A DNA stretch of 64,000 nucleotides from Actinomycetota bacterium (GTDB lineage Bacteria; Actinomycetota; UBA4738; JBBDHU01), in contig JBBDIK010000011.1 of NCBI GenBank assembly GCA_040880465.1, positions 103,843 through 167,842 of the forward strand. Direction: 5' to 3'. The first letter of the stretch is position 1; the number at the start of each line of letters is the position of its first letter. Positions 1-64,000 of this stretch are shown here, piece after piece. The notes beneath the pieces are model-generated. The model ran no database searches and was not told the DNA's origin. It was given only the letters and a program-made list of their open reading frames with translations. The position numbers and the translations under genes were made by a program.

Positions 1-347
1 AGGTCTCGGACATCGCCATGCGCTGGGCCGAGGGGTACTCGTTCGACGCCGAGCAGCTGGCGGTCGAAGTCATCGAGCACGTCGGCCCCGGCGGGCATTT
101 CCTCGGCGAACCCCACACCCTGCAGCACATGCGTGACTTCTGGCGCTCCAAGGTCATGAACCGCCTGACCTGGGAAGATTGGGACGCGGCGGGACGACCC
201 GAGCCGTGGAAGGCCGCGGAAGCCGAGGTCCAGCGGATCCTCGCGGAACACGAACCGGAGCCGCTCCCCGAGGACGTCACGAAGGAGCTCGATCGCATCA
301 TGGATGCGTACGAGGCCGAGGCGATGGAGAACATGGAGGACGACTGA
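1..347 (+). CDS. C-terminal fragment of an MttB-superfamily (trimethylamine methyltransferase-like) methyltransferase. The gene starts left of the window.
   Basis: The open frame runs from the window edge to the stop at 345-347. The translated C-terminus (GGHFLGEPHTLQHMRDFW...) aligns with the C-terminus of the second MttB-like gene at 4607-6061 (GMYLESAHTMGHFREWLY...). The stop overlaps the ATG of the next gene by 1 nt. Confidence 0.7.
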   Translation, partial: VSDIAMRWAEGYSFDAEQLAVEVIEHVGPGGHFLGEPHTLQHMRDFWRSKVMNRLTWEDWDAAGRPEPWKAAEAEVQRILAEHEPEPLPEDVTKELDRIMDAYEAEAMENMEDD

Positions 348-1000
348 TGGCCACCGAAGAACAGATGTATGAACAGCTCAACAAGGGACTCAACGACGGC
401 GACGAGGCCAAGTCGCTCGAAGCCACGCACTGGCTGGTCGACAACGGCGTCAACCCCGTCGAGATCCTCGAGGAAGGCATGGCGAAGGCCATGTTCATCC
501 TCGGCGAACGCTGGAAGCGCGGCGAGGTCTTCCTCCCTGAGGTGGTCGTCTCGGCCGAGGTCTTCAAGAAGTGCAACGCGATCGTCGAGCCCGAGCTGGC
601 CAAGATGGGTGAGGCCAAGGCCTCCTCGCTGGTCGTCATGCTCACGGTGAAGGGCGACCTCCACGACCTGGGCAAGAACATGGTGGGCGCGATGCTCAAG
701 ACCTCAGGCTTCGAGGTGCACGACCTCGGCAAGGACGTTCCCACCGACAAGGTGATCGCTGCCGTCGAGGAGCTCAAGCCCGCCATCGTGGGGATGTCGG
801 CGCTGCTGACGACCACGGTCCCGCAACAGCAGGTCGTCATCAAAGCCCTCAAGAAGAACGGGCTGCGCGACAAGGTCAAGGTCATGGTCGGTGGCGCTCC
901 CGTAACCCAGGAGTGGGCCGATCAGATCGGCGCCGACGGCTACGCGCCCAGCGCTCCGGAGGCCGTCGAGATGGCGAAGCAGTTGATAGGCAAGGCCTAG
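347..1000 (+). CDS. Cobalamin-binding corrinoid protein (MtbC/MttC/MtgC-like)
   Basis: It has the B12-binding motif DxHxxG (GDLHDLGKN), the downstream SxL (MSALL) and GG (MVGGAP) motifs, and the N-terminal helical B12-binding_2 region. Start ATG at 347 overlaps the upstream stop (TGATG). The longer ORF from 179 is rejected because it would overlap the preceding gene. Confidence 0.85.
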   Translation: MATEEQMYEQLNKGLNDGDEAKSLEATHWLVDNGVNPVEILEEGMAKAMFILGERWKRGEVFLPEVVVSAEVFKKCNAIVEPELAKMGEAKASSLVVMLTVKGDLHDLGKNMVGAMLKTSGFEVHDLGKDVPTDKVIAAVEELKPAIVGMSALLTTTVPQQQVVIKALKKNGLRDKVKVMVGGAPVTQEWADQIGADGYAPSAPEAVEMAKQLIGKA

Positions 1001-1166
1001 GCAAGCCGCCCGAAACAGGTTGCGCTGTGGGCAACTTCGTCTCGAGCACGGGGAGCTGCCGGGGGGATGATGGATCCGCTCGCGGTCAGATGCTGTGACC
1101 CGAGGTCACGCTTCGTCATTCGAGGGGGTTCTCACACCCATGAACACCAGGTAAGATGGGCCTCCG

Positions 1167-1196
1167 GGTTCCCGGAACCAAGTTGACTTGAAGTCA
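1167..1196 (+). promoter_or_regulatory. Two adjacent perfect palindromes overlapping a putative -35/-10 promoter, just upstream of the methyltransferase operon. Candidate operator.
   Basis: GGTTCC-C-GGAACC at 1167-1179 and TGACTT-G-AAGTCA at 1184-1196. TTGACT at 1183-1188 is about 17 bp from CATAGA. This is an AT-richer patch in a 70% GC context, about 25 bp before the TTG start at 1219. Confidence 0.4.
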
Positions 1197-1218
1197 TAGA
1201 AGCCACGGGAGGAACGAG

Positions 1219-2091
1219 TTGGCAGAGACGATCCTTGAGGGGACGAACGGTCGCCAGACCGTCATCGGCCCCGGACATCCGTTCGTCATCATCGGCGAAC
1301 GCATCAACCCGACGGGTCGCGAGAAGCTCGGCGACGAGTTCGTGGCCGGCGAGTTCTCCCGGGCGCAGACTGACGCGATCGCACAGGTTGAAGCCGGAGC
1401 CACCGTTCTGGACATCAACGCGGGGATCCCCGGCAAGGACGAAACCGGGATGCTCTGCAGGGCGATCGAAGCCGTACAAGAGGTCGTGGACGTCCCGATC
1501 TGCATCGACTCCTCGACGTTCGAGTGCCTGGAGCCCGCCCTTGAGACCGTCAAGGGCAAACCGATCCTGAACTCGGTGACCGGCGAGGACGAGCATCTCG
1601 AGAAGGTCCTCCCGCTGGTCAAGCGATTCGGCGCAGCCGTCATCGGCATGGCCCACGAGGACTCGATCGAGCAGGACCCCGAGTTGCGGTTCAAGGCCGC
1701 CAAGAAGATCGTCCAGAAAGCCGAGGATCACGGCATCCCGCGTGAGGACGTGCTCATCGACCCACTCGCCATGCCGCTCGGCGGGATCCCCCAATCCGGT
1801 GAGATCCTGTTCTCGATCTGCCGCCGGATCCGCGACGAGCTGGACATCAATATGTCGTGCGGAGCGTCGAACATCTCGTTCGGACTCCCCGACCGGCACG
1901 GTATCGACGCCGCGTTCCTGCCCATGCTGATGATGGTGGGGATGTTCGCATCGATCACCAATCCGCTCGCCCACCACGTGCGTCGGGCGGTCTTGGCCGG
2001 CGACGTGCTGCTCAACACCGACACGATGTCCGTGCACTGGATCAAGTACTTCCGCGAACGCGCGGCGGCGATGGCCGACACCGAGGGATAG
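1219..2091 (+). CDS. Pterin-binding methyltransferase (methylcorrinoid:tetrahydrofolate methyltransferase of the MtgA/MtrH/AcsE/MetH pterin-domain family)
   Basis: TTG start preceded by a GGGAGGA RBS. The ERINPTG motif and DHPS-like TIM-barrel signature residues are present (DxNAG..., ICIDSS). Confidence 0.8.
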   Translation: MAETILEGTNGRQTVIGPGHPFVIIGERINPTGREKLGDEFVAGEFSRAQTDAIAQVEAGATVLDINAGIPGKDETGMLCRAIEAVQEVVDVPICIDSSTFECLEPALETVKGKPILNSVTGEDEHLEKVLPLVKRFGAAVIGMAHEDSIEQDPELRFKAAKKIVQKAEDHGIPREDVLIDPLAMPLGGIPQSGEILFSICRRIRDELDINMSCGASNISFGLPDRHGIDAAFLPMLMMVGMFASITNPLAHHVRRAVLAGDVLLNTDTMSVHWIKYFRERAAAMADTEG

Positions 2092-2116
2092 CGAGCGCCC
2101 GGAGAGAGGCACGCGG

Positions 2117-3958
2117 TTGAAGAAAGTCGAGGTCACCTACCAGCCCAGCGGCAAGGTCGCGCATGTGCCCGAGGGCACAACGGTCTTCAACGCCGCTCAC
2201 TGGGCCGGCCTGCCGATCGAATCCAGCTGCGGCGGGCGCGGCACCTGCGGCAAGTGCAGCGTCCAGGTCCTCGAAGGCGACTTCGCACCGACCCCGGCCG
2301 ACGCCCGCCATCTGACCGAGGCCCAGGTCGACGAAGGCTGGCGGATCTCCTGCCAGGCCGTCATCAACGGCGACGCGCTCTGTGACGTCCCTCGCCTCAT
2401 CTCCAACCCGAAGGCCGCCACGATGGGCGTCAACCGCTTCGTGCTGCTCGAGCCGAACGTCTGGAAGGGCGTCGTCGACATGACGCCGCCCACCCTCGAG
2501 GACGCACGGAGCCACGTGCGCCGGGTCCTCGACTTCCTCGAAGAAGAGGGTTGGGAAGCGAAGGTCGACACGGCCGTCTACGGTCCGCTGGCGAACCTGA
2601 TGACCCAGGTCGCTGAAGGGGACATCGATCAGATCACGGCCGTGACGGTCGAGGATCACTTCATCGCGGTGGAGGAGGGCGACACGACCGGCGAGATGTA
2701 TGGCGTCGCCCTGGACATCGGGACCACGACCGACGTCGCCACCCTCATCGATCTGCGCACCGGCGGCGCCGCGGCGGTCGCTTCTTCCATCAACCGCCAG
2801 GCCTCGTTCGGCGGCGACGTGATCGCCCGGATGGCGCACGCCATGAAGGGTGAGGAGCAGATCGAACAGCTCCGCGAGGCGGTGGTCGAGACCATCAACG
2901 ACCTGCTCGACCAGGTCTACGCGGAGGCCGGCGTCATGCGGGACCGCACCTACGAGATGGTCGTCGTCGGGAACGCCACGATGCTGCACCTGTTCCTCGG
3001 GGTCCGGCCGGATTCGATCGCCGTCTCCCCGTTCACGTCCACGTTCCTCGAGCCGCTGAACCTGCGGGCAACCGACGTCGGGGTCAACATCCACCCGCAG
3101 GGCCGCGTGCAGCTGTTCCCGTCCCTCGGGGCCTACGTGGGCGCCGACCTCGTCGGGGACGTGGTCGCCACCGGGCTCGCGCGCGAGGACACCAAGCGGC
3201 TCATCGTCGACGTCGGAACCAACGGCGAGATCATCATCGGCTCCGCGGACCGGATCATCGGCACCGCTGCACCGGCGGGCCCCGCGTTCGAGGGCGCCGA
3301 GATCCTGCATGGGATGCGCGCCACGGACGGCGCCATCGAGGGGATCACGCTGGGCGACGATGTCGAGCTGCAGATCATCGGCGGCAACGACCTGGAGGCG
3401 AAGGGTCTGTGTGGTTCAGGTCTCATCGATGCGGTCGCGCAGCTACGCCTCGTGGGGATCATCAACGAGAAGGGTGGCTTCAAGAGCCCCGAGGACCTCG
3501 CCGGGCATCCACTGGCGGACCGGGTCACCGAGCACGAGGGCATCAAGGCCTTCCGCTTCGCAGAGCACGTCCTGCTCACCCAGAAGGACATCCGCGAGAT
3601 GCAGTTCGCCAAGGGAGCCATCGCGACGGGCGTCGAGACGGCGATGCGCGAGATCGGCTGGTCCGCCGGCGACCTCGACGAGGTGTGCCTCGCAGGCTCC
3701 TTCGGCAGCTACATCAACCCCGAGAGCGCGAAGATCATCGGCCTGGTCCCGGCGGTCCCGGTCGAGAAGATCAAGGCCATCGGCAACGCCGCCAGCGAAG
3801 GTGCGAAGATGGCGCTCATGTCGTTCCGCGAACGTGAGGTGGCGTTCGAGCTCCCGACCTGGATCGAGTACCTGGAGCTGTCCGGGGTCGAGGACTTCAA
3901 CGACCGTTTCATCCAGAACCTCGGCTTCCCCGAACTCGAGGCGGTCTCGAGCCCATGA
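2117..3958 (+). CDS. ramA: RamA-type corrinoid reductive activase: N-terminal 2Fe-2S ferredoxin domain plus an ASKHA ATPase domain
   Basis: The N-terminus has CGGRGTCGKC plus a downstream Cys (plant-type 2Fe-2S). The large C-terminal region has actin-like ATPase motifs (DIGTTT, DVGTNGEI, GSFGS). TTG start with GGAGAGAGG RBS. Stop overlaps the next ATG (ATGA). Confidence 0.8.
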   Translation: MKKVEVTYQPSGKVAHVPEGTTVFNAAHWAGLPIESSCGGRGTCGKCSVQVLEGDFAPTPADARHLTEAQVDEGWRISCQAVINGDALCDVPRLISNPKAATMGVNRFVLLEPNVWKGVVDMTPPTLEDARSHVRRVLDFLEEEGWEAKVDTAVYGPLANLMTQVAEGDIDQITAVTVEDHFIAVEEGDTTGEMYGVALDIGTTTDVATLIDLRTGGAAAVASSINRQASFGGDVIARMAHAMKGEEQIEQLREAVVETINDLLDQVYAEAGVMRDRTYEMVVVGNATMLHLFLGVRPDSIAVSPFTSTFLEPLNLRATDVGVNIHPQGRVQLFPSLGAYVGADLVGDVVATGLAREDTKRLIVDVGTNGEIIIGSADRIIGTAAPAGPAFEGAEILHGMRATDGAIEGITLGDDVELQIIGGNDLEAKGLCGSGLIDAVAQLRLVGIINEKGGFKSPEDLAGHPLADRVTEHEGIKAFRFAEHVLLTQKDIREMQFAKGAIATGVETAMREIGWSAGDLDEVCLAGSFGSYINPESAKIIGLVPAVPVEKIKAIGNAASEGAKMALMSFREREVAFELPTWIEYLELSGVEDFNDRFIQNLGFPELEAVSSP

Positions 3959-4626
3959 CTACCGGCACTCGGGCCAGCGACGGACACACCGCGGCCGGAG
4001 ATGCCCGCCCGGAGAACCGACCCACGGTCAGTTTGCTGACGTGCGGGGCCCTCTCAAAGGAGGTGCTCGAAGTCGTCGAGCGTCGCGGCTGGGACATCGA
4101 CATCCACGGCGTTTCGGCCCTGCACCACCTGGATCCGCCCAAGATCGCGCGCGACGTCGACCGCAAGCTCGCCGACCTGACCCAGCGCTACGAACGGGTC
4201 GTCATCGTCTACGGGGACTGCGGAACCGGCGGCGCGCTCGACTCGGTCATCGCGAAGTACCCGGCCGCCCGCCCAGCCGGCGTTCACTGCTACCAATGGT
4301 TCCTGCAAGAGGATCCGCAGGACATCGTCGACAACCGGACCGGGACGTACTTCCTCACCGACTGGCTGATCCGCAACTGGGATCTGGCGGTGATGAAGGG
4401 CCTGGGACTCGACCGGTACCCGCAACTCAAGGACGTGTACTTCGGGAACCTGACGGACGTGCTATATCTGCGCCAGAGCGCCGAGCCGAACGCCGAACTG
4501 GAGGCCAAGGCCCGCGAGATCGCCTCGTACATGGGCCTTGCCATCGAGGTCAAGGACACGGGCGTCACCCCCCTGGAAGCACTACTCGTACCTCTCGTGG
4601 AGGAAGATGCCGATGTTCACGCCTGA
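3955..4626 (+). CDS. DUF1638-family protein, a family commonly encoded next to corrinoid methyltransferase genes
   Basis: ATG at 3955 overlaps the ramA stop. Sequence features (..LLTCGAL..VIVYGDCGTGG..) fit DUF1638. Its 3' end overlaps the next gene by 20 nt. Confidence 0.65.
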   Translation: MTTGTRASDGHTAAGDARPENRPTVSLLTCGALSKEVLEVVERRGWDIDIHGVSALHHLDPPKIARDVDRKLADLTQRYERVVIVYGDCGTGGALDSVIAKYPAARPAGVHCYQWFLQEDPQDIVDNRTGTYFLTDWLIRNWDLAVMKGLGLDRYPQLKDVYFGNLTDVLYLRQSAEPNAELEAKAREIASYMGLAIEVKDTGVTPLEALLVPLVEEDADVHA

Positions 4627-6061
4627 TGACGCACCGAAGGTCCTGACGGAGGAGCAGCTCGACACGATCCACGAACAGGCGTTGACGATCCTCGAGGACG
4701 TGGGGATGGACATCCTCTGGGACCCGGCCCTCGAACTCCTCGGCGCGGAGGGGAACAAGGTCGAGGGCACGCGCGTGCGCTTCGACCGCGCGTGGCTGAT
4801 GGAGATGGTGGCGAAAGCCCCCACGACGTTCTCCGTACGCCCCCGGAATCCGGAGAACGAGATCATGGTTGGCGATGGGAGCCTCGTGCTCCTTCCGGTC
4901 GGGGGTTCGCCCTTCGTCTCCGATCTGGACCGAGGCAGGCGAAGCGGCACGATCGCCGACCACGACGAACTGATCAAGCTCGCTCACGCGACCGACATCA
5001 TCACCTGCCTGCAGAGCGCGACGGTCGAGGCGCAAGACCTGCCGGTCATGACGCGGCACATGGACATGGACTATTCGATCCTGCGGAACTCTGACAAGGC
5101 CTATGTCGCCTACGGCGGCACCGGGTACAAGGTCCGCGACAGCATCGAGATGGCCGCCATCGCGTGCGGCGGGCGTGCCGCCATCGAGGAGATCCCGGGC
5201 ACCATGGTCGTGATCAACCCGATCAGCCCGCTGGTGTGGGATGAGCGGATGTCCGACGCACTGATCGCGACGGCCGAGGCCAACCAGGGTCTGATCGTGA
5301 CCCCGTTCCTGCTGGCCGGAGCGACCGCCCCGGTCTCGATCTCGGGCTCGCTCTCGATCCAGGTCGCGGAGGCCCTCTCCGGGACGGCGATCGCCCAGGC
5401 CGTTCGGCCAGGAACGCCGTGCATGTACGGCTCGTTCTTCACGCCGCTGGACATGCGTACCGGCGCTCCGGCGTTCGGCTTGCCGCAGGGCGTCCTGGGA
5501 ACGCTTGCTGGCGCCCAGCTCTCGCGACGGTACGGCCTTCCGTACCGCGGCGGCGGGGCCCTCGCGTCGGGCAACGCCGTCGACGGACAGGCAGCGTCCG
5601 AGAGCGCGAACTCCCTCTGGGCGACGTTCCTCGCGGCGAGCGACTTCGTCCTGCACGCGGCCGGCTGGCTGGAGGGCGGACTGACCGCATCGTTCGAGAA
5701 GTTCGCGCTGGACGTGGAGATGTGCAGGGAGTTCCTCAAGACCAAGGAGGGCATCGGGTTCACCGACGAGGAGCTCGCACTCGATGAGATCGAGCACATG
5801 GGCCCGGCCGGCATGTACCTGGAATCTGCCCACACGATGGGCCACTTCCGCGAATGGCTCTACATGAGCCCCCTGTTCACGACTCCGGACTTCAACACGT
5901 GGCAAGCGATGGGCGAAGAAGGACTCGACCGGCGCGCGAACGCGATGTGGAAGCAGATCCTCGAGTCCTACGAGGACCCCGGGATCGACGACGCCGTCGA
6001 CGAGGAACTCCGCGAGTTCATCGCCAAACGCAAGGAGGAAACGGTCGACGACGACGAGTGA
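4607..6061 (+). CDS. MttB-superfamily methyltransferase, second paralog, non-pyrrolysine type
   Basis: Uninterrupted 485-codon frame with no internal TAG. ATG at 4607 follows a GGAGGA RBS. N- and C-terminal regions are typical of the TMA-methyltransferase/MttB family (TIM barrel). The ORF-track start at 4538 is rejected for lack of an RBS. Confidence 0.85.
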   Translation: MPMFTPDDAPKVLTEEQLDTIHEQALTILEDVGMDILWDPALELLGAEGNKVEGTRVRFDRAWLMEMVAKAPTTFSVRPRNPENEIMVGDGSLVLLPVGGSPFVSDLDRGRRSGTIADHDELIKLAHATDIITCLQSATVEAQDLPVMTRHMDMDYSILRNSDKAYVAYGGTGYKVRDSIEMAAIACGGRAAIEEIPGTMVVINPISPLVWDERMSDALIATAEANQGLIVTPFLLAGATAPVSISGSLSIQVAEALSGTAIAQAVRPGTPCMYGSFFTPLDMRTGAPAFGLPQGVLGTLAGAQLSRRYGLPYRGGGALASGNAVDGQAASESANSLWATFLAASDFVLHAAGWLEGGLTASFEKFALDVEMCREFLKTKEGIGFTDEELALDEIEHMGPAGMYLESAHTMGHFREWLYMSPLFTTPDFNTWQAMGEEGLDRRANAMWKQILESYEDPGIDDAVDEELREFIAKRKEETVDDDE

Positions 6062-6073
6062 CATGATGTTCCG

Positions 6074-6307
6074 GTGAGTCCATTCCCGACGGACCCCGAC
6101 GTCTCGACCGTTCATCTCGGCGCGTTCACCCACGAACACGCCGACGAGATCGCCGGCAAGCTCGAGGGGGCCGGCATCTCGTGGTGGTACAAGCAGCCGG
6201 GGTTCATCAGCCAGATCTGGGAGATGGGCCAGGTTCACCTCTTCGTCGACCGCGACCGGCTGACGGATGCTCAAGCGTTCGCTCGCGAGGTGCTCGGCGA
6301 GGGCTAG
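6074..6307 (+). CDS. Small hypothetical protein (77 aa)
   Basis: GTG start 13 bp after the MttB stop. No clear RBS and no recognisable domain. Confidence 0.3.
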   Translation: MSPFPTDPDVSTVHLGAFTHEHADEIAGKLEGAGISWWYKQPGFISQIWEMGQVHLFVDRDRLTDAQAFAREVLGEG

Positions 6308-6395
6308 GGCGAGACGCAGCGGCCCTCCCCATCACCACAAGCCTCAGCGCCGAGACCAGCTCAGCCGGCCCCGGCGCCCAGGGAAGTGAGCCCTG

Positions 6396-6596
6396 TTACG
6401 CGGCTTCGCGCTTCTTGCGCTTTCCGCGCGGTGTGTAGCTGTGCACGGGTTCGTGCTGCCAGCAGAAATCCCAACGGTTGTACATCGACAGCTTGGTCCC
6501 GCAGCCAGGCGCCGCGCAGACCCGATCGTCGGTGTACGTGCGGTTGGGCCGCGGGAGCGACCGGACGTGCACGCCTCGGTAGACCGATTCTGCCAT
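6396..6596 (-). CDS. Small Cys/His-containing basic protein (66 aa), possibly a zinc-binding protein
   Basis: Good RBS (GGAGAG) 6 nt before the ATG. It has three Cys plus His and a lysine/arginine tail. A long 5' leader of about 360 bp lies upstream. Confidence 0.45.
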   Translation of the reverse strand: MAESVYRGVHVRSLPRPNRTYTDDRVCAAPGCGTKLSMYNRWDFCWQHEPVHSYTPRGKRKKREAA

Positions 6597-6882
6597 CGTT
6601 TCTCTCCTCTTCGAGAGGTATCGGCCCCCCCGGGCGACTCCTGAGCCCCGTGAGGACCTTCTTCACAGTGTTCGAACACCGGAGGCGTCCGGTTCGTTCC
6701 CAGGACGAGAAGGAAACCTCTGCAGGCATCGCACCTTCGGGAACGTGCGGAGGCGCAGAAGCGGACGTTTCCGCAGCTCAGAGCCCATCTTCGGTTGGGC
6801 GGCCAACAGGACGATCGGCGGCGGCGATCCGAGGCCTGTCCCAGGAAGCGACCGAGTCGGCGTTGTTCGCGACCTTCCTGAG

Positions 6883-6900
6883 TGTCAGGAATCTGACACC
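6883..6900 (-). terminator. Perfect hairpin GTGTCAG-GAAT-CTGACAC, 58 bp downstream of the crotonase gene. Candidate factor-independent terminator or operator.
   Basis: Inverted repeat with 7-bp arms and a 4-nt loop. No U-tract follows. Confidence 0.25.
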
Positions 6901-6957
6901 TCGCTCGCAGGCGTACGCGGCCGTCGCCCTTACAAAGGCCTTTCCGACTCCTTGCCC

Positions 6958-7737
6958 CTATCGGCCCTCGAAGACCGCCTTGCCGGGACCGTCCTTCAAG
7001 AGCGATCTCATCCCCGTCTTCTGATCCTCGGTGCCGAAGAGCTGGACGAAGTTCTGCCGCTCGACCTCCTGGCCCTCGCGTCGGGTCGTGTGCAGGCCCT
7101 CTCCGATCGATCGCTTGGCCGCTGCCAGCGCCACCGTCGGCCCCTTCGCGAACCGACGGGCATCCTCGACCGCCTTCTCGTAGACCTCCTTGACGGGGAC
7201 AACGCGGTCGACCATGCCGAGCTGCAGAGCCTCATCGGCCTTGACCTGGCGTCCGCTGAAGATGATGTCCTTCGCGCGCGATACCCCGATCAGAAGCGGG
7301 AGCCGCTGGGTCCCGCCGGCGCCGGGGATGATCCCGAGCAGGATCTCGGGGAGCCCGATCTTGGCGTTGTCCGCCGCATACCTGAGGTCGGCCGCAAGCG
7401 CGAGCTCGTACCCCCCGCCGAGCGCGTATCCATTGATCGCCGCGATCGTGACCTTCGGCAGATCCTCGACGACGTCGAGCGCCGTCTGCAGTTTGACGAT
7501 GTGCGGCCAGACGTCGTCGGGCGTCCGGTCGACCATCTCGGCGACGTCCGCGCCAGCGGCGAAGATCCGAGGCCCCCCCCAGATCACGACGGCACCGATA
7601 TCGTCGCGCCCGCCGGCCTCGCGGGCGACGTCCGTCAACTCCTCAGCGACCTGGCCGCTGATGGCATTCAGCTTCGGCCGGTCGAGCCGGATCGTCCCGA
7701 CGCCATCGTCAACCTCGAGCCGAACGAACTCTCCCAT
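6958..7737 (-). CDS. Enoyl-CoA hydratase/isomerase (crotonase family)
   Basis: Crotonase fold motifs (AAINGYALGGGYELALAADLR, GLPEILLGIIPGAGGTQRL). ATG at 7737 with GAGGAGG RBS. Confidence 0.85.
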   Translation of the reverse strand: MGEFVRLEVDDGVGTIRLDRPKLNAISGQVAEELTDVAREAGGRDDIGAVVIWGGPRIFAAGADVAEMVDRTPDDVWPHIVKLQTALDVVEDLPKVTIAAINGYALGGGYELALAADLRYAADNAKIGLPEILLGIIPGAGGTQRLPLLIGVSRAKDIIFSGRQVKADEALQLGMVDRVVPVKEVYEKAVEDARRFAKGPTVALAAAKRSIGEGLHTTRREGQEVERQNFVQLFGTEDQKTGMRSLLKDGPGKAVFEGR

Positions 7738-7768
7738 CGATCCTCCTCGAACATACCTCTGACCGGTG

Positions 7769-7833
7769 TGCAGGCCCTGCAATCCTTCCAGACCGGGACC
7801 CGGCCTTCATGTCGCTGATGCAAGGCCTTGCAG
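7769..7833 (+). promoter_or_regulatory. Two palindromes in the divergent promoter between the crotonase gene and the Fur-family gene. The second matches the TTGCAA-N4-TTGCAA architecture also found at the metal-ABC promoter.
   Basis: TGCAGG-C-CCTGCA at 7769-7781 and aTGCAA-GGCC-TTGCAg at 7818-7833, the latter overlapping the regulator start region. Confidence 0.4.
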
Positions 7834-7851
7834 ATGCTACACTCCGTGCCC

Positions 7852-8283
7852 ATGGCCGACACCGACATCCTCGACCGGCTCCGCGAACGCGGCCTCCGCA
7901 TGACCCCCCAACGCCGGGCGATCGTGAGCGAGATCATGCGCTCGAAGGGGCATATCAACCCGGCCTCGATCACCCGGAAGGTGCAGACGCAGATGCCCGG
8001 CGTGAACGCGTCAACCGTCTACCGCACGCTCACGACCCTCGAAGAGATCGGCGTCATCTCCCACGCACACCTGGAATCCGGCGCCGAATACCACCGGGCC
8101 GAGGAGGCCGAGCACGTGCACCTGATGTGCTCGAACTGCGGTTCCGACGACGAGCTCTCCACGAAGGAAGCCGATGCCCTGGCCGGCCTGGTCCGGCGGC
8201 ACCGGGGGTTCGAGCCGGACCTCACGCACTTCGCGATCAGCGGCTCCTGCGCCCGCTGCAAGGAACGAGCCGGCCGACCCTAG
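7852..8283 (+). CDS. zur: Fur-family metalloregulator, Zur-like by gene context
   Basis: Fur DNA-binding helix region (MTPQRRAIV), HAH motif, and two CxxC pairs forming a structural Zn site. Alternative in-frame starts at 7828 (TTG) and 7834 (ATG). It is convergent with the metal ABC transporter. Confidence 0.75.
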   Translation: MADTDILDRLRERGLRMTPQRRAIVSEIMRSKGHINPASITRKVQTQMPGVNASTVYRTLTTLEEIGVISHAHLESGAEYHRAEEAEHVHLMCSNCGSDDELSTKEADALAGLVRRHRGFEPDLTHFAISGSCARCKERAGRP

Positions 8284-9131
8284 TCGATGGGGTCTGCCAT
8301 GGCGGAGTCCGGCAGGCGCCGCCCTCGAACCTCCGAGATCAGGAATGCGACGGTGAACACCGCAGCTGCCGTCAGCACGATCGCCGGACCCGAGGCCCAA
8401 TCCAAGAAGTACGAAAGGTACGTCCCCACCAGGCCACAGGCAGCGCCGGTCGCGACCGAGATCCAGAGCATCCGGGAGAAGCTGTCGGTCAGAAGTCGGG
8501 CGATGACCGGTGGGATCACGAGCATCCCGGCGATCAGCGTGACGCCGACGACGTTCATGGTGGCTGCGATGGTCGCCGCCAGCACCATCGCCAAGAGGGC
8601 GTCCATCCATGCCGTCCGAACGCCGGACACCTCGGCAACCTCAGGATCGAACGCGGTGAACAAGAGCTGGCGATAGCGAAGGGCGACGACCACGACGCAG
8701 AACACCGCCACTCCGACCACGACGAGTACGTCCCCGAGGGTAACGCCGAGGACGTTCCCGAAGAGCACCGCTTCGAAGTTCTGGCGGAACGTCCCCCCTT
8801 TGGAGATGATCACCAGCCCCACCGCGAACGCGGCGATGGTCACGACGCCGATCGCTGCATCCGCACCGATCGTTCGCCGGCGGGCGATGCGCTGGATCAG
8901 CAGCGCGGCGAGCAACCCGGATACGCCGGCAGCGACGTAGAAGTTGATCGAAAGCGCGGCTCCGACGACCGCACCGCCGAAGATCGCGTGGGACAAGCCA
9001 TGTCCGATGTAGCTCATCCCGCGGAGCACCACGTAGGTCCCAACGAGACCGCAGAGTGCCCCCGCGAGCACCGCCACGATGATCGCGTTCCGGAAGAACT
9101 CGTAGGTGAACGGCTCAACCAGGGTGCTCAT
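8280..9131 (-). CDS. ABC-3 family metal (Zn/Mn) transporter permease (ZnuB/TroCD-like)
   Basis: Polytopic ABC-3 permease signature. ATG at 9131 overlaps the upstream ATPase gene by 17 nt. Confidence 0.85.
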   Translation of the reverse strand: MSTLVEPFTYEFFRNAIIVAVLAGALCGLVGTYVVLRGMSYIGHGLSHAIFGGAVVGAALSINFYVAAGVSGLLAALLIQRIARRRTIGADAAIGVVTIAAFAVGLVIISKGGTFRQNFEAVLFGNVLGVTLGDVLVVVGVAVFCVVVVALRYRQLLFTAFDPEVAEVSGVRTAWMDALLAMVLAATIAATMNVVGVTLIAGMLVIPPVIARLLTDSFSRMLWISVATGAACGLVGTYLSYFLDWASGPAIVLTAAAVFTVAFLISEVRGRRLPDSAMADPID

Positions 9132-9921
9132 GATGCTCCCGTCCGTGGGCGGCGACGCCCGTGGCGGCTTCCTCGATCTCGGGGTAGTGCTCGACGACGA
9201 CGGGCATCCCTCCGTGCTGGAGCACCTCCAGGGGTGCTCCATACGTCCGCTCCAGCACCTCCGGAGTGATGACGTCCTCGGGACGCCCGACGGCGATGAC
9301 CTCCCGGTTCAGGCAGACGAGCCGCGGCAGGTGCGCGGCGATGCCGTTCAGGTCATGGGTCGTGAGGACGATCGCCAGTCCGTCGTGATGGAGTTCGTGG
9401 ATCACGTGCATGACGTCGTGGCGGGTCCGCACGTCCACGCCACTGGTGGGCTCGTCGAGCAGCAGCAGCCGCGGCTGCCGGATCATCGCCCGAGCGATGA
9501 ACACGCGCTGCTGCTGTCCGCCGGAGAGCTCCCGGATATGCCGCCCACCGAGTCCGGCGAGTCCGAGACGCTCCAGCACCTCGTCGGCCTCTCGACGCTC
9601 GTCCCTCGTGTGCCAGGGTGTGACGCGTCCCTCGACACGGGCCATGAGGACGGCTTCGCGCACGGTCACCGGGAAGTACCAGTTCACCGTCTCGACCTGC
9701 GGCACGTACCCGATCGTCGCGCGAGGCGCTCGGGTGACCGCCCCACCCGCCGGACGGACGGCGCCGGCGACGGCCCGGAGCAGGGTCGTCTTCCCCGACC
9801 CACTCGGTCCGACGATCCCGATGAACTCCCCCTCCGGGATCGCCAGGTCGATATCCACCAGAACGGGATCGCGATCGTAGCGACAGGTCACGCCATCCAG
9901 GCGGACCAGGTCCTCAGCCAC
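9115..9921 (-). CDS. Metal ABC transporter ATP-binding protein (ZnuC-like)
   Basis: Walker A GPSGSGKTT, ABC signature LSGGQQQRV, Walker B LLLLDEP. Confidence 0.9.
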   Translation of the reverse strand: MAEDLVRLDGVTCRYDRDPVLVDIDLAIPEGEFIGIVGPSGSGKTTLLRAVAGAVRPAGGAVTRAPRATIGYVPQVETVNWYFPVTVREAVLMARVEGRVTPWHTRDERREADEVLERLGLAGLGGRHIRELSGGQQQRVFIARAMIRQPRLLLLDEPTSGVDVRTRHDVMHVIHELHHDGLAIVLTTHDLNGIAAHLPRLVCLNREVIAVGRPEDVITPEVLERTYGAPLEVLQHGGMPVVVEHYPEIEEAATGVAAHGREHHEHPG

Positions 9922-9933
9922 TGCACCCTCCGC

Positions 9934-10944
9934 TCATGATCGGTAGACCGCGTCCTCGGTCTCAACGACGTTCGACGGATCGATCCTTTCGAACGCTGAT
10001 GCGTCACCACCCAGCGCCTCCATGAAGGTGCTGTAGTCGAACAGGAGGAGGCCAGCCAAGCTGTGCTCGGGTGCACCTGCCTCGCCAGGGAGGTCGTCGT
10101 CCCGAAGGTCATCGACGTACCTGGCCCCCGTCTCATCGGCGATCTGCTCCAGGACCGGACTAGGGAACACCTCGGACCCGAAGATGGCCGGAACCCCGGT
10201 CGACCGCACCTGGTCGATGAGTTCCGCGACCTCTTGAGCCGTGGGTTCCGCGAGATCGGCCGGTTGGACGGCACCGATGATCTCCCAGCCGTACTCGCGC
10301 GCGAAGTACGGGAACGAATCGTGATAGGTCAGCAGCTTGCGGTACTCGGGTGGCACGGTCTCGGTGACCTCACGAACGGCGACATCGATCTCGTCGAGCT
10401 GACCGACCAGCGCTCCGTAGTTCGCGGCGAAGTCCGCCTCCTTCGCCGGGTCCAGCCGGGAAAGCTCGTCCTTGATGATCTCGGCGTACCGCTTTGCATA
10501 GGCGGGATTCGTCCATAGGTGGGGGTTCGGCGCTCCCCCTGCCTCCGGGAAGCTGAAATCGTAGATGTACTCGTCCGGGGTGATGGTTCTGCTGCCGAGT
10601 TCGACCAGCGGCACGTCATCCCGAAGGTTCGCGCGGGCAAGTTCCATCGTCGGTTCCTCGAGATGGAGCCCATTGACGAACATGACGTCCGCATCCTCGA
10701 TCACCGCTGCGTCCGAGGGTGCCGGCTCGAACGTGTGACTGTTCGTTCCCTCGGGAACGAGACCCGTAACGATGACATCGCTCCCGCCAACGTTCTGTAC
10801 GAGGTTCGTGATCGGCGAGACCGTGGTTACGACGTGGATCCGCCCATCTTCCGGCGGCACGCCACCATCCTTACCCCCCGGCGAAGCACAGGCAGCGGCG
10901 AGCACTGTGCACAGCACGAGACTCGAGATCGGGACCTTGGGCAT
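9934..10944 (-). CDS. Metal ABC transporter substrate-binding lipoprotein (ZnuA/TroA-like)
   Basis: Lipobox LAAAC after the signal peptide, TroA-like fold with a His-rich region. ATG at 10944 with GGAGG RBS. Confidence 0.8.
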   Translation of the reverse strand: MPKVPISSLVLCTVLAAACASPGGKDGGVPPEDGRIHVVTTVSPITNLVQNVGGSDVIVTGLVPEGTNSHTFEPAPSDAAVIEDADVMFVNGLHLEEPTMELARANLRDDVPLVELGSRTITPDEYIYDFSFPEAGGAPNPHLWTNPAYAKRYAEIIKDELSRLDPAKEADFAANYGALVGQLDEIDVAVREVTETVPPEYRKLLTYHDSFPYFAREYGWEIIGAVQPADLAEPTAQEVAELIDQVRSTGVPAIFGSEVFPSPVLEQIADETGARYVDDLRDDDLPGEAGAPEHSLAGLLLFDYSTFMEALGGDASAFERIDPSNVVETEDAVYRS

Positions 10945-11009
10945 CGGTTCGGACCTCCGTCGGATAGGCGCGCAACCGATCGGCACGCCAACCCTCATCC
11001 TACCGCCTA

Positions 11010-11027
11010 GTTGCAATCTATTGCAAC
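11010..11027 (-). promoter_or_regulatory. Candidate Zur/Fur box GTTGCAA-TCTA-TTGCAAC in the promoter of the metal ABC operon
   Basis: AT-rich palindrome in a GC-rich background, about 65 bp upstream of the SBP start codon. Same TTGCAA-N4-TTGCAA architecture as 7818-7833. Confidence 0.45.
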
Positions 11028-11049
11028 TGAGGTCCTTAGCAAGAAGGGG

Positions 11050-11982
11050 TCAGGCAGAGTGGCCCAGCAGGATGCCGGCGGCACCGTAGGGGTCGATCCG
11101 GCGCGCCTTCAGGTCGGCGACGAGGCTCTCGTTCTGCTCCAGGAGCGCCGTGACGCGTTCCTTCATGCGCTGCGACACCATCTCCTCGACCTCGGCCAGC
11201 AAGCGGCCCGCCCGGCGTTCGCCCAGGAGCCCGCCGTCATCGAGGTACGTGAGATGGTTCGCGATGGCGTTCCACAGGTCCTCGATCCCCTCCCCCGACA
11301 CCGTGGAGGTGGCCACGACCGGCGGACGCCAGTCGGGCTCAGGACCCATATCGATCATCGTCTCCAGATCACTGACGGCCTTCTGCACGCCGTCCCGGTC
11401 GGCCTTGTTCACGACGAAGATGTCGGCGATCTCCAGGATCCCGGCTTTGGCCGCCTGGATCGAGTCGCCCATCCCCGGCTGCACGACGACGAGCGTCGTG
11501 TCCGCCGCGGTCGCGATGTCGACCTCGACCTGCCCGACCCCGACCGTTTCCACGACGACCAGGTCCTTGCCCGAGGCGTCGAGGATGCGCACCGCCTCGG
11601 GAGCGGCGAGCGACATCCCACCGAGGTGCCCCCGCGTCGCCATCGAACGGATGAACACGCCGGGATCCGTCGCGTGGGTCTGCATACGCAGGCGATCTCC
11701 CAGCAGGGCGCCGCCGGTGAAGGGGGACGTCGGGTCGATCGCCAGGACGGCGACGGTACGGTCGTGTTCGCGAGCGGTTCGCACGAGGTGCTCGGCCAAG
11801 CTGGACTTCCCAACCCCCGGCGCGCCGGTCAAGCCCACCGTGTGCGCGTTCCCGGTGTGCGGGAACAGGCCCGCGGAAAGTTCGGAGAGCTCGTCGGAAC
11901 CATCCTCGACCATCGAGATGGCGCGCGCGACAGCGCGCCGGTCGCCGGCCAGGACCTGCTCGGTGAGTTCCGGGGTGGACAT
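11050..11982 (-). CDS. meaB: MeaB/ArgK-type G3E-family GTPase (methylmalonyl-CoA mutase-associated chaperone-like)
   Basis: Walker A GAPGVGKSS, the NKAD specificity motif, and a C-terminal dimerisation helix. ATG at 11982. Confidence 0.85.
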   Translation of the reverse strand: MSTPELTEQVLAGDRRAVARAISMVEDGSDELSELSAGLFPHTGNAHTVGLTGAPGVGKSSLAEHLVRTAREHDRTVAVLAIDPTSPFTGGALLGDRLRMQTHATDPGVFIRSMATRGHLGGMSLAAPEAVRILDASGKDLVVVETVGVGQVEVDIATAADTTLVVVQPGMGDSIQAAKAGILEIADIFVVNKADRDGVQKAVSDLETMIDMGPEPDWRPPVVATSTVSGEGIEDLWNAIANHLTYLDDGGLLGERRAGRLLAEVEEMVSQRMKERVTALLEQNESLVADLKARRIDPYGAAGILLGHSA

Positions 11983-12019
11983 GGCCGACAGCGTATCTGA
12001 GCGAACCCGGGAAACGCCC

Positions 12020-13321
12020 CTAGGCCGCAGGCGGGGCGGCCGGCGTCGAAGCCAGCTCAACGACCCTCAGCGGCCGCCCAAGCCACGCTCGACCCCCGCC
12101 GAGCATCGCGAACGTCACCACGAGACCGATCGAGTTCACCACCGTGAGCGGCCACAAGGCGTACTGCTGACCGAGGACGGCAACCCCCAACCCACACATC
12201 GCTCCGGAGAGGAAGCCCCAGACCGGGTGACCACGCAGCCAGACGTGCCGATCTTGCCTGGCGGCGGAAGGGATCGCCGCGGCTCCGCCGCCGGCACCGG
12301 CGTAGATCCCGATCCCGCCGAAGATGAACGCGCCGAGGATGGCGAGCAGGAGGCATCCCCCGTCTCCCATCCCACGCGTGATTGGGTCGGGCTTCAGCTT
12401 CCCGTGAGCCCAGTTGTCGAGGATGCCCATCCTTCCGGGTATGGGCACTTCACCGGGCGCCTGGTTGGCCGAAGCGAACTGCTCCTCCTCGGGCTGTGTC
12501 ACAGTTTGGGCTTCCTCGAACGACGGCCCCTTCGCCTTGGGCTTGCGGATACCGGTCGAAAGAACCACGCCCCCCGCGCCGATCAGCGTCGCCGCCGCAG
12601 CCGCCTGACCCGCGATACCGGCAAGTGGGTTCCCGTCGAGCTTGATGTAGCCATCGGCCTTACATGACCAGCCCGAGCCCGATGCGGTCGCATCCACGCG
12701 GTACAGGCCCGTCCCGTACCGGAGGTACTTATCCACGCTGACCGAGCCACTCCATCCGCTCTGATCCCCACGGTTCAACTCTTGGGTGACCCCACCGATG
12801 GGGTCGATGAGGTGGATGGTGACGAAAGCGGTCCCCCCAGATGGCGCGATCCCCGTTCCCGTCGGTGCGAGGGCCTCCACGGCGACGGAACCCCCCTTCT
12901 GGACGACCAAGGGCTGGGTGCTGGTCATCTGTTCGGGGGCCATGCCGTTCACCGAGACCACGCAACCCCCGACCGTGGATTGCGCAGCTGCGAAGGGGGC
13001 GGTCAGTAGCAGGAACAGCCCCGCTAGCATCGATGTGGCAGCGAGGGTCCTCCACGAGTTCGGCCGCAGGCCGCGTCCAGGGGCGACCGGGTCGCCGATC
13101 CGATGACCCGGCGCGAACCTCCGGGCGAGCGGGTTGCAGCGGAGGAGCCGCCATGCGGTCATGCCCGCTGCCGACAGGAACGAGCGCGTGCGGAACGCCT
13201 CGATCGCGAAGCCGGAACATCCCGGCTCGAATCGACAGGTGCCAGAGAACCGGCCGGCCGCAGCATTCCGGTAGCGCTCGACCGCTCGGATCGCTGCTCG
13301 ATTCATCCGGCCGGGCCGCAC
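12020..13321 (-). CDS. Fusion protein: N-terminal YidD domain (membrane protein insertion efficiency factor) plus a ~350-aa C-terminal membrane and extracytoplasmic region
   Basis: YidD signature CRFEPGCSGFAIEA...RLLRCNP in the first 60 aa. Several predicted TM segments follow. GTG at 13321 with GGAAGGAGG RBS; an alternative ATG lies at 13306. Confidence 0.6.
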   Translation of the reverse strand: MRPGRMNRAAIRAVERYRNAAAGRFSGTCRFEPGCSGFAIEAFRTRSFLSAAGMTAWRLLRCNPLARRFAPGHRIGDPVAPGRGLRPNSWRTLAATSMLAGLFLLLTAPFAAAQSTVGGCVVSVNGMAPEQMTSTQPLVVQKGGSVAVEALAPTGTGIAPSGGTAFVTIHLIDPIGGVTQELNRGDQSGWSGSVSVDKYLRYGTGLYRVDATASGSGWSCKADGYIKLDGNPLAGIAGQAAAAATLIGAGGVVLSTGIRKPKAKGPSFEEAQTVTQPEEEQFASANQAPGEVPIPGRMGILDNWAHGKLKPDPITRGMGDGGCLLLAILGAFIFGGIGIYAGAGGGAAAIPSAARQDRHVWLRGHPVWGFLSGAMCGLGVAVLGQQYALWPLTVVNSIGLVVTFAMLGGGRAWLGRPLRVVELASTPAAPPAA

Positions 13322-13385
13322 GGGTCCTCCTTCCATCGACGAGGAGCCCCATCATGGCAAGGGCGGGCGCGAGCCGCAAGGACTT

Positions 13386-14168
13386 GTGCCGCAAGCGGAC
13401 TCGCTTCATTATTGGTGGAACCTCGGAGCATGGGAGCACGCGGTGAAGAACTTCCGCATCGCGGCGGGCGGTATCAGCGCCATCGTCGCCATCGTCGTCC
13501 TGATCGCCCTCCTGACCGGCGATGACGCGTCGCTCGGCGGCGGCGAGGCTCCGCCGCCGGAGCCACCACCACCGGAAACCACCGCACCGGCGACGGAGGC
13601 GCCCGTTCCGACCGATACGCCGACGACGGACTCCACCGGAACGCCGCCGACCTCCACCGAGACACCGGATCCGTTCGCCACACCGACCCCGATCGTCGGC
13701 GTCCCCGTCACGATCAGCCGAGCCGTCGCCTCCGGCTCGGCGCCCAACGTCACGGGCGCCGGTGGAGAGACCATCACCTATGGCCCCGAGTTGGCGATCG
13801 ACGGTCGGAACGACACGGCGTGGTGCGTTCCTGGCCCGGGTCTCGGCGAGTTCATCACCGTGAAGTTCAACCAGCCCGTTTCCGTCACCCGGATCGAGAT
13901 CCTTCCGGGGTACGACAAGATCGACGGCTACACCGGCCAGGACCGCTTCGAGGAGAACCGCAAGATCACGGACGTGACCTACGGGCTGCGCGGCGCGGTC
14001 TACGGTGATCACTTCAGCGGGAACCTGCGGCGTCTGAATCCGCTCAACCTCCCGGAGGCCACCTCGACGAAGTTCATCAAGATCGAGCCGCAGGCGACGA
14101 CCGAACCAACACGGCCGAGTGGCGACTACACCTGCATCTCCGAGATCGCCGTCGAGGGGGCGGGCTGA
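13386..14168 (+). CDS. Membrane-anchored secreted protein with a Pro/Thr-rich linker and a discoidin (F5/8 type C, galactose-binding-like) domain
   Basis: N-terminal TM anchor, PT-rich linker, then the pattern AIDGRNDTAWCVPG...EFITVKFNQPVSVTRIEIL typical of discoidin domains. An alternative GTG start lies at 13443. Confidence 0.55.
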   Translation: MPQADSLHYWWNLGAWEHAVKNFRIAAGGISAIVAIVVLIALLTGDDASLGGGEAPPPEPPPPETTAPATEAPVPTDTPTTDSTGTPPTSTETPDPFATPTPIVGVPVTISRAVASGSAPNVTGAGGETITYGPELAIDGRNDTAWCVPGPGLGEFITVKFNQPVSVTRIEILPGYDKIDGYTGQDRFEENRKITDVTYGLRGAVYGDHFSGNLRRLNPLNLPEATSTKFIKIEPQATTEPTRPSGDYTCISEIAVEGAG

Positions 14169-14872
14169 TGTTCTGTCCGAGCTGCGGATCGCACGCACGG
14201 GACACCGATACCTTCTGCCGGACCTGCGGAACGCGGGTCCGGGACGACGCCGTTCCCGCCTCGCCACCAGCCGTGACACCACCGACCCAGCCGGTGGCCC
14301 AGCCGGTGGCACCGCCCGCCGCGACACCGATCGCCTCGCAACCCGCCGCGACACCCGCGGCGCAACAACCGCCTCTTGCCCAGCCCGCCGCGGCCGCACC
14401 GGTGACGGCCGAGATCCAACCCGTGGCACCCGCTGCTCCGGCCGGCGGCCTGCTCCAGCCGTGGCAGGCCTACGCGGGAGCCATGGCGTGCGGCGTGACG
14501 GCGGCCAGCACCGCTCTCTCCTGGGTCGGCATCCCGGGACTGGGCAGCATCGACGGATTCGGCGTCCCCCTCGCCGCCCTCTTTACATCCGGGGCAACAC
14601 CGGGAGGGATCGGCTTCGGCGTCCTCGTCCTCCTGCTCGCCGGGTTCGGACTGGTCGGATGCCTCCTGGCGCCCACGATGCGGATCGTGTCCGCCGGACT
14701 CCTCCTCGCCGGAGCGACGTGCACCGCACTGATGGCGTTCTTCCTCGTCCGGGTCACCATGCTCCTGGAGGGCGTCTCGTTCTTCGACATCATGGGGGTC
14801 GGGGTGTACCTCGCGACGATCGGTGCGATCGCGACGCTCGTGATCGGGATCCTGCTCCGACGGACCACCTGA
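14168..14872 (+). CDS. Zinc-ribbon domain membrane protein
   Basis: N-terminal CPSC...CRTC zinc ribbon, a Pro/Ala-rich linker, and 4 C-terminal TM helices. The ATG overlaps the upstream stop (TGATG). Confidence 0.55.
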   Translation: MFCPSCGSHARDTDTFCRTCGTRVRDDAVPASPPAVTPPTQPVAQPVAPPAATPIASQPAATPAAQQPPLAQPAAAAPVTAEIQPVAPAAPAGGLLQPWQAYAGAMACGVTAASTALSWVGIPGLGSIDGFGVPLAALFTSGATPGGIGFGVLVLLLAGFGLVGCLLAPTMRIVSAGLLLAGATCTALMAFFLVRVTMLLEGVSFFDIMGVGVYLATIGAIATLVIGILLRRTT

Positions 14873-14893
14873 TCCCGCGACCAGGCCAGCTCG

Positions 14894-16111
14894 CTACCCA
14901 GACCGGGTGGCGGGCGCCGCACCGGGCATCGCCAACAGCGCGTCCCGGAGCGAACGACAGTACGCGCGCTGGCGTTCCATCGCCGGATCGTTGGGTGAGG
15001 CGACCCGCGTCCTGACCATCGCTAGGTTGATCTGCGATCGCTGTAAACGCTTCAGCAGCGCCGCGGCCTTCGGTCCGGCCCGGGCCCGCATCTCGCGTCG
15101 CGCGCGCCGCCGCCGGCGGGGATCCTTCAGGACCTCGTATTCTTCTTCTGTCAGCGCCTGGCCGTCGTGGTCGACCTCGTTCCCTACGACCGCATCGAGC
15201 CATCGCCGTTCCCGGCGACGCGCGAGGTACACCAGCATCGCGACGAAACCGAGGAACGGGATCCCTTTCACCGCCGCCGCGAACGGGACCACCAACCAGT
15301 CCGCCCCCGACCAGGGTTCCGCCGGGAAGAAGTCCAGGAGGGGCGAGTTCCAGAGGAAGTGCGCGAACACCGCCGCCGCGAAGAGACCGAGGAGTACAAG
15401 CCATCGACGCGCGAGCGTCGCCTGCCCCCGCCGTGAGACGAAGTAGGCGACCCCGATCCCCGTGACCCCGGTGTACAGAACGTGGCCGTAGAGCCCGCTT
15501 GCGACGACCCGGACGAAGAACCCGGTGAACACCCCCTCCGGCTGGCCCCCGAAGATCGCCATGAAGTAGAAGACGTCCTCGACGATCGCGAACCCGAGCC
15601 CTACCATCGCGCCGTAGACGAACCCGTCCATGATGTCGTCCATCTCGCCCCGGGCGATGAGATAGATGAGCACGATCCCGAGGACCTTAAGCGTCTCCTC
15701 GACGACCGGCGCCGTAAGCGCCGCCGTCCATTCTGAAGCGACATCGGGTCCTAGGATGCGTGCGACGACTAGGGCCCATCCTTGGTTCGCGACACCCGCG
15801 AAGGCCGTCGCGGCGATCGCACCCCAAAGGAACGCCGCGACCACCAGCGACATCGGTTCACGTTCGAAGAGATCGAGAACGTAGACGAGCAGGAACACCG
15901 GCGCGGCGTAGAGGAGGACCAGCGCCCACGCGAGGAGCCATCCGGGCGGCGAGATCTCTCGGAACACGACCTGCTCGGAGAACGTGATGAACAGACCGAG
16001 GGCCATGATCGCGAGGTAGAGCCACAAGGCCGGCTGCCGCCACTGGAACAGGGTCGTCGTCGTTCCCCAATGGAGGCGGCGGATGTCGAGCGGATCGCGC
16101 GAACCCTTCAC
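14894..16111 (-). CDS. PrsW-family intramembrane metalloprotease
   Basis: Polytopic membrane protein with the EETLK (EExxK) motif and the conserved His region (LYGHVLYTG). GTG start overlaps the upstream stop (GTGA). Confidence 0.7.
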   Translation of the reverse strand: MKGSRDPLDIRRLHWGTTTTLFQWRQPALWLYLAIMALGLFITFSEQVVFREISPPGWLLAWALVLLYAAPVFLLVYVLDLFEREPMSLVVAAFLWGAIAATAFAGVANQGWALVVARILGPDVASEWTAALTAPVVEETLKVLGIVLIYLIARGEMDDIMDGFVYGAMVGLGFAIVEDVFYFMAIFGGQPEGVFTGFFVRVVASGLYGHVLYTGVTGIGVAYFVSRRGQATLARRWLVLLGLFAAAVFAHFLWNSPLLDFFPAEPWSGADWLVVPFAAAVKGIPFLGFVAMLVYLARRRERRWLDAVVGNEVDHDGQALTEEEYEVLKDPRRRRRARREMRARAGPKAAALLKRLQRSQINLAMVRTRVASPNDPAMERQRAYCRSLRDALLAMPGAAPATRSG

Positions 16112-16740
16112 ACGATCTCCGATCCCGCGACCATCTGCCGGATATCTCGAAGGGCGTACCCGAACAGACCCTCCGGACCCCAGCCATCGAAGATCACACC
16201 GGTTCCGTTCGGGCTCACGACGGCGGTGAGTTCGCCCTCGATCCGGGTCGGGACGTTCGTGAACATGCCGTCGTACCGGACGCGCGCGGCGCTCGCACCC
16301 GAAGGGAGCGTCCGAGTCTGGATGTCCTCCGAGACCCGGAGCTGCTCGGAAGCCGTTTCAAGGACGTTGCTGACGTAGCGCTTGAGCAGATCCGTCGGGT
16401 CACGTGCGGGGATCGGCGCGAGCACGTCCAAGGTCCCGGTTCCGCGAGAGATGCGTTCCGCGGGAACGCCCGTAACGGGGCTCGGCTCGAGCGGCGTCGC
16501 CGTCCAGCCCGAGAGCGGCGCAACCGCGACCGACGATCCGACGACGACCGCGGGCCCCGCCGGCACGGACAGGACGCCGGCAAGGAAGTACCCGCCGAAC
16601 ACGACCGCGACGAGAACGAGGAACACGACCAGTGGCGGGAGCCACCGGCGCTCGCGGTGAGCCGCCACCACCGGAGTGGACGGCGGACTCGGGGGCGTCG
16701 GCGGGGTCGGTGGGGTGGGGACGGTCGGCGCGGCCTCCAT
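16108..16740 (-). CDS. Single-pass membrane protein with a Pro-rich N-terminus and a ~150-aa extracytoplasmic domain
   Basis: ATG at 16740 overlaps the upstream stop (TGATG). (TPP)n tract, one TM helix. Translationally coupled to PrsW. Confidence 0.5.
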   Translation of the reverse strand: MEAAPTVPTPPTPPTPPSPPSTPVVAAHRERRWLPPLVVFLVLVAVVFGGYFLAGVLSVPAGPAVVVGSSVAVAPLSGWTATPLEPSPVTGVPAERISRGTGTLDVLAPIPARDPTDLLKRYVSNVLETASEQLRVSEDIQTRTLPSGASAARVRYDGMFTNVPTRIEGELTAVVSPNGTGVIFDGWGPEGLFGYALRDIRQMVAGSEIV

Positions 16741-17150
16741 CAGTCCACCGACAGTAGCCGGTTCAGTCGGGCCACTTTGGCCGGGTGGCCCACGAGTCCT
16801 TTGACCCGAAGCCGCCGGGAACGCAGTTTCTTCAGGATCACGCGGCCGTCTCGGTGGAAGGCACTCGGGAACCCGAAGAGCAAGGGAACCGAGGACAGCT
16901 CGAGCAGCGTGCCGGCATCGGTCCGGACACGTACCTCTGCACTCGGATGCGCGCCGTTGGTGAGGACCGCGTCGCCGTGCCCGAGGCGCAGGGTGGCGGC
17001 GAGCCCGATGTCGTGGGCGGCGATCGCGTAGGAGGCGGGGCGGGCGAGGTACCGGCTCCGCGCGGGTTCGCGCTCGAGATTGGCGCGGATCAGGTCGCCA
17101 AGGATCGACACGAGTCCGTTCGGCTCGGCGTCGGGGAGGGACACGCTCAC
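16740..17150 (-). CDS. SCP2 (sterol carrier protein-2)-like domain protein
   Basis: C-terminal pattern GRVILKKLRSRRLRVKGLVGHPAKVARLNRLL resembles the SCP2 motif. GTG start overlaps the ADH stop (GTGA). Confidence 0.45.
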   Translation of the reverse strand: MSVSLPDAEPNGLVSILGDLIRANLEREPARSRYLARPASYAIAAHDIGLAATLRLGHGDAVLTNGAHPSAEVRVRTDAGTLLELSSVPLLFGFPSAFHRDGRVILKKLRSRRLRVKGLVGHPAKVARLNRLLSVD

Positions 17151-18187
17151 GGGACCAGGAGCACCTTCGTCGCCTCGCGTTCGGCGAACAACCGGTATCC
17201 CTCGGCCGCCTCGTCGAGGGGAAGGCGGTGAGAGATGATCGGGGTCGGGTCGAGTTCGCCGCGTTCGAGACGCTGCATCGCATCCTCCCAGAACGCGTGC
17301 ACGGGGGCGATCCCGCCGAAGCGGATCGACAACGACCGCGCCCAATACACCCCGAGCGAGACCTCGAGTTGCTCGACCGAGTAGAGACCGATGACCGAGA
17401 CCGTGCCGCCCCGGCGGACCAGGTCGACCGCGCTCTCGAACGCCTCGACCGTGCCGACCGCCTCGATCGCCACGTCGGCTCCGCGGCCGTCGGTCCGGGC
17501 GGCCAGGGCCATCACGGGGTCCTGCTCCCGAACGTCGATCGCGGTCATCCCCATGGAGCGAGCTAGGTCCAGTCGCGCATCGTCGCGATCGAGGATGACC
17601 AGGTCACCGGGCTGGTGGACGCGCGCCGCTTGCGCGGACAGCAGACCGATCGGACCGGCGCCGACGACCGCGACGGTGTCACCTGCCACGATCTGACCGA
17701 GCGCGGCTCCGTAGACGGCCGTCGTGAGTCCGTCCCCGATGAACATCGCGCGTTCGTCATCTACGCCATCGGGAACCCGGAGAAGATTCGCGTCGGCGTT
17801 CGGAACGCGGAGCAGTTCGGCCTGAGCGCCTCCGAGATCGCCGCCGAAGATGCCAGCGCCGAGGTTGCGGAAGTCCTCGCAGATGCCGCTCTGGGCATTG
17901 CGGCAGAACCAGCACGTGCCGCACGCGATGACGAATGCGACCACGACCCGGTCTCCGGGGGCGAAGGCGGACACATCGCTACCGACCGACTCCACGATCC
18001 CGACAGCTTCATGGCCGAGCGTCTCCCCCGCCTCCATCGGCACCTTCCCGTGGACCAGGTGCAGGTCCGATCCGCAGATAGCGGTCTGTGTCACGCGGAT
18101 GACGGCGTCGCCGGGCTCCTCGACACCCGCATCCGGCACCTGTCGGACCTCCACACGACCGACCTCCTCGAACGCGACCGCCTTCAT
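17147..18187 (-). CDS. Zinc-dependent alcohol dehydrogenase (MDR superfamily)
   Basis: Catalytic Zn motif GHEAVGIVESVG, structural Zn CGTCWFC, Rossmann motif GAGPIG. Confidence 0.85.
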   Translation of the reverse strand: MKAVAFEEVGRVEVRQVPDAGVEEPGDAVIRVTQTAICGSDLHLVHGKVPMEAGETLGHEAVGIVESVGSDVSAFAPGDRVVVAFVIACGTCWFCRNAQSGICEDFRNLGAGIFGGDLGGAQAELLRVPNADANLLRVPDGVDDERAMFIGDGLTTAVYGAALGQIVAGDTVAVVGAGPIGLLSAQAARVHQPGDLVILDRDDARLDLARSMGMTAIDVREQDPVMALAARTDGRGADVAIEAVGTVEAFESAVDLVRRGGTVSVIGLYSVEQLEVSLGVYWARSLSIRFGGIAPVHAFWEDAMQRLERGELDPTPIISHRLPLDEAAEGYRLFAEREATKVLLVP

Positions 18188-18603
18188 GGCTCGTCCGGGA
18201 ACTCGGTGGGAACCTCGCCGACCAGCAGGACCAGTTCTTGGGCAGCCTTCACGTAGCGGATGATCGTCGGCAGGTCGCCTTGGAGCTTGAGCTTGCCCTG
18301 CATGATGCCCTTGATCGGGTCTAGTTCGCGCCGGACCACGGACTTCCACCGCGAGTACGGCGCGCGGATGACGTAGGAAGCGGCCTCGCCCTCCTCCGCC
18401 GGAACGACACCGCCGCCGCGGCACTCGCCGTGCCACAGGTCGAGGATCCCCCAGACGGTTTCCGGGAAGGACTTGTCCGGTTCCGCACCGATCCCGAACG
18501 CCACCGCGCCCTCCCACGTCGCCGACACCTCGCGGTAGGCCGAGGAGCCGTTGATCCGGGCGATGTAGTCCCGCCACCAGTCCTCACTCGCGAACCGCGC
18601 CAC
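18184..18603 (-). CDS. SCP2 sterol-binding domain protein
   Basis: GIMQGKLKLQGDL matches the SCP2 signature. GTG start. Stop overlaps the ADH start (ATGA). Confidence 0.65.
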   Translation of the reverse strand: MARFASEDWWRDYIARINGSSAYREVSATWEGAVAFGIGAEPDKSFPETVWGILDLWHGECRGGGVVPAEEGEAASYVIRAPYSRWKSVVRRELDPIKGIMQGKLKLQGDLPTIIRYVKAAQELVLLVGEVPTEFPDEP

Positions 18604-18606
18604 CGT

Positions 18607-19467
18607 TCAGCCCCTCGTCATGATGAGGATGAACCCGACGACGTTGAAGGTGGCGTGCGCGACGATCGGCGCCAGGATGTTCTTCCGGCGCTCGTAGATG
18701 AACGCGAAGCCGAACCCGACGAACATCATCGTGACCACCAGGAACCAGGCGTCTTGGGGGGGCGTCTCGGGCCCCGGGATGTAGTGGATCGCACCGAACG
18801 CGAACGACGACGCCAGCGCGGAGAGCCAGAACCCCTGGTGGGCCCGGAACGCGCCGAAGAGCACACCGCGGAAGAAGAACTCCTCAACGACGGGCGCGAC
18901 GACGATCGCCACGAACCCAGATGCGACGACGGCGAAGCCGGTGAGGTTGTCCGGAAGTTGCTCGGGCGCTTGTGCGTTCTCGCCGAAGACGAAGTCCAGC
19001 ACGATCTTGATGGCGAGCGCCGCCGCCATCCCGGCCGCGAGGAACACGACCATCCCCCTCACGAACCCCGCCCATACCTCGGCGAACACGTGCACCGGGA
19101 ACGGGATCGCAGCACGCCATCCCTTGTGGAGCTTCGCCAGCCACGTCACAAGGGTTCCGGCGATGCCCACGTAGACCAGGAACGAGATGAGCACTTCGCC
19201 CATCGCGCCGCCGGGAAGGATCGGACGGAGCAAGATCGCCAGGATGAGGCCGGCCAGGACTCCGAGGACGAAGATCGCGATCGCCTCCCACCACCGCCAC
19301 GTCGCCAGCGGGACCGGGGGCGCGATCGGCAGAGTCGCGCCGGGATGACCGAGAGGAGGCGAAGGAGGGATCGGCAGCGGCGAGGGAGGTGACACCGGGG
19401 GGGGAGGTGGAACGGAAGACGGCTGCGGGGGCCGTGGGGGCTCCGGGCCGAGCGGGAGGTCGGTCAT
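18607..19467 (-). CDS. CPBP-family intramembrane glutamic endopeptidase (CAAX protease-like) with a Pro-rich N-terminal extension
   Basis: Motifs PVVEEFFFRG, FGAIHY and HATFN, with about 6 TM helices. The ATG overlaps the upstream stop (ATGA). Confidence 0.75.
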   Translation of the reverse strand: MTDLPLGPEPPRPPQPSSVPPPPPVSPPSPLPIPPSPPLGHPGATLPIAPPVPLATWRWWEAIAIFVLGVLAGLILAILLRPILPGGAMGEVLISFLVYVGIAGTLVTWLAKLHKGWRAAIPFPVHVFAEVWAGFVRGMVVFLAAGMAAALAIKIVLDFVFGENAQAPEQLPDNLTGFAVVASGFVAIVVAPVVEEFFFRGVLFGAFRAHQGFWLSALASSFAFGAIHYIPGPETPPQDAWFLVVTMMFVGFGFAFIYERRKNILAPIVAHATFNVVGFILIMTRG

Positions 19468-21458
19468 GGCTCCCCCATCTTCTCGGCTGGGCGGATGAGC
19501 GACACGTAGGCCAGTCCCGCCGCCGCCGCGGCGAACCCGAATCCGACCGCCGAGACGCCGGTGTCGTTACCGAGGTAGGCAACCACGCCGGAGGCCAGGA
19601 GGACCGCCATCGACGCACGCCACCGGGGCTCGGCCTCGAGGGTTGCACGCAGTCGACCACGCGGGCGGATCGTGAAGACCAGGAGCACCGGCACCGCGAT
19701 GAGGTAGCCGATGCCGATCGGGTTCAGCGCCAGCAGCCGGAACCCGATCTCGAGGCGGTCCCAGAGCTTGGAAAGGACCCCCGACAGGCCCGGCTCCTGG
19801 AGGAAACGCGTCCCGTGGGTCGGGGTCGACGCCAGGGCGTCGGCGAGGAAGACGACGGCTAGCCCGGCGACCGTTACGCCGACGATCAGAAGGGCCCGGC
19901 GCCAGGTCAGTCGTCGCCAGGTGCCGTCCAGGGCGAGCCAGGCACCAGCGGCGAAGAAGATCGCGGCTTCGTGGTTCGCGCCGAACCACGGGAGGCCGAC
20001 CAGCAGTCCGACCAAGCAGACGAGGACGAAGCCCTCCCACTTGGTCCGCAGGATCGGCACGATCCACATCGCGGCACCCAACGCGAGGCCCACGTCGACG
20101 TTCGGGATGCCGTAGAAGCGCGCGCCGTCAAGGCCCGTGCCCCCCAGGAAGGTCGTCAGCATCGACGGCCAGCCGAACGCGTTCTCGATGACCAGGTAGA
20201 TGAGGATCGCGCCACCGACGAGGGCCGGCGGGACGAGTTCGCCCCGCTTGCGCTGCGTCGCGGCCAGGGCGGGGACCCCGAACGTGACGACCAGGACGAA
20301 ACCGACGACGACCGGGAAGGTCAGGACCGGCAAGCTGCCGGCAGCCAGCAGCGCGGCGCCGATCGTGGGGACGGCCAAGGCGAGATAAGCTCCGGCCCGT
20401 CCGGCTGCGGCGCTTCCTCGTCGCCTCATGACCGCGCAGGCGAGGATCCCGGCCAGGATGAGCAGCATCACGATGCCGGCGATGACTTGAACCGGCAGCC
20501 ACAACGCGCGGGCATCGAGATGGCGCTGGTGGAGTCCGAACGGGGCCCGCGCGTCGCGAACGATGTCGATGGGCGCACCATGCATCTCCGCGGGGATCGG
20601 GATATCGAAGTACCGCAGGATCGTGGGTCCGACGTCTTCATTGGAAACGACGCCGGCGCGATGGGTCGTCGAAGAAGTCAGCGTCCCCATCTCACCGGCG
20701 ACCGGGAAGAGACCCGGCGGGATACCCTCGGCCATCACGATCGGCGCAAGTTCGTCGCCCTCCTCGTCCATCGCAGGCGTCGTGTCCGGCGAGAGCACCA
20801 TCACAAGGGCCTCGTCCGCCAGAGATGCATCGACCAGGGAATGGACGTCGTGTCCGATCATCCTCATTGCCTCTGCCCGAGAAATGCCGAGCCCCTCCGC
20901 GAGCCGCGCCGGATCCGCGCCGTACACGTTGAAACTGGCTGATCCCTCGGATCCGATGGCGTCAACTCGCCCGTCGCGATCCATCGCTGTCAACAGGCCC
21001 GGCACGCCATCCGCGAAGTCCGCGAGAACGATGACTCGCTCGAACCCGCGTTCCCGGAGGGTTTCACCCAGAAGCCCGGGGGTCGAGTGCCCTTCGTTGA
21101 GTTCCTCGAGTGGCTTCGCGTCGACACCTGCGATTGCGGGAGCGCTCGCACTCGAGATCTCCGAATCGACCTGGAGCACCTCCGGCCCCGCGCTCCGGGT
21201 GCCGGCGCCAAGCGTGACGTACGGGCCGAAGCCCTCGTCGTCGTCGGTGGTGCGGACGGACAGCAGACCGGCCCCGCCGGCCCGGGCGAGCTGCCGGAAC
21301 TCCGGCACCGCCATGAGTTCCTCGAACGAGGCGCCATCGACCAGCACCAGGAACACCTGCTTCGGATGCTCCTCTCCTTCGTGAGCTGTGGCCGGGACCT
21401 GCGAGAGACCGGCGAACAGCGTGAGGACGACAACCAGAACGCGGGCGGAACCCCTCAC
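19464..21458 (-). CDS. Large polytopic membrane protein: signal peptide, ~330-aa extracytoplasmic N-domain, then at least 10 TM helices
   Basis: Continuous 664-codon frame with high GC3. GTG start overlaps the murA stop (GTGA). No confident family assignment. Confidence 0.65.
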   Translation of the reverse strand: MRGSARVLVVVLTLFAGLSQVPATAHEGEEHPKQVFLVLVDGASFEELMAVPEFRQLARAGGAGLLSVRTTDDDEGFGPYVTLGAGTRSAGPEVLQVDSEISSASAPAIAGVDAKPLEELNEGHSTPGLLGETLRERGFERVIVLADFADGVPGLLTAMDRDGRVDAIGSEGSASFNVYGADPARLAEGLGISRAEAMRMIGHDVHSLVDASLADEALVMVLSPDTTPAMDEEGDELAPIVMAEGIPPGLFPVAGEMGTLTSSTTHRAGVVSNEDVGPTILRYFDIPIPAEMHGAPIDIVRDARAPFGLHQRHLDARALWLPVQVIAGIVMLLILAGILACAVMRRRGSAAAGRAGAYLALAVPTIGAALLAAGSLPVLTFPVVVGFVLVVTFGVPALAATQRKRGELVPPALVGGAILIYLVIENAFGWPSMLTTFLGGTGLDGARFYGIPNVDVGLALGAAMWIVPILRTKWEGFVLVCLVGLLVGLPWFGANHEAAIFFAAGAWLALDGTWRRLTWRRALLIVGVTVAGLAVVFLADALASTPTHGTRFLQEPGLSGVLSKLWDRLEIGFRLLALNPIGIGYLIAVPVLLVFTIRPRGRLRATLEAEPRWRASMAVLLASGVVAYLGNDTGVSAVGFGFAAAAAGLAYVSLIRPAEKMGEP

Positions 21459-22729
21459 CCTGCCGGGGAGGCCGCGAGATCGCGTTCCCGCCGGACGCCG
21501 GCCCTCAGACCCGCGAGCTTGCCCTCGAGATCCTCGTAGCCGCGGTCGATGAAGTGCAGGTCGGTGATCTCGGTGATGCCATCGGCGACCAGCGCTGCGA
21601 TCACGATGGCCGCCCCCGCCCGGATGTCCAGCGCCCGCACCGGTGCGGACGAGAGCTTCTCGGCACCGCGGATCACCGCATGATGGCCCTCGAGCTGGAT
21701 ATCGGCTCCCATCCGCTTCAGCTCATCCACGAACATGAATCGACTCTCGAACACGTTCTCAGTCGCGATGCTCGTTCCGCCGGCGACGGCGAGCATCGAC
21801 ATCATCTGCGGCTGCAGGTCGGTCGGGAACCCCGGGTACGGCAGCGTTACGAAGTCGACCGCCTTCGGCCGCCCCTCCATCACCACGCGGAACCCGTCGT
21901 CCACAGGTCGGATCTCGGCGCCGGTCTCCGAGAGCTTCGACAACGCGATGTCCAGGTGGTCCGTGCGACCGCCGGAGAGCACCACGTCGCCCTGCGTCGC
22001 GACCGCCGCGATCGCGAACGTCCCGGTCTCGACGCGGTCCGGCACGACCCGATGCCGCGCGGGCGTGAATCCCTCGACACCCTCGATCTCGATCGTCGTG
22101 GTCCCCACGCCGCCGATCTTCGCGCCCATCTCCACCAGGAACTCGACCAGGTCGACGATCTCCGGTTCGCGGGCCGCGTTCTCGATCACCGTTGTCCCGC
22201 GCGCGCCGACGCCCGCCATCAACACGTTCTCGGTCGCGCCGACGCTCGGGTAGTCCAGCGAGATCGACGCGCCGCGAAGCTCCGAGGCCGTCGCCCGGAG
22301 ATACCCGTGTTCGGATTCGAACTCGACGCCCATCTGTTCAAGGCCGCGAAGGTGAAGCTCGATGCTGCGCGAACCGATGTTGCAACCGCCCGGCATCGCG
22401 ACCGTAGCCCGTCCGTAGCGCGTCAGGAGCGGCCCGAGGACGATGATTGACGCGCGCATCCGGGAGACCAACTCGTAGGGCGCCTCGTGGGAATCGACAC
22501 CCGTGGTGTCGATCCGGAGTCCATCATCATCCCAATCGACCTTCGCGCCCAGATACTCCAACACCTCGACCATCGTTCGGCAGTCGTCGATCTTCGGGAC
22601 GTTCTCGATCGTAGATGTGCCCTCGGCAAGCAGCGAGGCTGCCATCAGCTTGAGCGCGGAGTTCTTGGCGCCGGAGATGGGCACTACGCCTTCCAGGCGC
22701 GTGCCTCCGGTCACGAACAGCCTGTCCAT
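21455..22729 (-). CDS. murA: UDP-N-acetylglucosamine 1-carboxyvinyltransferase
   Basis: EPSP-synthase fold, with the conserved active-site Cys region and full-length similarity to MurA. Confidence 0.9.
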   Translation of the reverse strand: MDRLFVTGGTRLEGVVPISGAKNSALKLMAASLLAEGTSTIENVPKIDDCRTMVEVLEYLGAKVDWDDDGLRIDTTGVDSHEAPYELVSRMRASIIVLGPLLTRYGRATVAMPGGCNIGSRSIELHLRGLEQMGVEFESEHGYLRATASELRGASISLDYPSVGATENVLMAGVGARGTTVIENAAREPEIVDLVEFLVEMGAKIGGVGTTTIEIEGVEGFTPARHRVVPDRVETGTFAIAAVATQGDVVLSGGRTDHLDIALSKLSETGAEIRPVDDGFRVVMEGRPKAVDFVTLPYPGFPTDLQPQMMSMLAVAGGTSIATENVFESRFMFVDELKRMGADIQLEGHHAVIRGAEKLSSAPVRALDIRAGAAIVIAALVADGITEITDLHFIDRGYEDLEGKLAGLRAGVRRERDLAASPAG

Positions 22730-22821
22730 CGTCCGATTGTAGGCCCCGGGACGTTGCGGAACCGTGAAGGCCGCCAGCGCACGCTCGGCGCTGCTCCGCA
22801 AGGCCTTCTGGGGGGAGCCGC

Positions 22822-23211
22822 TCACTCCGCCAGGCTCAGCCGCACCTCGGCCCGGCGCAGCTCGCGCTTGGCATCCTCGTCGCCTTCGCGGACGGCGACT
22901 TCGGCCCGGTCCAGGCGCTCACGCTCGGCCGCAGCGTCGATCTCGCTCTCCAGCGTCGCTTGATCGGCCATCACGTCGACGCGAGTTTCCTGGCCCTCAC
23001 TCGAGACGTGCATGAAACCCTCGTCGATCACCATCCGGACCTCGCCGCCCTCCTGGTGAACCCGGAGGGGACCGATCGCCATCCGGATCAGAAGCGGCGC
23101 GTGCCCCTGCTGGATGCCGACCTCGCCGTCGATCCCACGCGCGATCACCATCGTGGCGTCCCCCGACCAGACCTCACGTTCCGGCGTCACGACGTGCACC
23201 TCGACCGTCAA
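22822..23211 (-). CDS. atpC: F1 ATP synthase epsilon subunit
   Basis: It has an N-terminal beta-sandwich and a C-terminal helix and is the last gene of the atp operon. TTG start at 23211. Confidence 0.8.
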   Translation of the reverse strand: MTVEVHVVTPEREVWSGDATMVIARGIDGEVGIQQGHAPLLIRMAIGPLRVHQEGGEVRMVIDEGFMHVSSEGQETRVDVMADQATLESEIDAAAERERLDRAEVAVREGDEDAKRELRRAEVRLSLAE

Positions 23212-23244
23212 GTGTCAGACCCCTCGGTAGGGTGCGCAGCGAGG

Positions 23245-23318
23245 TGTTCTCGTAGCTCAAACGGATAGAGCGGGCCTCCCACGAAGGTCCAGATCTGGGT
23301 TCGAGTCCCAGCGGGAGC
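23245..23318 (+). tRNA. tRNA-like cloverleaf (anticodon CAC, Val) in the atpD-atpC spacer, on the strand opposite to the operon
   Basis: Acceptor GTTCTCG/CGGGAGC with 2 G-U pairs. D arm GCTC-AAACGGATA-GAGC. Anticodon arm GGCCT-CCCACGA-AGGTC. T arm CTGGG-TTCGAGT-CCCAG. Discriminator A, then CC. Position 33 is C instead of the near-universal U. Confidence 0.45.
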
Positions 23319-23489
23319 ACCCTTCCCGAGGGAAGGTCCAGCTCCAGGAGCGGCGAGAGGGAGGCGAGCCGCGTTCTCCCTGATGATAGGATCGCGTTCG
23401 TGGGAGGCCCACCGGATCCGTCCGGTTGAGCTACCCGAGAGAGCCGTCGCGAGGCGGCTCTCTTGCGTTCGCGCTCCCGCGACCGTCAT

Positions 23490-27517
<4,028 letters not shown>

Positions 27518-27536
27518 GGGGTTGCTCCTCGTTTCC

Positions 27537-28088
27537 TTAGGCGCCCTTGAGCTGGGCGTTCGCTTCTTCCAGGCGCGTGCGGATGGAGCCGTCGATGACC
27601 TCGTCACCGACGCGCGCCACCACCCCGCCGATGACCGACGGGTCGACCACGACCTTGACCTCGACGCTCCGGCCGACCGCAGCCGACAGCGCGTCGCGGA
27701 GGGCCGCCTTCTGCTTGGCGTCCAGTTCGACGGCGGTGCGGACCTCGGCCAGGGAGGACTGCCGCCGCTCGGCGGCGATCTGCGCCAGCTGCTCGATGAT
27801 CCGCTGCAGCTCCCGGGCCCGGCCCTGCTCGACCAGGAGCCCGAGCAGGTTGGCGGTACTCGGGTTCGTTTTGTCGCCTAGAACGTCCCCGATCACGGCC
27901 TGCTTCCGCTCGACCGGCAGCGCCGGATCCGTCAGGGCCTCCCGCAGCTCGGGGTTGGCCTCGATCGCCTTCGCGAACGCGTACAGCTCGCCCTCCACCT
28001 TGTCGAGGTCGCCCTCGGCATCGGCGACTGCGAACAGCGCCTCGGCGTAGCCGCGGATGACGGCGTCCTTAGTTGTCACTGCCGCCAT
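27537..28088 (-). CDS. atpH: ATP synthase delta (OSCP) subunit
   Basis: OSCP family. Overlaps atpF by 20 nt. Confidence 0.85.
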
Positions 28089-28698
28089 TCCCCGACGCGA
28101 CCTGCGCGATGTAGTCGTCGATCAACTTCTCGTGGGTTCCCCTGTCGAGCGACTGTCCGACCACCCGGCCGGCCAGGTCGACTGCGATGTCGCCCACCTG
28201 GGCCTTCAGCTCTTGCAGCGCCCGGTCGCGTTCGGCACGGATCTCCTCCTGCGCCTTGGCGACGGTGCCCTGCGCTTCCTGCTCGGCTTTCGCCTGGATG
28301 TCGGCCCTGAGCTGGTCCGCGGTCTTGCGGGCCTCCTCGATGATCCGGTTGGCCTCGTCGCGGGCGCCGGCGAGCTGCTCGCGGTAGTCGACGAGTTCCT
28401 TCTCGGCAGCCTTGCGGGTTTCCTCGGCCGACTCGAGCTGGCCCTGGATGGCCTCGCGCCGCTCGTCGAGCACCTTGTTCAGCTTCGGCATGACCCACTT
28501 CGCCATGAAGAAGAAGAGGATCCCGAAGGCGACCAGGCCGACCAGGAGTTCGTGCCATTGCGGATACAGGTCTTCCTTGGCGCTGACCTCCTGCTCGTGG
28601 CCCCCGCCTTCGACCACGGTCCCGGTCTCCTCTGTCGTGACCGGTTCAACCGTCGTCTCGCCCGTCTCGGTCTGGGCGACGATGTAGAGCGTCTGCAT
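28069..28698 (-). CDS. atpF: ATP synthase Fo subunit b
   Basis: Single TM helix plus a long charged coiled coil. Has a ~45-aa N-terminal extension. Confidence 0.85.
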   Translation of the reverse strand: MQTLYIVAQTETGETTVEPVTTEETGTVVEGGGHEQEVSAKEDLYPQWHELLVGLVAFGILFFFMAKWVMPKLNKVLDERREAIQGQLESAEETRKAAEKELVDYREQLAGARDEANRIIEEARKTADQLRADIQAKAEQEAQGTVAKAQEEIRAERDRALQELKAQVGDIAVDLAGRVVGQSLDRGTHEKLIDDYIAQVASGNGGSDN

Positions 28699-28708
28699 CG
28701 CTGCCTCC

Positions 28709-29749
<1,041 letters not shown>

Positions 29750-29753
<4 letters not shown>

Positions 29754-30181
29754 GAGGTGGCACTCTCCTCGGGCAGGTTCCACTGCTGACCGGCGGGGCC
29801 GGCGAGCAGTTTGAGTTCGAAGATTAGCAGGACGATCGTGGCCGGGATCACCGCCAGCGCGAACGCGAGCGGCGAGAACCAGCTCAGCGTGTTCAGCGCG
29901 AACATGATCGCCAGGATGATGCCGAGCCGCACGATGAATCCGCCCATCCCGACGGCGAAGACAGCCGTGAGCGACACGCGGGAGGCCCACGCCATCGCGT
30001 AGCCGTTCGCGACGAAGTTGGCGGCAACGATGAGGACGCCGATGGCCGCCGACCAGGCCGCGTTCAGATCGCCCAGCAGGAGGCCGGCGAGGAAGGCGAT
30101 AGCAACGGCGGGCGGTCCGTACGGCGCGACGCGCCGGATCAACTCGCGTTCAGGCTCAGTGCGCACTCTTCCCCTTGCCAT
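29750..30181 (-). CDS. atpI: ATP synthase protein I (AtpI)-like small membrane protein
   Basis: Four TM helices, in the position immediately upstream of atpB. Confidence 0.45.
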
Positions 30182-30383
30182 ACTTGAGGTACACGAGGTA
30201 CGTCCCCAGGACCGCCCCACTGACCATCCCCACGGCCAGGAACACCTTCTGGGTTCCCAGCCACCGATCGAGCAGGTAGCCGATGCCGCCGTACAACAGG
30301 ACCCCTGCCAGCAAGGTTCCCGCAACGGCGTACCCCGTTCCGATGCCGTTCCAGCCTGAGCGTTGGTCGGGACTTCCGGTCAC
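30156..30383 (-). CDS. AtpZ-like (ATPase_gene1 family) small membrane protein
   Basis: 75-aa, two-helix protein at the head of the atp operon. Overlaps the atpI-like ORF by 26 nt in another frame. Confidence 0.45.
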   Translation of the reverse strand: MTGSPDQRSGWNGIGTGYAVAGTLLAGVLLYGGIGYLLDRWLGTQKVFLAVGMVSGAVLGTYLVYLKYGKGKSAH

Positions 30384-30464
30384 GGGCGAGGAAGTATATC
30401 CGCCAGTTCAGGCCCCGTCAGTGAAGGGTATCTGCGCAGGTCAGCCGGTATCCCGGACCGAGCT

Positions 30465-30480
30465 TGTGAAACGTTTCACG
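30465..30480 (-). promoter_or_regulatory. CRP/GlxR-type binding site TGTGA-N6-TCACg upstream of the atp operon
   Basis: TGTGAAACGTTTCACG contains a perfect 14-bp palindrome GTGAAACGTTTCAC. It lies about 85 bp upstream of the atpZ start and 53 bp after the potC stop. Confidence 0.45.
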
Positions 30481-30532
30481 AACTCGCGTGCGGCGTTCGG
30501 CCCGCGCTGATCCGTACGCCGGGAACGACCTC

Positions 30533-31390
30533 CTACGCGACCTCGCGCCGCCGCTGGAACCAGACGTTCAGGAGGGCCAGGCCGACGCCCACGAGGAAGA
30601 TGATCGTGCCCATCACGTTCACCGTCGCGGGGACCCCTTGGCGCGAGGCGCCGTAGACCCACAGAGGGAACGTCACGGTCTTGCCGGCGTTGAACGTGCT
30701 CACGACGTAGTCGTCGATCGAGAGCGCGAACGCCAGTGCGGCCGCTGCCGCGATGCCCGGCAAGATCAAGGGGAAGGTCACCGTCCAGAAGGTCACCCAC
30801 GGGGTCGCGCCCAGGTCCTTGGCCGCCTCCTCCCATTCCGCATTGAACCCCTGCGTGCGGGCCTTGACCGTCACCACCACGAACGAGATGCAGAACATCA
30901 CGTGCGCTATCAGGATCGTTCCGAAGCCGAGCGGCACGCCGAACGTCACGAACAGGGTCAGGAGCGACGCTCCCATGACGATCTCGGGCGTGGCCATCGG
31001 AAGGAAGATGAACATGTTGGTCGCACCGCGGCCGCGGAACCGGTACCGGGTCAGCGCCAGCGCGATCATCGTTCCCAGGATCGTGGCCAGAGCGGTGACC
31101 ACGACGGCGATGATGATCGAGTTCTGCAGCGCGGTAACTAGGTCCGGGTCGTCGAAGAGGTTCCCCCAGTGCCTGAGCGTGAACCCCTGCCAGGCGTAGT
31201 TGTACTTGCCCGCATAGTCGTTGAAGCCGTAGAGGATCATCACCGCGATAGGCAGGAACAGATACGCGATCACCAGCCCCGCGAACGTCGGCAGGAACCA
31301 TCCCTTCTTCCGTCCGCGGCGGCGGGGGGCGTTCGATGTTCCCCTCCCCTCGGCGCGCTCGAACGCGACGGCGGCGTCGACGTCGGTCAT
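30533..31390 (-). CDS. potC: Spermidine/putrescine ABC transporter permease (PotC-like)
   Basis: ABC type-I permease with an EAA-like loop. The ATG overlaps the potB stop (ATGA). Confidence 0.85.
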   Translation of the reverse strand: MTDVDAAVAFERAEGRGTSNAPRRRGRKKGWFLPTFAGLVIAYLFLPIAVMILYGFNDYAGKYNYAWQGFTLRHWGNLFDDPDLVTALQNSIIIAVVVTALATILGTMIALALTRYRFRGRGATNMFIFLPMATPEIVMGASLLTLFVTFGVPLGFGTILIAHVMFCISFVVVTVKARTQGFNAEWEEAAKDLGATPWVTFWTVTFPLILPGIAAAAALAFALSIDDYVVSTFNAGKTVTFPLWVYGASRQGVPATVNVMGTIIFLVGVGLALLNVWFQRRREVA

Positions 31391-32289
31391 CCGGTCAACT
31401 CCTCGGTCCCCAGCAGCTTCGCGTAGACGAACACGCCGATCAGGATGGCCGCCATCAGGATGAAGGAGATGGCGGCGCCGGTCGGGTAGTCGTTGTGCTC
31501 GAGCATCTGCACCTGGATCACGTTCCCGAGCATCGTCGTGTTCGGATTCCCGAGCAGCTCGGCATTGATGAAGTCCCCGGCCACCGGGATGAAGGTCAGC
31601 AGCGACCCGGCGAGCAGTCCCGGCAACGACAAGGGGAGCGTCACCCGAAGGAAGGTCGACCGCTTATTCGAGTACAGGTCCCCCGCCGCTTCCAGCAGGC
31701 TGGGATCTATCTTGTCCAGCGACACGAACAGCGGCAGCACCATGAACGGCAGGAAGTTGTAGATCAGGCCGCCAAGGACGGCGGACGTCGTATTCACGAT
31801 CTGCGCATCATCCGGCAAGAGCCCGATCGACTTGAGCGTTCCCAGGAAGATTCCGTCATCGGCCAGGATGAACTTCCATGAGAGCGTTCGGATGATGTAC
31901 GAGACGAAGAACGGAAGGATCACCATGAACAGGATCGCGTTCTTCCACCTCCCCGCACGCATCGCGATCGCGTACGCCAGGGGGTACCCGATGGCCAGAC
32001 AGGCGACCGTAACGATCAACGCGTAGACGAGCGAACGGAAGAGCTGTTCGGGGTACGCGGCCAGGACATCACGGTAGATGCCGACGTTGCCCGTGAACGT
32101 GTACCCCTCCGCGTAGGTGCCCGTCTGGAGCGACGTGATGAACATCTGGATGCTCGGCCACAGCCAGAACAGGAACAGCCACCCGAGCCCGGGAGCCAGC
32201 AGCAGGTACGCGATCCACCTGACCCGCGGGCTACGCCGTGCCGGCGGCTGCGCGGACGGCTGCGCCACGGTGGGCGCGACGACGGCCAA
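31387..32289 (-). CDS. potB: Spermidine/putrescine ABC transporter permease (PotB-like)
   Basis: ABC type-I permease. Position fits the PotA-D-B-C gene order. Confidence 0.85.
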   Translation of the reverse strand: MAVVAPTVAQPSAQPPARRSPRVRWIAYLLLAPGLGWLFLFWLWPSIQMFITSLQTGTYAEGYTFTGNVGIYRDVLAAYPEQLFRSLVYALIVTVACLAIGYPLAYAIAMRAGRWKNAILFMVILPFFVSYIIRTLSWKFILADDGIFLGTLKSIGLLPDDAQIVNTTSAVLGGLIYNFLPFMVLPLFVSLDKIDPSLLEAAGDLYSNKRSTFLRVTLPLSLPGLLAGSLLTFIPVAGDFINAELLGNPNTTMLGNVIQVQMLEHNDYPTGAAISFILMAAILIGVFVYAKLLGTEELTG

Positions 32290-32292
32290 CGG

Positions 32293-33555
32293 CTAGCCCA
32301 GCACCACGCGGTCGAAGTGGTCCTGCCAGACGGCCTCCTCCGCCGAGTCGAGCCGCTTGTACGGAGCCGTGTTGGCCAGGACCTCCGCGCTCGGCCACAC
32401 GAACTGGTCCTCGGCGAGCAGGGCCATGTTCGGGTGGTCCTTGCCGTCCTCGGCGATCATCTCCTGAACCCCCTTGACCGGCGACTCGTACCACACCCAC
32501 TCCGTGATCTGGGTGGCGATCTTCGGGTCGTAGACGAAGTTCATCCAGTCGTGGGCGTCCGCGGGGTGCTCGGCCAGGATCGGGATGGCCATATTGTCCG
32601 ACCAGCGGTTCCCGCCTTCCTTCGGCAAGATCCACCGAAGGTCCTGGTCGTCGGCCTGTCCCAGCTGCAGAGCGAACAGGTCGCCGGACCACGCCATCGT
32701 CAGCCACACGTTCCCCGCTGCGAGTTGGTCCGTGTAGTCGTTCCCGTAGTAACCACGAACCAGCGGCCGCTGCTGCTCCAAGATGGTCGTCGCCTCCGCG
32801 ACGTCCTCCTCGGTCGCGGTGACCGGATCGATCCCCATCTTGAAGAAGATGAAGTTGTAGGTGTCCCGCATCTCGGAGAACATCCCGATCTTCCCCTCGA
32901 ACGCCGGGTCGAACAGGTCCTCGATGCTGTCGATGTCACGGCCGGTCTTGTTCCGGTCGTAGCCGATGCCGGTGAGGCCCGCCGCCCACGGGAACGAGTG
33001 CTCGTTGTTCGGGTCGAACCACGGGTTCACGAAGGCGTCCTGGATGTTCGCCGTGACGTTCGGAAGCTTGTCGTGGTGCAGCTTCTCCAGGAACCCGAGG
33101 TCGATCAGCTTGGCGATCATCCAGTCGGTCATGGTGATGATGTCCCAGCCGGTCGGCTGATCCGAACCGAGCTGGCTGCGGATGTCCGTACCGAAGAACT
33201 CCTCGTTGTCGTTGATCGTTTCGACGTAGCGGGTGTCGATGCCCGTGGCCTTCTCGAAGTCGGCGACCGTCCCGCCCTTGACGACGCCGGCAGCGTTCTT
33301 GCCTTCCTTGTCGATATACAGGGGCCAATTCGCGATATCGACCTTGCCGGCGGTTTCGGGAAGCGTCGTCGGCCCGGTGGGCTCGGTCTTCTTGGCTCCT
33401 TTCACGCTGCACGCGGCCAGGATCGAGGCCAGGGAGAGCGATCCCGCACCCACCCCCGCGTACTTGAACAGATCGCGACGGGTGACGCGTCGCTGCGTCA
33501 GCCCTCGCATCAGAGCCTGCCGGACCATGTCGTCGTAGTTCGGACGCTCGGTCAT
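32293..33555 (-). CDS. potD: Polyamine ABC transporter substrate-binding protein (PotD/PotF-like) with a Tat-type signal and lipobox
   Basis: RRDLFKYAGVGAGS twin-arginine signal, then LAAC. Periplasmic binding protein fold. Confidence 0.8.
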   Translation of the reverse strand: MTERPNYDDMVRQALMRGLTQRRVTRRDLFKYAGVGAGSLSLASILAACSVKGAKKTEPTGPTTLPETAGKVDIANWPLYIDKEGKNAAGVVKGGTVADFEKATGIDTRYVETINDNEEFFGTDIRSQLGSDQPTGWDIITMTDWMIAKLIDLGFLEKLHHDKLPNVTANIQDAFVNPWFDPNNEHSFPWAAGLTGIGYDRNKTGRDIDSIEDLFDPAFEGKIGMFSEMRDTYNFIFFKMGIDPVTATEEDVAEATTILEQQRPLVRGYYGNDYTDQLAAGNVWLTMAWSGDLFALQLGQADDQDLRWILPKEGGNRWSDNMAIPILAEHPADAHDWMNFVYDPKIATQITEWVWYESPVKGVQEMIAEDGKDHPNMALLAEDQFVWPSAEVLANTAPYKRLDSAEEAVWQDHFDRVVLG

Positions 33556-34703
33556 TCCCCTTCGACCTCCTCCTTGGTCAGGCCCGCCTGCGGGCGGACC
33601 GCGAACGTGTTCTCCGGCAACCACCGGAGCTGCACCTTGGTTCCCGGCGAGGCTGCGGGCTCGTCGCCGAGGTTCTGCTCGACCACGGTCAGCGTCACGC
33701 CGCCGGGTCCCTCCACCGTGTACTGGTACGACACGCCGATGAACGTCGCCATGCGCAGCAGCCCCGGAACGTTGTTCTTGCCGTCGGCGACGGCGCCGGA
33801 CCCGGCCGATCCCTCCGCGCCCGTGACCAACTTGATCTTCTCGGGACGCACGCCGACGCGCACCGCGGCGCCGGCCTTCGAGTCGCCGTTGAGGCGCGCT
33901 GACGGCATGCGCACCTCTTCCCCACCTGCGAGCGTCACCGTCGCCGTGTCCCCCGCGACATCCTTCACCTTGCCGTCCAGCAGGTTCGACGCGCCGAGGA
34001 ACTGAGCCACGAACTCGGTGTTCGGGTTCTCGTAGATGTCCTCAGGAACGCCGATCTGCTCGACCCGGCCTCCGCGCATCACGGCGATGCGGTCGGACAT
34101 CGTCATCGCCTCCTCCTGGTCGTGGGTCACGTAGATGAACGTGATCCCGACTTCGGTCTGGATGCGCTTCAGTTCCAGCTGCATCTGCTTGCGGAGCTTC
34201 AGGTCCAGTGCGCCGAGTGGCTCGTCCAGCAGGAGGACCTGCGGCCGGTTGACCAGGGCGCGGGCCAGGGCGACCCGCTGGCGCTGGCCGCCGGAGAGCT
34301 GCGCGGGCTTGCGCCTGCCGTACTCGGGCAGGTCCACGAGCGCGAGCGCTTCGTCCACCCGCTTGCCGACCTCAGCCTTGGCGACCTTCTTGCGCTTCAG
34401 GCCGTACGCGACGTTATCGGAGACCGAGAGATGAGGGAACAGCGCGTACGACTGGAAGACGGTGTTGACGTCTCGCTTGTAGGGCGGCAGATCGGTGACA
34501 TCCGTGCCCTTGAGCCAGACGCTCCCGCTGGTCGGGTCCTCGAACCCGCCGATCATCCGGAGCGTCGTGGTTTTCCCGCATCCCGAAGGCCCGAGCATCG
34601 AGAAGAACTCACCGTCCCCGATCTCGAGGGAGAGGTCATCGACCGCCACGACGTCGCCGAACGCCTTCGTAACATGGTCGAGCCGTACTTCGATGTCGGC
34701 CAT
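33552..34703 (-). CDS. potA: Polyamine ABC transporter ATP-binding protein (PotA-like) with a C-terminal TOBE domain
   Basis: Walker A GPSGCGKTT, signature LSGGQRQRV, Walker B LLLDEP. Confidence 0.9.
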   Translation of the reverse strand: MADIEVRLDHVTKAFGDVVAVDDLSLEIGDGEFFSMLGPSGCGKTTTLRMIGGFEDPTSGSVWLKGTDVTDLPPYKRDVNTVFQSYALFPHLSVSDNVAYGLKRKKVAKAEVGKRVDEALALVDLPEYGRRKPAQLSGGQRQRVALARALVNRPQVLLLDEPLGALDLKLRKQMQLELKRIQTEVGITFIYVTHDQEEAMTMSDRIAVMRGGRVEQIGVPEDIYENPNTEFVAQFLGASNLLDGKVKDVAGDTATVTLAGGEEVRMPSARLNGDSKAGAAVRVGVRPEKIKLVTGAEGSAGSGAVADGKNNVPGLLRMATFIGVSYQYTVEGPGGVTLTVVEQNLGDEPAASPGTKVQLRWLPENTFAVRPQAGLTKEEVEGE

Positions 34704-34818
34704 CTGCCCCTCTCGCGGTGTCGGGCGCTCGGCCCGATTATGCCATTGTGCAAGCCAGAGCGTGCCCCGGGTAGAATCCATGGTCGAGACCCTGGGGGGC
34801 ACGGCCTCCCGCCGGACG

Positions 34819-34835
34819 TTGTCCGAACTGGACAA
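34819..34835 (+). promoter_or_regulatory. Inverted repeat TTGTCC-GAACT-GGACAA in the divergent pot/aminotransferase promoter region
   Basis: Perfect 6-bp arms with a 5-bp spacer, placed centrally in the 208-bp intergenic region. Confidence 0.3.
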
Positions 34836-34910
34836 TGCCGAGCCCGGGCCGCCCGCCTACCGTGGGCCCGGACGGGGCCACCGGACGGACCACCGGCAGG
34901 AGTGATAACC

Positions 34911-36281
34911 GTGGCAAGCGGAGCGGACATCGAGCGGCTGAAGGCCAAGGCGAACGAGATCGCCGAACGGGAGAACAAGATCCTCCTTGACCGGACCCAG
35001 GCCTCGGCCAAGCTCTACGAGCGAGCGGTGAAGTCCATGCCGCTGGGCGTGGCCTCGTCCTTCCAGACGAACGACCCGTACCCGATCTATGGCGACCACG
35101 GCGCCGGCAGCCGGCTCTGGGATGTGGACGGGAATGAGTACGTCGACTACCACAACGGGTTCGGCACGATGGTGGTCGGCCACGCCAACCCGAAGATCGT
35201 CGAGGCGATCGAACGCGCCGCCCGCCGCGGAACGCACTTCGCGACGACCACGCCCGTCTCCGTCGAGATGGCCGAGGAGATGTGCCGGCGGTTCGGCCTC
35301 GAGCGCGTGCGCTTCTCGAACTCGGGCACCGAGGCCACGATGGACGCGATCCGTGTCGGCCGCGCGGTGACCGGCAAGGACAACCTGGTCAAGATCGAGG
35401 CCTCCTACCACGGCCACCACGACGCCGTGATGTTCTCGATCATCCCCGGCTTCGACGAGATGGGTCCCAAGGAACGCCCCTACAACGTGCCTTTCACGCG
35501 CGGCATCCCCAAGAGCAGCTGGGACGACATCCGCGTGGTGCCGTTCAACGACGCCGAGGCGCTCGAAAGGCTGTTCGACGCCGAAGGCGACTCGATCGGC
35601 GCGATGATCATGGAGCCGGTGATGATGAACGTCGGTCTCATCCCACCGGATCCCGGGTACCTCGAGAAGGTCCGCGAGCTGTGCACGAAGCACAACGTGT
35701 GCATGATCTTCGACGAGGTCAAGACCGGCGCGACGATCAACCCGGGTGGCGCGATCGGGCTCTACGGCGTGCAGCCGGACCTCGCGTGCTTCGCGAAGGC
35801 GATCGGCGGCGGAACGCCGATCGGTGCGTTCGGCGGCAGCGCGGCGTTCATGGACGAGATCGGCAAGTCACTCGCGCACCTGGGAACGTTCAACGGCAAC
35901 CCTCTGTCGACGTCCGCGGGCCTCGCGGCGCTGACCGAGGTATTGACGCCCGACGCGTACGTGCTCCTCTCCGCGCTCGGGACGCGACTGGCGAGCGGGT
36001 CCGAGAGGATCCTGGCGGAGTACGGCATCGAGGCGCACGTGCGGGACTTCGGCGCGAAAGGCGCGATCTCCTATCGGGCCGAGCCCTTCCACAACTACCG
36101 CGAGTTCCAGGAAGCGGAGTCCGAGCTGTTCTACGGATCGTTCCCGTGGATGCTGAACCGCGGGATCTTCATGACGCCCGGCGACGAGGAGCAGTGGACC
36201 ATCTCGGTGATGCACACCGAGGAAGACATCGACCGCTACCTGGACGGGTACGCGGGCTACTGCGAAGAACTCACCAAGTAG
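34911..36281 (+). CDS. Class-III PLP-dependent aminotransferase (glutamate-1-semialdehyde aminomutase-like subfamily)
   Basis: GTG start with GGAG RBS. PLP-lysine region FDEVKTG, and the signature WDVDGNEYVDYHNGFG. Confidence 0.8.
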   Translation: MASGADIERLKAKANEIAERENKILLDRTQASAKLYERAVKSMPLGVASSFQTNDPYPIYGDHGAGSRLWDVDGNEYVDYHNGFGTMVVGHANPKIVEAIERAARRGTHFATTTPVSVEMAEEMCRRFGLERVRFSNSGTEATMDAIRVGRAVTGKDNLVKIEASYHGHHDAVMFSIIPGFDEMGPKERPYNVPFTRGIPKSSWDDIRVVPFNDAEALERLFDAEGDSIGAMIMEPVMMNVGLIPPDPGYLEKVRELCTKHNVCMIFDEVKTGATINPGGAIGLYGVQPDLACFAKAIGGGTPIGAFGGSAAFMDEIGKSLAHLGTFNGNPLSTSAGLAALTEVLTPDAYVLLSALGTRLASGSERILAEYGIEAHVRDFGAKGAISYRAEPFHNYREFQEAESELFYGSFPWMLNRGIFMTPGDEEQWTISVMHTEEDIDRYLDGYAGYCEELTK

Positions 36282-36321
36282 GCAAGCCCAACGAGTAGTC
36301 TGGCCGGGCTAGGATTCCCCG

Positions 36322-37080
36322 GTGAGCGAGACAGATAGCGGGCAGCCACCCCGGCAGGGCTTCTTCAGGGACCTCGGGTCGGCGCTTGCGGTTTGGGCAA
36401 GGTTCCCCGCCCTCCCTCTGATCACGATGAGCCTCGCCGTCGGAACGCAGCTGACAGGCATGACGACGGTGCTCTTCCTCCCGACGGTTGTCCTGGCGAC
36501 CGCAGGTGTGACATGGATGGGCGTCGAGCGATCCTGGTACGTCGCAGCGTGGCGCGGTGAACGGGTGGCGGTCCGGGATGTGACTGAGTGGATGATGCTT
36601 CACTTCTGGCCGTTCGTCAGACTCGTAATGCTCATGGGAATCGTCATGGTGCCGGCGATCGTCCTGAGCGTCATCGCGGCGAATGCGGGTGGCCAGGGGC
36701 GGTCCACGGCCCGCATCACGCTTCTCATCTCGTCTCTCGCCCTCGATGTTGCACTCACCTTCGGCATCCCCGCCCTGGCGCTCCGCACAAGCCGCGTGTG
36801 GAGCGCGATGAAGATCGGCATGGTCATGATCGCGGCAACCTGGCCGGGCTGCCTGATCTACCTTCTCGTCCCTCCCTTGGTGGTTCACCTCGTGATCTTC
36901 GCGTCGGGACCGACCGTTCAGATGCCGCTCCTCGTTGGCGTCGGAGCGGTCACCACGCTGGTGCGCCTGGCCTTCGATGGAGCCGTCGCCAGGTTCTATG
37001 CGCGGTCGGAGCACCTCGTCATAGACCTCGAAGAATGGGACAAAGCCGCAACGGAGGGACAGACCCCGCAGGCCAGATAG
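36322..37080 (+). CDS. Hypothetical integral membrane protein
   Basis: GTG start. 5-6 predicted TM helices. No family assignment. Confidence 0.45.
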   Translation: MSETDSGQPPRQGFFRDLGSALAVWARFPALPLITMSLAVGTQLTGMTTVLFLPTVVLATAGVTWMGVERSWYVAAWRGERVAVRDVTEWMMLHFWPFVRLVMLMGIVMVPAIVLSVIAANAGGQGRSTARITLLISSLALDVALTFGIPALALRTSRVWSAMKIGMVMIAATWPGCLIYLLVPPLVVHLVIFASGPTVQMPLLVGVGAVTTLVRLAFDGAVARFYARSEHLVIDLEEWDKAATEGQTPQAR

Positions 37081-37189
37081 GCAGCGGATGCGGTAGCACA
37101 GTCCGATACCATGGTCGGCGGGTCGCCTGTTCCCCTCGAACGACAGGCCCGGGCTCGTCCCGGAGGCGCGATTCGAGGAGGCAGCAGCC

Positions 37190-38554
37190 ATGCATCGATT
37201 CACCACCGAGACCGACGCCATCGCCCAGGCCGTCGTCGGCTACGCGCTCGACCGCATCAAGATGGACCCGCCCCCGCTCGACGGGCCCGCGACGCTGGAG
37301 GAACTCCGTGCGGCGGCCGGCGAAACCATCACCGCCGATGGGATCGGCGGCGAAGAGGCCCTTCGGGTGTTCGCCGACGTCCTCGCCCCCGCGACCCTTT
37401 CGACCGACCACCCACGCAACTGGGCGTTCGTGCCTGCGGCCCCGACTGAGGCGTCAGTGCTGTTCGACCTAGTGGTCGGCGCGTCCTCGATCATCGGCTC
37501 CACCTGGATCGACGGCGCCGGTGCGATCTACGCCGAGAACCAGGCGATCCGCTGGCTGCTGGACCTTGCGGGATTCCCCGGATCCTCGGGAGGCGTCTTC
37601 GTCTCTGGCGGCTCGGCCGGGAACCTGTCGGCTCTGGTCACGGCCCGCGACCGGGCCATGCGCGAACGGCAGGCCGCCGGCCGCGAACGGCCGGCGCGCT
37701 GGACGCTCGCCGCGACGGAGGACGCCCACTCCTCGGTGTGGTCGGCCGCCAAGGTGATGGACGTCGATGTGCTGGCCGTCCCGACTGACGAACGGGCGCG
37801 CCTGACCGGCGAGGCCCTGGAGAACACGCTCCAGCAGCGCGCCGGGGACCTGGACGGTCTGTTCGCGGTCGTGGCCACCGGCGGGACCACCAACGCCGGC
37901 ATCGTCGACGACCTGGAGGGCGTCCGCTGGGTCGCACAGCGCCGCGGCCTCTGGCTCCACGTGGACGGGGCCTACGGCGGTGCCGCCCTCGCCGCGCCGT
38001 CAGCGCGGGCCCTGTTCACCGGCATCGAGCACGCCGACTCGGTCGTGATCGATCCGCACAAACTGCTGTTCGCGCCGTTCGATTGCGCTGCGCTGCTGTA
38101 CAGGGACCCGCTCGTCGCCGCGCGCGCCCATATGCAGGAGGCGGCCTACCTCGACGAGGTGACGGAGCTGGAGAACTGGAACCCCTCGCACTACGCGTAT
38201 CACTTAACCCGCCGTGTCCGAGGCTTGCCCTTCTGGTTCTCGCTCGCGACCCATGGGACCGCCGCCTACCGCGACGCCGTCGAGGCGGTCCTGCAGCTCA
38301 CGCGTGAGGCCGCCGACGAGATCCGCGGCCGCGACGGCCTGGAGCTGCTGGAAGAGCCCGAGATCTCGGTGGTGCTGTTCAAGCGCGACGGCTGGGGGGA
38401 GGACCGCTATCTGACCTGGTGCGACGAGCTCTTGGACACGCACACGGCATTCGCGCTTCCGACGACCTGGCACGGCGAGAAGGTCATGCGCTTCTGCTTC
38501 GTGAATCCGGTCACGACGATCGAGGACGTCCGCGTCGTCCTGGACACGATGTGA
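37190..38554 (+). CDS. PLP-dependent group II amino-acid decarboxylase (aromatic/diaminobutyrate/glutamate decarboxylase family)
   Basis: The SGGSAGNLSAL region and the DPHK PLP-lysine motif. About 450 aa. Confidence 0.8.
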   Translation: MHRFTTETDAIAQAVVGYALDRIKMDPPPLDGPATLEELRAAAGETITADGIGGEEALRVFADVLAPATLSTDHPRNWAFVPAAPTEASVLFDLVVGASSIIGSTWIDGAGAIYAENQAIRWLLDLAGFPGSSGGVFVSGGSAGNLSALVTARDRAMRERQAAGRERPARWTLAATEDAHSSVWSAAKVMDVDVLAVPTDERARLTGEALENTLQQRAGDLDGLFAVVATGGTTNAGIVDDLEGVRWVAQRRGLWLHVDGAYGGAALAAPSARALFTGIEHADSVVIDPHKLLFAPFDCAALLYRDPLVAARAHMQEAAYLDEVTELENWNPSHYAYHLTRRVRGLPFWFSLATHGTAAYRDAVEAVLQLTREAADEIRGRDGLELLEEPEISVVLFKRDGWGEDRYLTWCDELLDTHTAFALPTTWHGEKVMRFCFVNPVTTIEDVRVVLDTM

Positions 38555-38564
38555 GGGCCCGTCC

Positions 38565-39215
38565 TCACGCCCCGGACGTTCCTCGAGTCTCTTCCCGGCG
38601 GGTCATGAGGAAGCAGGCGAAACCGGAGCCCTCGGCGGGCTCGGGGAGGCGTTCGATATCGAAATGCTCCGCGAACAGCTCCCGCTCCTCCCCCGGACGG
38701 ACGGCGCCCGACAGCTTGGATGCCCCGTCGAAGGTGATCAGCGGGAGGTCGCGCGGGTCTGCGTAGAAGCACCAGAGAAGTACCTTGGCGCCGGGCCTCG
38801 CGAGGTCGGCCATCAGGGCCGCCATCCGCTGCCGGGCGTTAGACCGTAGATCGTCGAGCGTTCCGTAGTCGGCCAACAGATCGAACGCGCCTCGGTAGCG
38901 CTCGGGTACCGGCTTCGTCAGGTCGGCGTGCACCCAGCGAGTACGGTCATCTACCCCGGCAGCCCCCGCGGCCTCCCGGGCCTTGCGCAATGCGACCGCC
39001 GAGAGATCAACCCCCGTCACCTCGAACCCATGCTCGGCGAGGAACACCGCGTTCGCTCCGGTGCCGCAGCCGAGATCGATGGCTCGACCCGGCGGGAGCG
39101 CCTCCGCGGCAAGAACGCCCGACTCCACCTGCTCGACCAGTTCGGGCCGTGGACCCATCTCCCAGGGGGCACCCTTGCGGTAGATCAGGTCATAGGCCCA
39201 GCTCGGGACATGCAT
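38565..39215 (-). CDS. Class I SAM-dependent methyltransferase
   Basis: Motif I DLGCGTGANAVFLAE and a Rossmann fold. Confidence 0.75.
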   Translation of the reverse strand: MHVPSWAYDLIYRKGAPWEMGPRPELVEQVESGVLAAEALPPGRAIDLGCGTGANAVFLAEHGFEVTGVDLSAVALRKAREAAGAAGVDDRTRWVHADLTKPVPERYRGAFDLLADYGTLDDLRSNARQRMAALMADLARPGAKVLLWCFYADPRDLPLITFDGASKLSGAVRPGEERELFAEHFDIERLPEPAEGSGFACFLMTRREETRGTSGA

Positions 39216-39216
39216 G

Positions 39217-40188
39217 TCAGGTAGGCCGGGCCTCGCGGCCGGACCTTCGGAGCGAGAGGCCGATGAGCGCCTCCATCACCGCGCGGTTCGCCAGCAGCGC
39301 GGTGATGTCCGCGTTGTCATAAGGCGGAGAAACCTCAACGACCTCCATGCCGGCGATCGGAAGGTCCGTGCAGATCCGCCGGACGGCGCTCAGCAGTTCC
39401 CTCCCTTGCAGTCCTCCGGGCTCGGGCGTTCCCGTTCCCGGTGCGAACGCCGGATCGGCAACGTCGATATCCACGGACAGGAACACGTGCGGCACCTCAC
39501 TCATCTCCGAGATCGTGTCGTCGATCACCGCTTCGACGCCGCGCTCGTAGATCTCCTGCATCAGGTGCCAGCGGAAGCCCTGCTCCTTCGCCCATTCGAA
39601 GTCCGAGGGCGGAGGCCAGTATCCGCGCAGCCCGACCTGCACGATGTGCTCGCCCTTGATCGAGCCCTCGTCGACCAGGAACCGAAGGGGGGTTCCGTGG
39701 TTCAGATACCCCTCCTCCCACGCATCGTCGGCGTGGGAATCGAAGTGGATGAGACCGACCGCCTCCGGAGCGTGGTGCGCTGCCACGGCTCCCACGTCCG
39801 GGTGCGCGATGGAGTGGTCCCCCCCCAGCACGATCGGCACCGCGCCCGCGGCGCACACCCCGAGCACCATCTCGCGCAGCGCGGCGTGCGTCTCGGCCGG
39901 GTAGCCGGGGTTCGGCACGACGTCGCCGTGATCGACGACGTTCAAGATCTCGAACGGATCTACGCCCGCGTGCAGCGCCGGCCATCCGGGTCCCGAGAGG
40001 TAATCCGACTGCCGGATCGCCCGCGGGCCGTAGCGGGCGCCGGGCCGGTTCGTGACGAACTCGTCGATCGGGGCGCCGACGATGGCGACGTCGACCCCGG
40101 CGAGTTCCGCGGGATCCAGGACCAGCGGCCGGCGGCAGAAGGTTGGAACGCCGCTGTAGGCGGGCTCAAAGGGTCGGTTGACGTTCAT
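39217..40188 (-). CDS. Agmatinase/ureohydrolase (arginase family)
   Basis: Mn-binding motifs GGDHS, DSHAD and [22 protein letters not shown]. Confidence 0.85.
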
Positions 40189-41353
40189 CGAGCGGATCAG
40201 TCTCCTCGCGCTTCTCGCCCGATGGTACCCGGCGCCGGCGCCTCCGGCCCGGCGTGTGCTTGCCCCGGCCGTTGCCCCACACGAGGTGCGGGATGAACGT
40301 CGCGGCGAAGATGGCCAGCGCCGCGAGGACGATCAGGGAGACCCAGAAGCGGCCGTCGATGAACGCGACCGCCAGGGCACATCCGGAGATCAGGGCGCTC
40401 CACAGGTACATCAGCAGCACGGCTTGCCGCTGGGAGTGCCCGATCTCGAGCAGCCGGTGGTGGATGTGCTCCTTGTCCGCGTGCCCCAGCGAGCGGCCCT
40501 TCCGGACGCGACGCATGATCGCCAGTATCACGTCGAGGAACGGGATCGCCAGCACCAGTAGCGGTAGCAGGATCGGGATCGAGAACACCGCCACGTCGCC
40601 GCCGCTCGGCGGGTAGGGGTTCCTCCCGACGCCGGCGATCGTCGCGACCGCCAGCAGCAGCCCAAGCGGCATCGCGCCCGAGTCCCCCATGAAGATCTTC
40701 GCCGGGTTGAAGTTCCACGGAAGGAATCCGATGCATGCTCCAGCGGTCGCCGCGCAGATCAGCGCGGCCGACGACGCGCCACCGTAGAGCGTCGGCCCTC
40801 GGTAGACGAACAGGAAGAACGCGATGGCAGCGATCGCCGTCATCCCGGCCGCCAGCCCGTCCAACCCGTCGATGAAGTTGACCGCGTTCATCATCGCGAC
40901 CATCCAGACGATCGTCGCGAGCACCGCCATGTCCGGCGACAGCGTCAGGATCCCCTGCGTCGGGAACCAGAAATACAGAACCTGTACGCCGAGCAACACC
41001 AGCAGTCCAGCCGTCAGGATCTGCCACGTGAGCTTGCCGAGTACCGAGGCATGGCGGATGTCGTCGTAGGCCCCGACGAAGAAGATCGCGACGGCCCCGA
41101 CCAGCGCCGCGATCGGCTCTGAAGAGAACCGGAAGAGCTCGCGGAACTGCGGCAAAAGGAACGCGAGCCCGATCCCGACCGCCACCCCGAGGACGATGGC
41201 ACCCCCGCCGAGCAGCGGGGTGTCCTGCGCATGGACCTTGCGGTCGCTGGGATGGTCGATGGCCCCGATCCTGATGGCAACCCGCCTGGCCAGTGGGGTC
41301 GTCGCGAACGCCACCAGCGCGCTCGCGCCGAAGACCAGCAGGTACGGGATCAC
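40166..41353 (-). CDS. wecA: UDP-GlcNAc:undecaprenyl-phosphate GlcNAc-1-phosphate transferase (WecA/Rfe, GT4 MraY-like family)
   Basis: DD motif AYDDIRH, NxxNxxDGxDGL ([15 protein letters not shown]), and the DSGAMPLG region. GTG start. Its position upstream of the atp operon matches the mycobacterial rfe. Confidence 0.8.
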
Positions 41354-41374
41354 GGAACTACCTTCCCCTCAACG

Positions 41375-41413
41375 GAGAGGCCACCGACCTATCCTAGAGG
41401 GCGGTGGCCTCTC
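41375..41413 (-). terminator. GC-rich hairpin (12-bp perfect stem GAGAGGCCACCG/CGGTGGCCTCTC, 15-nt loop) downstream of glyA. Candidate factor-independent terminator.
   Basis: It sits 37 bp after the glyA stop and 22 bp before the wecA start. No U-tract, as is common in Actinobacteria. Confidence 0.35.
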
Positions 41414-41449
41414 GCGGAAAACCCGGGTCGGCCTCGAGCCGCAACGACC

Positions 41450-42721
41450 CTACGGGTAGGCCGGGTACTGCGACACCAGGTCGAGCACGCGTTCGCTCAG
41501 GTTCTTCTTGATGACCTCGTCCTCGATGTTCTTTGAGGCCTCGCCGATGATGTGGCCGATCTCGGCGAGCTGATCCGGTCCCATCCCCCACGTGCAGGGA
41601 CCCGGAGACCCGACGCGGATGCCGCTCGGCTTCAGCGGTGGCGCGGGATCGAACGGAACCTGATTCTTGTTGATCGCGATCCCGATCTCGTCGCAAACAG
41701 CCTCGACGGCCGGGCCGTCCAAGCCCTCGGCGACCGTCCGGGCATCTGCCAGGACGAGGTGCGAGTCCGTACCGCCGGATACGACCCGGAAACCCTCCTC
41801 GCCCAGCGCCTCCGCCAGCGCTCGGGCCGACGCGACGACGCGGGTCGCGTACTCCTTGAACTCCGGCTGCGCCGCCTCCTTGAACGCGACGGCCTTGCCC
41901 GCGATCACGTGTTCGAGCGGTCCACCCTGGAACATCGGGAACACGGCCGAGTCGATCTTCTTCGCGTACTCCGACCGGCACAGGATGGCCGCGCCCCTGG
42001 GCCCCCGCAACGCCTTGTGCGTCGTGAACGTCACGACGTCGGCGTGAGGCACCGGGTTCGGATAGGCATCGCCGGCCACCAGGCCGATGAAGTGCGAGGC
42101 ATCGACCATGAACAGCGCACCGACCTCGTCGGCGATGGTCCGGAACGCGGCGAAGTCGATCGAGCGCGGATAGGCGGTGTAGCCCGCCATCAGGATCTTC
42201 GGCTTCTCCTTGATCGCCAGATCCCGGATGTGGTCCATGTCCAGCTGCTCGGTCTCCTTGTCGACCTCGTACTGGATGAAGTTGAACCACATGCCGGAGA
42301 AGTTGGCCGGGTGGCCATGGGTGAGGTGCCCACCTTGCGCGAGCGCCAGACCCAGAACCTTGTCGTCCGGGTTCTTGGGCTCGAGGAACGCGCCGTAGAC
42401 CGCCAGGTTCGCGACGGCACCGGAGTGCGGCTGCACGTTCGCGTGCTCGGCACCGAACAGGGACTTCGCCCGCTCGATCGCCAGGTTCTCGACCACGTCG
42501 ACGTTCGCACACCCGCCGTAGTAGCGCCGGCCGGGGTAGCCCTCGGCGTACTTGTTGGTCAACGTCGACCCGAGCGCCGCCAGTACAGACGGGCTCGCGT
42601 AGTTCTCGGACGCGATCAATCGGATCTCGTTGCGCTCGCGCTGGAGTTCGTTGTAGATCGCCTCGGCGATCTCGGGGTCGGTCGACTGCAGCGCTTCCCA
42701 GGAACCCGCGTAATCCCTCAT
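41450..42721 (-). CDS. glyA: Serine hydroxymethyltransferase
   Basis: PLP-lysine motif TTHKALRGPRG. Full-length SHMT similarity. ATG at 42721 with GAGGAGAG RBS. Confidence 0.9.
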   Translation of the reverse strand: MRDYAGSWEALQSTDPEIAEAIYNELQRERNEIRLIASENYASPSVLAALGSTLTNKYAEGYPGRRYYGGCANVDVVENLAIERAKSLFGAEHANVQPHSGAVANLAVYGAFLEPKNPDDKVLGLALAQGGHLTHGHPANFSGMWFNFIQYEVDKETEQLDMDHIRDLAIKEKPKILMAGYTAYPRSIDFAAFRTIADEVGALFMVDASHFIGLVAGDAYPNPVPHADVVTFTTHKALRGPRGAAILCRSEYAKKIDSAVFPMFQGGPLEHVIAGKAVAFKEAAQPEFKEYATRVVASARALAEALGEEGFRVVSGGTDSHLVLADARTVAEGLDGPAVEAVCDEIGIAINKNQVPFDPAPPLKPSGIRVGSPGPCTWGMGPDQLAEIGHIIGEASKNIEDEVIKKNLSERVLDLVSQYPAYP

Positions 42722-43170
42722 CACAGCTCTCCTCGTTCGATCTCGGTCAGTTGTTCCACACGGCGGACGTGCCGTCCGCCCTCGAACTCCGTCTCCAGCC
42801 AGACCTCGAGGATCTCTCGGGCCAGCTCCGGAGCCACGACGCGTGCCCCGAGACTGAGGACGTTCGAGTCGTTGTGCGATCTGGCGAACCGGGCCGTGTA
42901 CAGGTCGTTGCACAGCGCGGCGCGGACGCCCGGGACCTTGTTGGCAGACATCTGTTCGCCGTTTCCGGACCCGCCCAGAACGATACCGCGGTCGGCCTGC
43001 CCGTCGGCAACCACGTGCCCGACCTTGGCGCAATAGATGGGATAGTCCACCGACACGGTGCCCGAATCGGTGCCCTGGTCCAGGACCTCGTGGCCCAATT
43101 CGGTCAGCGCGCTCTTCATGATCTCCTTGAGGTCGAACCCCGCGTGGTCGGATCCGATCGCGACCCTCAC
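42721..43170 (-). CDS. rpiB: Ribose-5-phosphate isomerase B
   Basis: VRVAIGSDHAGFDLK N-terminus. GTG start with GGGAGGAG RBS. The stop overlaps the glyA start. Confidence 0.85.
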   Translation of the reverse strand: MRVAIGSDHAGFDLKEIMKSALTELGHEVLDQGTDSGTVSVDYPIYCAKVGHVVADGQADRGIVLGGSGNGEQMSANKVPGVRAALCNDLYTARFARSHNDSNVLSLGARVVAPELAREILEVWLETEFEGGRHVRRVEQLTEIERGEL

Positions 43171-43772
43171 GACTGCTCCTCCCCCGCCCGCGCGTCCGTC
43201 GCGACCGACGCTCCTTCGCTGTGGCCGTAGAGACCGGTCGCGAGACGCTCGGACCACTCGTCGATCTCCCAGGCGACCGCGCGGTACGTCTCCAGCGACA
43301 TCCCCAGGGGGTCCACCACATCCTCGTCCGTCGGGATCCCATGGAAACCGCTTCGGCGCAGCTCGGAGGCCGCGGCGATGCGCTCCCCCAAGGCGGTGTC
43401 CGGCGTCGCAGGTGGCAGCTCCTCTAGAACGCGGACAAGTTCCTTCAGGGTGAACACCTTCCGGCCGGCATCTGCGGTCACGACACCGGCGGCATCGCGA
43501 TGCTCGACGCACATCCCGATCACGACATCGGCCGCTGCGACGTGCCCGGGTTCGAGCCGCCGGGCCCGGTGAGCGCTGATGTCGACCTCGCGCTCGGCCG
43601 CGACCTCGACGGATTCGGGCATCGCCGGCGAACCCTCCCACCCGATCGTCCCGGTGGACGAGACCTCGGGGGCATCGGCACCGAGGCGCTCGTCGAGGCG
43701 CAGCCGGAGGAACCCCTCCGCCAGCGGCGAGCGGCAGATGTTCCCGGTACAGACGATGAGGATGGGGGTCAT
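43167..43772 (-). CDS. Low-molecular-weight protein-tyrosine phosphatase / arsenate-reductase-fold protein
   Basis: CTGNICRSP P-loop. The stop overlaps the rpiB start (GTGA). Confidence 0.8.
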   Translation of the reverse strand: MTPILIVCTGNICRSPLAEGFLRLRLDERLGADAPEVSSTGTIGWEGSPAMPESVEVAAEREVDISAHRARRLEPGHVAAADVVIGMCVEHRDAAGVVTADAGRKVFTLKELVRVLEELPPATPDTALGERIAAASELRRSGFHGIPTDEDVVDPLGMSLETYRAVAWEIDEWSERLATGLYGHSEGASVATDARAGEEQS

Positions 43773-43867
43773 GGGCAGGTCCGGTCGAACTCGGGTTCGG
43801 GTTCGGGAGTCTATCAACGGGCAGGCACGCGATGCGCAGACGCGCGACCGGCAGGACCCTGGCGACC

Positions 43868-44458
43868 TCAGGCCAGTGCGCGGGCGAGGTCGGCTTCGGT
43901 GACCGAGCCCGCGCGCAGGATCGCGAGCTCCGGTCTGGTCAGGTCGACGACCGTCGAGGCGAGCGACGGGAGAGGCTCATCCTCGCAGAGGTAGACGTCC
44001 ACGAGGTCCCCGAAGACCGCGACCAGCTCATCGCAGGTCGTCCCAACCGGGCTGCCGGAGCGGTTCGCGCTGCTGATCGCGAGCGGCCCGGTCCCCAGCG
44101 TCACCGCCCGTGCGAGCCGATGGCCCGGGATACGAAGACCGATCGTGTCGGAGTTGCCCCCGAGGGCCCAGTCGCGACTCTCCTCGGTCCGCGGCAGGAC
44201 CATCGTGAGGGCTCCCGGCCAGAAGGCGCGCGCCAGCAGTTCGGCCCGATCGTCGAAGACGGCGAGACGCAGCGCAGCGCCGGTCGTCGGCGCGAATACG
44301 GGCAGCTCGGCGTCGGATAACCTTCCCTTGGCCGCGAACAGCCGCGCCGTCGCCTCCGGATCGTCCGCCCGGGTTCCGATGCCGTAGACCGTGTCGGTCG
44401 GTAGCACGACGAGTCTGCCCGCCCGCACCGCACGGACCGCATCATCGAGTCCGCTCAT
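43868..44458 (-). CDS. tsaC: L-threonylcarbamoyladenylate synthase (YrdC/TsaC domain)
   Basis: YrdC fold motifs (VVLPTDTVYGIG). Position after prmC as in mycobacteria. Confidence 0.8.
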   Translation of the reverse strand: MSGLDDAVRAVRAGRLVVLPTDTVYGIGTRADDPEATARLFAAKGRLSDAELPVFAPTTGAALRLAVFDDRAELLARAFWPGALTMVLPRTEESRDWALGGNSDTIGLRIPGHRLARAVTLGTGPLAISSANRSGSPVGTTCDELVAVFGDLVDVYLCEDEPLPSLASTVVDLTRPELAILRAGSVTEADLARALA

Positions 44459-44465
44459 CAGCAGG

Positions 44466-45296
44466 TCATCGCCTTCGGCCGCTCACGATCCGGTCTCGTC
44501 CTGCGAGATCTTGGGTCACGACAACGTCCTCGAACGCCTCCGCGAACAACCTGGCGACGTCCGTCGCCTGATCCGCCCCGATCTCGACCACGAGCGCCGA
44601 TCTTGCCCGCAGCCAGGCCGCCGCGCCTTCGATGAGCCGCGCGTAGGCGGGCAGGCCGCCGACGAGCGCGTCCACCGGATCCGCCTTCACCTCCGGTGGC
44701 AGGTCGAGGTACTCGTCCGGCGTGACGTACGGCGGATTGCCGGCGATCAGGTCCACGCGACCAGCGAGATCCTGAGGAAGAGCTTCGAACAGGTCGCCTT
44801 CGTGGATGGTGATCTCCAGCCGCAGCCGGTCGGCGTTGTCCGCGGACAACGCGCATGCCTCCGCCGAGACGTCCGTCGCGAACACGGTGGCTTCCGGACG
44901 CTCGCTCTTGATCGCCAGGGCGATCGCGCCCGTTCCCGTCCCCACGTCGACGACGACCGGGTCGGCGATATCCTCGAGCGCCCCGAGTGCCACATCGACC
45001 AACACCTCCGTCTCGGGCCGGGGAACGAACACACCGGCACGCACCTCAAGCGTCAGCGCGCGGAACGGCTGGTCGCCCGTCAGATGCTGCACCGGAACCC
45101 CCGTGCAGCGCTGGCAGAGCGCACGCCCGTAGGAACGGGCCTCGACGGACGTTAGTGCTTCCCCGCGCGAGTAGATGCCCGCGCGGTCTGTGCCCAGCAC
45201 CTTGGTCATCAGGATCTCGGCCGAGGAACGTGCATCCTCGACCCCGTGTCGTTGGAGATACTCGGTCCCACGGGCGACGACGTCCGAGGGACGCAC
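44466..45296 (-). CDS. prmC: Release-factor glutamine N5-methyltransferase (PrmC/HemK)
   Basis: NPPY motif (GNPPYV) and SAM motif VVDVGTGTGA. GTG start. Confidence 0.85.
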   Translation of the reverse strand: MRPSDVVARGTEYLQRHGVEDARSSAEILMTKVLGTDRAGIYSRGEALTSVEARSYGRALCQRCTGVPVQHLTGDQPFRALTLEVRAGVFVPRPETEVLVDVALGALEDIADPVVVDVGTGTGAIALAIKSERPEATVFATDVSAEACALSADNADRLRLEITIHEGDLFEALPQDLAGRVDLIAGNPPYVTPDEYLDLPPEVKADPVDALVGGLPAYARLIEGAAAWLRARSALVVEIGADQATDVARLFAEAFEDVVVTQDLAGRDRIVSGRRR

Positions 45297-45297
45297 G

Positions 45298-46389
45298 TCA
45301 GTCCCCGCCGTCGCCGGCGCCGTCGCCGGCGAGCTGCTCGGCCCGCTCCGCAGCCGTGAGCGCTTCGACGAACTCCTCGATCTCGCCGTCCAAGACCGCC
45401 GGCAGCTGATGCACCGTCATCTTCAGACGGTGGTCCGTGACGCGCCCCTCGGGGAAGTTGTACGTGCGGATCTTCTCGGAACGTTCGCCCGTCCCGACCT
45501 GCGAACGCCGCACCGACGCCTCCTTCTCGTGCGCCTCCTCCTGCTCCTTTGCGAGGAGCCGGGCGCGCAGGTAGCGCATCGCCTTGTCCTTGTTCTGGAG
45601 CTGCGAGCGCTCCTCGGTACAGACGACGACGATCCCGGTCGGCTTGTGGGTGATGCGGACGGCCGAGTCGGTCGTGTTCACCGACTGGCCGCCGGGCCCG
45701 GTCCCGCGCATCACCTGGATCTCGATATCTTCACGAGGGATCTCGATCTCAACCTCTTCCGCCTCCGGGAGCACGGCAACGGTCGCGGTCGACGTGTGGA
45801 TCCGTCCCTGCGATTCAGTCGTCGGAACGCGCTGGACCCGATGGACGCCGGCCTCGTGCTTGAGTTGCGAGAAGGCCCCCTTCCCGCGGATCTCGACCAC
45901 GACCTCCTTGAACCCGCCCAGATCCGACTCCGAGGCCGAAAGCACGTCGGTCTTCCAGCGATGGCGCTCCGCGAATCTGCGGTAGAGCTCGAAGAGTTCG
46001 CCCGCCCACAGGGCCGCCTCCTGGCCTCCCGTGCCCGCCCGGATCTCCATCACGACGTCCTTGTCGTCGTTCGGGTCCTTCGGGACGAGCAGAGCCTCCA
46101 GCCGGCCCTTGAGTTCCACCGCCCGCGCGTCGGCAACCTCCGTCTCGTCGCGCGCGTAGGCAGCCAGGTCGGGATCGTCCTCCGCCGATCCCATCTCGCG
46201 CGCATCCGCGGCCTGCTGGATGGCGACCCGATACTCGCGATACGGCTCCACGATCTCGCGCAGCTCGGCGTATCGCTTACCCAGGTCCCGCATCCGGGCA
46301 GGGTCGGTCGCCGCTTCGGCTGAGGACATCTCGACCTCGAGTTCCTCGAAACGGGTCACGATCTCGTCGAGTCGCTGTTCGATACCCAT
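45298..46389 (-). CDS. prfA: Peptide chain release factor 1
   Basis: The GGQ motif (GPGGQSVN) and the PxT-type codon-recognition region. Confidence 0.9.
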   Translation of the reverse strand: MGIEQRLDEIVTRFEELEVEMSSAEAATDPARMRDLGKRYAELREIVEPYREYRVAIQQAADAREMGSAEDDPDLAAYARDETEVADARAVELKGRLEALLVPKDPNDDKDVVMEIRAGTGGQEAALWAGELFELYRRFAERHRWKTDVLSASESDLGGFKEVVVEIRGKGAFSQLKHEAGVHRVQRVPTTESQGRIHTSTATVAVLPEAEEVEIEIPREDIEIQVMRGTGPGGQSVNTTDSAVRITHKPTGIVVVCTEERSQLQNKDKAMRYLRARLLAKEQEEAHEKEASVRRSQVGTGERSEKIRTYNFPEGRVTDHRLKMTVHQLPAVLDGEIEEFVEALTAAERAEQLAGDGAGDGGD

Positions 46390-46456
46390 AGAAGGATTAT
46401 CCCGCCCCGGGGCGCAGGGCAGCAGTCAGAGGAGGAACGGGTGGATCACGACCGAG

Positions 46457-47368
46457 CTACAGAGACCAGGGGTCGTCGCGGCGTTCGTCGGTCCGTTCGG
46501 TGATCGGGTCATTGTAGGTCGGGGCATCCAGGGGAAGGGGCGGCCGCGACTCCGGAGCCGGTTCCTCCCGGGGAACCTCCGGCTCCTCAACGGTGTCTGC
46601 CTCGTCGGCCGTCTCGAGCGGCGGGATGTCCGGCAACGAGAGGTCAACGTTCTCCTGAAGGTCGGCGACGTCGGCGTCCTTCGACCACAGCTCCTCAAGC
46701 TGATCCTCGCTGAAGAACTTCCTTCCGCTGCCCGGCAGGGGGGGCAACTCGCTCATCCCTTCGGGGGGCGACGCCACTTCCCCGAGGCTGCGGGCCATCT
46801 GGAGCATCCGTTCGCGCATGTGCTCCAGCTCTCCCATCAGAGCGTCGCGACGGGAGTGCAGGCCCGAGAGCAAGCGATCGGCCTCCTCCTTGGCCTTCGT
46901 GAGTTCCAGATCGGCTTCCCCACGGATACCTTCTGCTTTCTCCTGTGCATCGATGCGGATCCGGTCGGCCTCCGCCCGAGCCTCCTGCGCCATGTCCGCA
47001 GACTGGCGCTGCGCGTTCGCCAGCAGTTCGTCGGACTTGGCCTCTGCGCTCCGCATCACGTCGGCCATCTTCTCCGCGACCGCCTTGTACGGATCCTCCT
47101 CGACCACGGGCCGCCGCTCGGCTTCCTTGGCCCGATCGAGCGCAGCCTGCATCGCCGAACGGGAATCGGATGCAGCTGCCAGGGCGGCCTGGGCTCGCGT
47201 CCGCGCCTCCTTGAGCTGCTCCTCCATGAGTTCGATCTGGTCGCCGATCTGCTTCAAGTAGTCCCGGACCTGATCGGGGTCGTAGCCGCGGCGGACCGAC
47301 GCGAATTCACGCTTGCGGATCTGGTCCGCGCTGGGGACCACCGGAAGATCGAGCTCTGTGGACGACAT
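46457..47368 (-). CDS. DivIVA-domain protein with a long coiled-coil and an acidic C-terminus
   Basis: N-terminal DivIVA motif (FASVRRGYDPDQVRDYL). GAGGAGG RBS. Confidence 0.6.
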   Translation of the reverse strand: MSSTELDLPVVPSADQIRKREFASVRRGYDPDQVRDYLKQIGDQIELMEEQLKEARTRAQAALAAASDSRSAMQAALDRAKEAERRPVVEEDPYKAVAEKMADVMRSAEAKSDELLANAQRQSADMAQEARAEADRIRIDAQEKAEGIRGEADLELTKAKEEADRLLSGLHSRRDALMGELEHMRERMLQMARSLGEVASPPEGMSELPPLPGSGRKFFSEDQLEELWSKDADVADLQENVDLSLPDIPPLETADEADTVEEPEVPREEPAPESRPPLPLDAPTYNDPITERTDERRDDPWSL

Positions 47369-47472
47369 CGGGGAAGACCTCCTCATTTCGGGGGCGCACC
47401 TGCAACTCTAGACGTGGAACACTGATTTTCAACGATTCTCGCCGATTCCGGTGTCGGAAGGTCGGCCGAGCC

Positions 47473-48477
47473 CTATGCCGAGGCAGGGGACGGACGTTCG
47501 GGCGACTTCTCCGTGCCCGGGCGCTCCGAGGCCGCCACCGGGTCGCCGAGCAGCCCTCCTTCCGGACGGTCGGTCCCCTCCCCCTCGCAGCGGAGGACTT
47601 CCTCGAACGAGGAGATAGCGATCTCGATCTGATCGCGGTCCGGGGGGCGGGTAGTGATCTTCTGGAGCCATAGCCCGGGGGCCATCAGCGCCCGCATGAC
47701 GAGCGAGCCGTGGAACTTCGCTCCCAACCGCAGCATCTCGTAGGAGACCGCGGCGATGGGGATGATCGCGATGACCCGCGAGGCGATCCGCCACCCCATC
47801 GGCAGTGGCGGGAACGCCGAGAACACCAGGATCGTGATGATCAGGATGATCAGCAGGAAGTTGGTGCCGCAGCGAACGTGCAACGTCGAGTACTCATCCA
47901 CGCGATCGGGGTCGAGCGGCGAGTCGTGTTCGTAGGCCGCGATCGTCTTGTGCTCGGCGCCGTGGTACTGGTACACGCGCCGGACCTCACCCATCAGGCC
48001 GATCGCCCATACGTAGCCGACGAGCAGCATCACGCGGAAGATCCCTTCGAGGATGTTCGCGCCGAGCCCGGTCCCGAGGAACGCCTTCTCCGCCCAACCG
48101 AACAACCACGCGGGACCGACGATGAAGACGCCGACGAACAGCGTGAGCGCGAGCGTCATCGCGAGCGCCATCCCGCCCTTGCCGAGTTGTTCCTCCTCCG
48201 GTTGCGCCTGATGCGTCGCGATGGTGAGCGCGCGGAAACCGATCGACATCGCCTGCCCAAGTGCGATCACGCCGCGCAACCCCGGCTTCGCGAGGGTCGG
48301 ATGCCGTTTGGCGACGGAGTCGATGTCGTGTGACTCGAGGTAGATCTGCTCGTCGGGCCTGCGAACGGCGACGGCCCAGTGGTCGCGGCCGCGCATCATC
48401 ACGCCCTCGATGAGAGCCTGTCCGCCGTAGAGGTGGTTCTGACGATCCGGTTCAGGCATCGGCCGGCGCGTCGGCAC
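47473..48477 (-). CDS. DUF1385-family membrane-associated protein (YqhQ-like)
   Basis: Conserved [11 protein letters not shown] motif and 4-5 TM helices. Confidence 0.7.
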
Positions 48478-48859
48478 CCTCGGCGGGCGCGTCCGTGGCC
48501 GTGTCGGTCGTCGGAGCGGTCGATCCGGTGGGATCCTCAGCCGCCTCCGGCGCGGGCGGCTGCGCGGCGTCGGCGGCGGCCGTAGCGGGGGCGAGAACCG
48601 GGAGCGGCGTCGCAGCCGCCCGCTTCTTGGCGGCCGCGGTACGCGCCTCGATCTCGGCCTTCTGCTTCTCGTAGCGCTTCTGGAAGCGTTCTACCCGGCC
48701 GCCGGTGTCCACCAGCTTCTGCTTGCCGGTGTAGAAGGGGTGGCAGTTCGAACAGATCTCGATGTGCAGCTCGGGAACGGTCGATCGGGTCTCGAACCGG
48801 TTCCCGCACGAGCACGTGACCGTGGTAACGACGTAGTCGGGGTGGATGTCCGTCTTCAT
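48452..48859 (-). CDS. rpmE: Ribosomal protein L31 (type A, CxxC zinc ribbon) with a ~65-aa low-complexity C-terminal extension
   Basis: CSCGN...[13 protein letters not shown]. After the canonical ~70 aa comes an A/P/T/D-rich tail. The stop overlaps the DUF1385 start region. Confidence 0.75.
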
Positions 48860-48895
48860 GTCCGTTCCTTTTCCGTTCCTTCGGTCCGGCCGCCC

Positions 48896-50575
48896 CTACG
48901 ACGGCGCCTTCGAGATCTCCTTGAGGAACTGCTCGTTCGACTTGGTCGCCCTGATCTTATCGATCAGCAGTTCAAGCGCCGCTCCCGCCTCGAGTGCGTG
49001 CAGCACCCGGCGGAGCCGCCAGACCAGCGCGAGTTCCTCGCTGGGCATCAGCAACTCTTCCTTGCGGGTACCGGACGCCTCGACGTTGATCGCGGGGAAG
49101 ATCCGCTTCTCGGAGAGCTGGCGGTCCAGGCGCAGTTCCATGTTGCCCGTCCCCTTGAACTCCTCGAAGATCCCCTCGTCCATCCGCGAACCCGTCTCGA
49201 CCAGAGCGCTCGCGATGATCGTGAGCGAGCCACCTTCCTCGATGTTCCGCGCGGCACCGAAGAACCGACGTGGCGGGTACAGCGCCGTCGAGTCGATGCC
49301 ACCGGACAGGATCTTGCCCGAAGCCGGCGCAGCCAGGTTGTACGCCCGCGCCAGCCGGGTGATCGAGTCCAGGATGATCGCGACGTCGGCACCGGTCTCG
49401 GCCAGACGCTTCGCCCGTTCGAGCACGAGTTCGGTCACCTGGATGTGTTGGTCCGGTGGCTTGTCGAAGGTCGAGTACACGACCTCGGCGGGCGTGACCG
49501 TCCGCTGCCAGTCGGTGACCTCCTCGGGCCGCTCGTCGACCAACAGGACGATGAGCTGGGTCTCAGGGCTCGACGTGATGATCCCGTTCGCGATGTTCTT
49601 GAGGACGGTGGTCTTCCCCGCCTTCGGCGGCGACACGACCATCCCGCGCTGACCCTTGCCGATGGGCGAGACCATGTCGATGATCCGACCGGTGACGTCG
49701 GTGGGGCTCGTCTCGAGGCTGAACCGCTCGCCCGGGAACAGCGGCGTCAGCTTGTCGAAGATCGGACGCTGCTGCGCCTCGTCGGGCGCCAACCCATTGA
49801 CGTTGTCGATCCGCAGGAGCGCGAAGTACTTCTCGCTGTCCTTCGGCCGCCGGACCGCACCGGTGACCGTGTCACCCTTGCGCAGCCCGAACCGACGGAC
49901 CTGCGACAGGGAGACATAGATGTCGCTCTGGCCCGGCAGGTACCCCGAGGTCCGTAGGAACCCGTACCCCTCAGGGAGGATGTCCAGGATCCCGACCTCG
50001 ACGGGGGCGTTAACGAGTTCTTCCTCACGGGCCTCCACCTCGCGCACGCGGCGTTCCTCGCGCTGACGGCGGCGGTCCTCGCGAGAGGCGCGTCCCCGAT
50101 TCCGGCCGCGGTCGCCACGGTCCCCACGGTCGCGGTTCCCCGGCTGATTCCCGCGGTCACCGCCCTGACGATCCCGATTCCCGCCGCGGTTCTGGTTCCC
50201 GCGGTCCAGGTTCCCGCGGTCCAGGCTCCCGCGATCCTGACTGTCGCCTCGGTCACGGGGCTGACCCTCCACCTTGGTGTCATCGCCGTTGTCGATGTCA
50301 TCGCCGTCGTCGGTTCCATCGCCGTCGGCCGCGTCGGCATCTTCCGACCCCTCCGGCTCCGGCCGCTTCTCCGCGCCCTTCGACTCGGCCTTCGGCTTCG
50401 CTGGGGCCCGTTTGCTGCCGTTCCCCTTGCCGTTCGCGGCGTCGACGATAGCGCCGATCAGCTCCTGCTTTCGCAGGCCGCGCGTGCCCTCCAAACCGAG
50501 GCCGTCCGCGATCTTCTGCAGTTCTGGCAAGACCTTCGCTTCGAGAGTGGACTCGTCCATCGTTCCGGCGCCCAT
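48896..50575 (-). CDS. rho: Transcription termination factor Rho with an actinobacterial-type RG/RD-rich N-terminal insertion
   Basis: Walker A GKAGKT, RNA-binding OB fold, and an RGG/RD-rich insert. ATG at 50575 with AGGAAGGAG RBS, directly after the tal stop. Confidence 0.9.
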
Positions 50576-50576
50576 G

Positions 50577-51239
50577 TCAGGCTCCTTCCTTGAGGTGCTG
50601 TTGCAATCCCTTCCAGTCCGCCATGAACTGGTCGATCCCACGGTCAGTCAGGGGATGTTTCACGAGCTTCGCGAACACGTCGTAGGGCATGGTCCCGATG
50701 TCGGCGCCGGCCTTCGCCGCGTCCACGACGTGCATGGGATGGCGGAGCGAAGCGGCCAGGACCTGGGTCTCGTAGCCCTGCACATGATAAATCTCGCAGA
50801 TCTCTCGCAACACCTGCATCCCGTCGGAGCCCACATCATCGAGGCGCCCCAGGAACGGGGACACGATGAACGCCCCGATCTCGGCGGCAAGGATCGCTTG
50901 GGCGGGAGAGAAGACGAGGGTCACGTTGATCTTGATGCCGTCATCGACGAGGCGCCGGCCGGCGGTCAGCCCATCGGGCGTCATCGGGACCTTCACGACG
51001 GCGTTCTCGGCTTTCTTCGCCAGCAGGAGGCCCTGCTCGTACATCTTGTCGGCCTCGAGTTCGGTGGTCTCCAAGGAGACGGGACCCCCGACCTCCTCGA
51101 GGATGACCTTCCACACCTCATCGGGATCGTGTCCTTCCCTAGCCACGAGCGTCGGGTTCGTGGTGACACCCGACAGGACGCCCCAGGCATTGATCTCACG
51201 GATCTCGTCGATGTTCGCGGTATCGAGGAACAGCTTCAT
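50577..51239 (-). CDS. tal: Transaldolase / fructose-6-phosphate aldolase (short TalC/FSA type)
   Basis: [14 protein letters not shown]-terminus and the Schiff-base Lys region. About 220 aa. Confidence 0.85.
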
Positions 51240-52207
51240 GCGGTGGTTCCCTCCATGGCCGGTGGCGACGACGCGGCATCGGAAACGGCTCGTTCGGTGG
51301 CGCGATCGACGATCAGGTCGATGATCGCGGTAAGCGATTGGTCCAGGCTGTAGTTCGGGATGACGGGGACGCCGTGCTGCAGCGCCTGGCTCTTGATGTA
51401 CTTCTGCACCTTGCGGATCTTGTCGAACCCTTCGATGTAGCGCTCGGCCGGGCGTGTGGACGTGTCGAACCCGCGCGCCACGAAGTGGCTGTGGTGCACA
51501 TCCTCATCCTCCACCGTCACGACGATATGGATCGGGAGGACCCGTTCGCCCCACACATCCAGATCGACGAAACCGGGAACGGCGTGCGCACCCTCGATGA
51601 TGAGGCTCGTACCCTCAACCGCGGCGCGTTCCAAGAGCGCACGGAGGCCGACCGAGACCGCCGCGGTCTGCTCGCGGAAACCGACGATCACCCGATCACC
51701 CGGGCGGAGCGGAGCCTCACGGAGCGCACTGTCGGCATCGAACGACGACGTGTACAGCGTGGGCATCAGGGCGCGGGAGAACAACCCACGCATGACCTCG
51801 CGGATCGCATCGGTGGCGACCACGCGGACGACGCCGAGGCGCGCGGCAAGCTGCGTGGCGATCGTCGACTTCCCGACTCCGGTCGCGCCGCCGATCAGCA
51901 AGACCATCGGTACGTCGAGCCGCTCGACCTCGCGCCACCGAAGGAAGTTCTTCGCGTAGCGTTCGCCGGCGACGTCGCGCAGGACCCCGACAGCGAGTTC
52001 GCTCAGCTCGTCGGAGGTGATGACCGCGACGCTGAGTTCGTGCAGCTTCTCTTCGATCGCCTCGGCCACCTGGTAGGAACGGAACGGGGAAAGGCCCGTC
52101 ACCATCATCCGGGACGCCATCAAGCCCTTCGAATAAGGCAACGAGGATTGCCCACCGGCCGACCCATCGGCGACCAGGACCTGTGAGCCGGAGCTGGGCG
52201 CCGTCAT
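51236..52207 (-). CDS. 2-phosphoglycerate kinase-like P-loop kinase
   Basis: Walker A LLIGGATGVGKSTIATQLAARLG, typical of the 2PGK family. Start overlaps the upstream stop (ATGA) and stop overlaps the tal start (ATGA). Confidence 0.55.
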   Translation of the reverse strand: MTAPSSGSQVLVADGSAGGQSSLPYSKGLMASRMMVTGLSPFRSYQVAEAIEEKLHELSVAVITSDELSELAVGVLRDVAGERYAKNFLRWREVERLDVPMVLLIGGATGVGKSTIATQLAARLGVVRVVATDAIREVMRGLFSRALMPTLYTSSFDADSALREAPLRPGDRVIVGFREQTAAVSVGLRALLERAAVEGTSLIIEGAHAVPGFVDLDVWGERVLPIHIVVTVEDEDVHHSHFVARGFDTSTRPAERYIEGFDKIRKVQKYIKSQALQHGVPVIPNYSLDQSLTAIIDLIVDRATERAVSDAASSPPAMEGTTA

Positions 52208-53532
52208 CGGACTCCGCCTCGCGCGAGCGCCAGGTCGATGGTCTCGTTCAGGTGCGACTCCACGTCCCGCTCTCCCTCGATCGCGACCGCGCGATTCTCC
52301 ATGAACACGACCTCCGCGCCCGCGTCGATCGCGGTGCGGCAGGCCACGTCTACCGCGGCGGCCTTGAGCTCCGTCAGGAGCACCTGATATCCGGCTGTTC
52401 GATCCATGTCTTCTCGCAATCGGGCTCGGTCCGCGAGGTGTGCGCTTCGGCCCACCACCCGGCATCCGGTTTCGGCTTCGAGGTGTGCGACGTGCCGTTC
52501 GGCGACGGCCTCAGGAGCCGTCGTGGCCAGGAACACCGTCTTCCCCTTGACATCGCCTGATGGATGCGGCTCGAAGTCTGTGACGACGAGCCGGGCATCC
52601 GCATGCCAGCGCGTGACGTGGGATGTGAGGGGGGAAAGGTTCTGGGCCCCGTTCGGGCTCTGAGCCATGGTAACAACCACCAGGTCCGAGCGCAATAGTC
52701 GATAGGGTCCCAGGTAGCCGCCCACGTATTCGGGCGGCGAGGAGGCAGGAACCACCAGGATGCCGGTGTCCCAAGGGATCGGAGGCACGGTGGAGCCACT
52801 GCCCTCAAGCACGATCAGCTCAGCCCCGGCGTTCACGGCCACCTCCGCAGCTTCCCGGGCGTTCGTCGCGTAGGCGGCCCCGGCCATCCCGCCCCCGGCC
52901 CGCCTGGCCCCAACGGTGGCGACGCCCGCCAGGAGTGCGTCCTCCAGGTAGTCCGATGCGGCATGCTGGCCCTCGTCCAAGAGCTGGAGGAGCCGCTCGA
53001 GTGTCACGCTCCCCGCCTCGGCGAACTGGGGCGCGGCCGGTCCGCCCCGTCCCATCGCAACCACGATGGGCCGGAGGCCGCGATCCGCAGCAGCGCGAGC
53101 GAGCTGCCCGCCGATCGCGGTCTTGCCGGTGCGCTTCCCGGTGCCGATCACGGCGATCGTCGGGACGGGCAGCGGCGGTCCATGGACGGGCGGGTCGAAC
53201 CGGAAGTCCGATCCCAGGTACGGCACCCCCGCAGCAAGCGCGACACCGATCAAGCCCATCCGCTCGCGGTAACCGAGGATCGGTTCGTCGGACAGATCCA
53301 GAACGGCTTCCGCCCGGACGCGCTCGAGAGCGGCGCGAAGCCCGCCGGCCTGATCGTCCCCGGCCTCGAAGGTCGTGACCCCGAGATCGGGGGGCGCATC
53401 CGGATCGACCTTCTCGGTCCCCCCGAGGAACAGGGCAGCCACGACCTCATGGCCACGGCTGCGTGCGGCTGCGAGGCCCCAACGCGTCACCGACGGATAG
53501 TGCTCTCCGTCGACCAAGACGAGAACCTTCAA
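52204..53532 (-). CDS. Cyclic 2,3-diphosphoglycerate synthetase-like protein
   Basis: N-terminal MKVLVLVDGEHYP motif and an internal P-loop GTGKRTGKT, about 440 aa, as in archaeal cDPG synthetases. TTG start with AAGGAG RBS. Assignment is from recalled motifs only. Confidence 0.5.
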   Translation of the reverse strand: MKVLVLVDGEHYPSVTRWGLAAARSRGHEVVAALFLGGTEKVDPDAPPDLGVTTFEAGDDQAGGLRAALERVRAEAVLDLSDEPILGYRERMGLIGVALAAGVPYLGSDFRFDPPVHGPPLPVPTIAVIGTGKRTGKTAIGGQLARAAADRGLRPIVVAMGRGGPAAPQFAEAGSVTLERLLQLLDEGQHAASDYLEDALLAGVATVGARRAGGGMAGAAYATNAREAAEVAVNAGAELIVLEGSGSTVPPIPWDTGILVVPASSPPEYVGGYLGPYRLLRSDLVVVTMAQSPNGAQNLSPLTSHVTRWHADARLVVTDFEPHPSGDVKGKTVFLATTAPEAVAERHVAHLEAETGCRVVGRSAHLADRARLREDMDRTAGYQVLLTELKAAAVDVACRTAIDAGAEVVFMENRAVAIEGERDVESHLNETIDLALARGGVR

Positions 53533-53607
53533 TCCCCCGGCTCCTTACTCTGATGGTGTGCGCGGCTCCGGATACGGGGCGCCGGTCAGGGCGTCGGCCC
53601 CGGTCCT

Positions 53608-54408
53608 TCAGTCCCCTCGTTCACGGACGCCCACCGGGTCTTCGGTAGTAAGCGCCTCCAATTCCCGGAAGTACTGCGCGCCGGTCGATAGCGAGAAGTG
53701 CGCCAGCATGGTCTCGCCGCCGAAGGGGAACTTCCGGAAGATCTTGACCTCGTCCCCGTCGTACTGCAGCACGTTGTAGCACGGCTTGGTGTACCCGCGC
53801 AGGCGCAGGGACGCGACCGTCCCCGCGTTCGCGACCCAGAGGTTCTCCAAGTGCCACACGTACGGCACGTGCTTGTGACCGGTCAGCACGATGTTCACCC
53901 CGGAGGTGATCAACACCTCCAGCAAGTCGCCGGCGTCGTTGACCACGCTGCGCTCGCGTCCCGTGCCCGGCACGGGAAGCAGGTGGTGGTGGATCGTGAA
54001 GATCTTGAGGTCGGCGGACTCGGCGAACTGCTCACGGATCCAGCCGTACTGCTCGCGGCCGATCTGGCCCTCGTTGATGTCGGGCTCGCTGGAGTCGGTA
54101 CCGACGATCCGAACGCCCCCGACATCCGCCGACCACCGACGCGGGCCCACCAGTTCCTCGAAGTGGACGTAGCCGACGTTGCGCGCGTCGTGATTGCCGG
54201 TGACCGTGTGGACGGGGGCTTCGATGCGCTCCCGATAGGCCATCCAGTTCTTGTACTCCTGGCGGTAGCCTTCGTTCGTGAGATCGCCCGTGCAGACCAC
54301 GACATCGGGCTGCATCTCGTTCAGCTCGGCGATGACGCGATTCATGAGGTTCGGGACGAAGTAGGGGGACCCGACGTGTGGATCGGAGATGTGGGCGATG
54401 GTGACCAC
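53608..54408 (-). CDS. Calcineurin-like metallophosphoesterase
   Basis: Motifs DPH, GDLT, GNHD and GHKH. GTG start. Confidence 0.8.
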   Translation of the reverse strand: MVTIAHISDPHVGSPYFVPNLMNRVIAELNEMQPDVVVCTGDLTNEGYRQEYKNWMAYRERIEAPVHTVTGNHDARNVGYVHFEELVGPRRWSADVGGVRIVGTDSSEPDINEGQIGREQYGWIREQFAESADLKIFTIHHHLLPVPGTGRERSVVNDAGDLLEVLITSGVNIVLTGHKHVPYVWHLENLWVANAGTVASLRLRGYTKPCYNVLQYDGDEVKIFRKFPFGGETMLAHFSLSTGAQYFRELEALTTEDPVGVRERGD

Positions 54409-54492
54409 GCAGTCAGTCTATCGGAGGAGGCGACGACGCATGTTGGGAGGCAGGTTGGGACGAACGATGAGAGGTCGATGCGCCGCGAGCCG

Positions 54493-55788
54493 CTACGCGG
54501 CGGCGACGGCCGGGCGGTGAAGCAGGGCAAGGACCTCGTCGATCCGCTTGTCCGTCTCGCCCGGCCAGTCCGGGGCTTGGACGCGGAACGGACCGGTCGC
54601 AAGGTGCATCGCGCATAACGCCTCACGCCAAGCCAGTTCTTCATCCCCCCCTCCGCGGAGGTGCTCGAGAAGCGCCTTGCGCAGCATGACTCGGTACGCG
54701 AGGGGTCGTCCCTGCGCCTCGGGGGCGTACGCGTGCAGGACGCGAAGATGCGCCAGCATGTTCGCCGCGTCCATCAAGGGATCGCCCGGACCGCCGTCCT
54801 CCAGGTCGATCAGCCCGATCGAGAACTCGTCGTCCACGAAGATCTGACCCTCGTACAGATCGCCATGGACGGTGAAGGTTTCGGCTAGGGGGCGCGCCGC
54901 GCGTTCCGCCAGCTCGTGGTAGGCGTCACGGATCTCGGCGTACCGGTGCGGCCGCAGATGCGCGAGGAGGCGGCCGCTCAGCCGGATCGAGGCCGCTGCG
55001 TCGCCGAGGTCAGGTGCCCCCAGCCACCGAACCCGCGCGAGCCGCTCAAGCAGCCCGACCAGCCGGTCGGGATCAGGAAGGGCGCCGCCGGACTCGATCA
55101 GGTCACGCAGGCAGGTCCCGCCGATCTCGGGGAACAGGGCCACGCCTCGCAGCCCCTCCGCGACCCGTGGGCGCACCATCCGAATACCCGTCTTCGCGTA
55201 GCTGCGATGGGCGTCGAAGATGCGGTCGAACGCGTCGTCGCCCACGACCTTTCCGTACAGGGTCTCCCGGTGCCTCCCCAGCCCGGCAACGGTGTAGCGG
55301 AACGCCGCGCGCTGCCCTGGGCGGTACCGCAGCGGCGTCACCGAGATCGCCGCGGGCCGGCGGACGTCGGACGCGTCGCGCACCGTCGGCCCGTGTGCGG
55401 CATCGGGGAGGCCGGCCAGCACCGGGTCGTACGGGAACACCCAGGCGGTCACCCCGTCGATCTCTTCCACGGGGTCGCTGACGCCGAAGCGGGAGCCGAA
55501 CTCGGGTGACGGCGCTACGACGTCGACGCTGCGCGCGCGGGTTCGCAGGCAGACCGTGAGCAGCCGCACCGCTCCCGATCCGGAAACGGCCTGCACGCGG
55601 AACCGCACCGTTAGCGCCCGGCCCGGGCGATAGAGGGCCTGAAGCACCCGCACATCGGTCGCGTGCCACCCGCGCCGGCCGAGGAACCGTTCGAGCAGAT
55701 CCCCCGACGGCTCGCGCCGGAAGAGGGCCCCTGCGAGCGGGAGGTCGGGGTCGACGGGCGGGGGCGGGACCGCCAGCGGTTGATCCAT
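54493..55788 (-). CDS. Aminoglycoside-phosphotransferase-fold kinase, maltokinase (Mak/Pep2)-like
   Basis: Catalytic region VHGDLYEGQIF...IDLEDGGPGDPL resembles the HGDLHLGQ...IDFEGEP region of maltokinases. About 430 aa. Confidence 0.55.
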   Translation of the reverse strand: MDQPLAVPPPPVDPDLPLAGALFRREPSGDLLERFLGRRGWHATDVRVLQALYRPGRALTVRFRVQAVSGSGAVRLLTVCLRTRARSVDVVAPSPEFGSRFGVSDPVEEIDGVTAWVFPYDPVLAGLPDAAHGPTVRDASDVRRPAAISVTPLRYRPGQRAAFRYTVAGLGRHRETLYGKVVGDDAFDRIFDAHRSYAKTGIRMVRPRVAEGLRGVALFPEIGGTCLRDLIESGGALPDPDRLVGLLERLARVRWLGAPDLGDAAASIRLSGRLLAHLRPHRYAEIRDAYHELAERAARPLAETFTVHGDLYEGQIFVDDEFSIGLIDLEDGGPGDPLMDAANMLAHLRVLHAYAPEAQGRPLAYRVMLRKALLEHLRGGGDEELAWREALCAMHLATGPFRVQAPDWPGETDKRIDEVLALLHRPAVAAA

Positions 55789-55793
55789 GTCGC

Positions 55794-56600
55794 TTACTTG
55801 GAAGCGTGGGTCCCGGTCGGCGAGTCCTGAGCGGTATCCGGACAGGAGTTGTCAGCCGAGTTGTATGCGGAGTTGTTCGCGGAATTGCCCGGCGAGTCGA
55901 ACCCGGAGTCCCCGATCGAGTCGGCTCCCGAGTTCTTGTAGGAATCCCCTCCGGTCTTGTGGACCGAGTCCCCGCCCGAGTCGTAGGCCGAGTCGTGGGC
56001 GGAGTTGCCCGGCGAGTCCTTGCCCGAATCGCCGATGGAGTCGGGACCCGAGTCCTTGTTCGAGTTGGTGGTCGTGTCGTGGGCCGAGGTTCCCGCCGAG
56101 TCGTACTTGGAGTTCAGCTCGGAGTTCCCGATGGAGTCGACGCCGGAGTCCCCGATCGAGTCGGGTCCTGAGTCCTTGTTCGAGTTGCCCGCAGAGCATT
56201 CGGCCGACTTGCCGGCGGAGTTGTACTTCGAGTTCACCTCGGAGTTGCCGGGGGAATCGAAGTTGGAGTCGCCCTTGGAGTTCGCGCCGGATTCCTTGGC
56301 CGAACGACCGGCCGAGGCCTTCTTGCGGTTGTCCCGGTTGTGGTTGCCCCGAGCGTGACCGCCGGGCGCGTCGTCACCGGCACCGACGGCATCGTCCATC
56401 CCGTCCCTGCCGAGATCTTCCTCAGGAACCGTTACGTCCTGGCTCTCGCCCTCGACGTCCACCGTGACGGTGTCGCCCGTGACGTCACCTTCGGCCAGCG
56501 CCGGTGTCGTCCCCACGGCCAGGGTGACCGCCGAGCCCCCGACCAAGACCGTCAGAACCTTGCGCTTCCTGTTCCTCCGAAGCTTCTGGATCGTGTCCAT
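55794..56600 (-). CDS. Secreted repetitive protein rich in D/S/G/N (SGxDSxGNS-type degenerate repeats)
   Basis: Signal peptide, then imperfect tandem repeats. The unit NSNKDSGPDSIGDSG... occurs twice about 39 aa apart. GGAGAAGG RBS before the ATG at 56600. Confidence 0.5.
   Translation of the reverse strand: MDTIQKLRRNRKRKVLTVLVGGSAVTLAVGTTPALAEGDVTGDTVTVDVEGESQDVTVPEEDLGRDGMDDAVGAGDDAPGGHARGNHNRDNRKKASAGRSAKESGANSKGDSNFDSPGNSEVNSKYNSAGKSAECSAGNSNKDSGPDSIGDSGVDSIGNSELNSKYDSAGTSAHDTTTNSNKDSGPDSIGDSGKDSPGNSAHDSAYDSGGDSVHKTGGDSYKNSGADSIGDSGFDSPGNSANNSAYNSADNSCPDTAQDSPTGTHASK
55860..56330 (-). repeat. Intragenic tandem-like DNA repeats (period ~118 bp, plus shorter GAGTC-rich sub-repeats)
   Basis: GAGTCGGGACCCGAGTCCTTGTTCGAGTT at 56040 recurs nearly identically at 56158. 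GAGTCC/GAGTTG motifs recur throughout. Confidence 0.6.
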
Positions 56601-56722
56601 CCCCTTCTCCTTTATGAAGCCGATGACCTCTCCAGTGTCGGCACTGCGCCGCAACGGGCTGAGGCGAAACGGCCAGGAGGGGGCTAGCTATCGGGGATGG
56701 AAATCGGTCTGGCCCGGAATGA

Positions 56723-58966
56723 CTATTCCTCCATGACCACCCGCACGTCCCCTTCGCGGGAGAGCAGCGAGAAGGACGTGATCTCCCCCTCACGTCGGAA
56801 GACGAGGGAGACGGTTCCGCCGTTCACCTGCAGGTTGCGGAGTTCAACGGTATTCAGCCAGGAAGGCAGGTGGGGCATGTGGATCGTCAGCCGGTTCTCG
56901 TGGGCCCTGGCGGAGACCCCGAGCATGGCTTGCAGCATGAGGAACGGGGAACCCGCGGCCCATGCCTGCGGAGAACACGCGACCGGGTAGCTCACCGGCC
57001 GGTTCGGGCTCCGCCGCGTGAAGCCGCAGAACAGCTCGGGCAGCCGCATGTAGTCGGCGTGGATCGCGGCGTCGAACAGCGCCGTGGACACGCGGTTGGT
57101 CCCGCGCACGAAGCCGTAGCGCTTGAGCCCCGCCGCGATCAGGGCGTTGTCGTGCGGCCAAACGGAGCCGTTGTGGTAGCTCATGGGGTTGTACGCCGCT
57201 CCGGTCTTGGAGAGCGTCCGGATCCCCCACCCGGAGAACATGTCCGGGGCCAGGAGCCGCTTCGCGACGAGCTTGGCCTGCTCGGGGTCGGCGATCCCGC
57301 AGTAGAGGGCGTGCCCCGGGTTCGACACGATCGTGCGAACCTGGCGCTTGTCCTTGTCGAGGGCGCCGGCATAGTACCCCTCGTCCTCCATCCAGAAGAC
57401 CTCATTGAATCGGCGCTTCAGTTCCTGGGCTTCGACGCGTAGCCGGGCGGCCGTCTCTTGGTCGCCCAACGCATCGAACACGTCGGCCATCCGGGTCTTC
57501 GCGAGGTATACATACGCCTGGACCTCGACCAGGGCGATCGGCGGATCGGCGAGCCGCCCGTCCGCGTGCGTCACGGAGTCCCACGAGTCCTTCCACCCCT
57601 GGTTGCGGATGCCTCGCGGGGAGCGGGTCTTGTACTCGACGAAGCCGTCACCGTCCATATCGCCGTAGGTGTCGATCCAGTCGAGCGCCGCCTTCGCGGC
57701 GGGGAGCATCCGAAGCGCGAACTCGCGGTCGGCCGTCCACCGGAAGTACTGCGCGAACAGGATCAGGTACCACGGCGTGGCATCCACGGAGCCGAAGTAG
57801 GGCGAGTGCGGGACGATGCCGGCACCAGCCAGCTCCCCGTGCCGGATCTCGTGCAGGATCTTCCCCGGGTTCTCGTCGCGCCAGGGATCGTCCTCCTTCC
57901 CCTGGTAACGCGCCAACAGCTCCAGCGCCTCGCGGGCCGGGCGCGGGTTGACCATGAGCATCTGGTGCGCGGCGATCAGCGCGTCCCGCCCGAAGATCGT
58001 GACGTACCAGGGGATCCCCGCCGCGAGGACGCTCCCCTCCTCGGTCCTGGTGTAGAGCGCCCGCATGTCCCGCAGGCTGCGCGACAGGAGCTGGTTGAAC
58101 ACCTCGTTGTCGGTGACGATCTGCGTGGACTCGCGCTCCCATTCCTCGTAGGAGCGGCGGAGGGTGTGCACCGCGGCGTCGAATTCGCGTGTCGGCGGCT
58201 CCTCGTCGGCCACTACAGCCTCGACGGTGAACGCGACCAGCTTCGTCTGGCCTGCTCCCAGTCGCAGCTTGAACGTAACGTTTACCAGGTCGCCCGCGAG
58301 TTCGACGCGGGTCGGCTCGGAGGCGAACGCAACCCGGGTCTCGCGACGGACCCCATCGCGCCCGACGTAGCCGAACAGCACCTCCTTGCCCTCGATGACG
58401 GGTGGCTCGACCTCCCCCCGCTCCTCGTCGAACATGTGACGAACCTCGAAGATGTCCAGGAAGTCCGCCGCGAACGCGAACTCCAGATCCAGGGACACGG
58501 GGTGCGCGTTGTAGTTCTTCACGCGGACGCGTTCGAAGAGTTTGCCGTTGATCGCGCGGATGCGACGGATGTTGAGCGTTTGCTGCGGAACGGCAAGGAC
58601 CCCCCACTCGTACAGGTCCGGGTTGGTGAGGTCGACGTGAGACATGTAGGCCCGCTCCGCCGACGAAGAGAGCAGCACCGGCTCCCGGCCGGAGATCTTC
58701 ATGGAGAAATGCGAGAGGAACCGGGTATCCCGGTAGTAGAGCCCGAGTCCGTAGTCGCGGCGATCGGTCAGGTTCCCCCTCGTGTCCGAGTAGAGGAACA
58801 GGTCCCCTTCCTTGACCGCGAGGACCTTGCTGCCGAGCTCGGTGACGAGGACGGGAACCGCTTCTTCGCGGGGTGCTTCGGCAGGTGGACCTTCGGGGTC
58901 GGGCTTGGCGTTCACGGTCGCGATCGATCCGGGGCACGCATAGCCGGGTGACGGGCGGCCCGGCAC
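56723..58966 (-). CDS. Amylo-alpha-1,6-glucosidase family protein (glycogen-debranching-enzyme-like, GDE_C with N-terminal domain)
   Basis: Large (alpha/alpha)6-barrel glycoside hydrolase signature regions (e.g. GIPWYVTIFGRD, NQGWKDSWD, VWPHDN). The exact start is uncertain. Confidence 0.75.
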   Translation of the reverse strand: MPGRPSPGYACPGSIATVNAKPDPEGPPAEAPREEAVPVLVTELGSKVLAVKEGDLFLYSDTRGNLTDRRDYGLGLYYRDTRFLSHFSMKISGREPVLLSSSAERAYMSHVDLTNPDLYEWGVLAVPQQTLNIRRIRAINGKLFERVRVKNYNAHPVSLDLEFAFAADFLDIFEVRHMFDEERGEVEPPVIEGKEVLFGYVGRDGVRRETRVAFASEPTRVELAGDLVNVTFKLRLGAGQTKLVAFTVEAVVADEEPPTREFDAAVHTLRRSYEEWERESTQIVTDNEVFNQLLSRSLRDMRALYTRTEEGSVLAAGIPWYVTIFGRDALIAAHQMLMVNPRPAREALELLARYQGKEDDPWRDENPGKILHEIRHGELAGAGIVPHSPYFGSVDATPWYLILFAQYFRWTADREFALRMLPAAKAALDWIDTYGDMDGDGFVEYKTRSPRGIRNQGWKDSWDSVTHADGRLADPPIALVEVQAYVYLAKTRMADVFDALGDQETAARLRVEAQELKRRFNEVFWMEDEGYYAGALDKDKRQVRTIVSNPGHALYCGIADPEQAKLVAKRLLAPDMFSGWGIRTLSKTGAAYNPMSYHNGSVWPHDNALIAAGLKRYGFVRGTNRVSTALFDAAIHADYMRLPELFCGFTRRSPNRPVSYPVACSPQAWAAGSPFLMLQAMLGVSARAHENRLTIHMPHLPSWLNTVELRNLQVNGGTVSLVFRREGEITSFSLLSREGDVRVVMEE

Positions 58967-59026
58967 CTCACGGAAGCGAGTCTAGGTTCGGTCATAGCCT
59001 CTTTCAACGGTATCGGCGCGTTTCAC

Positions 59027-59899
59027 TCAGCCTTGCGTGACGATCGCGCCATCGAGGTCGGGAACCACCCGGAGTATCCGCCACCCGTCCCCCAGATCGG
59101 GGACCTCGCGTCCCCCGTCCCGCTCGAATGCCAGGAGCGTCGGCCCGGCCCCCGACACACAGACCGGGACCCCGTCGTCACGCAGCCGATCGAACACGGC
59201 CCTCGCCTGCGGAACCAGCGCGAGGCGCGCGTCCTGGTGGAGCCGGTCCTGCAGGGCCTCGCCCAGGAGTTCGGGGGACGACGACAGGGCTACCGTCACC
59301 AGCGCTGCGCGCGACACGTTGAAAACCGCATCGCCGAACGGGACGTCGGTCGGAAGCGCCCGGCGCGCCTCCTCGGTCGGGATCCGCTCGCCCAGCGGGA
59401 TGAGCGCAACGGCGCGGATGCCTGCTGCGAGGGACAGCCGTTCGGCCCGCCAGCCGCCCTCCACCGATGGGTAGGAGAGCACGAGCCCGCCCGAGAGCGC
59501 CGGCGCGACGTTGTCGGGGTGTCCCTCAACCGCCACCGCCGCCTCGAGTCGTTGCCGCTCATCGAGTTCCGTACCGAGCAGAGCGTCGGCCAGCACGACG
59601 CCGGCCACGACCGCAGCGGAAGACGAACCCAGACCGCGTTCGAGCGGGATGCGGTTGAGACTCCGAAGCCCGAGCCCGGGAAGCTCCGCTCCGGCCTGCT
59701 CCGCAACGTGGCGCATCGCGCGGGTCACCATGTCAGTTCCGTCGGAAGAGAGCTCCTCGGCCCCTTCGCCCTCCCAGGTGATGCCGCCGGCGCTGGTGTC
59801 GACCGTCACCTCGTTGTGGAGCTGGAGCGCCAGTCCGAGGCAGTCGAAGCCGGGTCCGAGGTTCGCGCTGGTCGCGGGAACGCGGACCGTGATCCTCAC
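59027..59899 (-). CDS. thrB: Homoserine kinase
   Basis: GHMP kinase motif [14 protein letters not shown] start overlaps the thrC stop (GTGA). Confidence 0.85.
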
Positions 59900-60951
59900 A
59901 GACCGAGCTCCGCAGCGACGACATCGGGATCGGCGGGTACCACAGGCGGGTGGCTCGCGCCGGACATCGCCCACTCAGGATCCTTGAGGCCGTGACCGGT
60001 CAGGACGCACACGACCGTCGAGCCCATCGGGATGCGTCCATCCTCCATCACATGGAGCAGGCCGGCGACGGAGGCGGCCGAGGCCGGTTCGGCGAACAGA
60101 CCCTCGTGGGCGAGACGCCGGTACGCCGAGAGGATCTCACGGTCGGTGACCGCCAGGATCGCCCCGTGGGACTCCTCGGCGGCCACGACGGCCTTCTCCC
60201 ACGACGCCGGGTTCCCGATGCGGATCGCGGTCGCGATGGTTTGCGGGTCGGGCACCGGATGGCCGAGGACGATCGGCGCGGCACCCTGGGCCTGGAACCC
60301 GATCAACGTCGGCGCGTCTGAGGTGACTCCGTCGCCCAGGTATTCCCCGTAGCCCGCCCAGTGAGCCGTGATGTTGCCGGCGTTGCCGACGGGGACGAGA
60401 TGGAAGTCCGGTGCGCGCCCGAGCATGTCGACGACCTCGAACGCGAGCGTCTTCTGTCCTTGGATCCGGAACTCGTTGGTCGAATTCACCAGGGTGACGG
60501 GATAGTTCTCCGCGAGGCTCCGCGCCAGGTCCAGCGACGCGTCGAAATTGCCCTCGATCTCGAGCACCCGGGCGCCGTGCACCAGCGTCTGTGCCATCTT
60601 GCCGAGCGCGATCTTGCCTTTCGGCACGAGTACCGCGCAGGTCAGCCCGGCCTTCGCCGAGTACGCGGCCGCCGACGCACTGGTGTTCCCGGTCGAAGCA
60701 CACACCACCGCCTTCGAACCGGCCTCGAGCGCTTTGCTGATCGCCAGCGTCATCCCGCGATCTTTGAAGGACCCGGTTGGGTTCGCGCCCTCGAACTTGA
60801 GGAAGACCTCGCATCCGGTCTGGTCCGACAGCGGGTCCGACCGAACGAGCGGCGTCCCGCCTTCGCGCAGAGTCACGACCGGCGTCGCGTCGGTCACCGG
60901 CAACCGGTCCCGATACTCCTCGATCACACCTCGCCACTGGTGTGCGCTCAC
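59896..60951 (-). CDS. thrC: Threonine synthase
   Basis: PLP-lysine motif in [17 protein letters not shown] start overlaps the hom stop. Confidence 0.9.
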
Positions 60952-62264
60952 GCGAGATCCTCTCCGGCATCATCCTCGGCCTCGACGCGCAGAACGGACT
61001 GCACCGCATACACCACTGGCATCTGACGGAGATCCGCGACCGTTCCCTGCAGGTCGCCCTCGAGCGCGCGATGGGTGATGAACACGAGTTGCGCTTCCTC
61101 CCCTGAGCCTTCCTGCACGACGGACCTGATCGACACACCGTGATCGCCGAACACCGCCGCGATCCGTGCCAGCACGCCGGGACGATCCTCGACGTCCAGC
61201 CGCAGGTAGTACAGACCCCTGAGATCGTCCATCGGACGGATGGTCCGCTCGTAGAAGCACGTGCAGCCGACGCCACGCGCTCCCGAGGTGAGGTTGCGTG
61301 CCACCGAGACGAGGTCACCCGCGACCGCCGTCGCCGTCGGATCCCCTCCCGCCCCTCTTCCGTAGAGCATCAGCTCGCCGACCTTCCCACCCTCGACGAA
61401 GACAGCGTTGAAGGAACCACTTACGGAGGCAAGCGGATGGCCCGCAGGGATCATGGCGGGGTGGACGCGGGCCGCGACCAGGTCGCCATCGAGTTCCGCG
61501 ATAGCCAGCAGCTTCACCACGTACCCGAGCTGCCGGGCGAACCGGATGTCGTCGGCAGAAACCGACGCGATGCCTTCGCGGTACACATCCGAGCCCACGA
61601 CGCGCGCATTGAACGCGATCGAGGCCAGGATCGCAAGCTTCGACGCGGCATCGAACCCTTCGACGTCGGCGGTCGGGTCTGCCTCGGCGAACCCCAACTC
61701 CTGCGCCCGAGCGAGGGCATCGTCGAAAGACACCCCGTCCTCGGCCATCCGACTGAGGATGTAGTTCGTCGTGCCGTTCACGATGCCGGTGATGCGGCGG
61801 ATCCGCTCGCCGGACAGCGACTCCTTCAGCGGCCGGATCAGCGGGATCCCGCCTCCGACCGCCGCCTCGAAGTACAGGTCCAGTCCCTTCTCGTCCGCCG
61901 CGTCGAAGAGCTCGCGCCCGAACCCGGCGAGCACTTCCTTGTTACCGGTCACGACGGGCTTCCCGCGGTCGAATGCCCCGAGGATCAGCTCCTTCGCGGG
62001 GTCGACACCGCCGATCAGCTCGCAGATGATGTCCACGTCTGGGTCGTCCAGCACCGCCCACGGATCGGCCACGAAGGCCGACGCGTCGAGTGGCACATCG
62101 CGAGGCTTACCGGGGTCGCGGACGGCGACCCGCACGATCTCCAGGCGGCATCCGGCACGCTGTTCGACGTCGTCGCCGTGCTCGTCGAGCAGTCGGACGA
62201 GGGCTGCGCCAACGTTGCCGCAGCCGAGGAGCCCGATCCGCTTCACGTCGCTCACTGCAGCCAC
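60948..62264 (-). CDS. hom: Homoserine dehydrogenase with a C-terminal ACT domain
   Basis: NAD-binding GLLGCGNVG and a C-terminal ACT domain. GTG start overlaps the lysA stop. Confidence 0.9.
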
Positions 62265-64000
62265 CTCGCCATGAGGACCTCGTCCACGTACCCTACGGGC
62301 TTCAGTAGGTGGCGCACGAGCCGACCTTCCTCAACGAACCCGAACTTCCGGTACAGCGCCACGGCTGGCGCGTTGTCCGGATAGACGGAAAGCGCGATCC
62401 GAGCAACGCCGAACTCCTCCGCCCAGCGGAACGCCTCCACCATCAGAACCGACCCGATCCCCTTGCCGCGCCAGGGCTTCGCGATCCCCATCCCGAGGGT
62501 CGCGTTGTGGCGGTTCCGCTGCTCGACGCCTCGCGCGAGCGAGAGCAGGCCGATCACTTCGCTACCGTGCATCGCCAAGATCCACGCACCGCGCTCGTTC
62601 CACGCATCGCGGAACAGACCCCGATAGTGCCGGACGGGGTTACCGACGCGCTGGCTGTGGACGAAACCCTCCGCGACCACGCCCTGCCACATCGCGCTGA
62701 ACGAACGCGCGTCCTTCGGGCCGGCCGGGCGGACCAGGACACCTGGGGGCGGCTCGGCCGTCGGGATCGCCGGCGCGGCTCCGATCTCGAGCCGGTCCAG
62801 GTCCGTGTCGTCCTCGCGCCGGAACAGCAACCGGCTGCGGCCACCAGAGACGACCGCCACGGCCGGTTTCCCGACGCGGTTGTAGTTCGACGCCATCGAG
62901 TAGCCGTACGCCCCCGTGGCTGCGAAGGCCAGCAGGTCTCCTGGACGCAGGTCGTCCGGCAGCTCGACGTCCGTCGCCAGTACGTCGCCGGACTCGCAGT
63001 GTCGCCCCACCACCGTGGCCGTGGCTCGACCGCCGCTCCGGGGAGATCCCGCGTACGCCACCGTGTACTCCGCGCCGTAGAGGGCCGGACGGATGTTGTC
63101 CGACATCCCACCGTCGACCGCAACGAATGTACGCCCCGATGCAACCTCCTTGATCGACCCAACCCGGTAGAGGGTGCACACGCTGTTGGCGACGATCGAG
63201 CGCCCCGGTTCCACCATCACGTCGGGCACCGCGAGCCCGCGTGCGGCCGCGCAGGTCCTGACGTGTTCCAGCATCGTTGCGGCGATGTGCGGAAGCGCCT
63301 GCGGCATCTCACTGGTATACGTCACGCCGAACCCACCTCCCACGTCAAGGACCGGCGTTTCGATCCCAAGCGCGTCACGGATCTCGGCCAGGAGGTCGAA
63401 GAGCGTCTCGATCTCGGCCACGAAGGGGGACACGTCGAGTAGCTGAGAGCCGACGTGAGCATGAAGGCCGACGAAATGGACACCCTCGAGCGTGGTCGCG
63501 CGCTTGACCGCCGCGATCGCGCGACCCTCGGCGATCGGCGTCCCGAACTTCGAATCGAGCCCACCGGTGTCCAGGTACTCATGCGTGTCTCCCGAGACGC
63601 CGGGCGTCACCCGAAGCATGACCGGCTGCACGCGGCCGGCCTCCCGTGCGATGCGATCGATGCGGTCCAACTCGTCCGCGTGGTCGGCCATGAGGAACCC
63701 GACCTGCGCGCCGACGGCCATCCGGATCTCAGCATCGGACTTGTTGTTACCGTGCATCGCGATGGCGGACGGATCCGCGCCGGCGCGAAGGCACGCCTGC
63801 AGCTCGCCGCCGGTCGACGAGAGCAGACCGAGGCCCTCCTCCTGCGCGACGCGGACCATCAACCGCGACGTGAACGCTTTGACCGCATACATCGGCCGCG
63901 GGAACGCACCCGCGAACGCCCGGCACCGCGCACGGAAGTCGTCCTCGTCGAAGACCAGCAGGGGCGTTCCGTAGGTCGACGCGAGTCCCGCTGCGGAGAC
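62252..64000 (-). CDS. lysA: Diaminopimelate decarboxylase fused to a C-terminal GNAT acetyltransferase domain. Partial: the N-terminus lies beyond the window.
   Basis: LysA motifs (YAVKAF..., GGGFG, EPGRSIVA, CESGD) occupy about 400 aa. About 150 aa of GNAT fold follows (GIAKPWRGKGIGSVLM...YRKFGF). The frame is open to the window edge. Confidence 0.8.
   Translation of the reverse strand, partial: VSAAGLASTYGTPLLVFDEDDFRARCRAFAGAFPRPMYAVKAFTSRLMVRVAQEEGLGLLSSTGGELQACLRAGADPSAIAMHGNNKSDAEIRMAVGAQVGFLMADHADELDRIDRIAREAGRVQPVMLRVTPGVSGDTHEYLDTGGLDSKFGTPIAEGRAIAAVKRATTLEGVHFVGLHAHVGSQLLDVSPFVAEIETLFDLLAEIRDALGIETPVLDVGGGFGVTYTSEMPQALPHIAATMLEHVRTCAAARGLAVPDVMVEPGRSIVANSVCTLYRVGSIKEVASGRTFVAVDGGMSDNIRPALYGAEYTVAYAGSPRSGGRATATVVGRHCESGDVLATDVELPDDLRPGDLLAFAATGAYGYSMASNYNRVGKPAVAVVSGGRSRLLFRREDDTDLDRLEIGAAPAIPTAEPPPGVLVRPAGPKDARSFSAMWQGVVAEGFVHSQRVGNPVRHYRGLFRDAWNERGAWILAMHGSEVIGLLSLARGVEQRNRHNATLGMGIAKPWRGKGIGSVLMVEAFRWAEEFGVARIALSVYPDNAPAVALYRKFGFVEEGRLVRHLLKPVGYVDEVLMARWLQ

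Follow-up and report, generated by a model that had tools for sequence, protein, structure and literature searches.

A probable corrinoid-dependent demethylation operon with at least three non-pyrrolysine MttB-family paralogs in an Actinomycetota MAG

Results

Gene content and organization of the locus

The window analysed in this study, a 64,000-nt stretch of an Actinomycetota contig, opens with a series of genes that all lie on the + strand between positions 3 and 6061. The first is the C-terminal 114 codons of an MttB-family gene, paralog B (3-347; Pfam MTTB PF06253, 72 bits), and its match covers profile positions 396-494, the C-terminal end of the family. This fragment is followed by genes for a corrinoid (B12-binding) protein of 217 aa (347-1000), a predicted methyl-corrinoid:tetrahydrofolate methyltransferase (MT-II) of 290 aa with a TTG start (1219-2091), a putative RACo-type reductive activase of 613 aa (2117-3958), a DUF1638 protein of 223 aa (3955-4626; Pfam DUF1638, 88 bits) and a full-length MttB-family protein of 482 aa, paralog C (4613-6061, with an alternative ATG at 4607; Pfam MTTB, 541 bits). 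Three junctions overlap. Paralog B ends and the corrinoid-protein gene starts in a shared TGATG (345-349), and the DUF1638 gene is translationally coupled to both of its neighbours, by ATGA at 3955-3958 and by 14-20 nt at 4607/4613-4626. At the remaining junctions, the genes are separated by 25 nt (2092-2116) and by an internal gap of 218 nt (1001-1218). A preliminary description had proposed a co-directional, partly coupled methyl-transfer operon at the start of the window, and this proposal is borne out by the three overlaps and by the Pfam and NCBIfam searches, in which every part strongly matches its own family. These results support an operon that is self-contained for methyl transfer (methyl donor:corrinoid:THF) and that includes an ATP-dependent activase of its own.

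The operon begins upstream of the window. A metagenome contig, L002, matches 3,904 nt of the window at 100% identity and continues the locus upstream, where it encodes paralog A (493 aa, L002 65-1546) and the whole of paralog B (491 aa, L002 1546-3021). The locus therefore harbors at least three MttB paralogs, the third copy being outside the window; the original assignment to the MttB family stands, but the original count of two does not. At the other end, 12 nt downstream of paralog C, is a conserved ORF of 77 codons on the + strand (6074-6307) that has no match in Pfam or NCBIfam. It occurs at 60% identity in the related genome L073, where the four genes before it are missing, and also in the relative L074, against which its dN/dS is 0.16. 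This ORF is chromosomal backbone and not part of the module, and the module extent of 1-6307 given previously is correct for the genes to 6061 but not for its end.

The 218-nt gap falls where the part of the locus that is shared with L073 (the MttB A/B genes plus the corrinoid-protein gene) meets the four-gene block, which is absent from that genome. The TTG start at 1219 is preceded, at a distance of 6 nt, by a GGGAGG ribosome-binding site. Within the gap, no Rfam family reached its gathering score, the fold energy was no better than that of shuffled sequences (z = -0.06), no promoter or terminator matches were found, and positions 1007-1095 were unalignable with the close relative L074. The gap could divide the genes into two transcription units.

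The corrinoid protein and MT-II

The corrinoid protein has both expected Pfam domains, B12-binding_2 (54.6 bits) and B12-binding (101.4 bits), and carries the His-on motif DLHDLG at residues 104-109, SAL at 151 and GG at 185-186; the DxHxxG motif reported earlier is thus present. Among solved structures, it is closest to 1Y80 (E 9e-53) and MttC 7XCN_M (E 3e-49). It does not reach the NCBIfam cut-off for MtgC (210.5 vs 310 bits) or that for TIGR02370 (204.2 vs 215.3 bits). This protein is the single methyl carrier common to the whole operon.

The product of 1219-2091 was previously called a pterin-binding methyl-THF methyltransferase, and we reach the same result. It matches Pfam Pterin_bind (95 bits), passes the model for methyl-THF:corrinoid/Fe-S protein methyltransferase (NF005719, 289.8 bits vs a cut-off of 259) and has MeTr of Carboxydothermus hydrogenoformans as its closest solved relative (2YCK, E 3e-32). 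On these similarities it appears to be an MT-II of the MeTr/MtgA/MtgD type, and the direction of methyl flow is presumed from characterised homologues.

The activase and the DUF1638 protein

The activase consists of an N-terminal plant-type [2Fe-2S] ferredoxin, a linker, a middle domain and an ASKHA ATPase (Fer2, RACo_linker, Raco_middle and RACo_C_ter). Cys38, Cys44, Cys47 and Cys79 form a C-x5-C-x2-C-x31-C motif, and the ASKHA phosphate motifs are DIGTTT at 203 and DVGTNGE at 368. Residues 3-605 align over the full length to residues 3-620 of RACo (PDB 3ZYY, E 1.3e-96), and the RamA model TIGR04270 is matched at only 115.6 bits (cut-off 500). The predicted activase is thus of the RACo type and not of the RamA type: the ferredoxin/ASKHA architecture and the Cys ligands described earlier are present, but the RamA label is not retained. 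It is not an AcsV equivalog either, since its 415 bits on that model fall short of the cut-off of 800. Both the activase and the corrinoid protein fall below every NCBIfam equivalog cut-off. The profile matches agree with the earlier view that the operon encodes a DUF1638 protein and its own ATP-dependent activase. In Phaeobacter, fitness data genetically tie DUF1638 to corrinoid reactivation (PMC5764234), and by homology the protein encoded here may have the same role.

The MttB paralogs and their substrate sites

Paralogs A and B are 58% identical to each other, and their clade is approximately 28% identical to paralog C; the A/B and C clades are deeply separated. Paralog C, which is 100% identical to P0001, is 40-42% identical to Desulfitobacterium hafniense MtgB and Sinorhizobium meliloti 4YYC (E about 5e-110). 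In a neighbour-joining tree, 4YYC, which is of alphaproteobacterial origin, is the sister of the paralog-C clade, and the two share the motif HAAGWLEGG. Paralog C belongs to an MtgB/4YYC-like branch, whose members include the solved full-length MT-I homologues (9YCE/2QNE MtgB and 4YYC). In other genomes, most homologues of the A/B type lack an adjoining corrinoid partner.

The roles of the acid-binding Arg/His pair and of the aromatic residues have been established in the glycine betaine methyltransferase MtgB, in which the pair binds the acid group of the substrate and Y97 and F356 are cation-pi positions where alanine and leucine substitutions raise the Km several hundred-fold (PMC13080624). 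This Arg is reported to be retained by those members of the MttB superfamily whose function is known, and the His to be retained less regularly (PMC13080624). In the paralog-C clade, the residues aligned to MtgB Arg312 and His348 are invariant (119/119), the Y97 position is invariably Gly, and the F356 position is Gly in 116 of the 119 sequences. Paralog C thus keeps the Arg/His pair without the two aromatic residues of MtgB. In the A/B clade, neither the Arg nor the His of the pair occurs in any sequence (0/117), and a profile-profile alignment agrees.

The preliminary description had pointed to relatives that demethylate quaternary amines. Judging from characterised homologues, on which every statement about substrates here depends, such an activity can reasonably be inferred only for paralog C; for A and B it cannot, because the acid-binding pair is absent. 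We agree with the same description that the substrates cannot be read from the sequence.

Conservation and genomic context

The cassette of corrinoid protein, MT-II, RACo, DUF1638 and MttB(C) also occurs in L070 (56-74% protein identity) and in L074-L076, and an MttB(A/B) gene followed by a corrinoid-protein gene occurs in L030, L031, L042 and L073. L073 has the MttB genes and the corrinoid protein without the four-gene block that includes MT-II. In L074 the A/B genes have been deleted, with only a 138-codon remnant of B, and the core has been kept. L071 has a DUF1638-MttB(C) pair without its own corrinoid protein, 2 kb from a full-length MetH. The five module genes have dN/dS values of 0.05-0.10 against L074 (~88% nucleotide identity), and the range over every gene compared is 0.05-0.17. 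Related genomes thus carry differing subsets of these genes at the same chromosomal site, all under purifying selection; in this actinobacterial lineage, the module is an insert that varies while its position in the chromosome stays fixed.

A scan of the window ORFs confirmed the housekeeping neighbourhood (ATP synthase/thr/lysA) noted earlier. Genes for ATP synthase subunits a, c, b, delta, alpha, gamma, beta and epsilon form the atp operon at 22822-29990 on the - strand. The window also contains prfA, prmC and rho, together with genes for homoserine dehydrogenase, a thrB-like GHMP kinase and a thrC-like PALP enzyme, and at its 3′ end is a lysA-like gene for an Orn/DAP decarboxylase. The THF-recycling glyA (SHMT) gene that had been associated with the module is present inside the ORF 41450-43342, but it is 35 kb away on the opposite (-) strand in the housekeeping run of prfA, prmC, rho and the atp operon, and nothing links it to the module functionally. 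Among the window ORFs scanned, the operon has no neighbouring gene for a transporter or for downstream catabolism (dimethylglycine or sarcosine oxidase, metF, folD), which leaves it without a pathway context.

Discussion

We consider the locus likely to be an operon for corrinoid-dependent demethylation. According to this proposal, the MttB-family MT-I proteins A, B and C would bind methylated substrates, and each would methylate the shared corrinoid protein in its Co(I) state. From the resulting CH3-Co(III), MT-II would then pass the methyl group on to tetrahydrofolate, which would yield methyl-THF. After accidental oxidation to Co(II), the RACo-type activase would restore Co(I) with ATP and an electron delivered via its [2Fe-2S] cluster, and DUF1638 may assist the activase in this reactivation of the cofactor. 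The substrate of paralog C would most likely be an acidic, betaine-like quaternary amine that is bound otherwise than glycine betaine is in MtgB, and A and B would use a methyl donor different from that of paralog C.

At first glance, the core of the operon (corrinoid protein, pterin methyltransferase, RACo and DUF1638) might mainly or also be a split cobalamin-dependent methionine synthase, in which the methyl group would pass from methyl-THF to the corrinoid protein and on to homocysteine, with an MtgE-like PF02574 subunit encoded elsewhere and the MttB proteins as optional suppliers of methyl groups, an arrangement like that in Ruegeria and Phaeobacter. In P. inhibens and R. pomeroyi, the split MetH core with its reactivation proteins comprises the same four families, and MtgC and MtgD are bidirectional (PMC5764234, PMC12478193). 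The retention of the core in L074 despite the A/B deletion and the position of the L071 pair near a full-length MetH would also fit. However, neither the operon nor the scanned window ORFs yielded a PF02574 gene, and MttB genes flank the core on both sides and are translationally coupled to it. Moreover, the corrinoid protein is nearest to the methylamine and quaternary-amine types (MtgC models 205-211 bits, and the MttC match given above), whereas MetH domains match at E 1e-28 or weaker, and L073 retains MttB genes and the corrinoid protein without MT-II. We therefore regard a split methionine synthase as unlikely.

It is very improbable that the MttB homologues are true trimethylamine methyltransferases, whether pyrrolysine-requiring or pyrrolysine-free. 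They match TIGR02369 (279-370 bits, with paralog B at 370), homologues bear the JGI label 'trimethylamine--corrinoid protein Co-methyltransferase', and the Arg that is missing with the His from A and B is absent from MttB too. Nevertheless, all of these scores are far under the cut-off of 525, identity to Methanosarcina barkeri MttB is only 23-28%, and the activation of methylamines is held to need pyrrolysine (PMC13080624). Paralogs A, B and C contain no in-frame TAG or any other internal stop, which extends to A the non-pyrrolysine status first proposed for B and C, and the pyrrolysine position is occupied by Gly in A (HMMER alignment to 7XCL) and by Ala in B (also via A in the MAFFT alignment). 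The pyrrolysine-requiring version is refuted by the sequence itself. A decaying or recently acquired island without current function in this organism is scarcely credible, since the differing gene content of three related genomes at the site (including the B remnant in L074 and the four genes missing from L073) is set against ORFs that are all intact, a GC content not distinct from that of the rest of the window, a similar GC3 (0.84-0.91) and the low dN/dS of every gene compared.

The proposed demethylation operon resembles systems that have been genetically characterised in the aerobic Alphaproteobacteria Ruegeria and Phaeobacter, which combine an MttB-family protein with MtgC, the pterin-binding MtgD, a RamA-like Fer2/DUF4445 protein and DUF1638 (PMC12478193, PMC5764234); fitness data cover the latter two proteins in Phaeobacter (PMC5764234). 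Ruegeria pomeroyi DSS-3 and Phaeobacter inhibens have the same five families as the present locus (PF06253 MT-I paralogs, B12-binding carrier, pterin-binding MT-II, ferredoxin-ASKHA activase and DUF1638), and there, too, several MttB paralogs are served by one corrinoid protein. However, the Ruegeria genes are scattered (SPO1863, 2041, 2108, 2134, 2160 and 2162; PMC12478193) and here they form one operon, the host differs in being an Actinomycetota MAG, neither an MtgE nor a metF2 partner was seen, and a highly divergent MT-I clade (A/B) is added. By description, Ruegeria MtgC is CmuA-like, whereas the carrier here scores best on models of the anaerobe MtgC and methylamine types.

In the quaternary-amine:THF systems of anaerobic Firmicutes, namely, MtgB/MtgC/MtgA of D. 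hafniense and MtpB, MtcB, MtyB and MthB of E. limosum with a shared corrinoid protein, MT-II and RamQ (PMC13080624, PMC12155760), the logic of MT-I, corrinoid protein and MT-II, the ATP-dependent activase and the non-pyrrolysine MttB-family MT-I are the same. The present locus differs in its host phylum and in the DUF1638 gene inside the operon. With D. hafniense MtgB, paralog C shares 40% identity as well as R312 and H348, but it has Gly at Y97 and F356, and A and B lack R312 and H348. The activase is co-linear over its full length with RACo of C. hydrogenoformans (3ZYY, 4C1N) and has the same four-domain architecture and [2Fe-2S] Cys ligands; RACo activates the corrinoid/Fe-S protein and belongs to an acetyl-CoA synthase cluster, whereas this activase is encoded in a methylotrophic methyltransferase operon. 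The Methanosarcina MttB/MttC/RamA system (7XCL/7XCN) has the MT-I superfamily and the corrinoid-protein family in common with the locus. In contrast, its MttB contains a pyrrolysine codon, its RamA has another architecture (TIGR04270, 116 bits vs 500 for the activase here), and its methyl acceptor is coenzyme M, where the acceptor predicted here is THF via the pterin-binding MT-II.

Actinobacteriota MAGs from Stordalen Mire are reported to encode and express mtxB genes, in a study that records bacterial mttB homologues with and without pyrrolysine (PMC10805028). These survey-level calls are, by description, similar to the present case in placing corrinoid-dependent methyltransferase genes in uncultured Actinobacteriota; in the passages of that study that were consulted, neither the operon architecture nor the A/B clade nor DUF1638, all present here, was found. 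The preliminary statement that such systems are mainly those of anaerobic Firmicutes and archaea is outdated, given the aerobic Alphaproteobacteria and the Actinobacteriota MAGs reported from Stordalen Mire (PMC12478193, PMC5764234, PMC10805028). The locus is an intact and well-preserved further example of a type of system that has already been described, including in aerobes and uncultured Actinobacteria.

Results

The plus-strand gene run from the window edge to 6307 is marked by high third-position GC and open frames, and its GC content is the same as that of the window. The run begins with the C-terminal end of an MttB-family protein (3-347; PF06253, 72 bits, profile positions 396-494), followed by a corrinoid protein of 217 aa with B12 cap and Rossmann domains (347-1000) and a pterin-binding methyltransferase, hereafter MT-II (1219-2091; NF005719, 289.8 bits against a cut-off of 259; Pfam Pterin_bind, 95 bits). 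Downstream lie an activase of 613 aa with Fer2, RACo linker, RACo middle and ASKHA domains (2117-3958), a DUF1638 protein (3955-4626; PF07796, 88.4 bits against a gathering score of 27, profile positions 6-161 of 161) and a full-length MttB-family protein, paralog C (4613-6061, or from 4607; PF06253, 541 bits, profile positions 32-498 of 500). Three junctions overlap (TGATG at 345-349, ATGA at 3955-3958, and 14-20 nt at 4607/4613-4626), and the remaining two are gaps of 25 nt and 218 nt. In the profile searches, the gene set that the preliminary description had observed at the window start proved to be correct, far beyond chance, and each of these six ORFs matched its family, the activase being RACo-type rather than RamA.

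The 6.6-kb metagenome contig L002, which was found by an exact-sequence look-up of the corrinoid protein, matches the window at 100% identity over 3,904 nt and extends 2,674 nt further upstream. It holds the remainder of the truncated MttB gene, paralog B (491 aa), preceded by a further MttB gene, paralog A (493 aa), with overlaps at both the A/B and the B/corrinoid-protein junctions. Because L002 adds A and the rest of B, the operon contains at least three MttB paralogs, and the two originally counted were too few. L002 stops 64 nt upstream of A, inside a GA-rich repeat; its positions 1-60, which lie directly upstream of A and outside the window, consist of a short direct repeat, GGAGCAGGCCC, and then a (GA)n microsatellite. 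Rfam gave no gathering-score match in the operon or in L002, the sole hit being a tRNA at 23246-23319. The 218-nt gap folds no better than shuffled sequence, and a riboswitch or other RNA element was rejected. Promoter and terminator scans of window positions 1-7900 returned counts at chance level and set no limits to transcription units.

A and B also carry PF06253 according to precomputed annotation. On the trimethylamine MttB equivalog model TIGR02369, A and B score 358.3 and 370.3 bits over full length and C scores 279.5 bits, all under the curated cut-off of 525 bits, so that none of the three scores as an equivalog of the true trimethylamine MttB. The claim that the paralogs are of the non-pyrrolysine kind was borne out, because A, B and C are without internal stops and each has only a terminal TGA. 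The pyrrolysine of M. barkeri MttB (X in 7XCL) aligns with Gly in A, and the same position in B, read via A in a MAFFT alignment, is Ala. A and B share 58% identity, and either is only 28% identical to C. Paralog C shares 40-42% identity (E ~5e-110) with D. hafniense MtgB (9YCE/2QNE) and S. meliloti 4YYC. In a neighbour-joining tree whose references, transcribed from PDB alignments, were only MtgB, 4YYC and MttB, the C clade groups as the sister of 4YYC. A and B make up a deep clade of their own, with 24-30% identity to MtgB, 4YYC and the pyrrolysine-type MttB alike.

The glycine betaine site of MtgB is known from structure and mutagenesis, in which Y97 and F356 bind the quaternary nitrogen by a cation-pi interaction and R312 and H348 bind the carboxylate (PMC13080624, PMC12155760; the cation-pi interaction, PMC13080624). 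The Arg is reported to be conserved across superfamily members of known function, the His less so, and the substrates of these members all bear an acidic group (PMC13080624, PMC12155760). We counted the residues at these positions in 119 C-clade and 117 A/B-clade homologues. The R312 position is Arg in all 119 of the C clade and in none of the 117 of the A/B clade, which have Ser, Ala, Cys, Val and others; the H348 position is likewise His in 119/119 against 0/117, with Thr, Asn or Ser in the A/B clade. The Y97 position is Gly in 119/119 C-clade sequences and also Gly in the A/B clade, and the F356 position is Gly in 116/119 of the C clade and Asp, Ser or Ala in the A/B clade. Profile-profile alignment agrees with these counts. 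In the paralogs themselves, the Y97 equivalent is Gly in all three, and the F356 equivalent is Gly in C, Asp in A and Ser in B; the R312 equivalent in A and B is Val or Ser and the H348 equivalent is Thr or Ser. The aromatic pair of MtgB is therefore absent from A, B and C, whereas its carboxylate pair is kept by C and missing from A and B. Moreover, the C clade and 4YYC have the motif HAAGWLEGG in common, whereas the A/B clade is marked by the motif SDWQAG, with an invariant Trp, and by a Cys that hardly varies; MtgB and the C clade have other residues at the Trp and Cys sites.

The corrinoid protein matches PF02607 and PF02310 and carries DLHDLG at 104, SAL at 151 and GG at 185, in agreement with the DxHxxG corrinoid protein that had been described. 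It falls below the cut-offs of TIGR02370 (204.2 vs 215.3), NF047995 (210.5 vs 310) and NF047996 (204.5 vs 370); judged by these scores, it is inside the family but the equivalog of no named member. By its NF005719 score MT-II belongs with the MeTr/AcsE-like methyl-THF:corrinoid methyltransferases, but it is not the CODH/ACS subunit, for which it scores 106.8 against a cut-off of 370.

The activase aligns end to end with the RACo of C. hydrogenoformans (3ZYY, E 1.3e-96) and has the [2Fe-2S] ligands Cys38/44/47/79 and the two DxGT motifs of ASKHA. Its score on the RamA model TIGR04270 is only 115.6 bits against a cut-off of 500 and comes from the ASKHA region (residues 195-566) alone, and it differs from AcsV as well (415 bits against 800). 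No C-terminal cluster motif was found in the activase; beyond residue 89, Cys occurs only at 432 and 524. On the basis of the match to 3ZYY, the scores below the RamA and AcsV cut-offs and the lack of a further Cys cluster, the protein is therefore of the RACo type (COG3894; "ferredoxin + DUF4445"), and the earlier RamA-type label has to be withdrawn. Fitness data from Phaeobacter tie a RACo-type protein, together with DUF1638, to corrinoid reactivation (PMC5764234). A sequence search gave no solved relative of DUF1638. Its Cys30, His58, Cys89 and Cys112 are invariant among 39 homologues, which hints at a possible metal or redox site. DUF1638 stands directly upstream of the C homologue in every related locus that has both; the two genes overlap in six such loci (L070, L071, L072 and L074-L076) and are adjacent without overlap in L042.

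Gene content at the chromosomal site of the operon differs among relatives. L074, a close relative (NCBI MAG, ~88% nt identity), has a divergent flavodoxin, a 138-codon remnant of B, the corrinoid protein, MT-II, RACo, DUF1638 and C, followed by a 77-codon ORF, a 66-codon ORF and then enoyl-CoA hydratase, Fur, MeaB and PrsW genes as in the window; it lacks A and most of B. The remnant (L074 6050-6466, plus strand) has a frame that is still open and a dN/dS of ~0.10 against the window, and it is either the product of a recent deletion or a fragment still under constraint. L073 (~74% nt identity) has the same flanks, three A/B-type MttB genes and the corrinoid protein, and neither MT-II, RACo, DUF1638 and C nor remnants of them were found there. 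With no remnants in L073, neither insertion nor deletion of this four-gene block is favoured. L070, in a different context, contains corrinoid protein, MT-II, RACo, DUF1638 and C, its C homologue being 74% identical. The window operon thus looks like the union of two arms around one common corrinoid protein, and the 218-nt gap falls at the boundary of these arms. All five module genes have a dN/dS of 0.05-0.10 against L074, which indicates that they are held by selection. A divergent flavodoxin gene lies just upstream of an A/B-type MttB gene or its remnant in L073 (6127-6579, minus strand), L074 (5405-5833, minus strand) and a third related locus, L003 (9326-9820, minus strand), and its product could plausibly supply the electrons for reactivating the corrinoid. 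Going by the relatives, the gene upstream of A would be such a divergent flavodoxin and perhaps a third MttB of the A/B type.

When one genome per species was scanned, A/B-type relatives occurred at 67 loci, all in uncultured genomes or single-cell assemblies. Most are labelled Actinomycetes/Actinomycetota (55-60% identity) or Bacillota/Syntrophomonadaceae (~42%), and other hosts are MAGs labelled Chloroflexi, Planctomycetaceae or Aminicenantes. A corrinoid protein gene adjoins the A/B-type gene at only a few of the 67 loci. When ORFs within 7 kb of the match were clustered in 68 loci and 17 recurrent clusters were annotated, the neighbours had no transporter or catabolic theme and were lineage-specific genes, including a HAD hydrolase, a BadF-type ATPase, a nucleotidase, a class IV aminotransferase, XdhC and TatC; a Pat-like GNAT/acyl-CoA synthetase gene lies 3′ of the A/B-type gene at some loci. 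In L042, from another Actinomycetota MAG, a sarcosine-oxidase-alpha-like gene (1335-3974, minus strand; 879 aa; 2Fe-2S, FAD and GCV_T domains) adjoins an MttB-MttB-corrinoid protein-DUF1638-MttB cluster. No other neighbour that was seen points to methylated glycines, and we regard this gene as suggestive.

Outside the operon, the window consists of ordinary housekeeping DNA. Profile scans confirmed the ATP synthase/thr/lysA setting, with a complete atp operon and thrB-, thrC-, hom- and lysA-like genes; MeaB, PrsW, a MurA-like gene, prmC, prfA, rho and transaldolase are also present. glyA does lie in the same window, as had been pointed out, but its proposed link to the module through THF recycling is not specific, since it is 35 kb away on the other strand. 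In the Ruegeria model, a dual GBT demethylase and split methionine synthase of the MtgBCDE type, the homocysteine-binding subunit MtgE (PF02574) shares the corrinoid protein. No such homocysteine methyltransferase was found in the operon or among the ~50 window ORFs scanned, nor were metF, a betaine transporter or a methylglycine oxidase found among the window ORFs scanned.

Several other features of the window deserve mention. A conserved 66-codon ORF (6396-6596, minus strand), rich in Cys and His (CxxC ... CxxH) and with no family match, is 72% identical in L073 and corresponds to a 66-aa gene call at the same position in L074. A Fur-family regulator (7828-8283, plus strand) adjoins the ABC-3 permease, ABC ATPase and ZnuA-type binding protein of a Mn/Zn-type ABC transporter (8280-11016, minus strand). 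The slot at 7828-11016 is occupied by a NicO nickel/cobalt transporter in L074 and by nothing in L073, which makes it the second site of variable content in this part of the chromosome. A polyamine-type cluster (30533-40188) separates the atp operon from the glycosyltransferase/glyA region and comprises a Pot-like ABC transporter, a class III aminotransferase, a PLP decarboxylase, a SAM-dependent methyltransferase and an arginase-family enzyme; the aminotransferase domain begins only at residue 319 of a 719-codon ORF. The longest glyA ORF (41450-43342, minus strand) has 630 codons with the SHMT domain from residue 218, and the gene probably starts far inside this ORF rather than at its first potential start codon. 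The lysA-like Orn/DAP decarboxylase ORF (62252-63892, minus strand) has a C-terminal GNAT acetyltransferase domain at residues ~386-523, and its true start is probably further upstream because the decarboxylase match begins at residue 1 with profile position 21. Four large minus-strand ORFs of 391-664 codons (12729-14429, 16108-17283, 19464-21458 and 52204-53532) have no Pfam match at E <= 1e-5, and only 19464-21458 passes a strict coding-composition filter.

Discussion

We consider it highly probable that the locus encodes a functioning corrinoid-dependent methyl-donor:THF methyltransferase system. The substance of the interpretation given in the preliminary description is thus retained; its paralog count, its activase type and its view of such systems as belonging mainly to anaerobic Firmicutes and archaea are not. 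The rarity was overstated. The quaternary-amine systems of D. hafniense and E. limosum follow the same three-component logic with an activase (PMC13080624, PMC12155760), and the aerobic Ruegeria and Phaeobacter possess the same five-family kit of MtgBCD, a RamA-like protein and DUF1638 (PMC12478193, PMC5764234), in which the carrier and the pterin enzyme serve methionine synthesis too. In addition, Actinobacteriota MAGs are reported to encode and express such methyltransferases (PMC10805028). A link to haloalkane systems was rejected because CdmB and the Mec proteins are either members of the UroD superfamily or corrinoid proteins and fall outside the MttB family (PMC13222342, PMC9768040), and the HgcA-MttB docking idea (PMC12484752) was judged irrelevant to the operon.

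The operon is therefore not a new type of system. We believe that three aspects are modestly new: the compact, all-in-one arrangement; the combination, on one corrinoid protein, of a betaine-type MttB and an uncharacterised clade without the acid-binding pair; and gene content that varies while the chromosomal site is fixed. NCBI already labels these proteins as "trimethylamine methyltransferase family protein" and "DUF1638 domain-containing protein".

With regard to substrates, the residues of C suggest that it would act on an acidic quaternary amine, yet it would not be a canonical MtgB, and A and B are predicted to act on something other than the substrate type of C. A bolder proposal, which we advance tentatively and consider rather doubtful, is that the uncharacterised A/B clade may demethylate a non-acidic donor and, in this operon, feed the corrinoid protein that a betaine-type enzyme also feeds. 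If this is true, and the residue loss mirrors substrate choice, non-acidic donors would be a new substrate class for pyrrolysine-free MttB proteins.

The locus places the parts for B12-dependent demethylation side by side in one actinobacterial genome, namely three substrate-binding enzymes, the carrier, the folate methyltransferase, the activase and DUF1638. This single locus is convenient for in-vitro reconstitution, and it could serve to study the substrates of the A/B clade and the function of DUF1638, the latter a question standing since the 2018 fitness study (PMC5764234). Furthermore, it is an additional piece of evidence for a wide occurrence of corrinoid-dependent use of methylated compounds among uncultured Actinomycetota, which is relevant to how osmolytes such as glycine betaine are turned over and to competition with methylotrophic methanogens.

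What the first reader, a model, noticed from the sequence alone, without database searches (positions are those of the whole stretch)
51236..53532. Archaeal-type cyclic 2,3-diphosphoglycerate synthesis pair (2PGK-like plus cDPG-synthetase-like) in a bacterial chromosome
Two translationally coupled genes encode a P-loop kinase with the 2-phosphoglycerate kinase signature (LLIGGATGVGKSTIA...LAARLG) and a ~440-aa protein. The latter begins MKVLVLVDGEHYP and carries an internal GTGKRTGKT P-loop. Both features match my recollection of cyclic 2,3-diphosphoglycerate synthetases of hyperthermophilic methanogens. Together the two enzymes convert 2-phosphoglycerate via 2,3-bisphosphoglycerate to cDPG, a thermoprotective and phosphate-storage solute known essentially only from methanogenic archaea. 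Finding the pair intact and coupled next to transaldolase in a high-GC actinobacterium suggests an undescribed bacterial cDPG (or related phosphoglycerate-derived solute) pathway, possibly acquired horizontally.
Basis: partly seen in the sequence, partly recalled or inferred. Interest (0 to 1): 0.75.

Follow-up and report, generated by a model that had tools for sequence, protein, structure and literature searches.

The report
Bacterial cyclic diphosphoglycerate synthesis operon
An uncultivated soil-type actinobacterium carries intact, coupled genes for the two enzymes that make cyclic 2,3-diphosphoglycerate, a solute so far reported only from heat-loving methanogenic archaea. The same operon sits at the same chromosomal spot in hundreds of related bacterial genomes, but nobody has tested it.

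Summary
On the minus strand, a 442-aa gene (52204-53532) and a 323-aa gene (51236-52207) overlap by ATGA.

The first gene is a full-length homologue of the crystallised Methanothermus fervidus cDPG synthetase (E=4e-96, 39.7% identity). Ten of the 11 mappable ligand-binding or catalytic residues are retained. The second gene matches the 2-phosphoglycerate kinase model end to end (E=3e-87) but falls below NCBI's equivalog cut-off.

The pair is the core of a four-gene module: metallophosphoesterase, cDPGS, 2PGK and a short transaldolase. The transaldolase is also ATGA-coupled. In uncultivated Actinomycetota MAGs the module lies in the housekeeping thrB-rho interval, in relatives down to 42% identity (Aquicultoria, Geothermincolia). 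The esterase-cDPGS-2PGK trio recurs in two unrelated genomic contexts.

Recent horizontal acquisition is not supported. Codon composition is native, the position is fixed, and the window gene sits inside a bootstrap-supported actinobacterial clade.

The family is not methanogen-specific. Thermococcales, Bacillota and Cloacimonadota MAGs also carry it, and public pipelines already name this exact protein "2,3-diphosphoglycerate synthetase".

I found no paper on a bacterial cDPG pathway. I therefore class it as a new, untested member of a known kind. The linked esterase is a candidate for the unidentified cDPG hydrolase.

The parts
53608..54408 (-). Calcineurin-type metallophosphoesterase (266 aa, soluble). 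It is the first gene of the conserved module and a candidate cDPG / 2,3-BPG hydrolase (inference).
   Evidence: Pfam Metallophos, E=4.9e-20. All metal-binding motifs are present: D9xH11, G41D42, G71NHD74, H140-142 and G177HKH180, and there is no hydrophobic segment. The closest structures are Rv0805 and GpdQ, E~1e-11. It lies directly upstream of cDPGS in 59/69 bacterial loci. It is also linked to cDPGS-2PGK in two unrelated contexts, L088 and L086. Across 66 orthologues the metal ligands and many Arg/Lys residues are >=95% conserved.
53533..53607 (-). 75-bp spacer between the esterase and cDPGS, carrying the cDPGS ribosome-binding site (AAGGAG, 8 nt before the TTG).
   Evidence: Sequence read. 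No terminator-like or promoter-like site and no Rfam match. In L087 and L088 the two genes abut or overlap.
52204..53532 (-). Cyclic 2,3-diphosphoglycerate synthetase homologue (442 aa; CpgS_N domain plus P-loop core).
   Evidence: PDB 8ORK/8ORU, E=4e-96 over residues 2-436. Identity is 39.7%. E40, K41, K133, R134, K137, T138, D194, T338, E388 and K390 correspond to the M. fervidus ligand-binding/catalytic residues; E305 is replaced by Q291 (residue list from PMC10690619). The AF2 model has pLDDT 85 and its best Foldseek hit is 8oru, E=5.5e-42, TM 0.72. The identical public protein carries precomputed PF27272 CpgS_N.
52204..52207 (-). ATGA overlap: the cDPGS stop (TGA) and the 2PGK start (ATG).
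   Evidence: Sequence.
51236..52207 (-). 2-phosphoglycerate kinase homologue (323 aa; N-terminal ~95-aa domain plus P-loop NMP-kinase-like core).
   Evidence: NCBIfam NF003259 '2-phosphoglycerate kinase', E=3.2e-87, 292.7 bits (cut-off 343), covering profile positions 11-297 of 306. Walker A motif GGATGVGKST. The AF2 model has pLDDT 85, and its C-terminal ~220 residues match UMP/CMP and adenylate kinases. It lies directly downstream of cDPGS in 71/75 bacterial loci. JGI names its homologues 2-phosphoglycerate kinase.
51236..51239 (-). ATGA overlap: the 2PGK stop and the transaldolase start.
   Evidence: Sequence (GCATGAAGCTG).
50577..51239 (-). Short (220-aa) transaldolase, the last gene of the module.
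   Evidence: TIGR00875, 266 bits, above the 245.95 cut-off. The best PDB hits are the T. maritima, B. subtilis and T. thermophilus transaldolases (E=1e-74 to 5e-68), not E. coli FSA (E~1e-31). It follows 2PGK in 66/71 loci. In L088 a GlpX fructose-1,6-bisphosphatase takes its place.
56723..58966 (-). GDE_N_bis / MGH1-like / GDE_C glycoside hydrolase. It is often, but not always, found between thrB and the module, so its membership is uncertain.
   Evidence: Pfam hits. A homologue is present upstream in 22/53 loci with enough flank.

Best explanation
The locus is a chromosomal operon of an uncultivated, high-GC Actinomycetota bacterium.

**Gene order.** The four genes are metallophosphoesterase, cDPG synthetase (CpgS), 2-phosphoglycerate kinase and a short transaldolase. 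The last three are translationally coupled through ATGA overlaps.

**Proposed mechanism.**
1. 2PGK phosphorylates 2-phosphoglycerate with ATP to give 2,3-bisphosphoglycerate.
2. CpgS uses a second ATP to phosphorylate the 2-phosphate.
3. The 3-phosphate then attacks, releasing Pi and closing the cyclic pyrophosphate, cDPG. This is the mechanism proposed for the M. fervidus enzyme.

**Shown here.** Orthology, an intact active site, gene coupling and conserved synteny.

**Inferred.**
- The product is cDPG.
- The upstream dinuclear metallophosphoesterase opens the cyclic pyrophosphate or dephosphorylates 2,3-BPG. That would return carbon and phosphate to lower glycolysis and gluconeogenesis.
- In these mostly non-thermophilic bacteria cDPG serves as a phosphate, carbon or energy reserve and/or a stress solute, rather than as a thermoprotectant.

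**Evolution.** The module is an old, vertically inherited part of this actinobacterial lineage, not a recent import.
For: **cDPGS identity**
- Full-length match to the crystallised enzyme, E=4e-96.
- Ten of 11 mappable ligand-binding or catalytic residues are identical. These include the trans-subunit E/K pair that binds 2,3-DPG and the K-R pair that stabilises the transition state.
- The same residues are invariant or >=90% conserved in 54 diverse family representatives.
- The predicted fold matches 8oru, TM 0.72.

**2PGK identity**
- End-to-end match to the 2PGK profile, E=3e-87.
- P-loop kinase fold.

**Functional linkage**
- ATGA overlaps between the genes.
- 2PGK lies next to cDPGS in 71/75 bacterial loci, the esterase in 59/69 and the transaldolase in 66/71.
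- The esterase-cDPGS-2PGK trio recurs outside the thrB-rho context: with GlpX FBPase in L088, and with a CBS protein and a tandem esterase in a Cloacimonadota MAG.
- Roberts' review describes cDPG as a branch of gluconeogenesis. It also reports a biochemically detected cDPG hydrolase, for which it names no gene (PMC1224877).

**Vertical inheritance**
- Native GC3.
- The same slot within argS-lysA-hom-thrC-thrB...rho-rpmE-prfA in relatives of 42-68% identity, including Aquicultoria and Geothermincolia.
- cDPGS divergence tracks the divergence of flanking genes.
- NJ bootstrap is 94% for the actinobacterial clade and 89% for the window's sub-clade.
Against: - No biochemical data exist for any bacterial member, and every close relative found is a MAG.
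- The 2PGK score is below NCBI's equivalog cut-off (292.7 against 343). NCBI often calls these proteins hypothetical.
- Thermococcales all carry a cDPGS homologue. To my knowledge cDPG has not been reported among their solutes, so having the gene does not prove that cDPG accumulates.
- E305, an adenosine contact in the archaeal enzyme, is Q here.
- The esterase role rests on gene context only. It is missing from 10/69 loci, and the archaeal loci examined have no linked esterase or 2PGK.
- The hydrolase activity described in M. thermautotrophicus was membrane-bound, whereas this esterase looks soluble.
- The transaldolase may simply be the housekeeping copy.
Confidence: 0.7

Rival explanations
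1. The pair is a recent horizontal acquisition from a methanogenic or other archaeon.
For: The only characterised family members are archaeal. Archaea are not monophyletic in the tree, and bacterial and archaeal groups interleave (Bacillota MAGs near Thermococcales, Cloacimonadota near Theionarchaea). Inter-domain transfers have therefore occurred somewhere in the family.
Against: - GC and GC3 of both genes equal those of neighbouring housekeeping genes.
- The module is in the same thrB-rho slot in dozens of genomes at 42-68% identity.
- The window protein is only 39-43% identical to any archaeal sequence found.
- It nests in an actinobacterial clade with 94% bootstrap.
- Archaeal loci do not have the cDPGS-2PGK adjacency, so the operon could not have been imported as such.
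Confidence: 0.05
2. The enzymes are active, but the physiological end-product is 2,3-bisphosphoglycerate or a transient low-level cDPG pool, not an accumulated solute. Such a pool might act as the cofactor of dPGM-type phosphoglycerate mutase or as a regulator. CpgS might even run mainly in reverse to regenerate ATP.
For: - M. fervidus cDPGS is reported to be reversible (PMC1224877).
- Thermococcales carry the gene without cDPG being a known solute there (plus my own knowledge of the solute literature).
- A linked hydrolase-type enzyme and gluconeogenic or pentose-phosphate partners (transaldolase, GlpX) suggest flux rather than static accumulation.
Against: Two ATP-consuming steps encoded in a tightly coupled, strongly conserved operon are an expensive route to a cofactor needed in trace amounts. 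CpgS is as conserved as 2PGK and almost never lost from the pair.
Confidence: 0.17
3. The bacterial clade has diverged in substrate. The kinase and synthetase would then act on another phosphorylated hydroxy-acid and make a different cyclic pyrophosphate or phosphoanhydride.
For: - Identity to the characterised enzymes is only about 40%.
- 2PGK scores below the equivalog threshold.
- The 2PGK superfamily includes kinases with other substrates, for example mevalonate-3-phosphate 5-kinase, NF008996.
Against: All residues contacting 2,3-DPG in the crystal complex (E45 and K46 in trans, K145, R146, and the Mg ligands T150 and D208) are retained. They are near-invariant across the whole family. The best kinase model by far is 2PGK (293 bits against 70 bits for the mevalonate-3-phosphate kinase model).
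Confidence: 0.06
4. Assembly or binning artefact: an archaeal fragment has been joined to a bacterial contig.
For: The source is a metagenome-assembled genome.
Against: - The genes overlap bacterial neighbours by 4 bp.
- They lie between thrB-side genes and rho/rpmE/prfA on one contig.
- The same arrangement is seen in more than 70 independent assemblies, including contigs over 1 Mb.
Confidence: 0.01

Closest known systems
Cyclic 2,3-diphosphoglycerate synthetase of Methanothermus fervidus (PDB 8ORK/8ORU; De Rose et al. 2023, PMC10690619)
   Same: Same length class and two-domain architecture (CpgS_N plus P-loop core). Identity is 39.7% over the full length. The Walker A motif GTGKRxGKT is shared, as are the 2,3-DPG, Mg and ATP-binding residues. 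The predicted fold superposes at TM 0.72.
   Different: - The host is bacterial, high-GC and probably mesophilic.
- E305 is replaced by Q.
- The gene is translationally coupled to 2PGK and preceded by a metallophosphoesterase. The archaeal loci examined show neither neighbour within 8 kb.
- There are no activity data.
2-phosphoglycerate kinase of methanogens (NCBIfam NF003259 / COG2074)
   Same: End-to-end profile match (E=3e-87). It has the P-loop NMP-kinase-like core plus an N-terminal extra domain, and the same predicted role upstream of cDPGS.
   Different: It scores below the curated equivalog cut-off (292.7 against 343 bits). No 2PGK structure exists for comparison. The ATP-cone assignment of the N-terminal domain is only a weak hit (E=0.009).
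Class-III cyclic-nucleotide phosphodiesterase-type metallophosphoesterases (Rv0805, GpdQ)
   Same: The upstream gene shares the dinuclear-metal motifs and fold family.
   Different: Similarity is only distant (E~1e-11). It forms a tightly conserved orthologous group, 54-84% identical across the loci, and that group is specifically linked to cDPGS-2PGK. The substrate is unknown. A cDPG-hydrolase role is my inference.
Thermococcales cDPGS homologues (PDB 9SXB, Thermococcus-type)
   Same: Same family, E=6e-91 to the window protein.
   Different: They form a separate clade. They show that family membership extends to organisms where cDPG is not a recognised solute, which is a caution against equating gene presence with solute accumulation.

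Membership tests
Cyclic 2,3-diphosphoglycerate synthetase (CpgS; PF27272 CpgS_N + P-loop core) | Full-length sequence homology to the biochemically and structurally characterised M. fervidus enzyme | tested here: met
   phmmer E=4e-96, query residues 2-436 against chain residues 5-452. Global identity is 39.7%.
Cyclic 2,3-diphosphoglycerate synthetase (CpgS; PF27272 CpgS_N + P-loop core) | Family-specific N-terminal domain (CpgS_N) | tested here: met
   The identical public protein P0001 carries precomputed PF27272. The alignment to 8ORK covers the N-terminal 127 residues. The local Pfam copy lacks this model, so hmmscan itself found nothing.
Cyclic 2,3-diphosphoglycerate synthetase (CpgS; PF27272 CpgS_N + P-loop core) | Walker A motif and the 2,3-DPG / Mg / ATP-binding residues (E45, K46, K145, R146, K149, T150, D208, E305, T353, E404, K406) | tested here: met
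   Ten of 11 are identical (E40, K41, K133, R134, K137, T138, D194, T338, E388, K390); E305 is Q291. The residue list comes from PMC10690619. P335, also named in the paper, could not be mapped: position 335 of the chain is F.
Cyclic 2,3-diphosphoglycerate synthetase (CpgS; PF27272 CpgS_N + P-loop core) | Three-dimensional fold | tested here: met
   The AF2 model has pLDDT 85.4 and pTM 0.87. Foldseek's top hit is 8oru, E=5.5e-42, TMq 0.72. The next hit is LpxK at 1e-7, the same second-best fold reported in the paper.
Cyclic 2,3-diphosphoglycerate synthetase (CpgS; PF27272 CpgS_N + P-loop core) | ATP-dependent conversion of 2,3-DPG to cDPG; cDPG present in cells | not testable with these tools
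   This needs an enzyme assay, or 31P-NMR or LC-MS.
2-phosphoglycerate kinase (NF003259 / COG2074) | Profile match at the curated equivalog threshold | tested here: inconclusive
   E=3.2e-87 and 292.7 bits over profile positions 11-297 of 306, but the cut-off is 343 bits. It is the best-scoring model by a wide margin over other kinases.
2-phosphoglycerate kinase (NF003259 / COG2074) | P-loop (Walker A) small-molecule kinase core | tested here: met
   GGATGVGKST motif. The AF2 model (pLDDT 85) matches UMP/CMP, adenylate and shikimate kinases.
2-phosphoglycerate kinase (NF003259 / COG2074) | N-terminal ATP-cone-like domain | tested here: inconclusive
   PF03477 is only E=0.0088. The model shows a folded ~95-residue N-terminal domain, and some homologues carry a precomputed PF03477 hit.
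2-phosphoglycerate kinase (NF003259 / COG2074) | Phosphorylation of 2-PG to 2,3-BPG | not testable with these tools
   This needs an enzyme assay. The only supporting context is conserved coupling to cDPGS (71/75 loci).
Calcineurin-like metallophosphoesterase (PF00149) | Pfam match above threshold and the five metal-binding motifs | tested here: met
   73.2 bits against a cut-off of 21.5. The motifs DxH, GD, GNHD, H and GHxH are all present and >=95% conserved in 66 orthologues.
cDPG hydrolase (activity described in M. thermautotrophicus; the review read names no gene) | Hydrolysis of cDPG to 2,3-DPG | not testable with these tools
   Only gene linkage supports this. The described activity was membrane-bound, whereas this protein has no hydrophobic segment.
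Short (subfamily 5) transaldolase / FSA family (TIGR00875) | Model match above the curated cut-off; closer to transaldolases than to FSA | tested here: met
   266.1 bits against 245.95. PDB: T. maritima transaldolase E=1.2e-74 against E. coli FSA E~1e-31.

The most novel reading that the evidence does not exclude
Uncultivated, mostly soil and groundwater Actinomycetota, together with some other bacterial phyla, may run a complete cDPG cycle. In this reading 2PGK and CpgS build the cyclic pyrophosphate. The tightly linked, highly conserved dinuclear metallophosphoesterase would be the long-missing cDPG hydrolase that reopens it. The pool would be wired to gluconeogenesis and the pentose-phosphate pathway (transaldolase or GlpX) as a phosphate, carbon and energy reserve or a desiccation or osmotic solute. 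cDPG would then be a widespread bacterial metabolite rather than a curiosity of hyperthermophilic methanogens.
Probability: 0.3. Interest if true: 0.7.

Novelty: new member of a known kind. Interest (0 to 1): 0.5.

Why it matters
cDPG is treated in the literature as an extremolyte exclusive to (hyper)thermophilic methanogens. Its synthetase has been used as a genomic marker of thermophily (PMC10690619; PMC7554672).

An intact, operon-encoded and strongly conserved pathway in several hundred species-level bacterial genomes would change that picture. Most of these genomes come from ordinary soils and groundwater.

- It would widen the known distribution of the compound.
- It would point to a storage or stress role unrelated to heat.
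- It would supply new mesophilic enzymes for the biotechnological production of cDPG, which is currently limited to the M. fervidus enzyme.
- It would give a concrete gene candidate for cDPG hydrolase.

It remains a genomic prediction. The proteins are already auto-annotated, and Thermococcales show that carrying the gene need not mean accumulating the solute.

Tried and rejected
1. **Local HMM libraries.** Pfam-A and NCBIfam scans of the 442-aa protein gave no family, only a sub-threshold DUF1611 P-loop hit. It reflects only the absence of a cDPGS model in those copies; the PDB search and precomputed PF27272 settle the matter.
2. **PDB search with 2PGK.** No relative was found, because no structure exists.
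3. **Genome scan.** The 54-sequence alignment was too diverse to derive search patterns. It was repeated with 18 closer sequences.
4. **Literature.** 'cpgS' was swamped by 'CpGs'. No paper links cDPG to Actinobacteria.
5. **The listing of cluster members on 10 diverse representatives.** It gave almost no taxonomy, apart from one Cloacimonadota cluster.
6. **First NJ tree of 85 sequences.** It was star-like and uninformative. A first bootstrap run timed out. A faster version gave support for shallow clades only, so deep branching and the direction of any ancient transfer stay unresolved.
7. **AFDB Foldseek.** Intended to list cultured carriers, but unavailable.
8. **Signals around the operon.** Rfam and promoter/terminator scans found nothing.
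9. **Neighbouring genes.** The APH-like gene and the repeat protein between the GDE-like gene and the esterase have no counterpart in related loci. They were dropped from the module.
10. **9SXB.** I considered that it might be a bacterial cDPGS, which would have reduced novelty. It is Thermococcus-type.


Full report
**Observation**

All genes discussed are on the minus strand. The ORF listing gives a 442-aa ORF at 52204..53532 and an ORF ending at 51236.

The 442-aa ORF starts with TTG at 53532, 8 nt after an AAGGAG Shine-Dalgarno sequence. It begins MKVLVLVDGEHYP.

Reading the DNA shows ...GGA GTC CGA TGA CGG.... The cDPGS stop TGA (52206-52204) therefore overlaps an ATG (52207-52205), which opens a 323-aa protein: MTAPSS...LLIGGATGVGKSTIATQLAARLG....

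The stop of that gene overlaps the ATG of a 220-aa gene (50577..51239) in the same ATGA fashion.

The quoted motifs, sizes, coupling and transaldolase neighbour are all real.

**What the two proteins are**

The local Pfam-A and NCBIfam copies have no model for the 442-aa protein, but the Protein Data Bank does.

- It aligns from residue 2 to 436 with the Methanothermus fervidus cDPG synthetase (8ORK/8ORU), E=4e-96.
- It aligns with a second deposited cDPGS (9SXB), E=6e-91.
- Global identity to the M. fervidus enzyme is 39.7%.

The structure paper lists the residues that bind 2,3-DPG, Mg2+ and ADP or stabilise the transition state (PMC10690619). E45 and K46 come from the partner subunit; the others are K145, R146, K149, T150, D208, E305, T353, E404 and K406.

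- Ten of these map to identical residues here: E40, K41, K133, R134, K137, T138, D194, T338, E388 and K390.
- E305 is Q291.
- The same positions are invariant or >=90% conserved in an alignment of 54 diverse family representatives.

An AlphaFold2 model (pLDDT 85.4, pTM 0.87) finds 8oru as its best PDB match, E=5.5e-42, TM 0.72. LpxK is a distant second, the same ranking the authors reported for the crystal structure.

The 323-aa protein matches NCBIfam NF003259 '2-phosphoglycerate kinase' end to end, E=3.2e-87 and 292.7 bits. This is below the curated 343-bit equivalog threshold. That shortfall presumably explains why NCBI names many of its relatives 'hypothetical protein' while JGI calls them 2-phosphoglycerate kinase.

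No 2PGK structure exists. Its model (pLDDT 85) shows an N-terminal ~95-residue domain followed by an NMP-kinase-like P-loop core.

**The module is larger than the pair**

A 266-aa calcineurin-type metallophosphoesterase lies 75 bp upstream (53608..54408).

- All dinuclear-metal motifs are intact and there is no membrane segment.
- Its nearest structures, Rv0805 and GpdQ, are only distant relatives, E~1e-11.

The downstream coupled gene is a short transaldolase. It is closest to the Thermotoga, Bacillus and Thermus enzymes rather than to E. coli FSA.

**Distribution and synteny**

The exact 442-aa protein is already in NCBI as 'MAG: 2,3-diphosphoglycerate synthetase [Actinomycetota bacterium]'. 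More than 7,300 90%-identity clusters are related to it, and the closest are Actinomycetota MAG proteins.

The family comprises 227 50%-identity clusters at E<=1e-30.

Two patterns were used, so this corresponds to at least about 250 genomes.

- About 75 of the best 80 loci are uncultivated Actinomycetota from soil, groundwater and sediment catalogues.
- These include Candidatus Aquicultor (class Aquicultoria) and Anoxymicrobiaceae (class Geothermincolia).
- The rest are a Bacillota MAG and four methanogen genomes (two Methanobrevibacter, Methanovirga and a Methanopyri MAG), which are 39-43% identical to the window protein.

Three long contigs with called genes show this order: argS-lysA-hom-thrC-thrB-(SDR)-esterase-CpgS-2PGK-transaldolase-rho-rpmE-DUF1385-DivIVA-prfA-prmC-sua5. 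This is the classic actinobacterial housekeeping cluster with the four-gene module inserted between thrB and rho.

A tblastn survey of 75 non-redundant bacterial loci gave these counts:

| Gene and position | Loci with it / loci with enough flank |
|---|---|
| 2PGK directly downstream of cDPGS | 71/75 |
| Transaldolase after 2PGK | 66/71 |
| Esterase upstream of cDPGS | 59/69 |
| rho | 55/58 |

Two of the four 2PGK 'misses' are loci where cDPGS itself is frameshifted.

The arrangement holds down to 42% cDPGS identity, in Aquicultor.

The trio also recurs in different surroundings.

- In L088 the order is esterase (56% identical)-CpgS-2PGK-GlpX fructose-1,6-bisphosphatase, next to cytochrome c maturation genes.
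- In a Cloacimonadota MAG a Metallophos/5'-nucleotidase gene precedes CpgS-2PGK. A CBS protein and a tandem-domain homologue of the esterase follow.
- In the four archaeal loci cDPGS has neither 2PGK nor an esterase within 8 kb.

**Origin**

- GC and GC3 of the module genes (GC3 0.80-0.90) equal those of the flanking genes.
- Across loci, cDPGS identity to the window protein rises and falls with that of the neighbouring genes. Spearman correlation is 0.79 with transaldolase and 0.46 with thrB.
- In a neighbour-joining tree with 200 bootstraps, the Actinomycetota-context sequences other than Aquicultor form a split with 94% support. The window's sub-clade has 89%.
- Methanogens (83%), Thermococcales (100%) and the Bacillota/Clostridia MAGs (100%) are separate groups. 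Archaeal monophyly gets 8%, and deep branches are unresolved.

Recent acquisition from archaea is therefore not supported. Ancient inter-domain transfer somewhere in the family is likely, but its direction cannot be told from these data.

**Mechanism**

By homology to the characterised pathway (PMC10690619; PMC12136491; PMC1224877), the steps are:

1. 2PGK converts 2-PG and ATP to 2,3-BPG.
2. CpgS transfers the gamma-phosphate of a second ATP to the 2-phosphate.
3. The 3-phosphate then attacks, releasing Pi and closing the cyclic pyrophosphate.

The retained active site makes the same chemistry the most likely one here.

Roberts' review describes cDPG as a side-branch of gluconeogenesis. It also reports a cDPG hydrolase, detected only as an activity, that returns carbon and phosphate.

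A dinuclear metallophosphoesterase is chemically suited to open a pyrophosphate ring. Its tight linkage is consistent with that role. So is its high conservation: 54-84% identity, with metal ligands and many Arg/Lys residues >=95% conserved in 66 orthologues.

The recurrent gluconeogenic or pentose-phosphate partner (transaldolase or GlpX) also fits a synthesis-plus-remobilisation cycle.

This last part is inference from context, not a demonstrated function.

**Cautions**

- The last protein search showed that 9SXB is a Thermococcus-type enzyme. All Thermococcales, including Pyrococcus furiosus, carry a homologue. To my knowledge these organisms are not reported to accumulate cDPG, so gene presence may not equal solute accumulation.
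- 2PGK misses the equivalog cut-off.
- No cultured bacterial carrier appeared among the 80 loci returned.

**Novelty and verdict**

The families are known, and automated pipelines already give this protein the right name. However, the searched literature contains no report of a bacterial cDPG pathway, and recent papers state that the compound is exclusive to hyperthermophilic methanogens.

I class the finding as a new, untested member of a known kind.

One is the module's conserved four-gene architecture at a fixed housekeeping position across deep Actinomycetota lineages. The other is a candidate gene for cDPG hydrolase.

Interest is moderate (0.5). The finding is directly testable by heterologous expression. 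It would be surprising to specialists in compatible solutes, but it is not mechanistically new.

Noticed in passing
window 56723-58966 (-): A 747-aa glycoside hydrolase with GDE_N_bis, MGH1-like (mannosylglycerate-hydrolase-like) and GDE_C domains lies between thrB and the module. A homologue occupies the same place in 22/53 related loci. A hydrolase of glycerate-containing solutes next to a phosphoglycerate-derived solute pathway may not be a coincidence.
   Followed up: partly
window 55794-56654 (-): A 286-aa ORF with high GC3 and no Pfam hit. It has an N-terminal hydrophobic segment followed by a long Asp/Ser/Asn/Gly-rich degenerate repeat (...DSxGxSxxNS...). No counterpart was seen in related loci.
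   Followed up: no
window 54493-55788 (-): A 431-aa APH-type phosphotransferase-fold protein lies immediately upstream of the esterase. tblastn found no homologue in any of the 85 related loci, so it is specific to this genome or its closest relatives.
   Followed up: partly
window 48452-48859 (-) and 48896-50641 (-): Ribosomal protein L31 carries a ~65-residue Ala/Pro/Thr/Asp-rich C-terminal extension (135 aa against about 70 in relatives). Rho has a long Arg/Gly/Asp-rich insertion after its N-terminal domain.
   Followed up: no
window 19464-21458 (-): A 664-aa ORF with high GC3 and no Pfam match at E<=1e-5. It lies between a murA-like EPSP_synthase-family gene and an Rce1-like CAAX protease gene.
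   Followed up: no
L086 (Cloacimonadota MAG JAGXLO010000023.1) 4260-10232: cDPGS-2PGK is flanked by a Metallophos/5'-nucleotidase gene on one side. On the other side are a CBS-domain protein and a 499-aa protein made of two tandem copies of the module's esterase domain.
   Followed up: partly
L088 (ENA metagenome contig) 5198-9220: Esterase-CpgS-2PGK is followed by a GlpX-type fructose-1,6-bisphosphatase instead of a transaldolase, with 4-bp gene overlaps. This is a second link to gluconeogenesis.
   Followed up: partly
L064 and L072 (Microflora Danica MAG contigs), cDPGS at 8001-~9350: The cDPGS match breaks off about two-thirds of the way through the gene although 2PGK follows. These are probably frameshifts from long-read assembly errors rather than pseudogenes.
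   Followed up: no
PDB 9SXB; proteins P0398-P0509: The third deposited cDPGS structure is Thermococcus-type (100% match to an unnamed metagenomic protein, 82% to T. aggregans). Every Thermococcales genome listed carries a homologue, although these organisms are not known for cDPG.
   Followed up: partly
window 22822-29990 (-): A complete F1Fo ATP synthase operon (a, b, delta, alpha, gamma, beta and epsilon seen by Pfam). The alpha-subunit ORF is unusually long (588 aa), so it has an N-terminal extension or a mis-set start.
   Followed up: no
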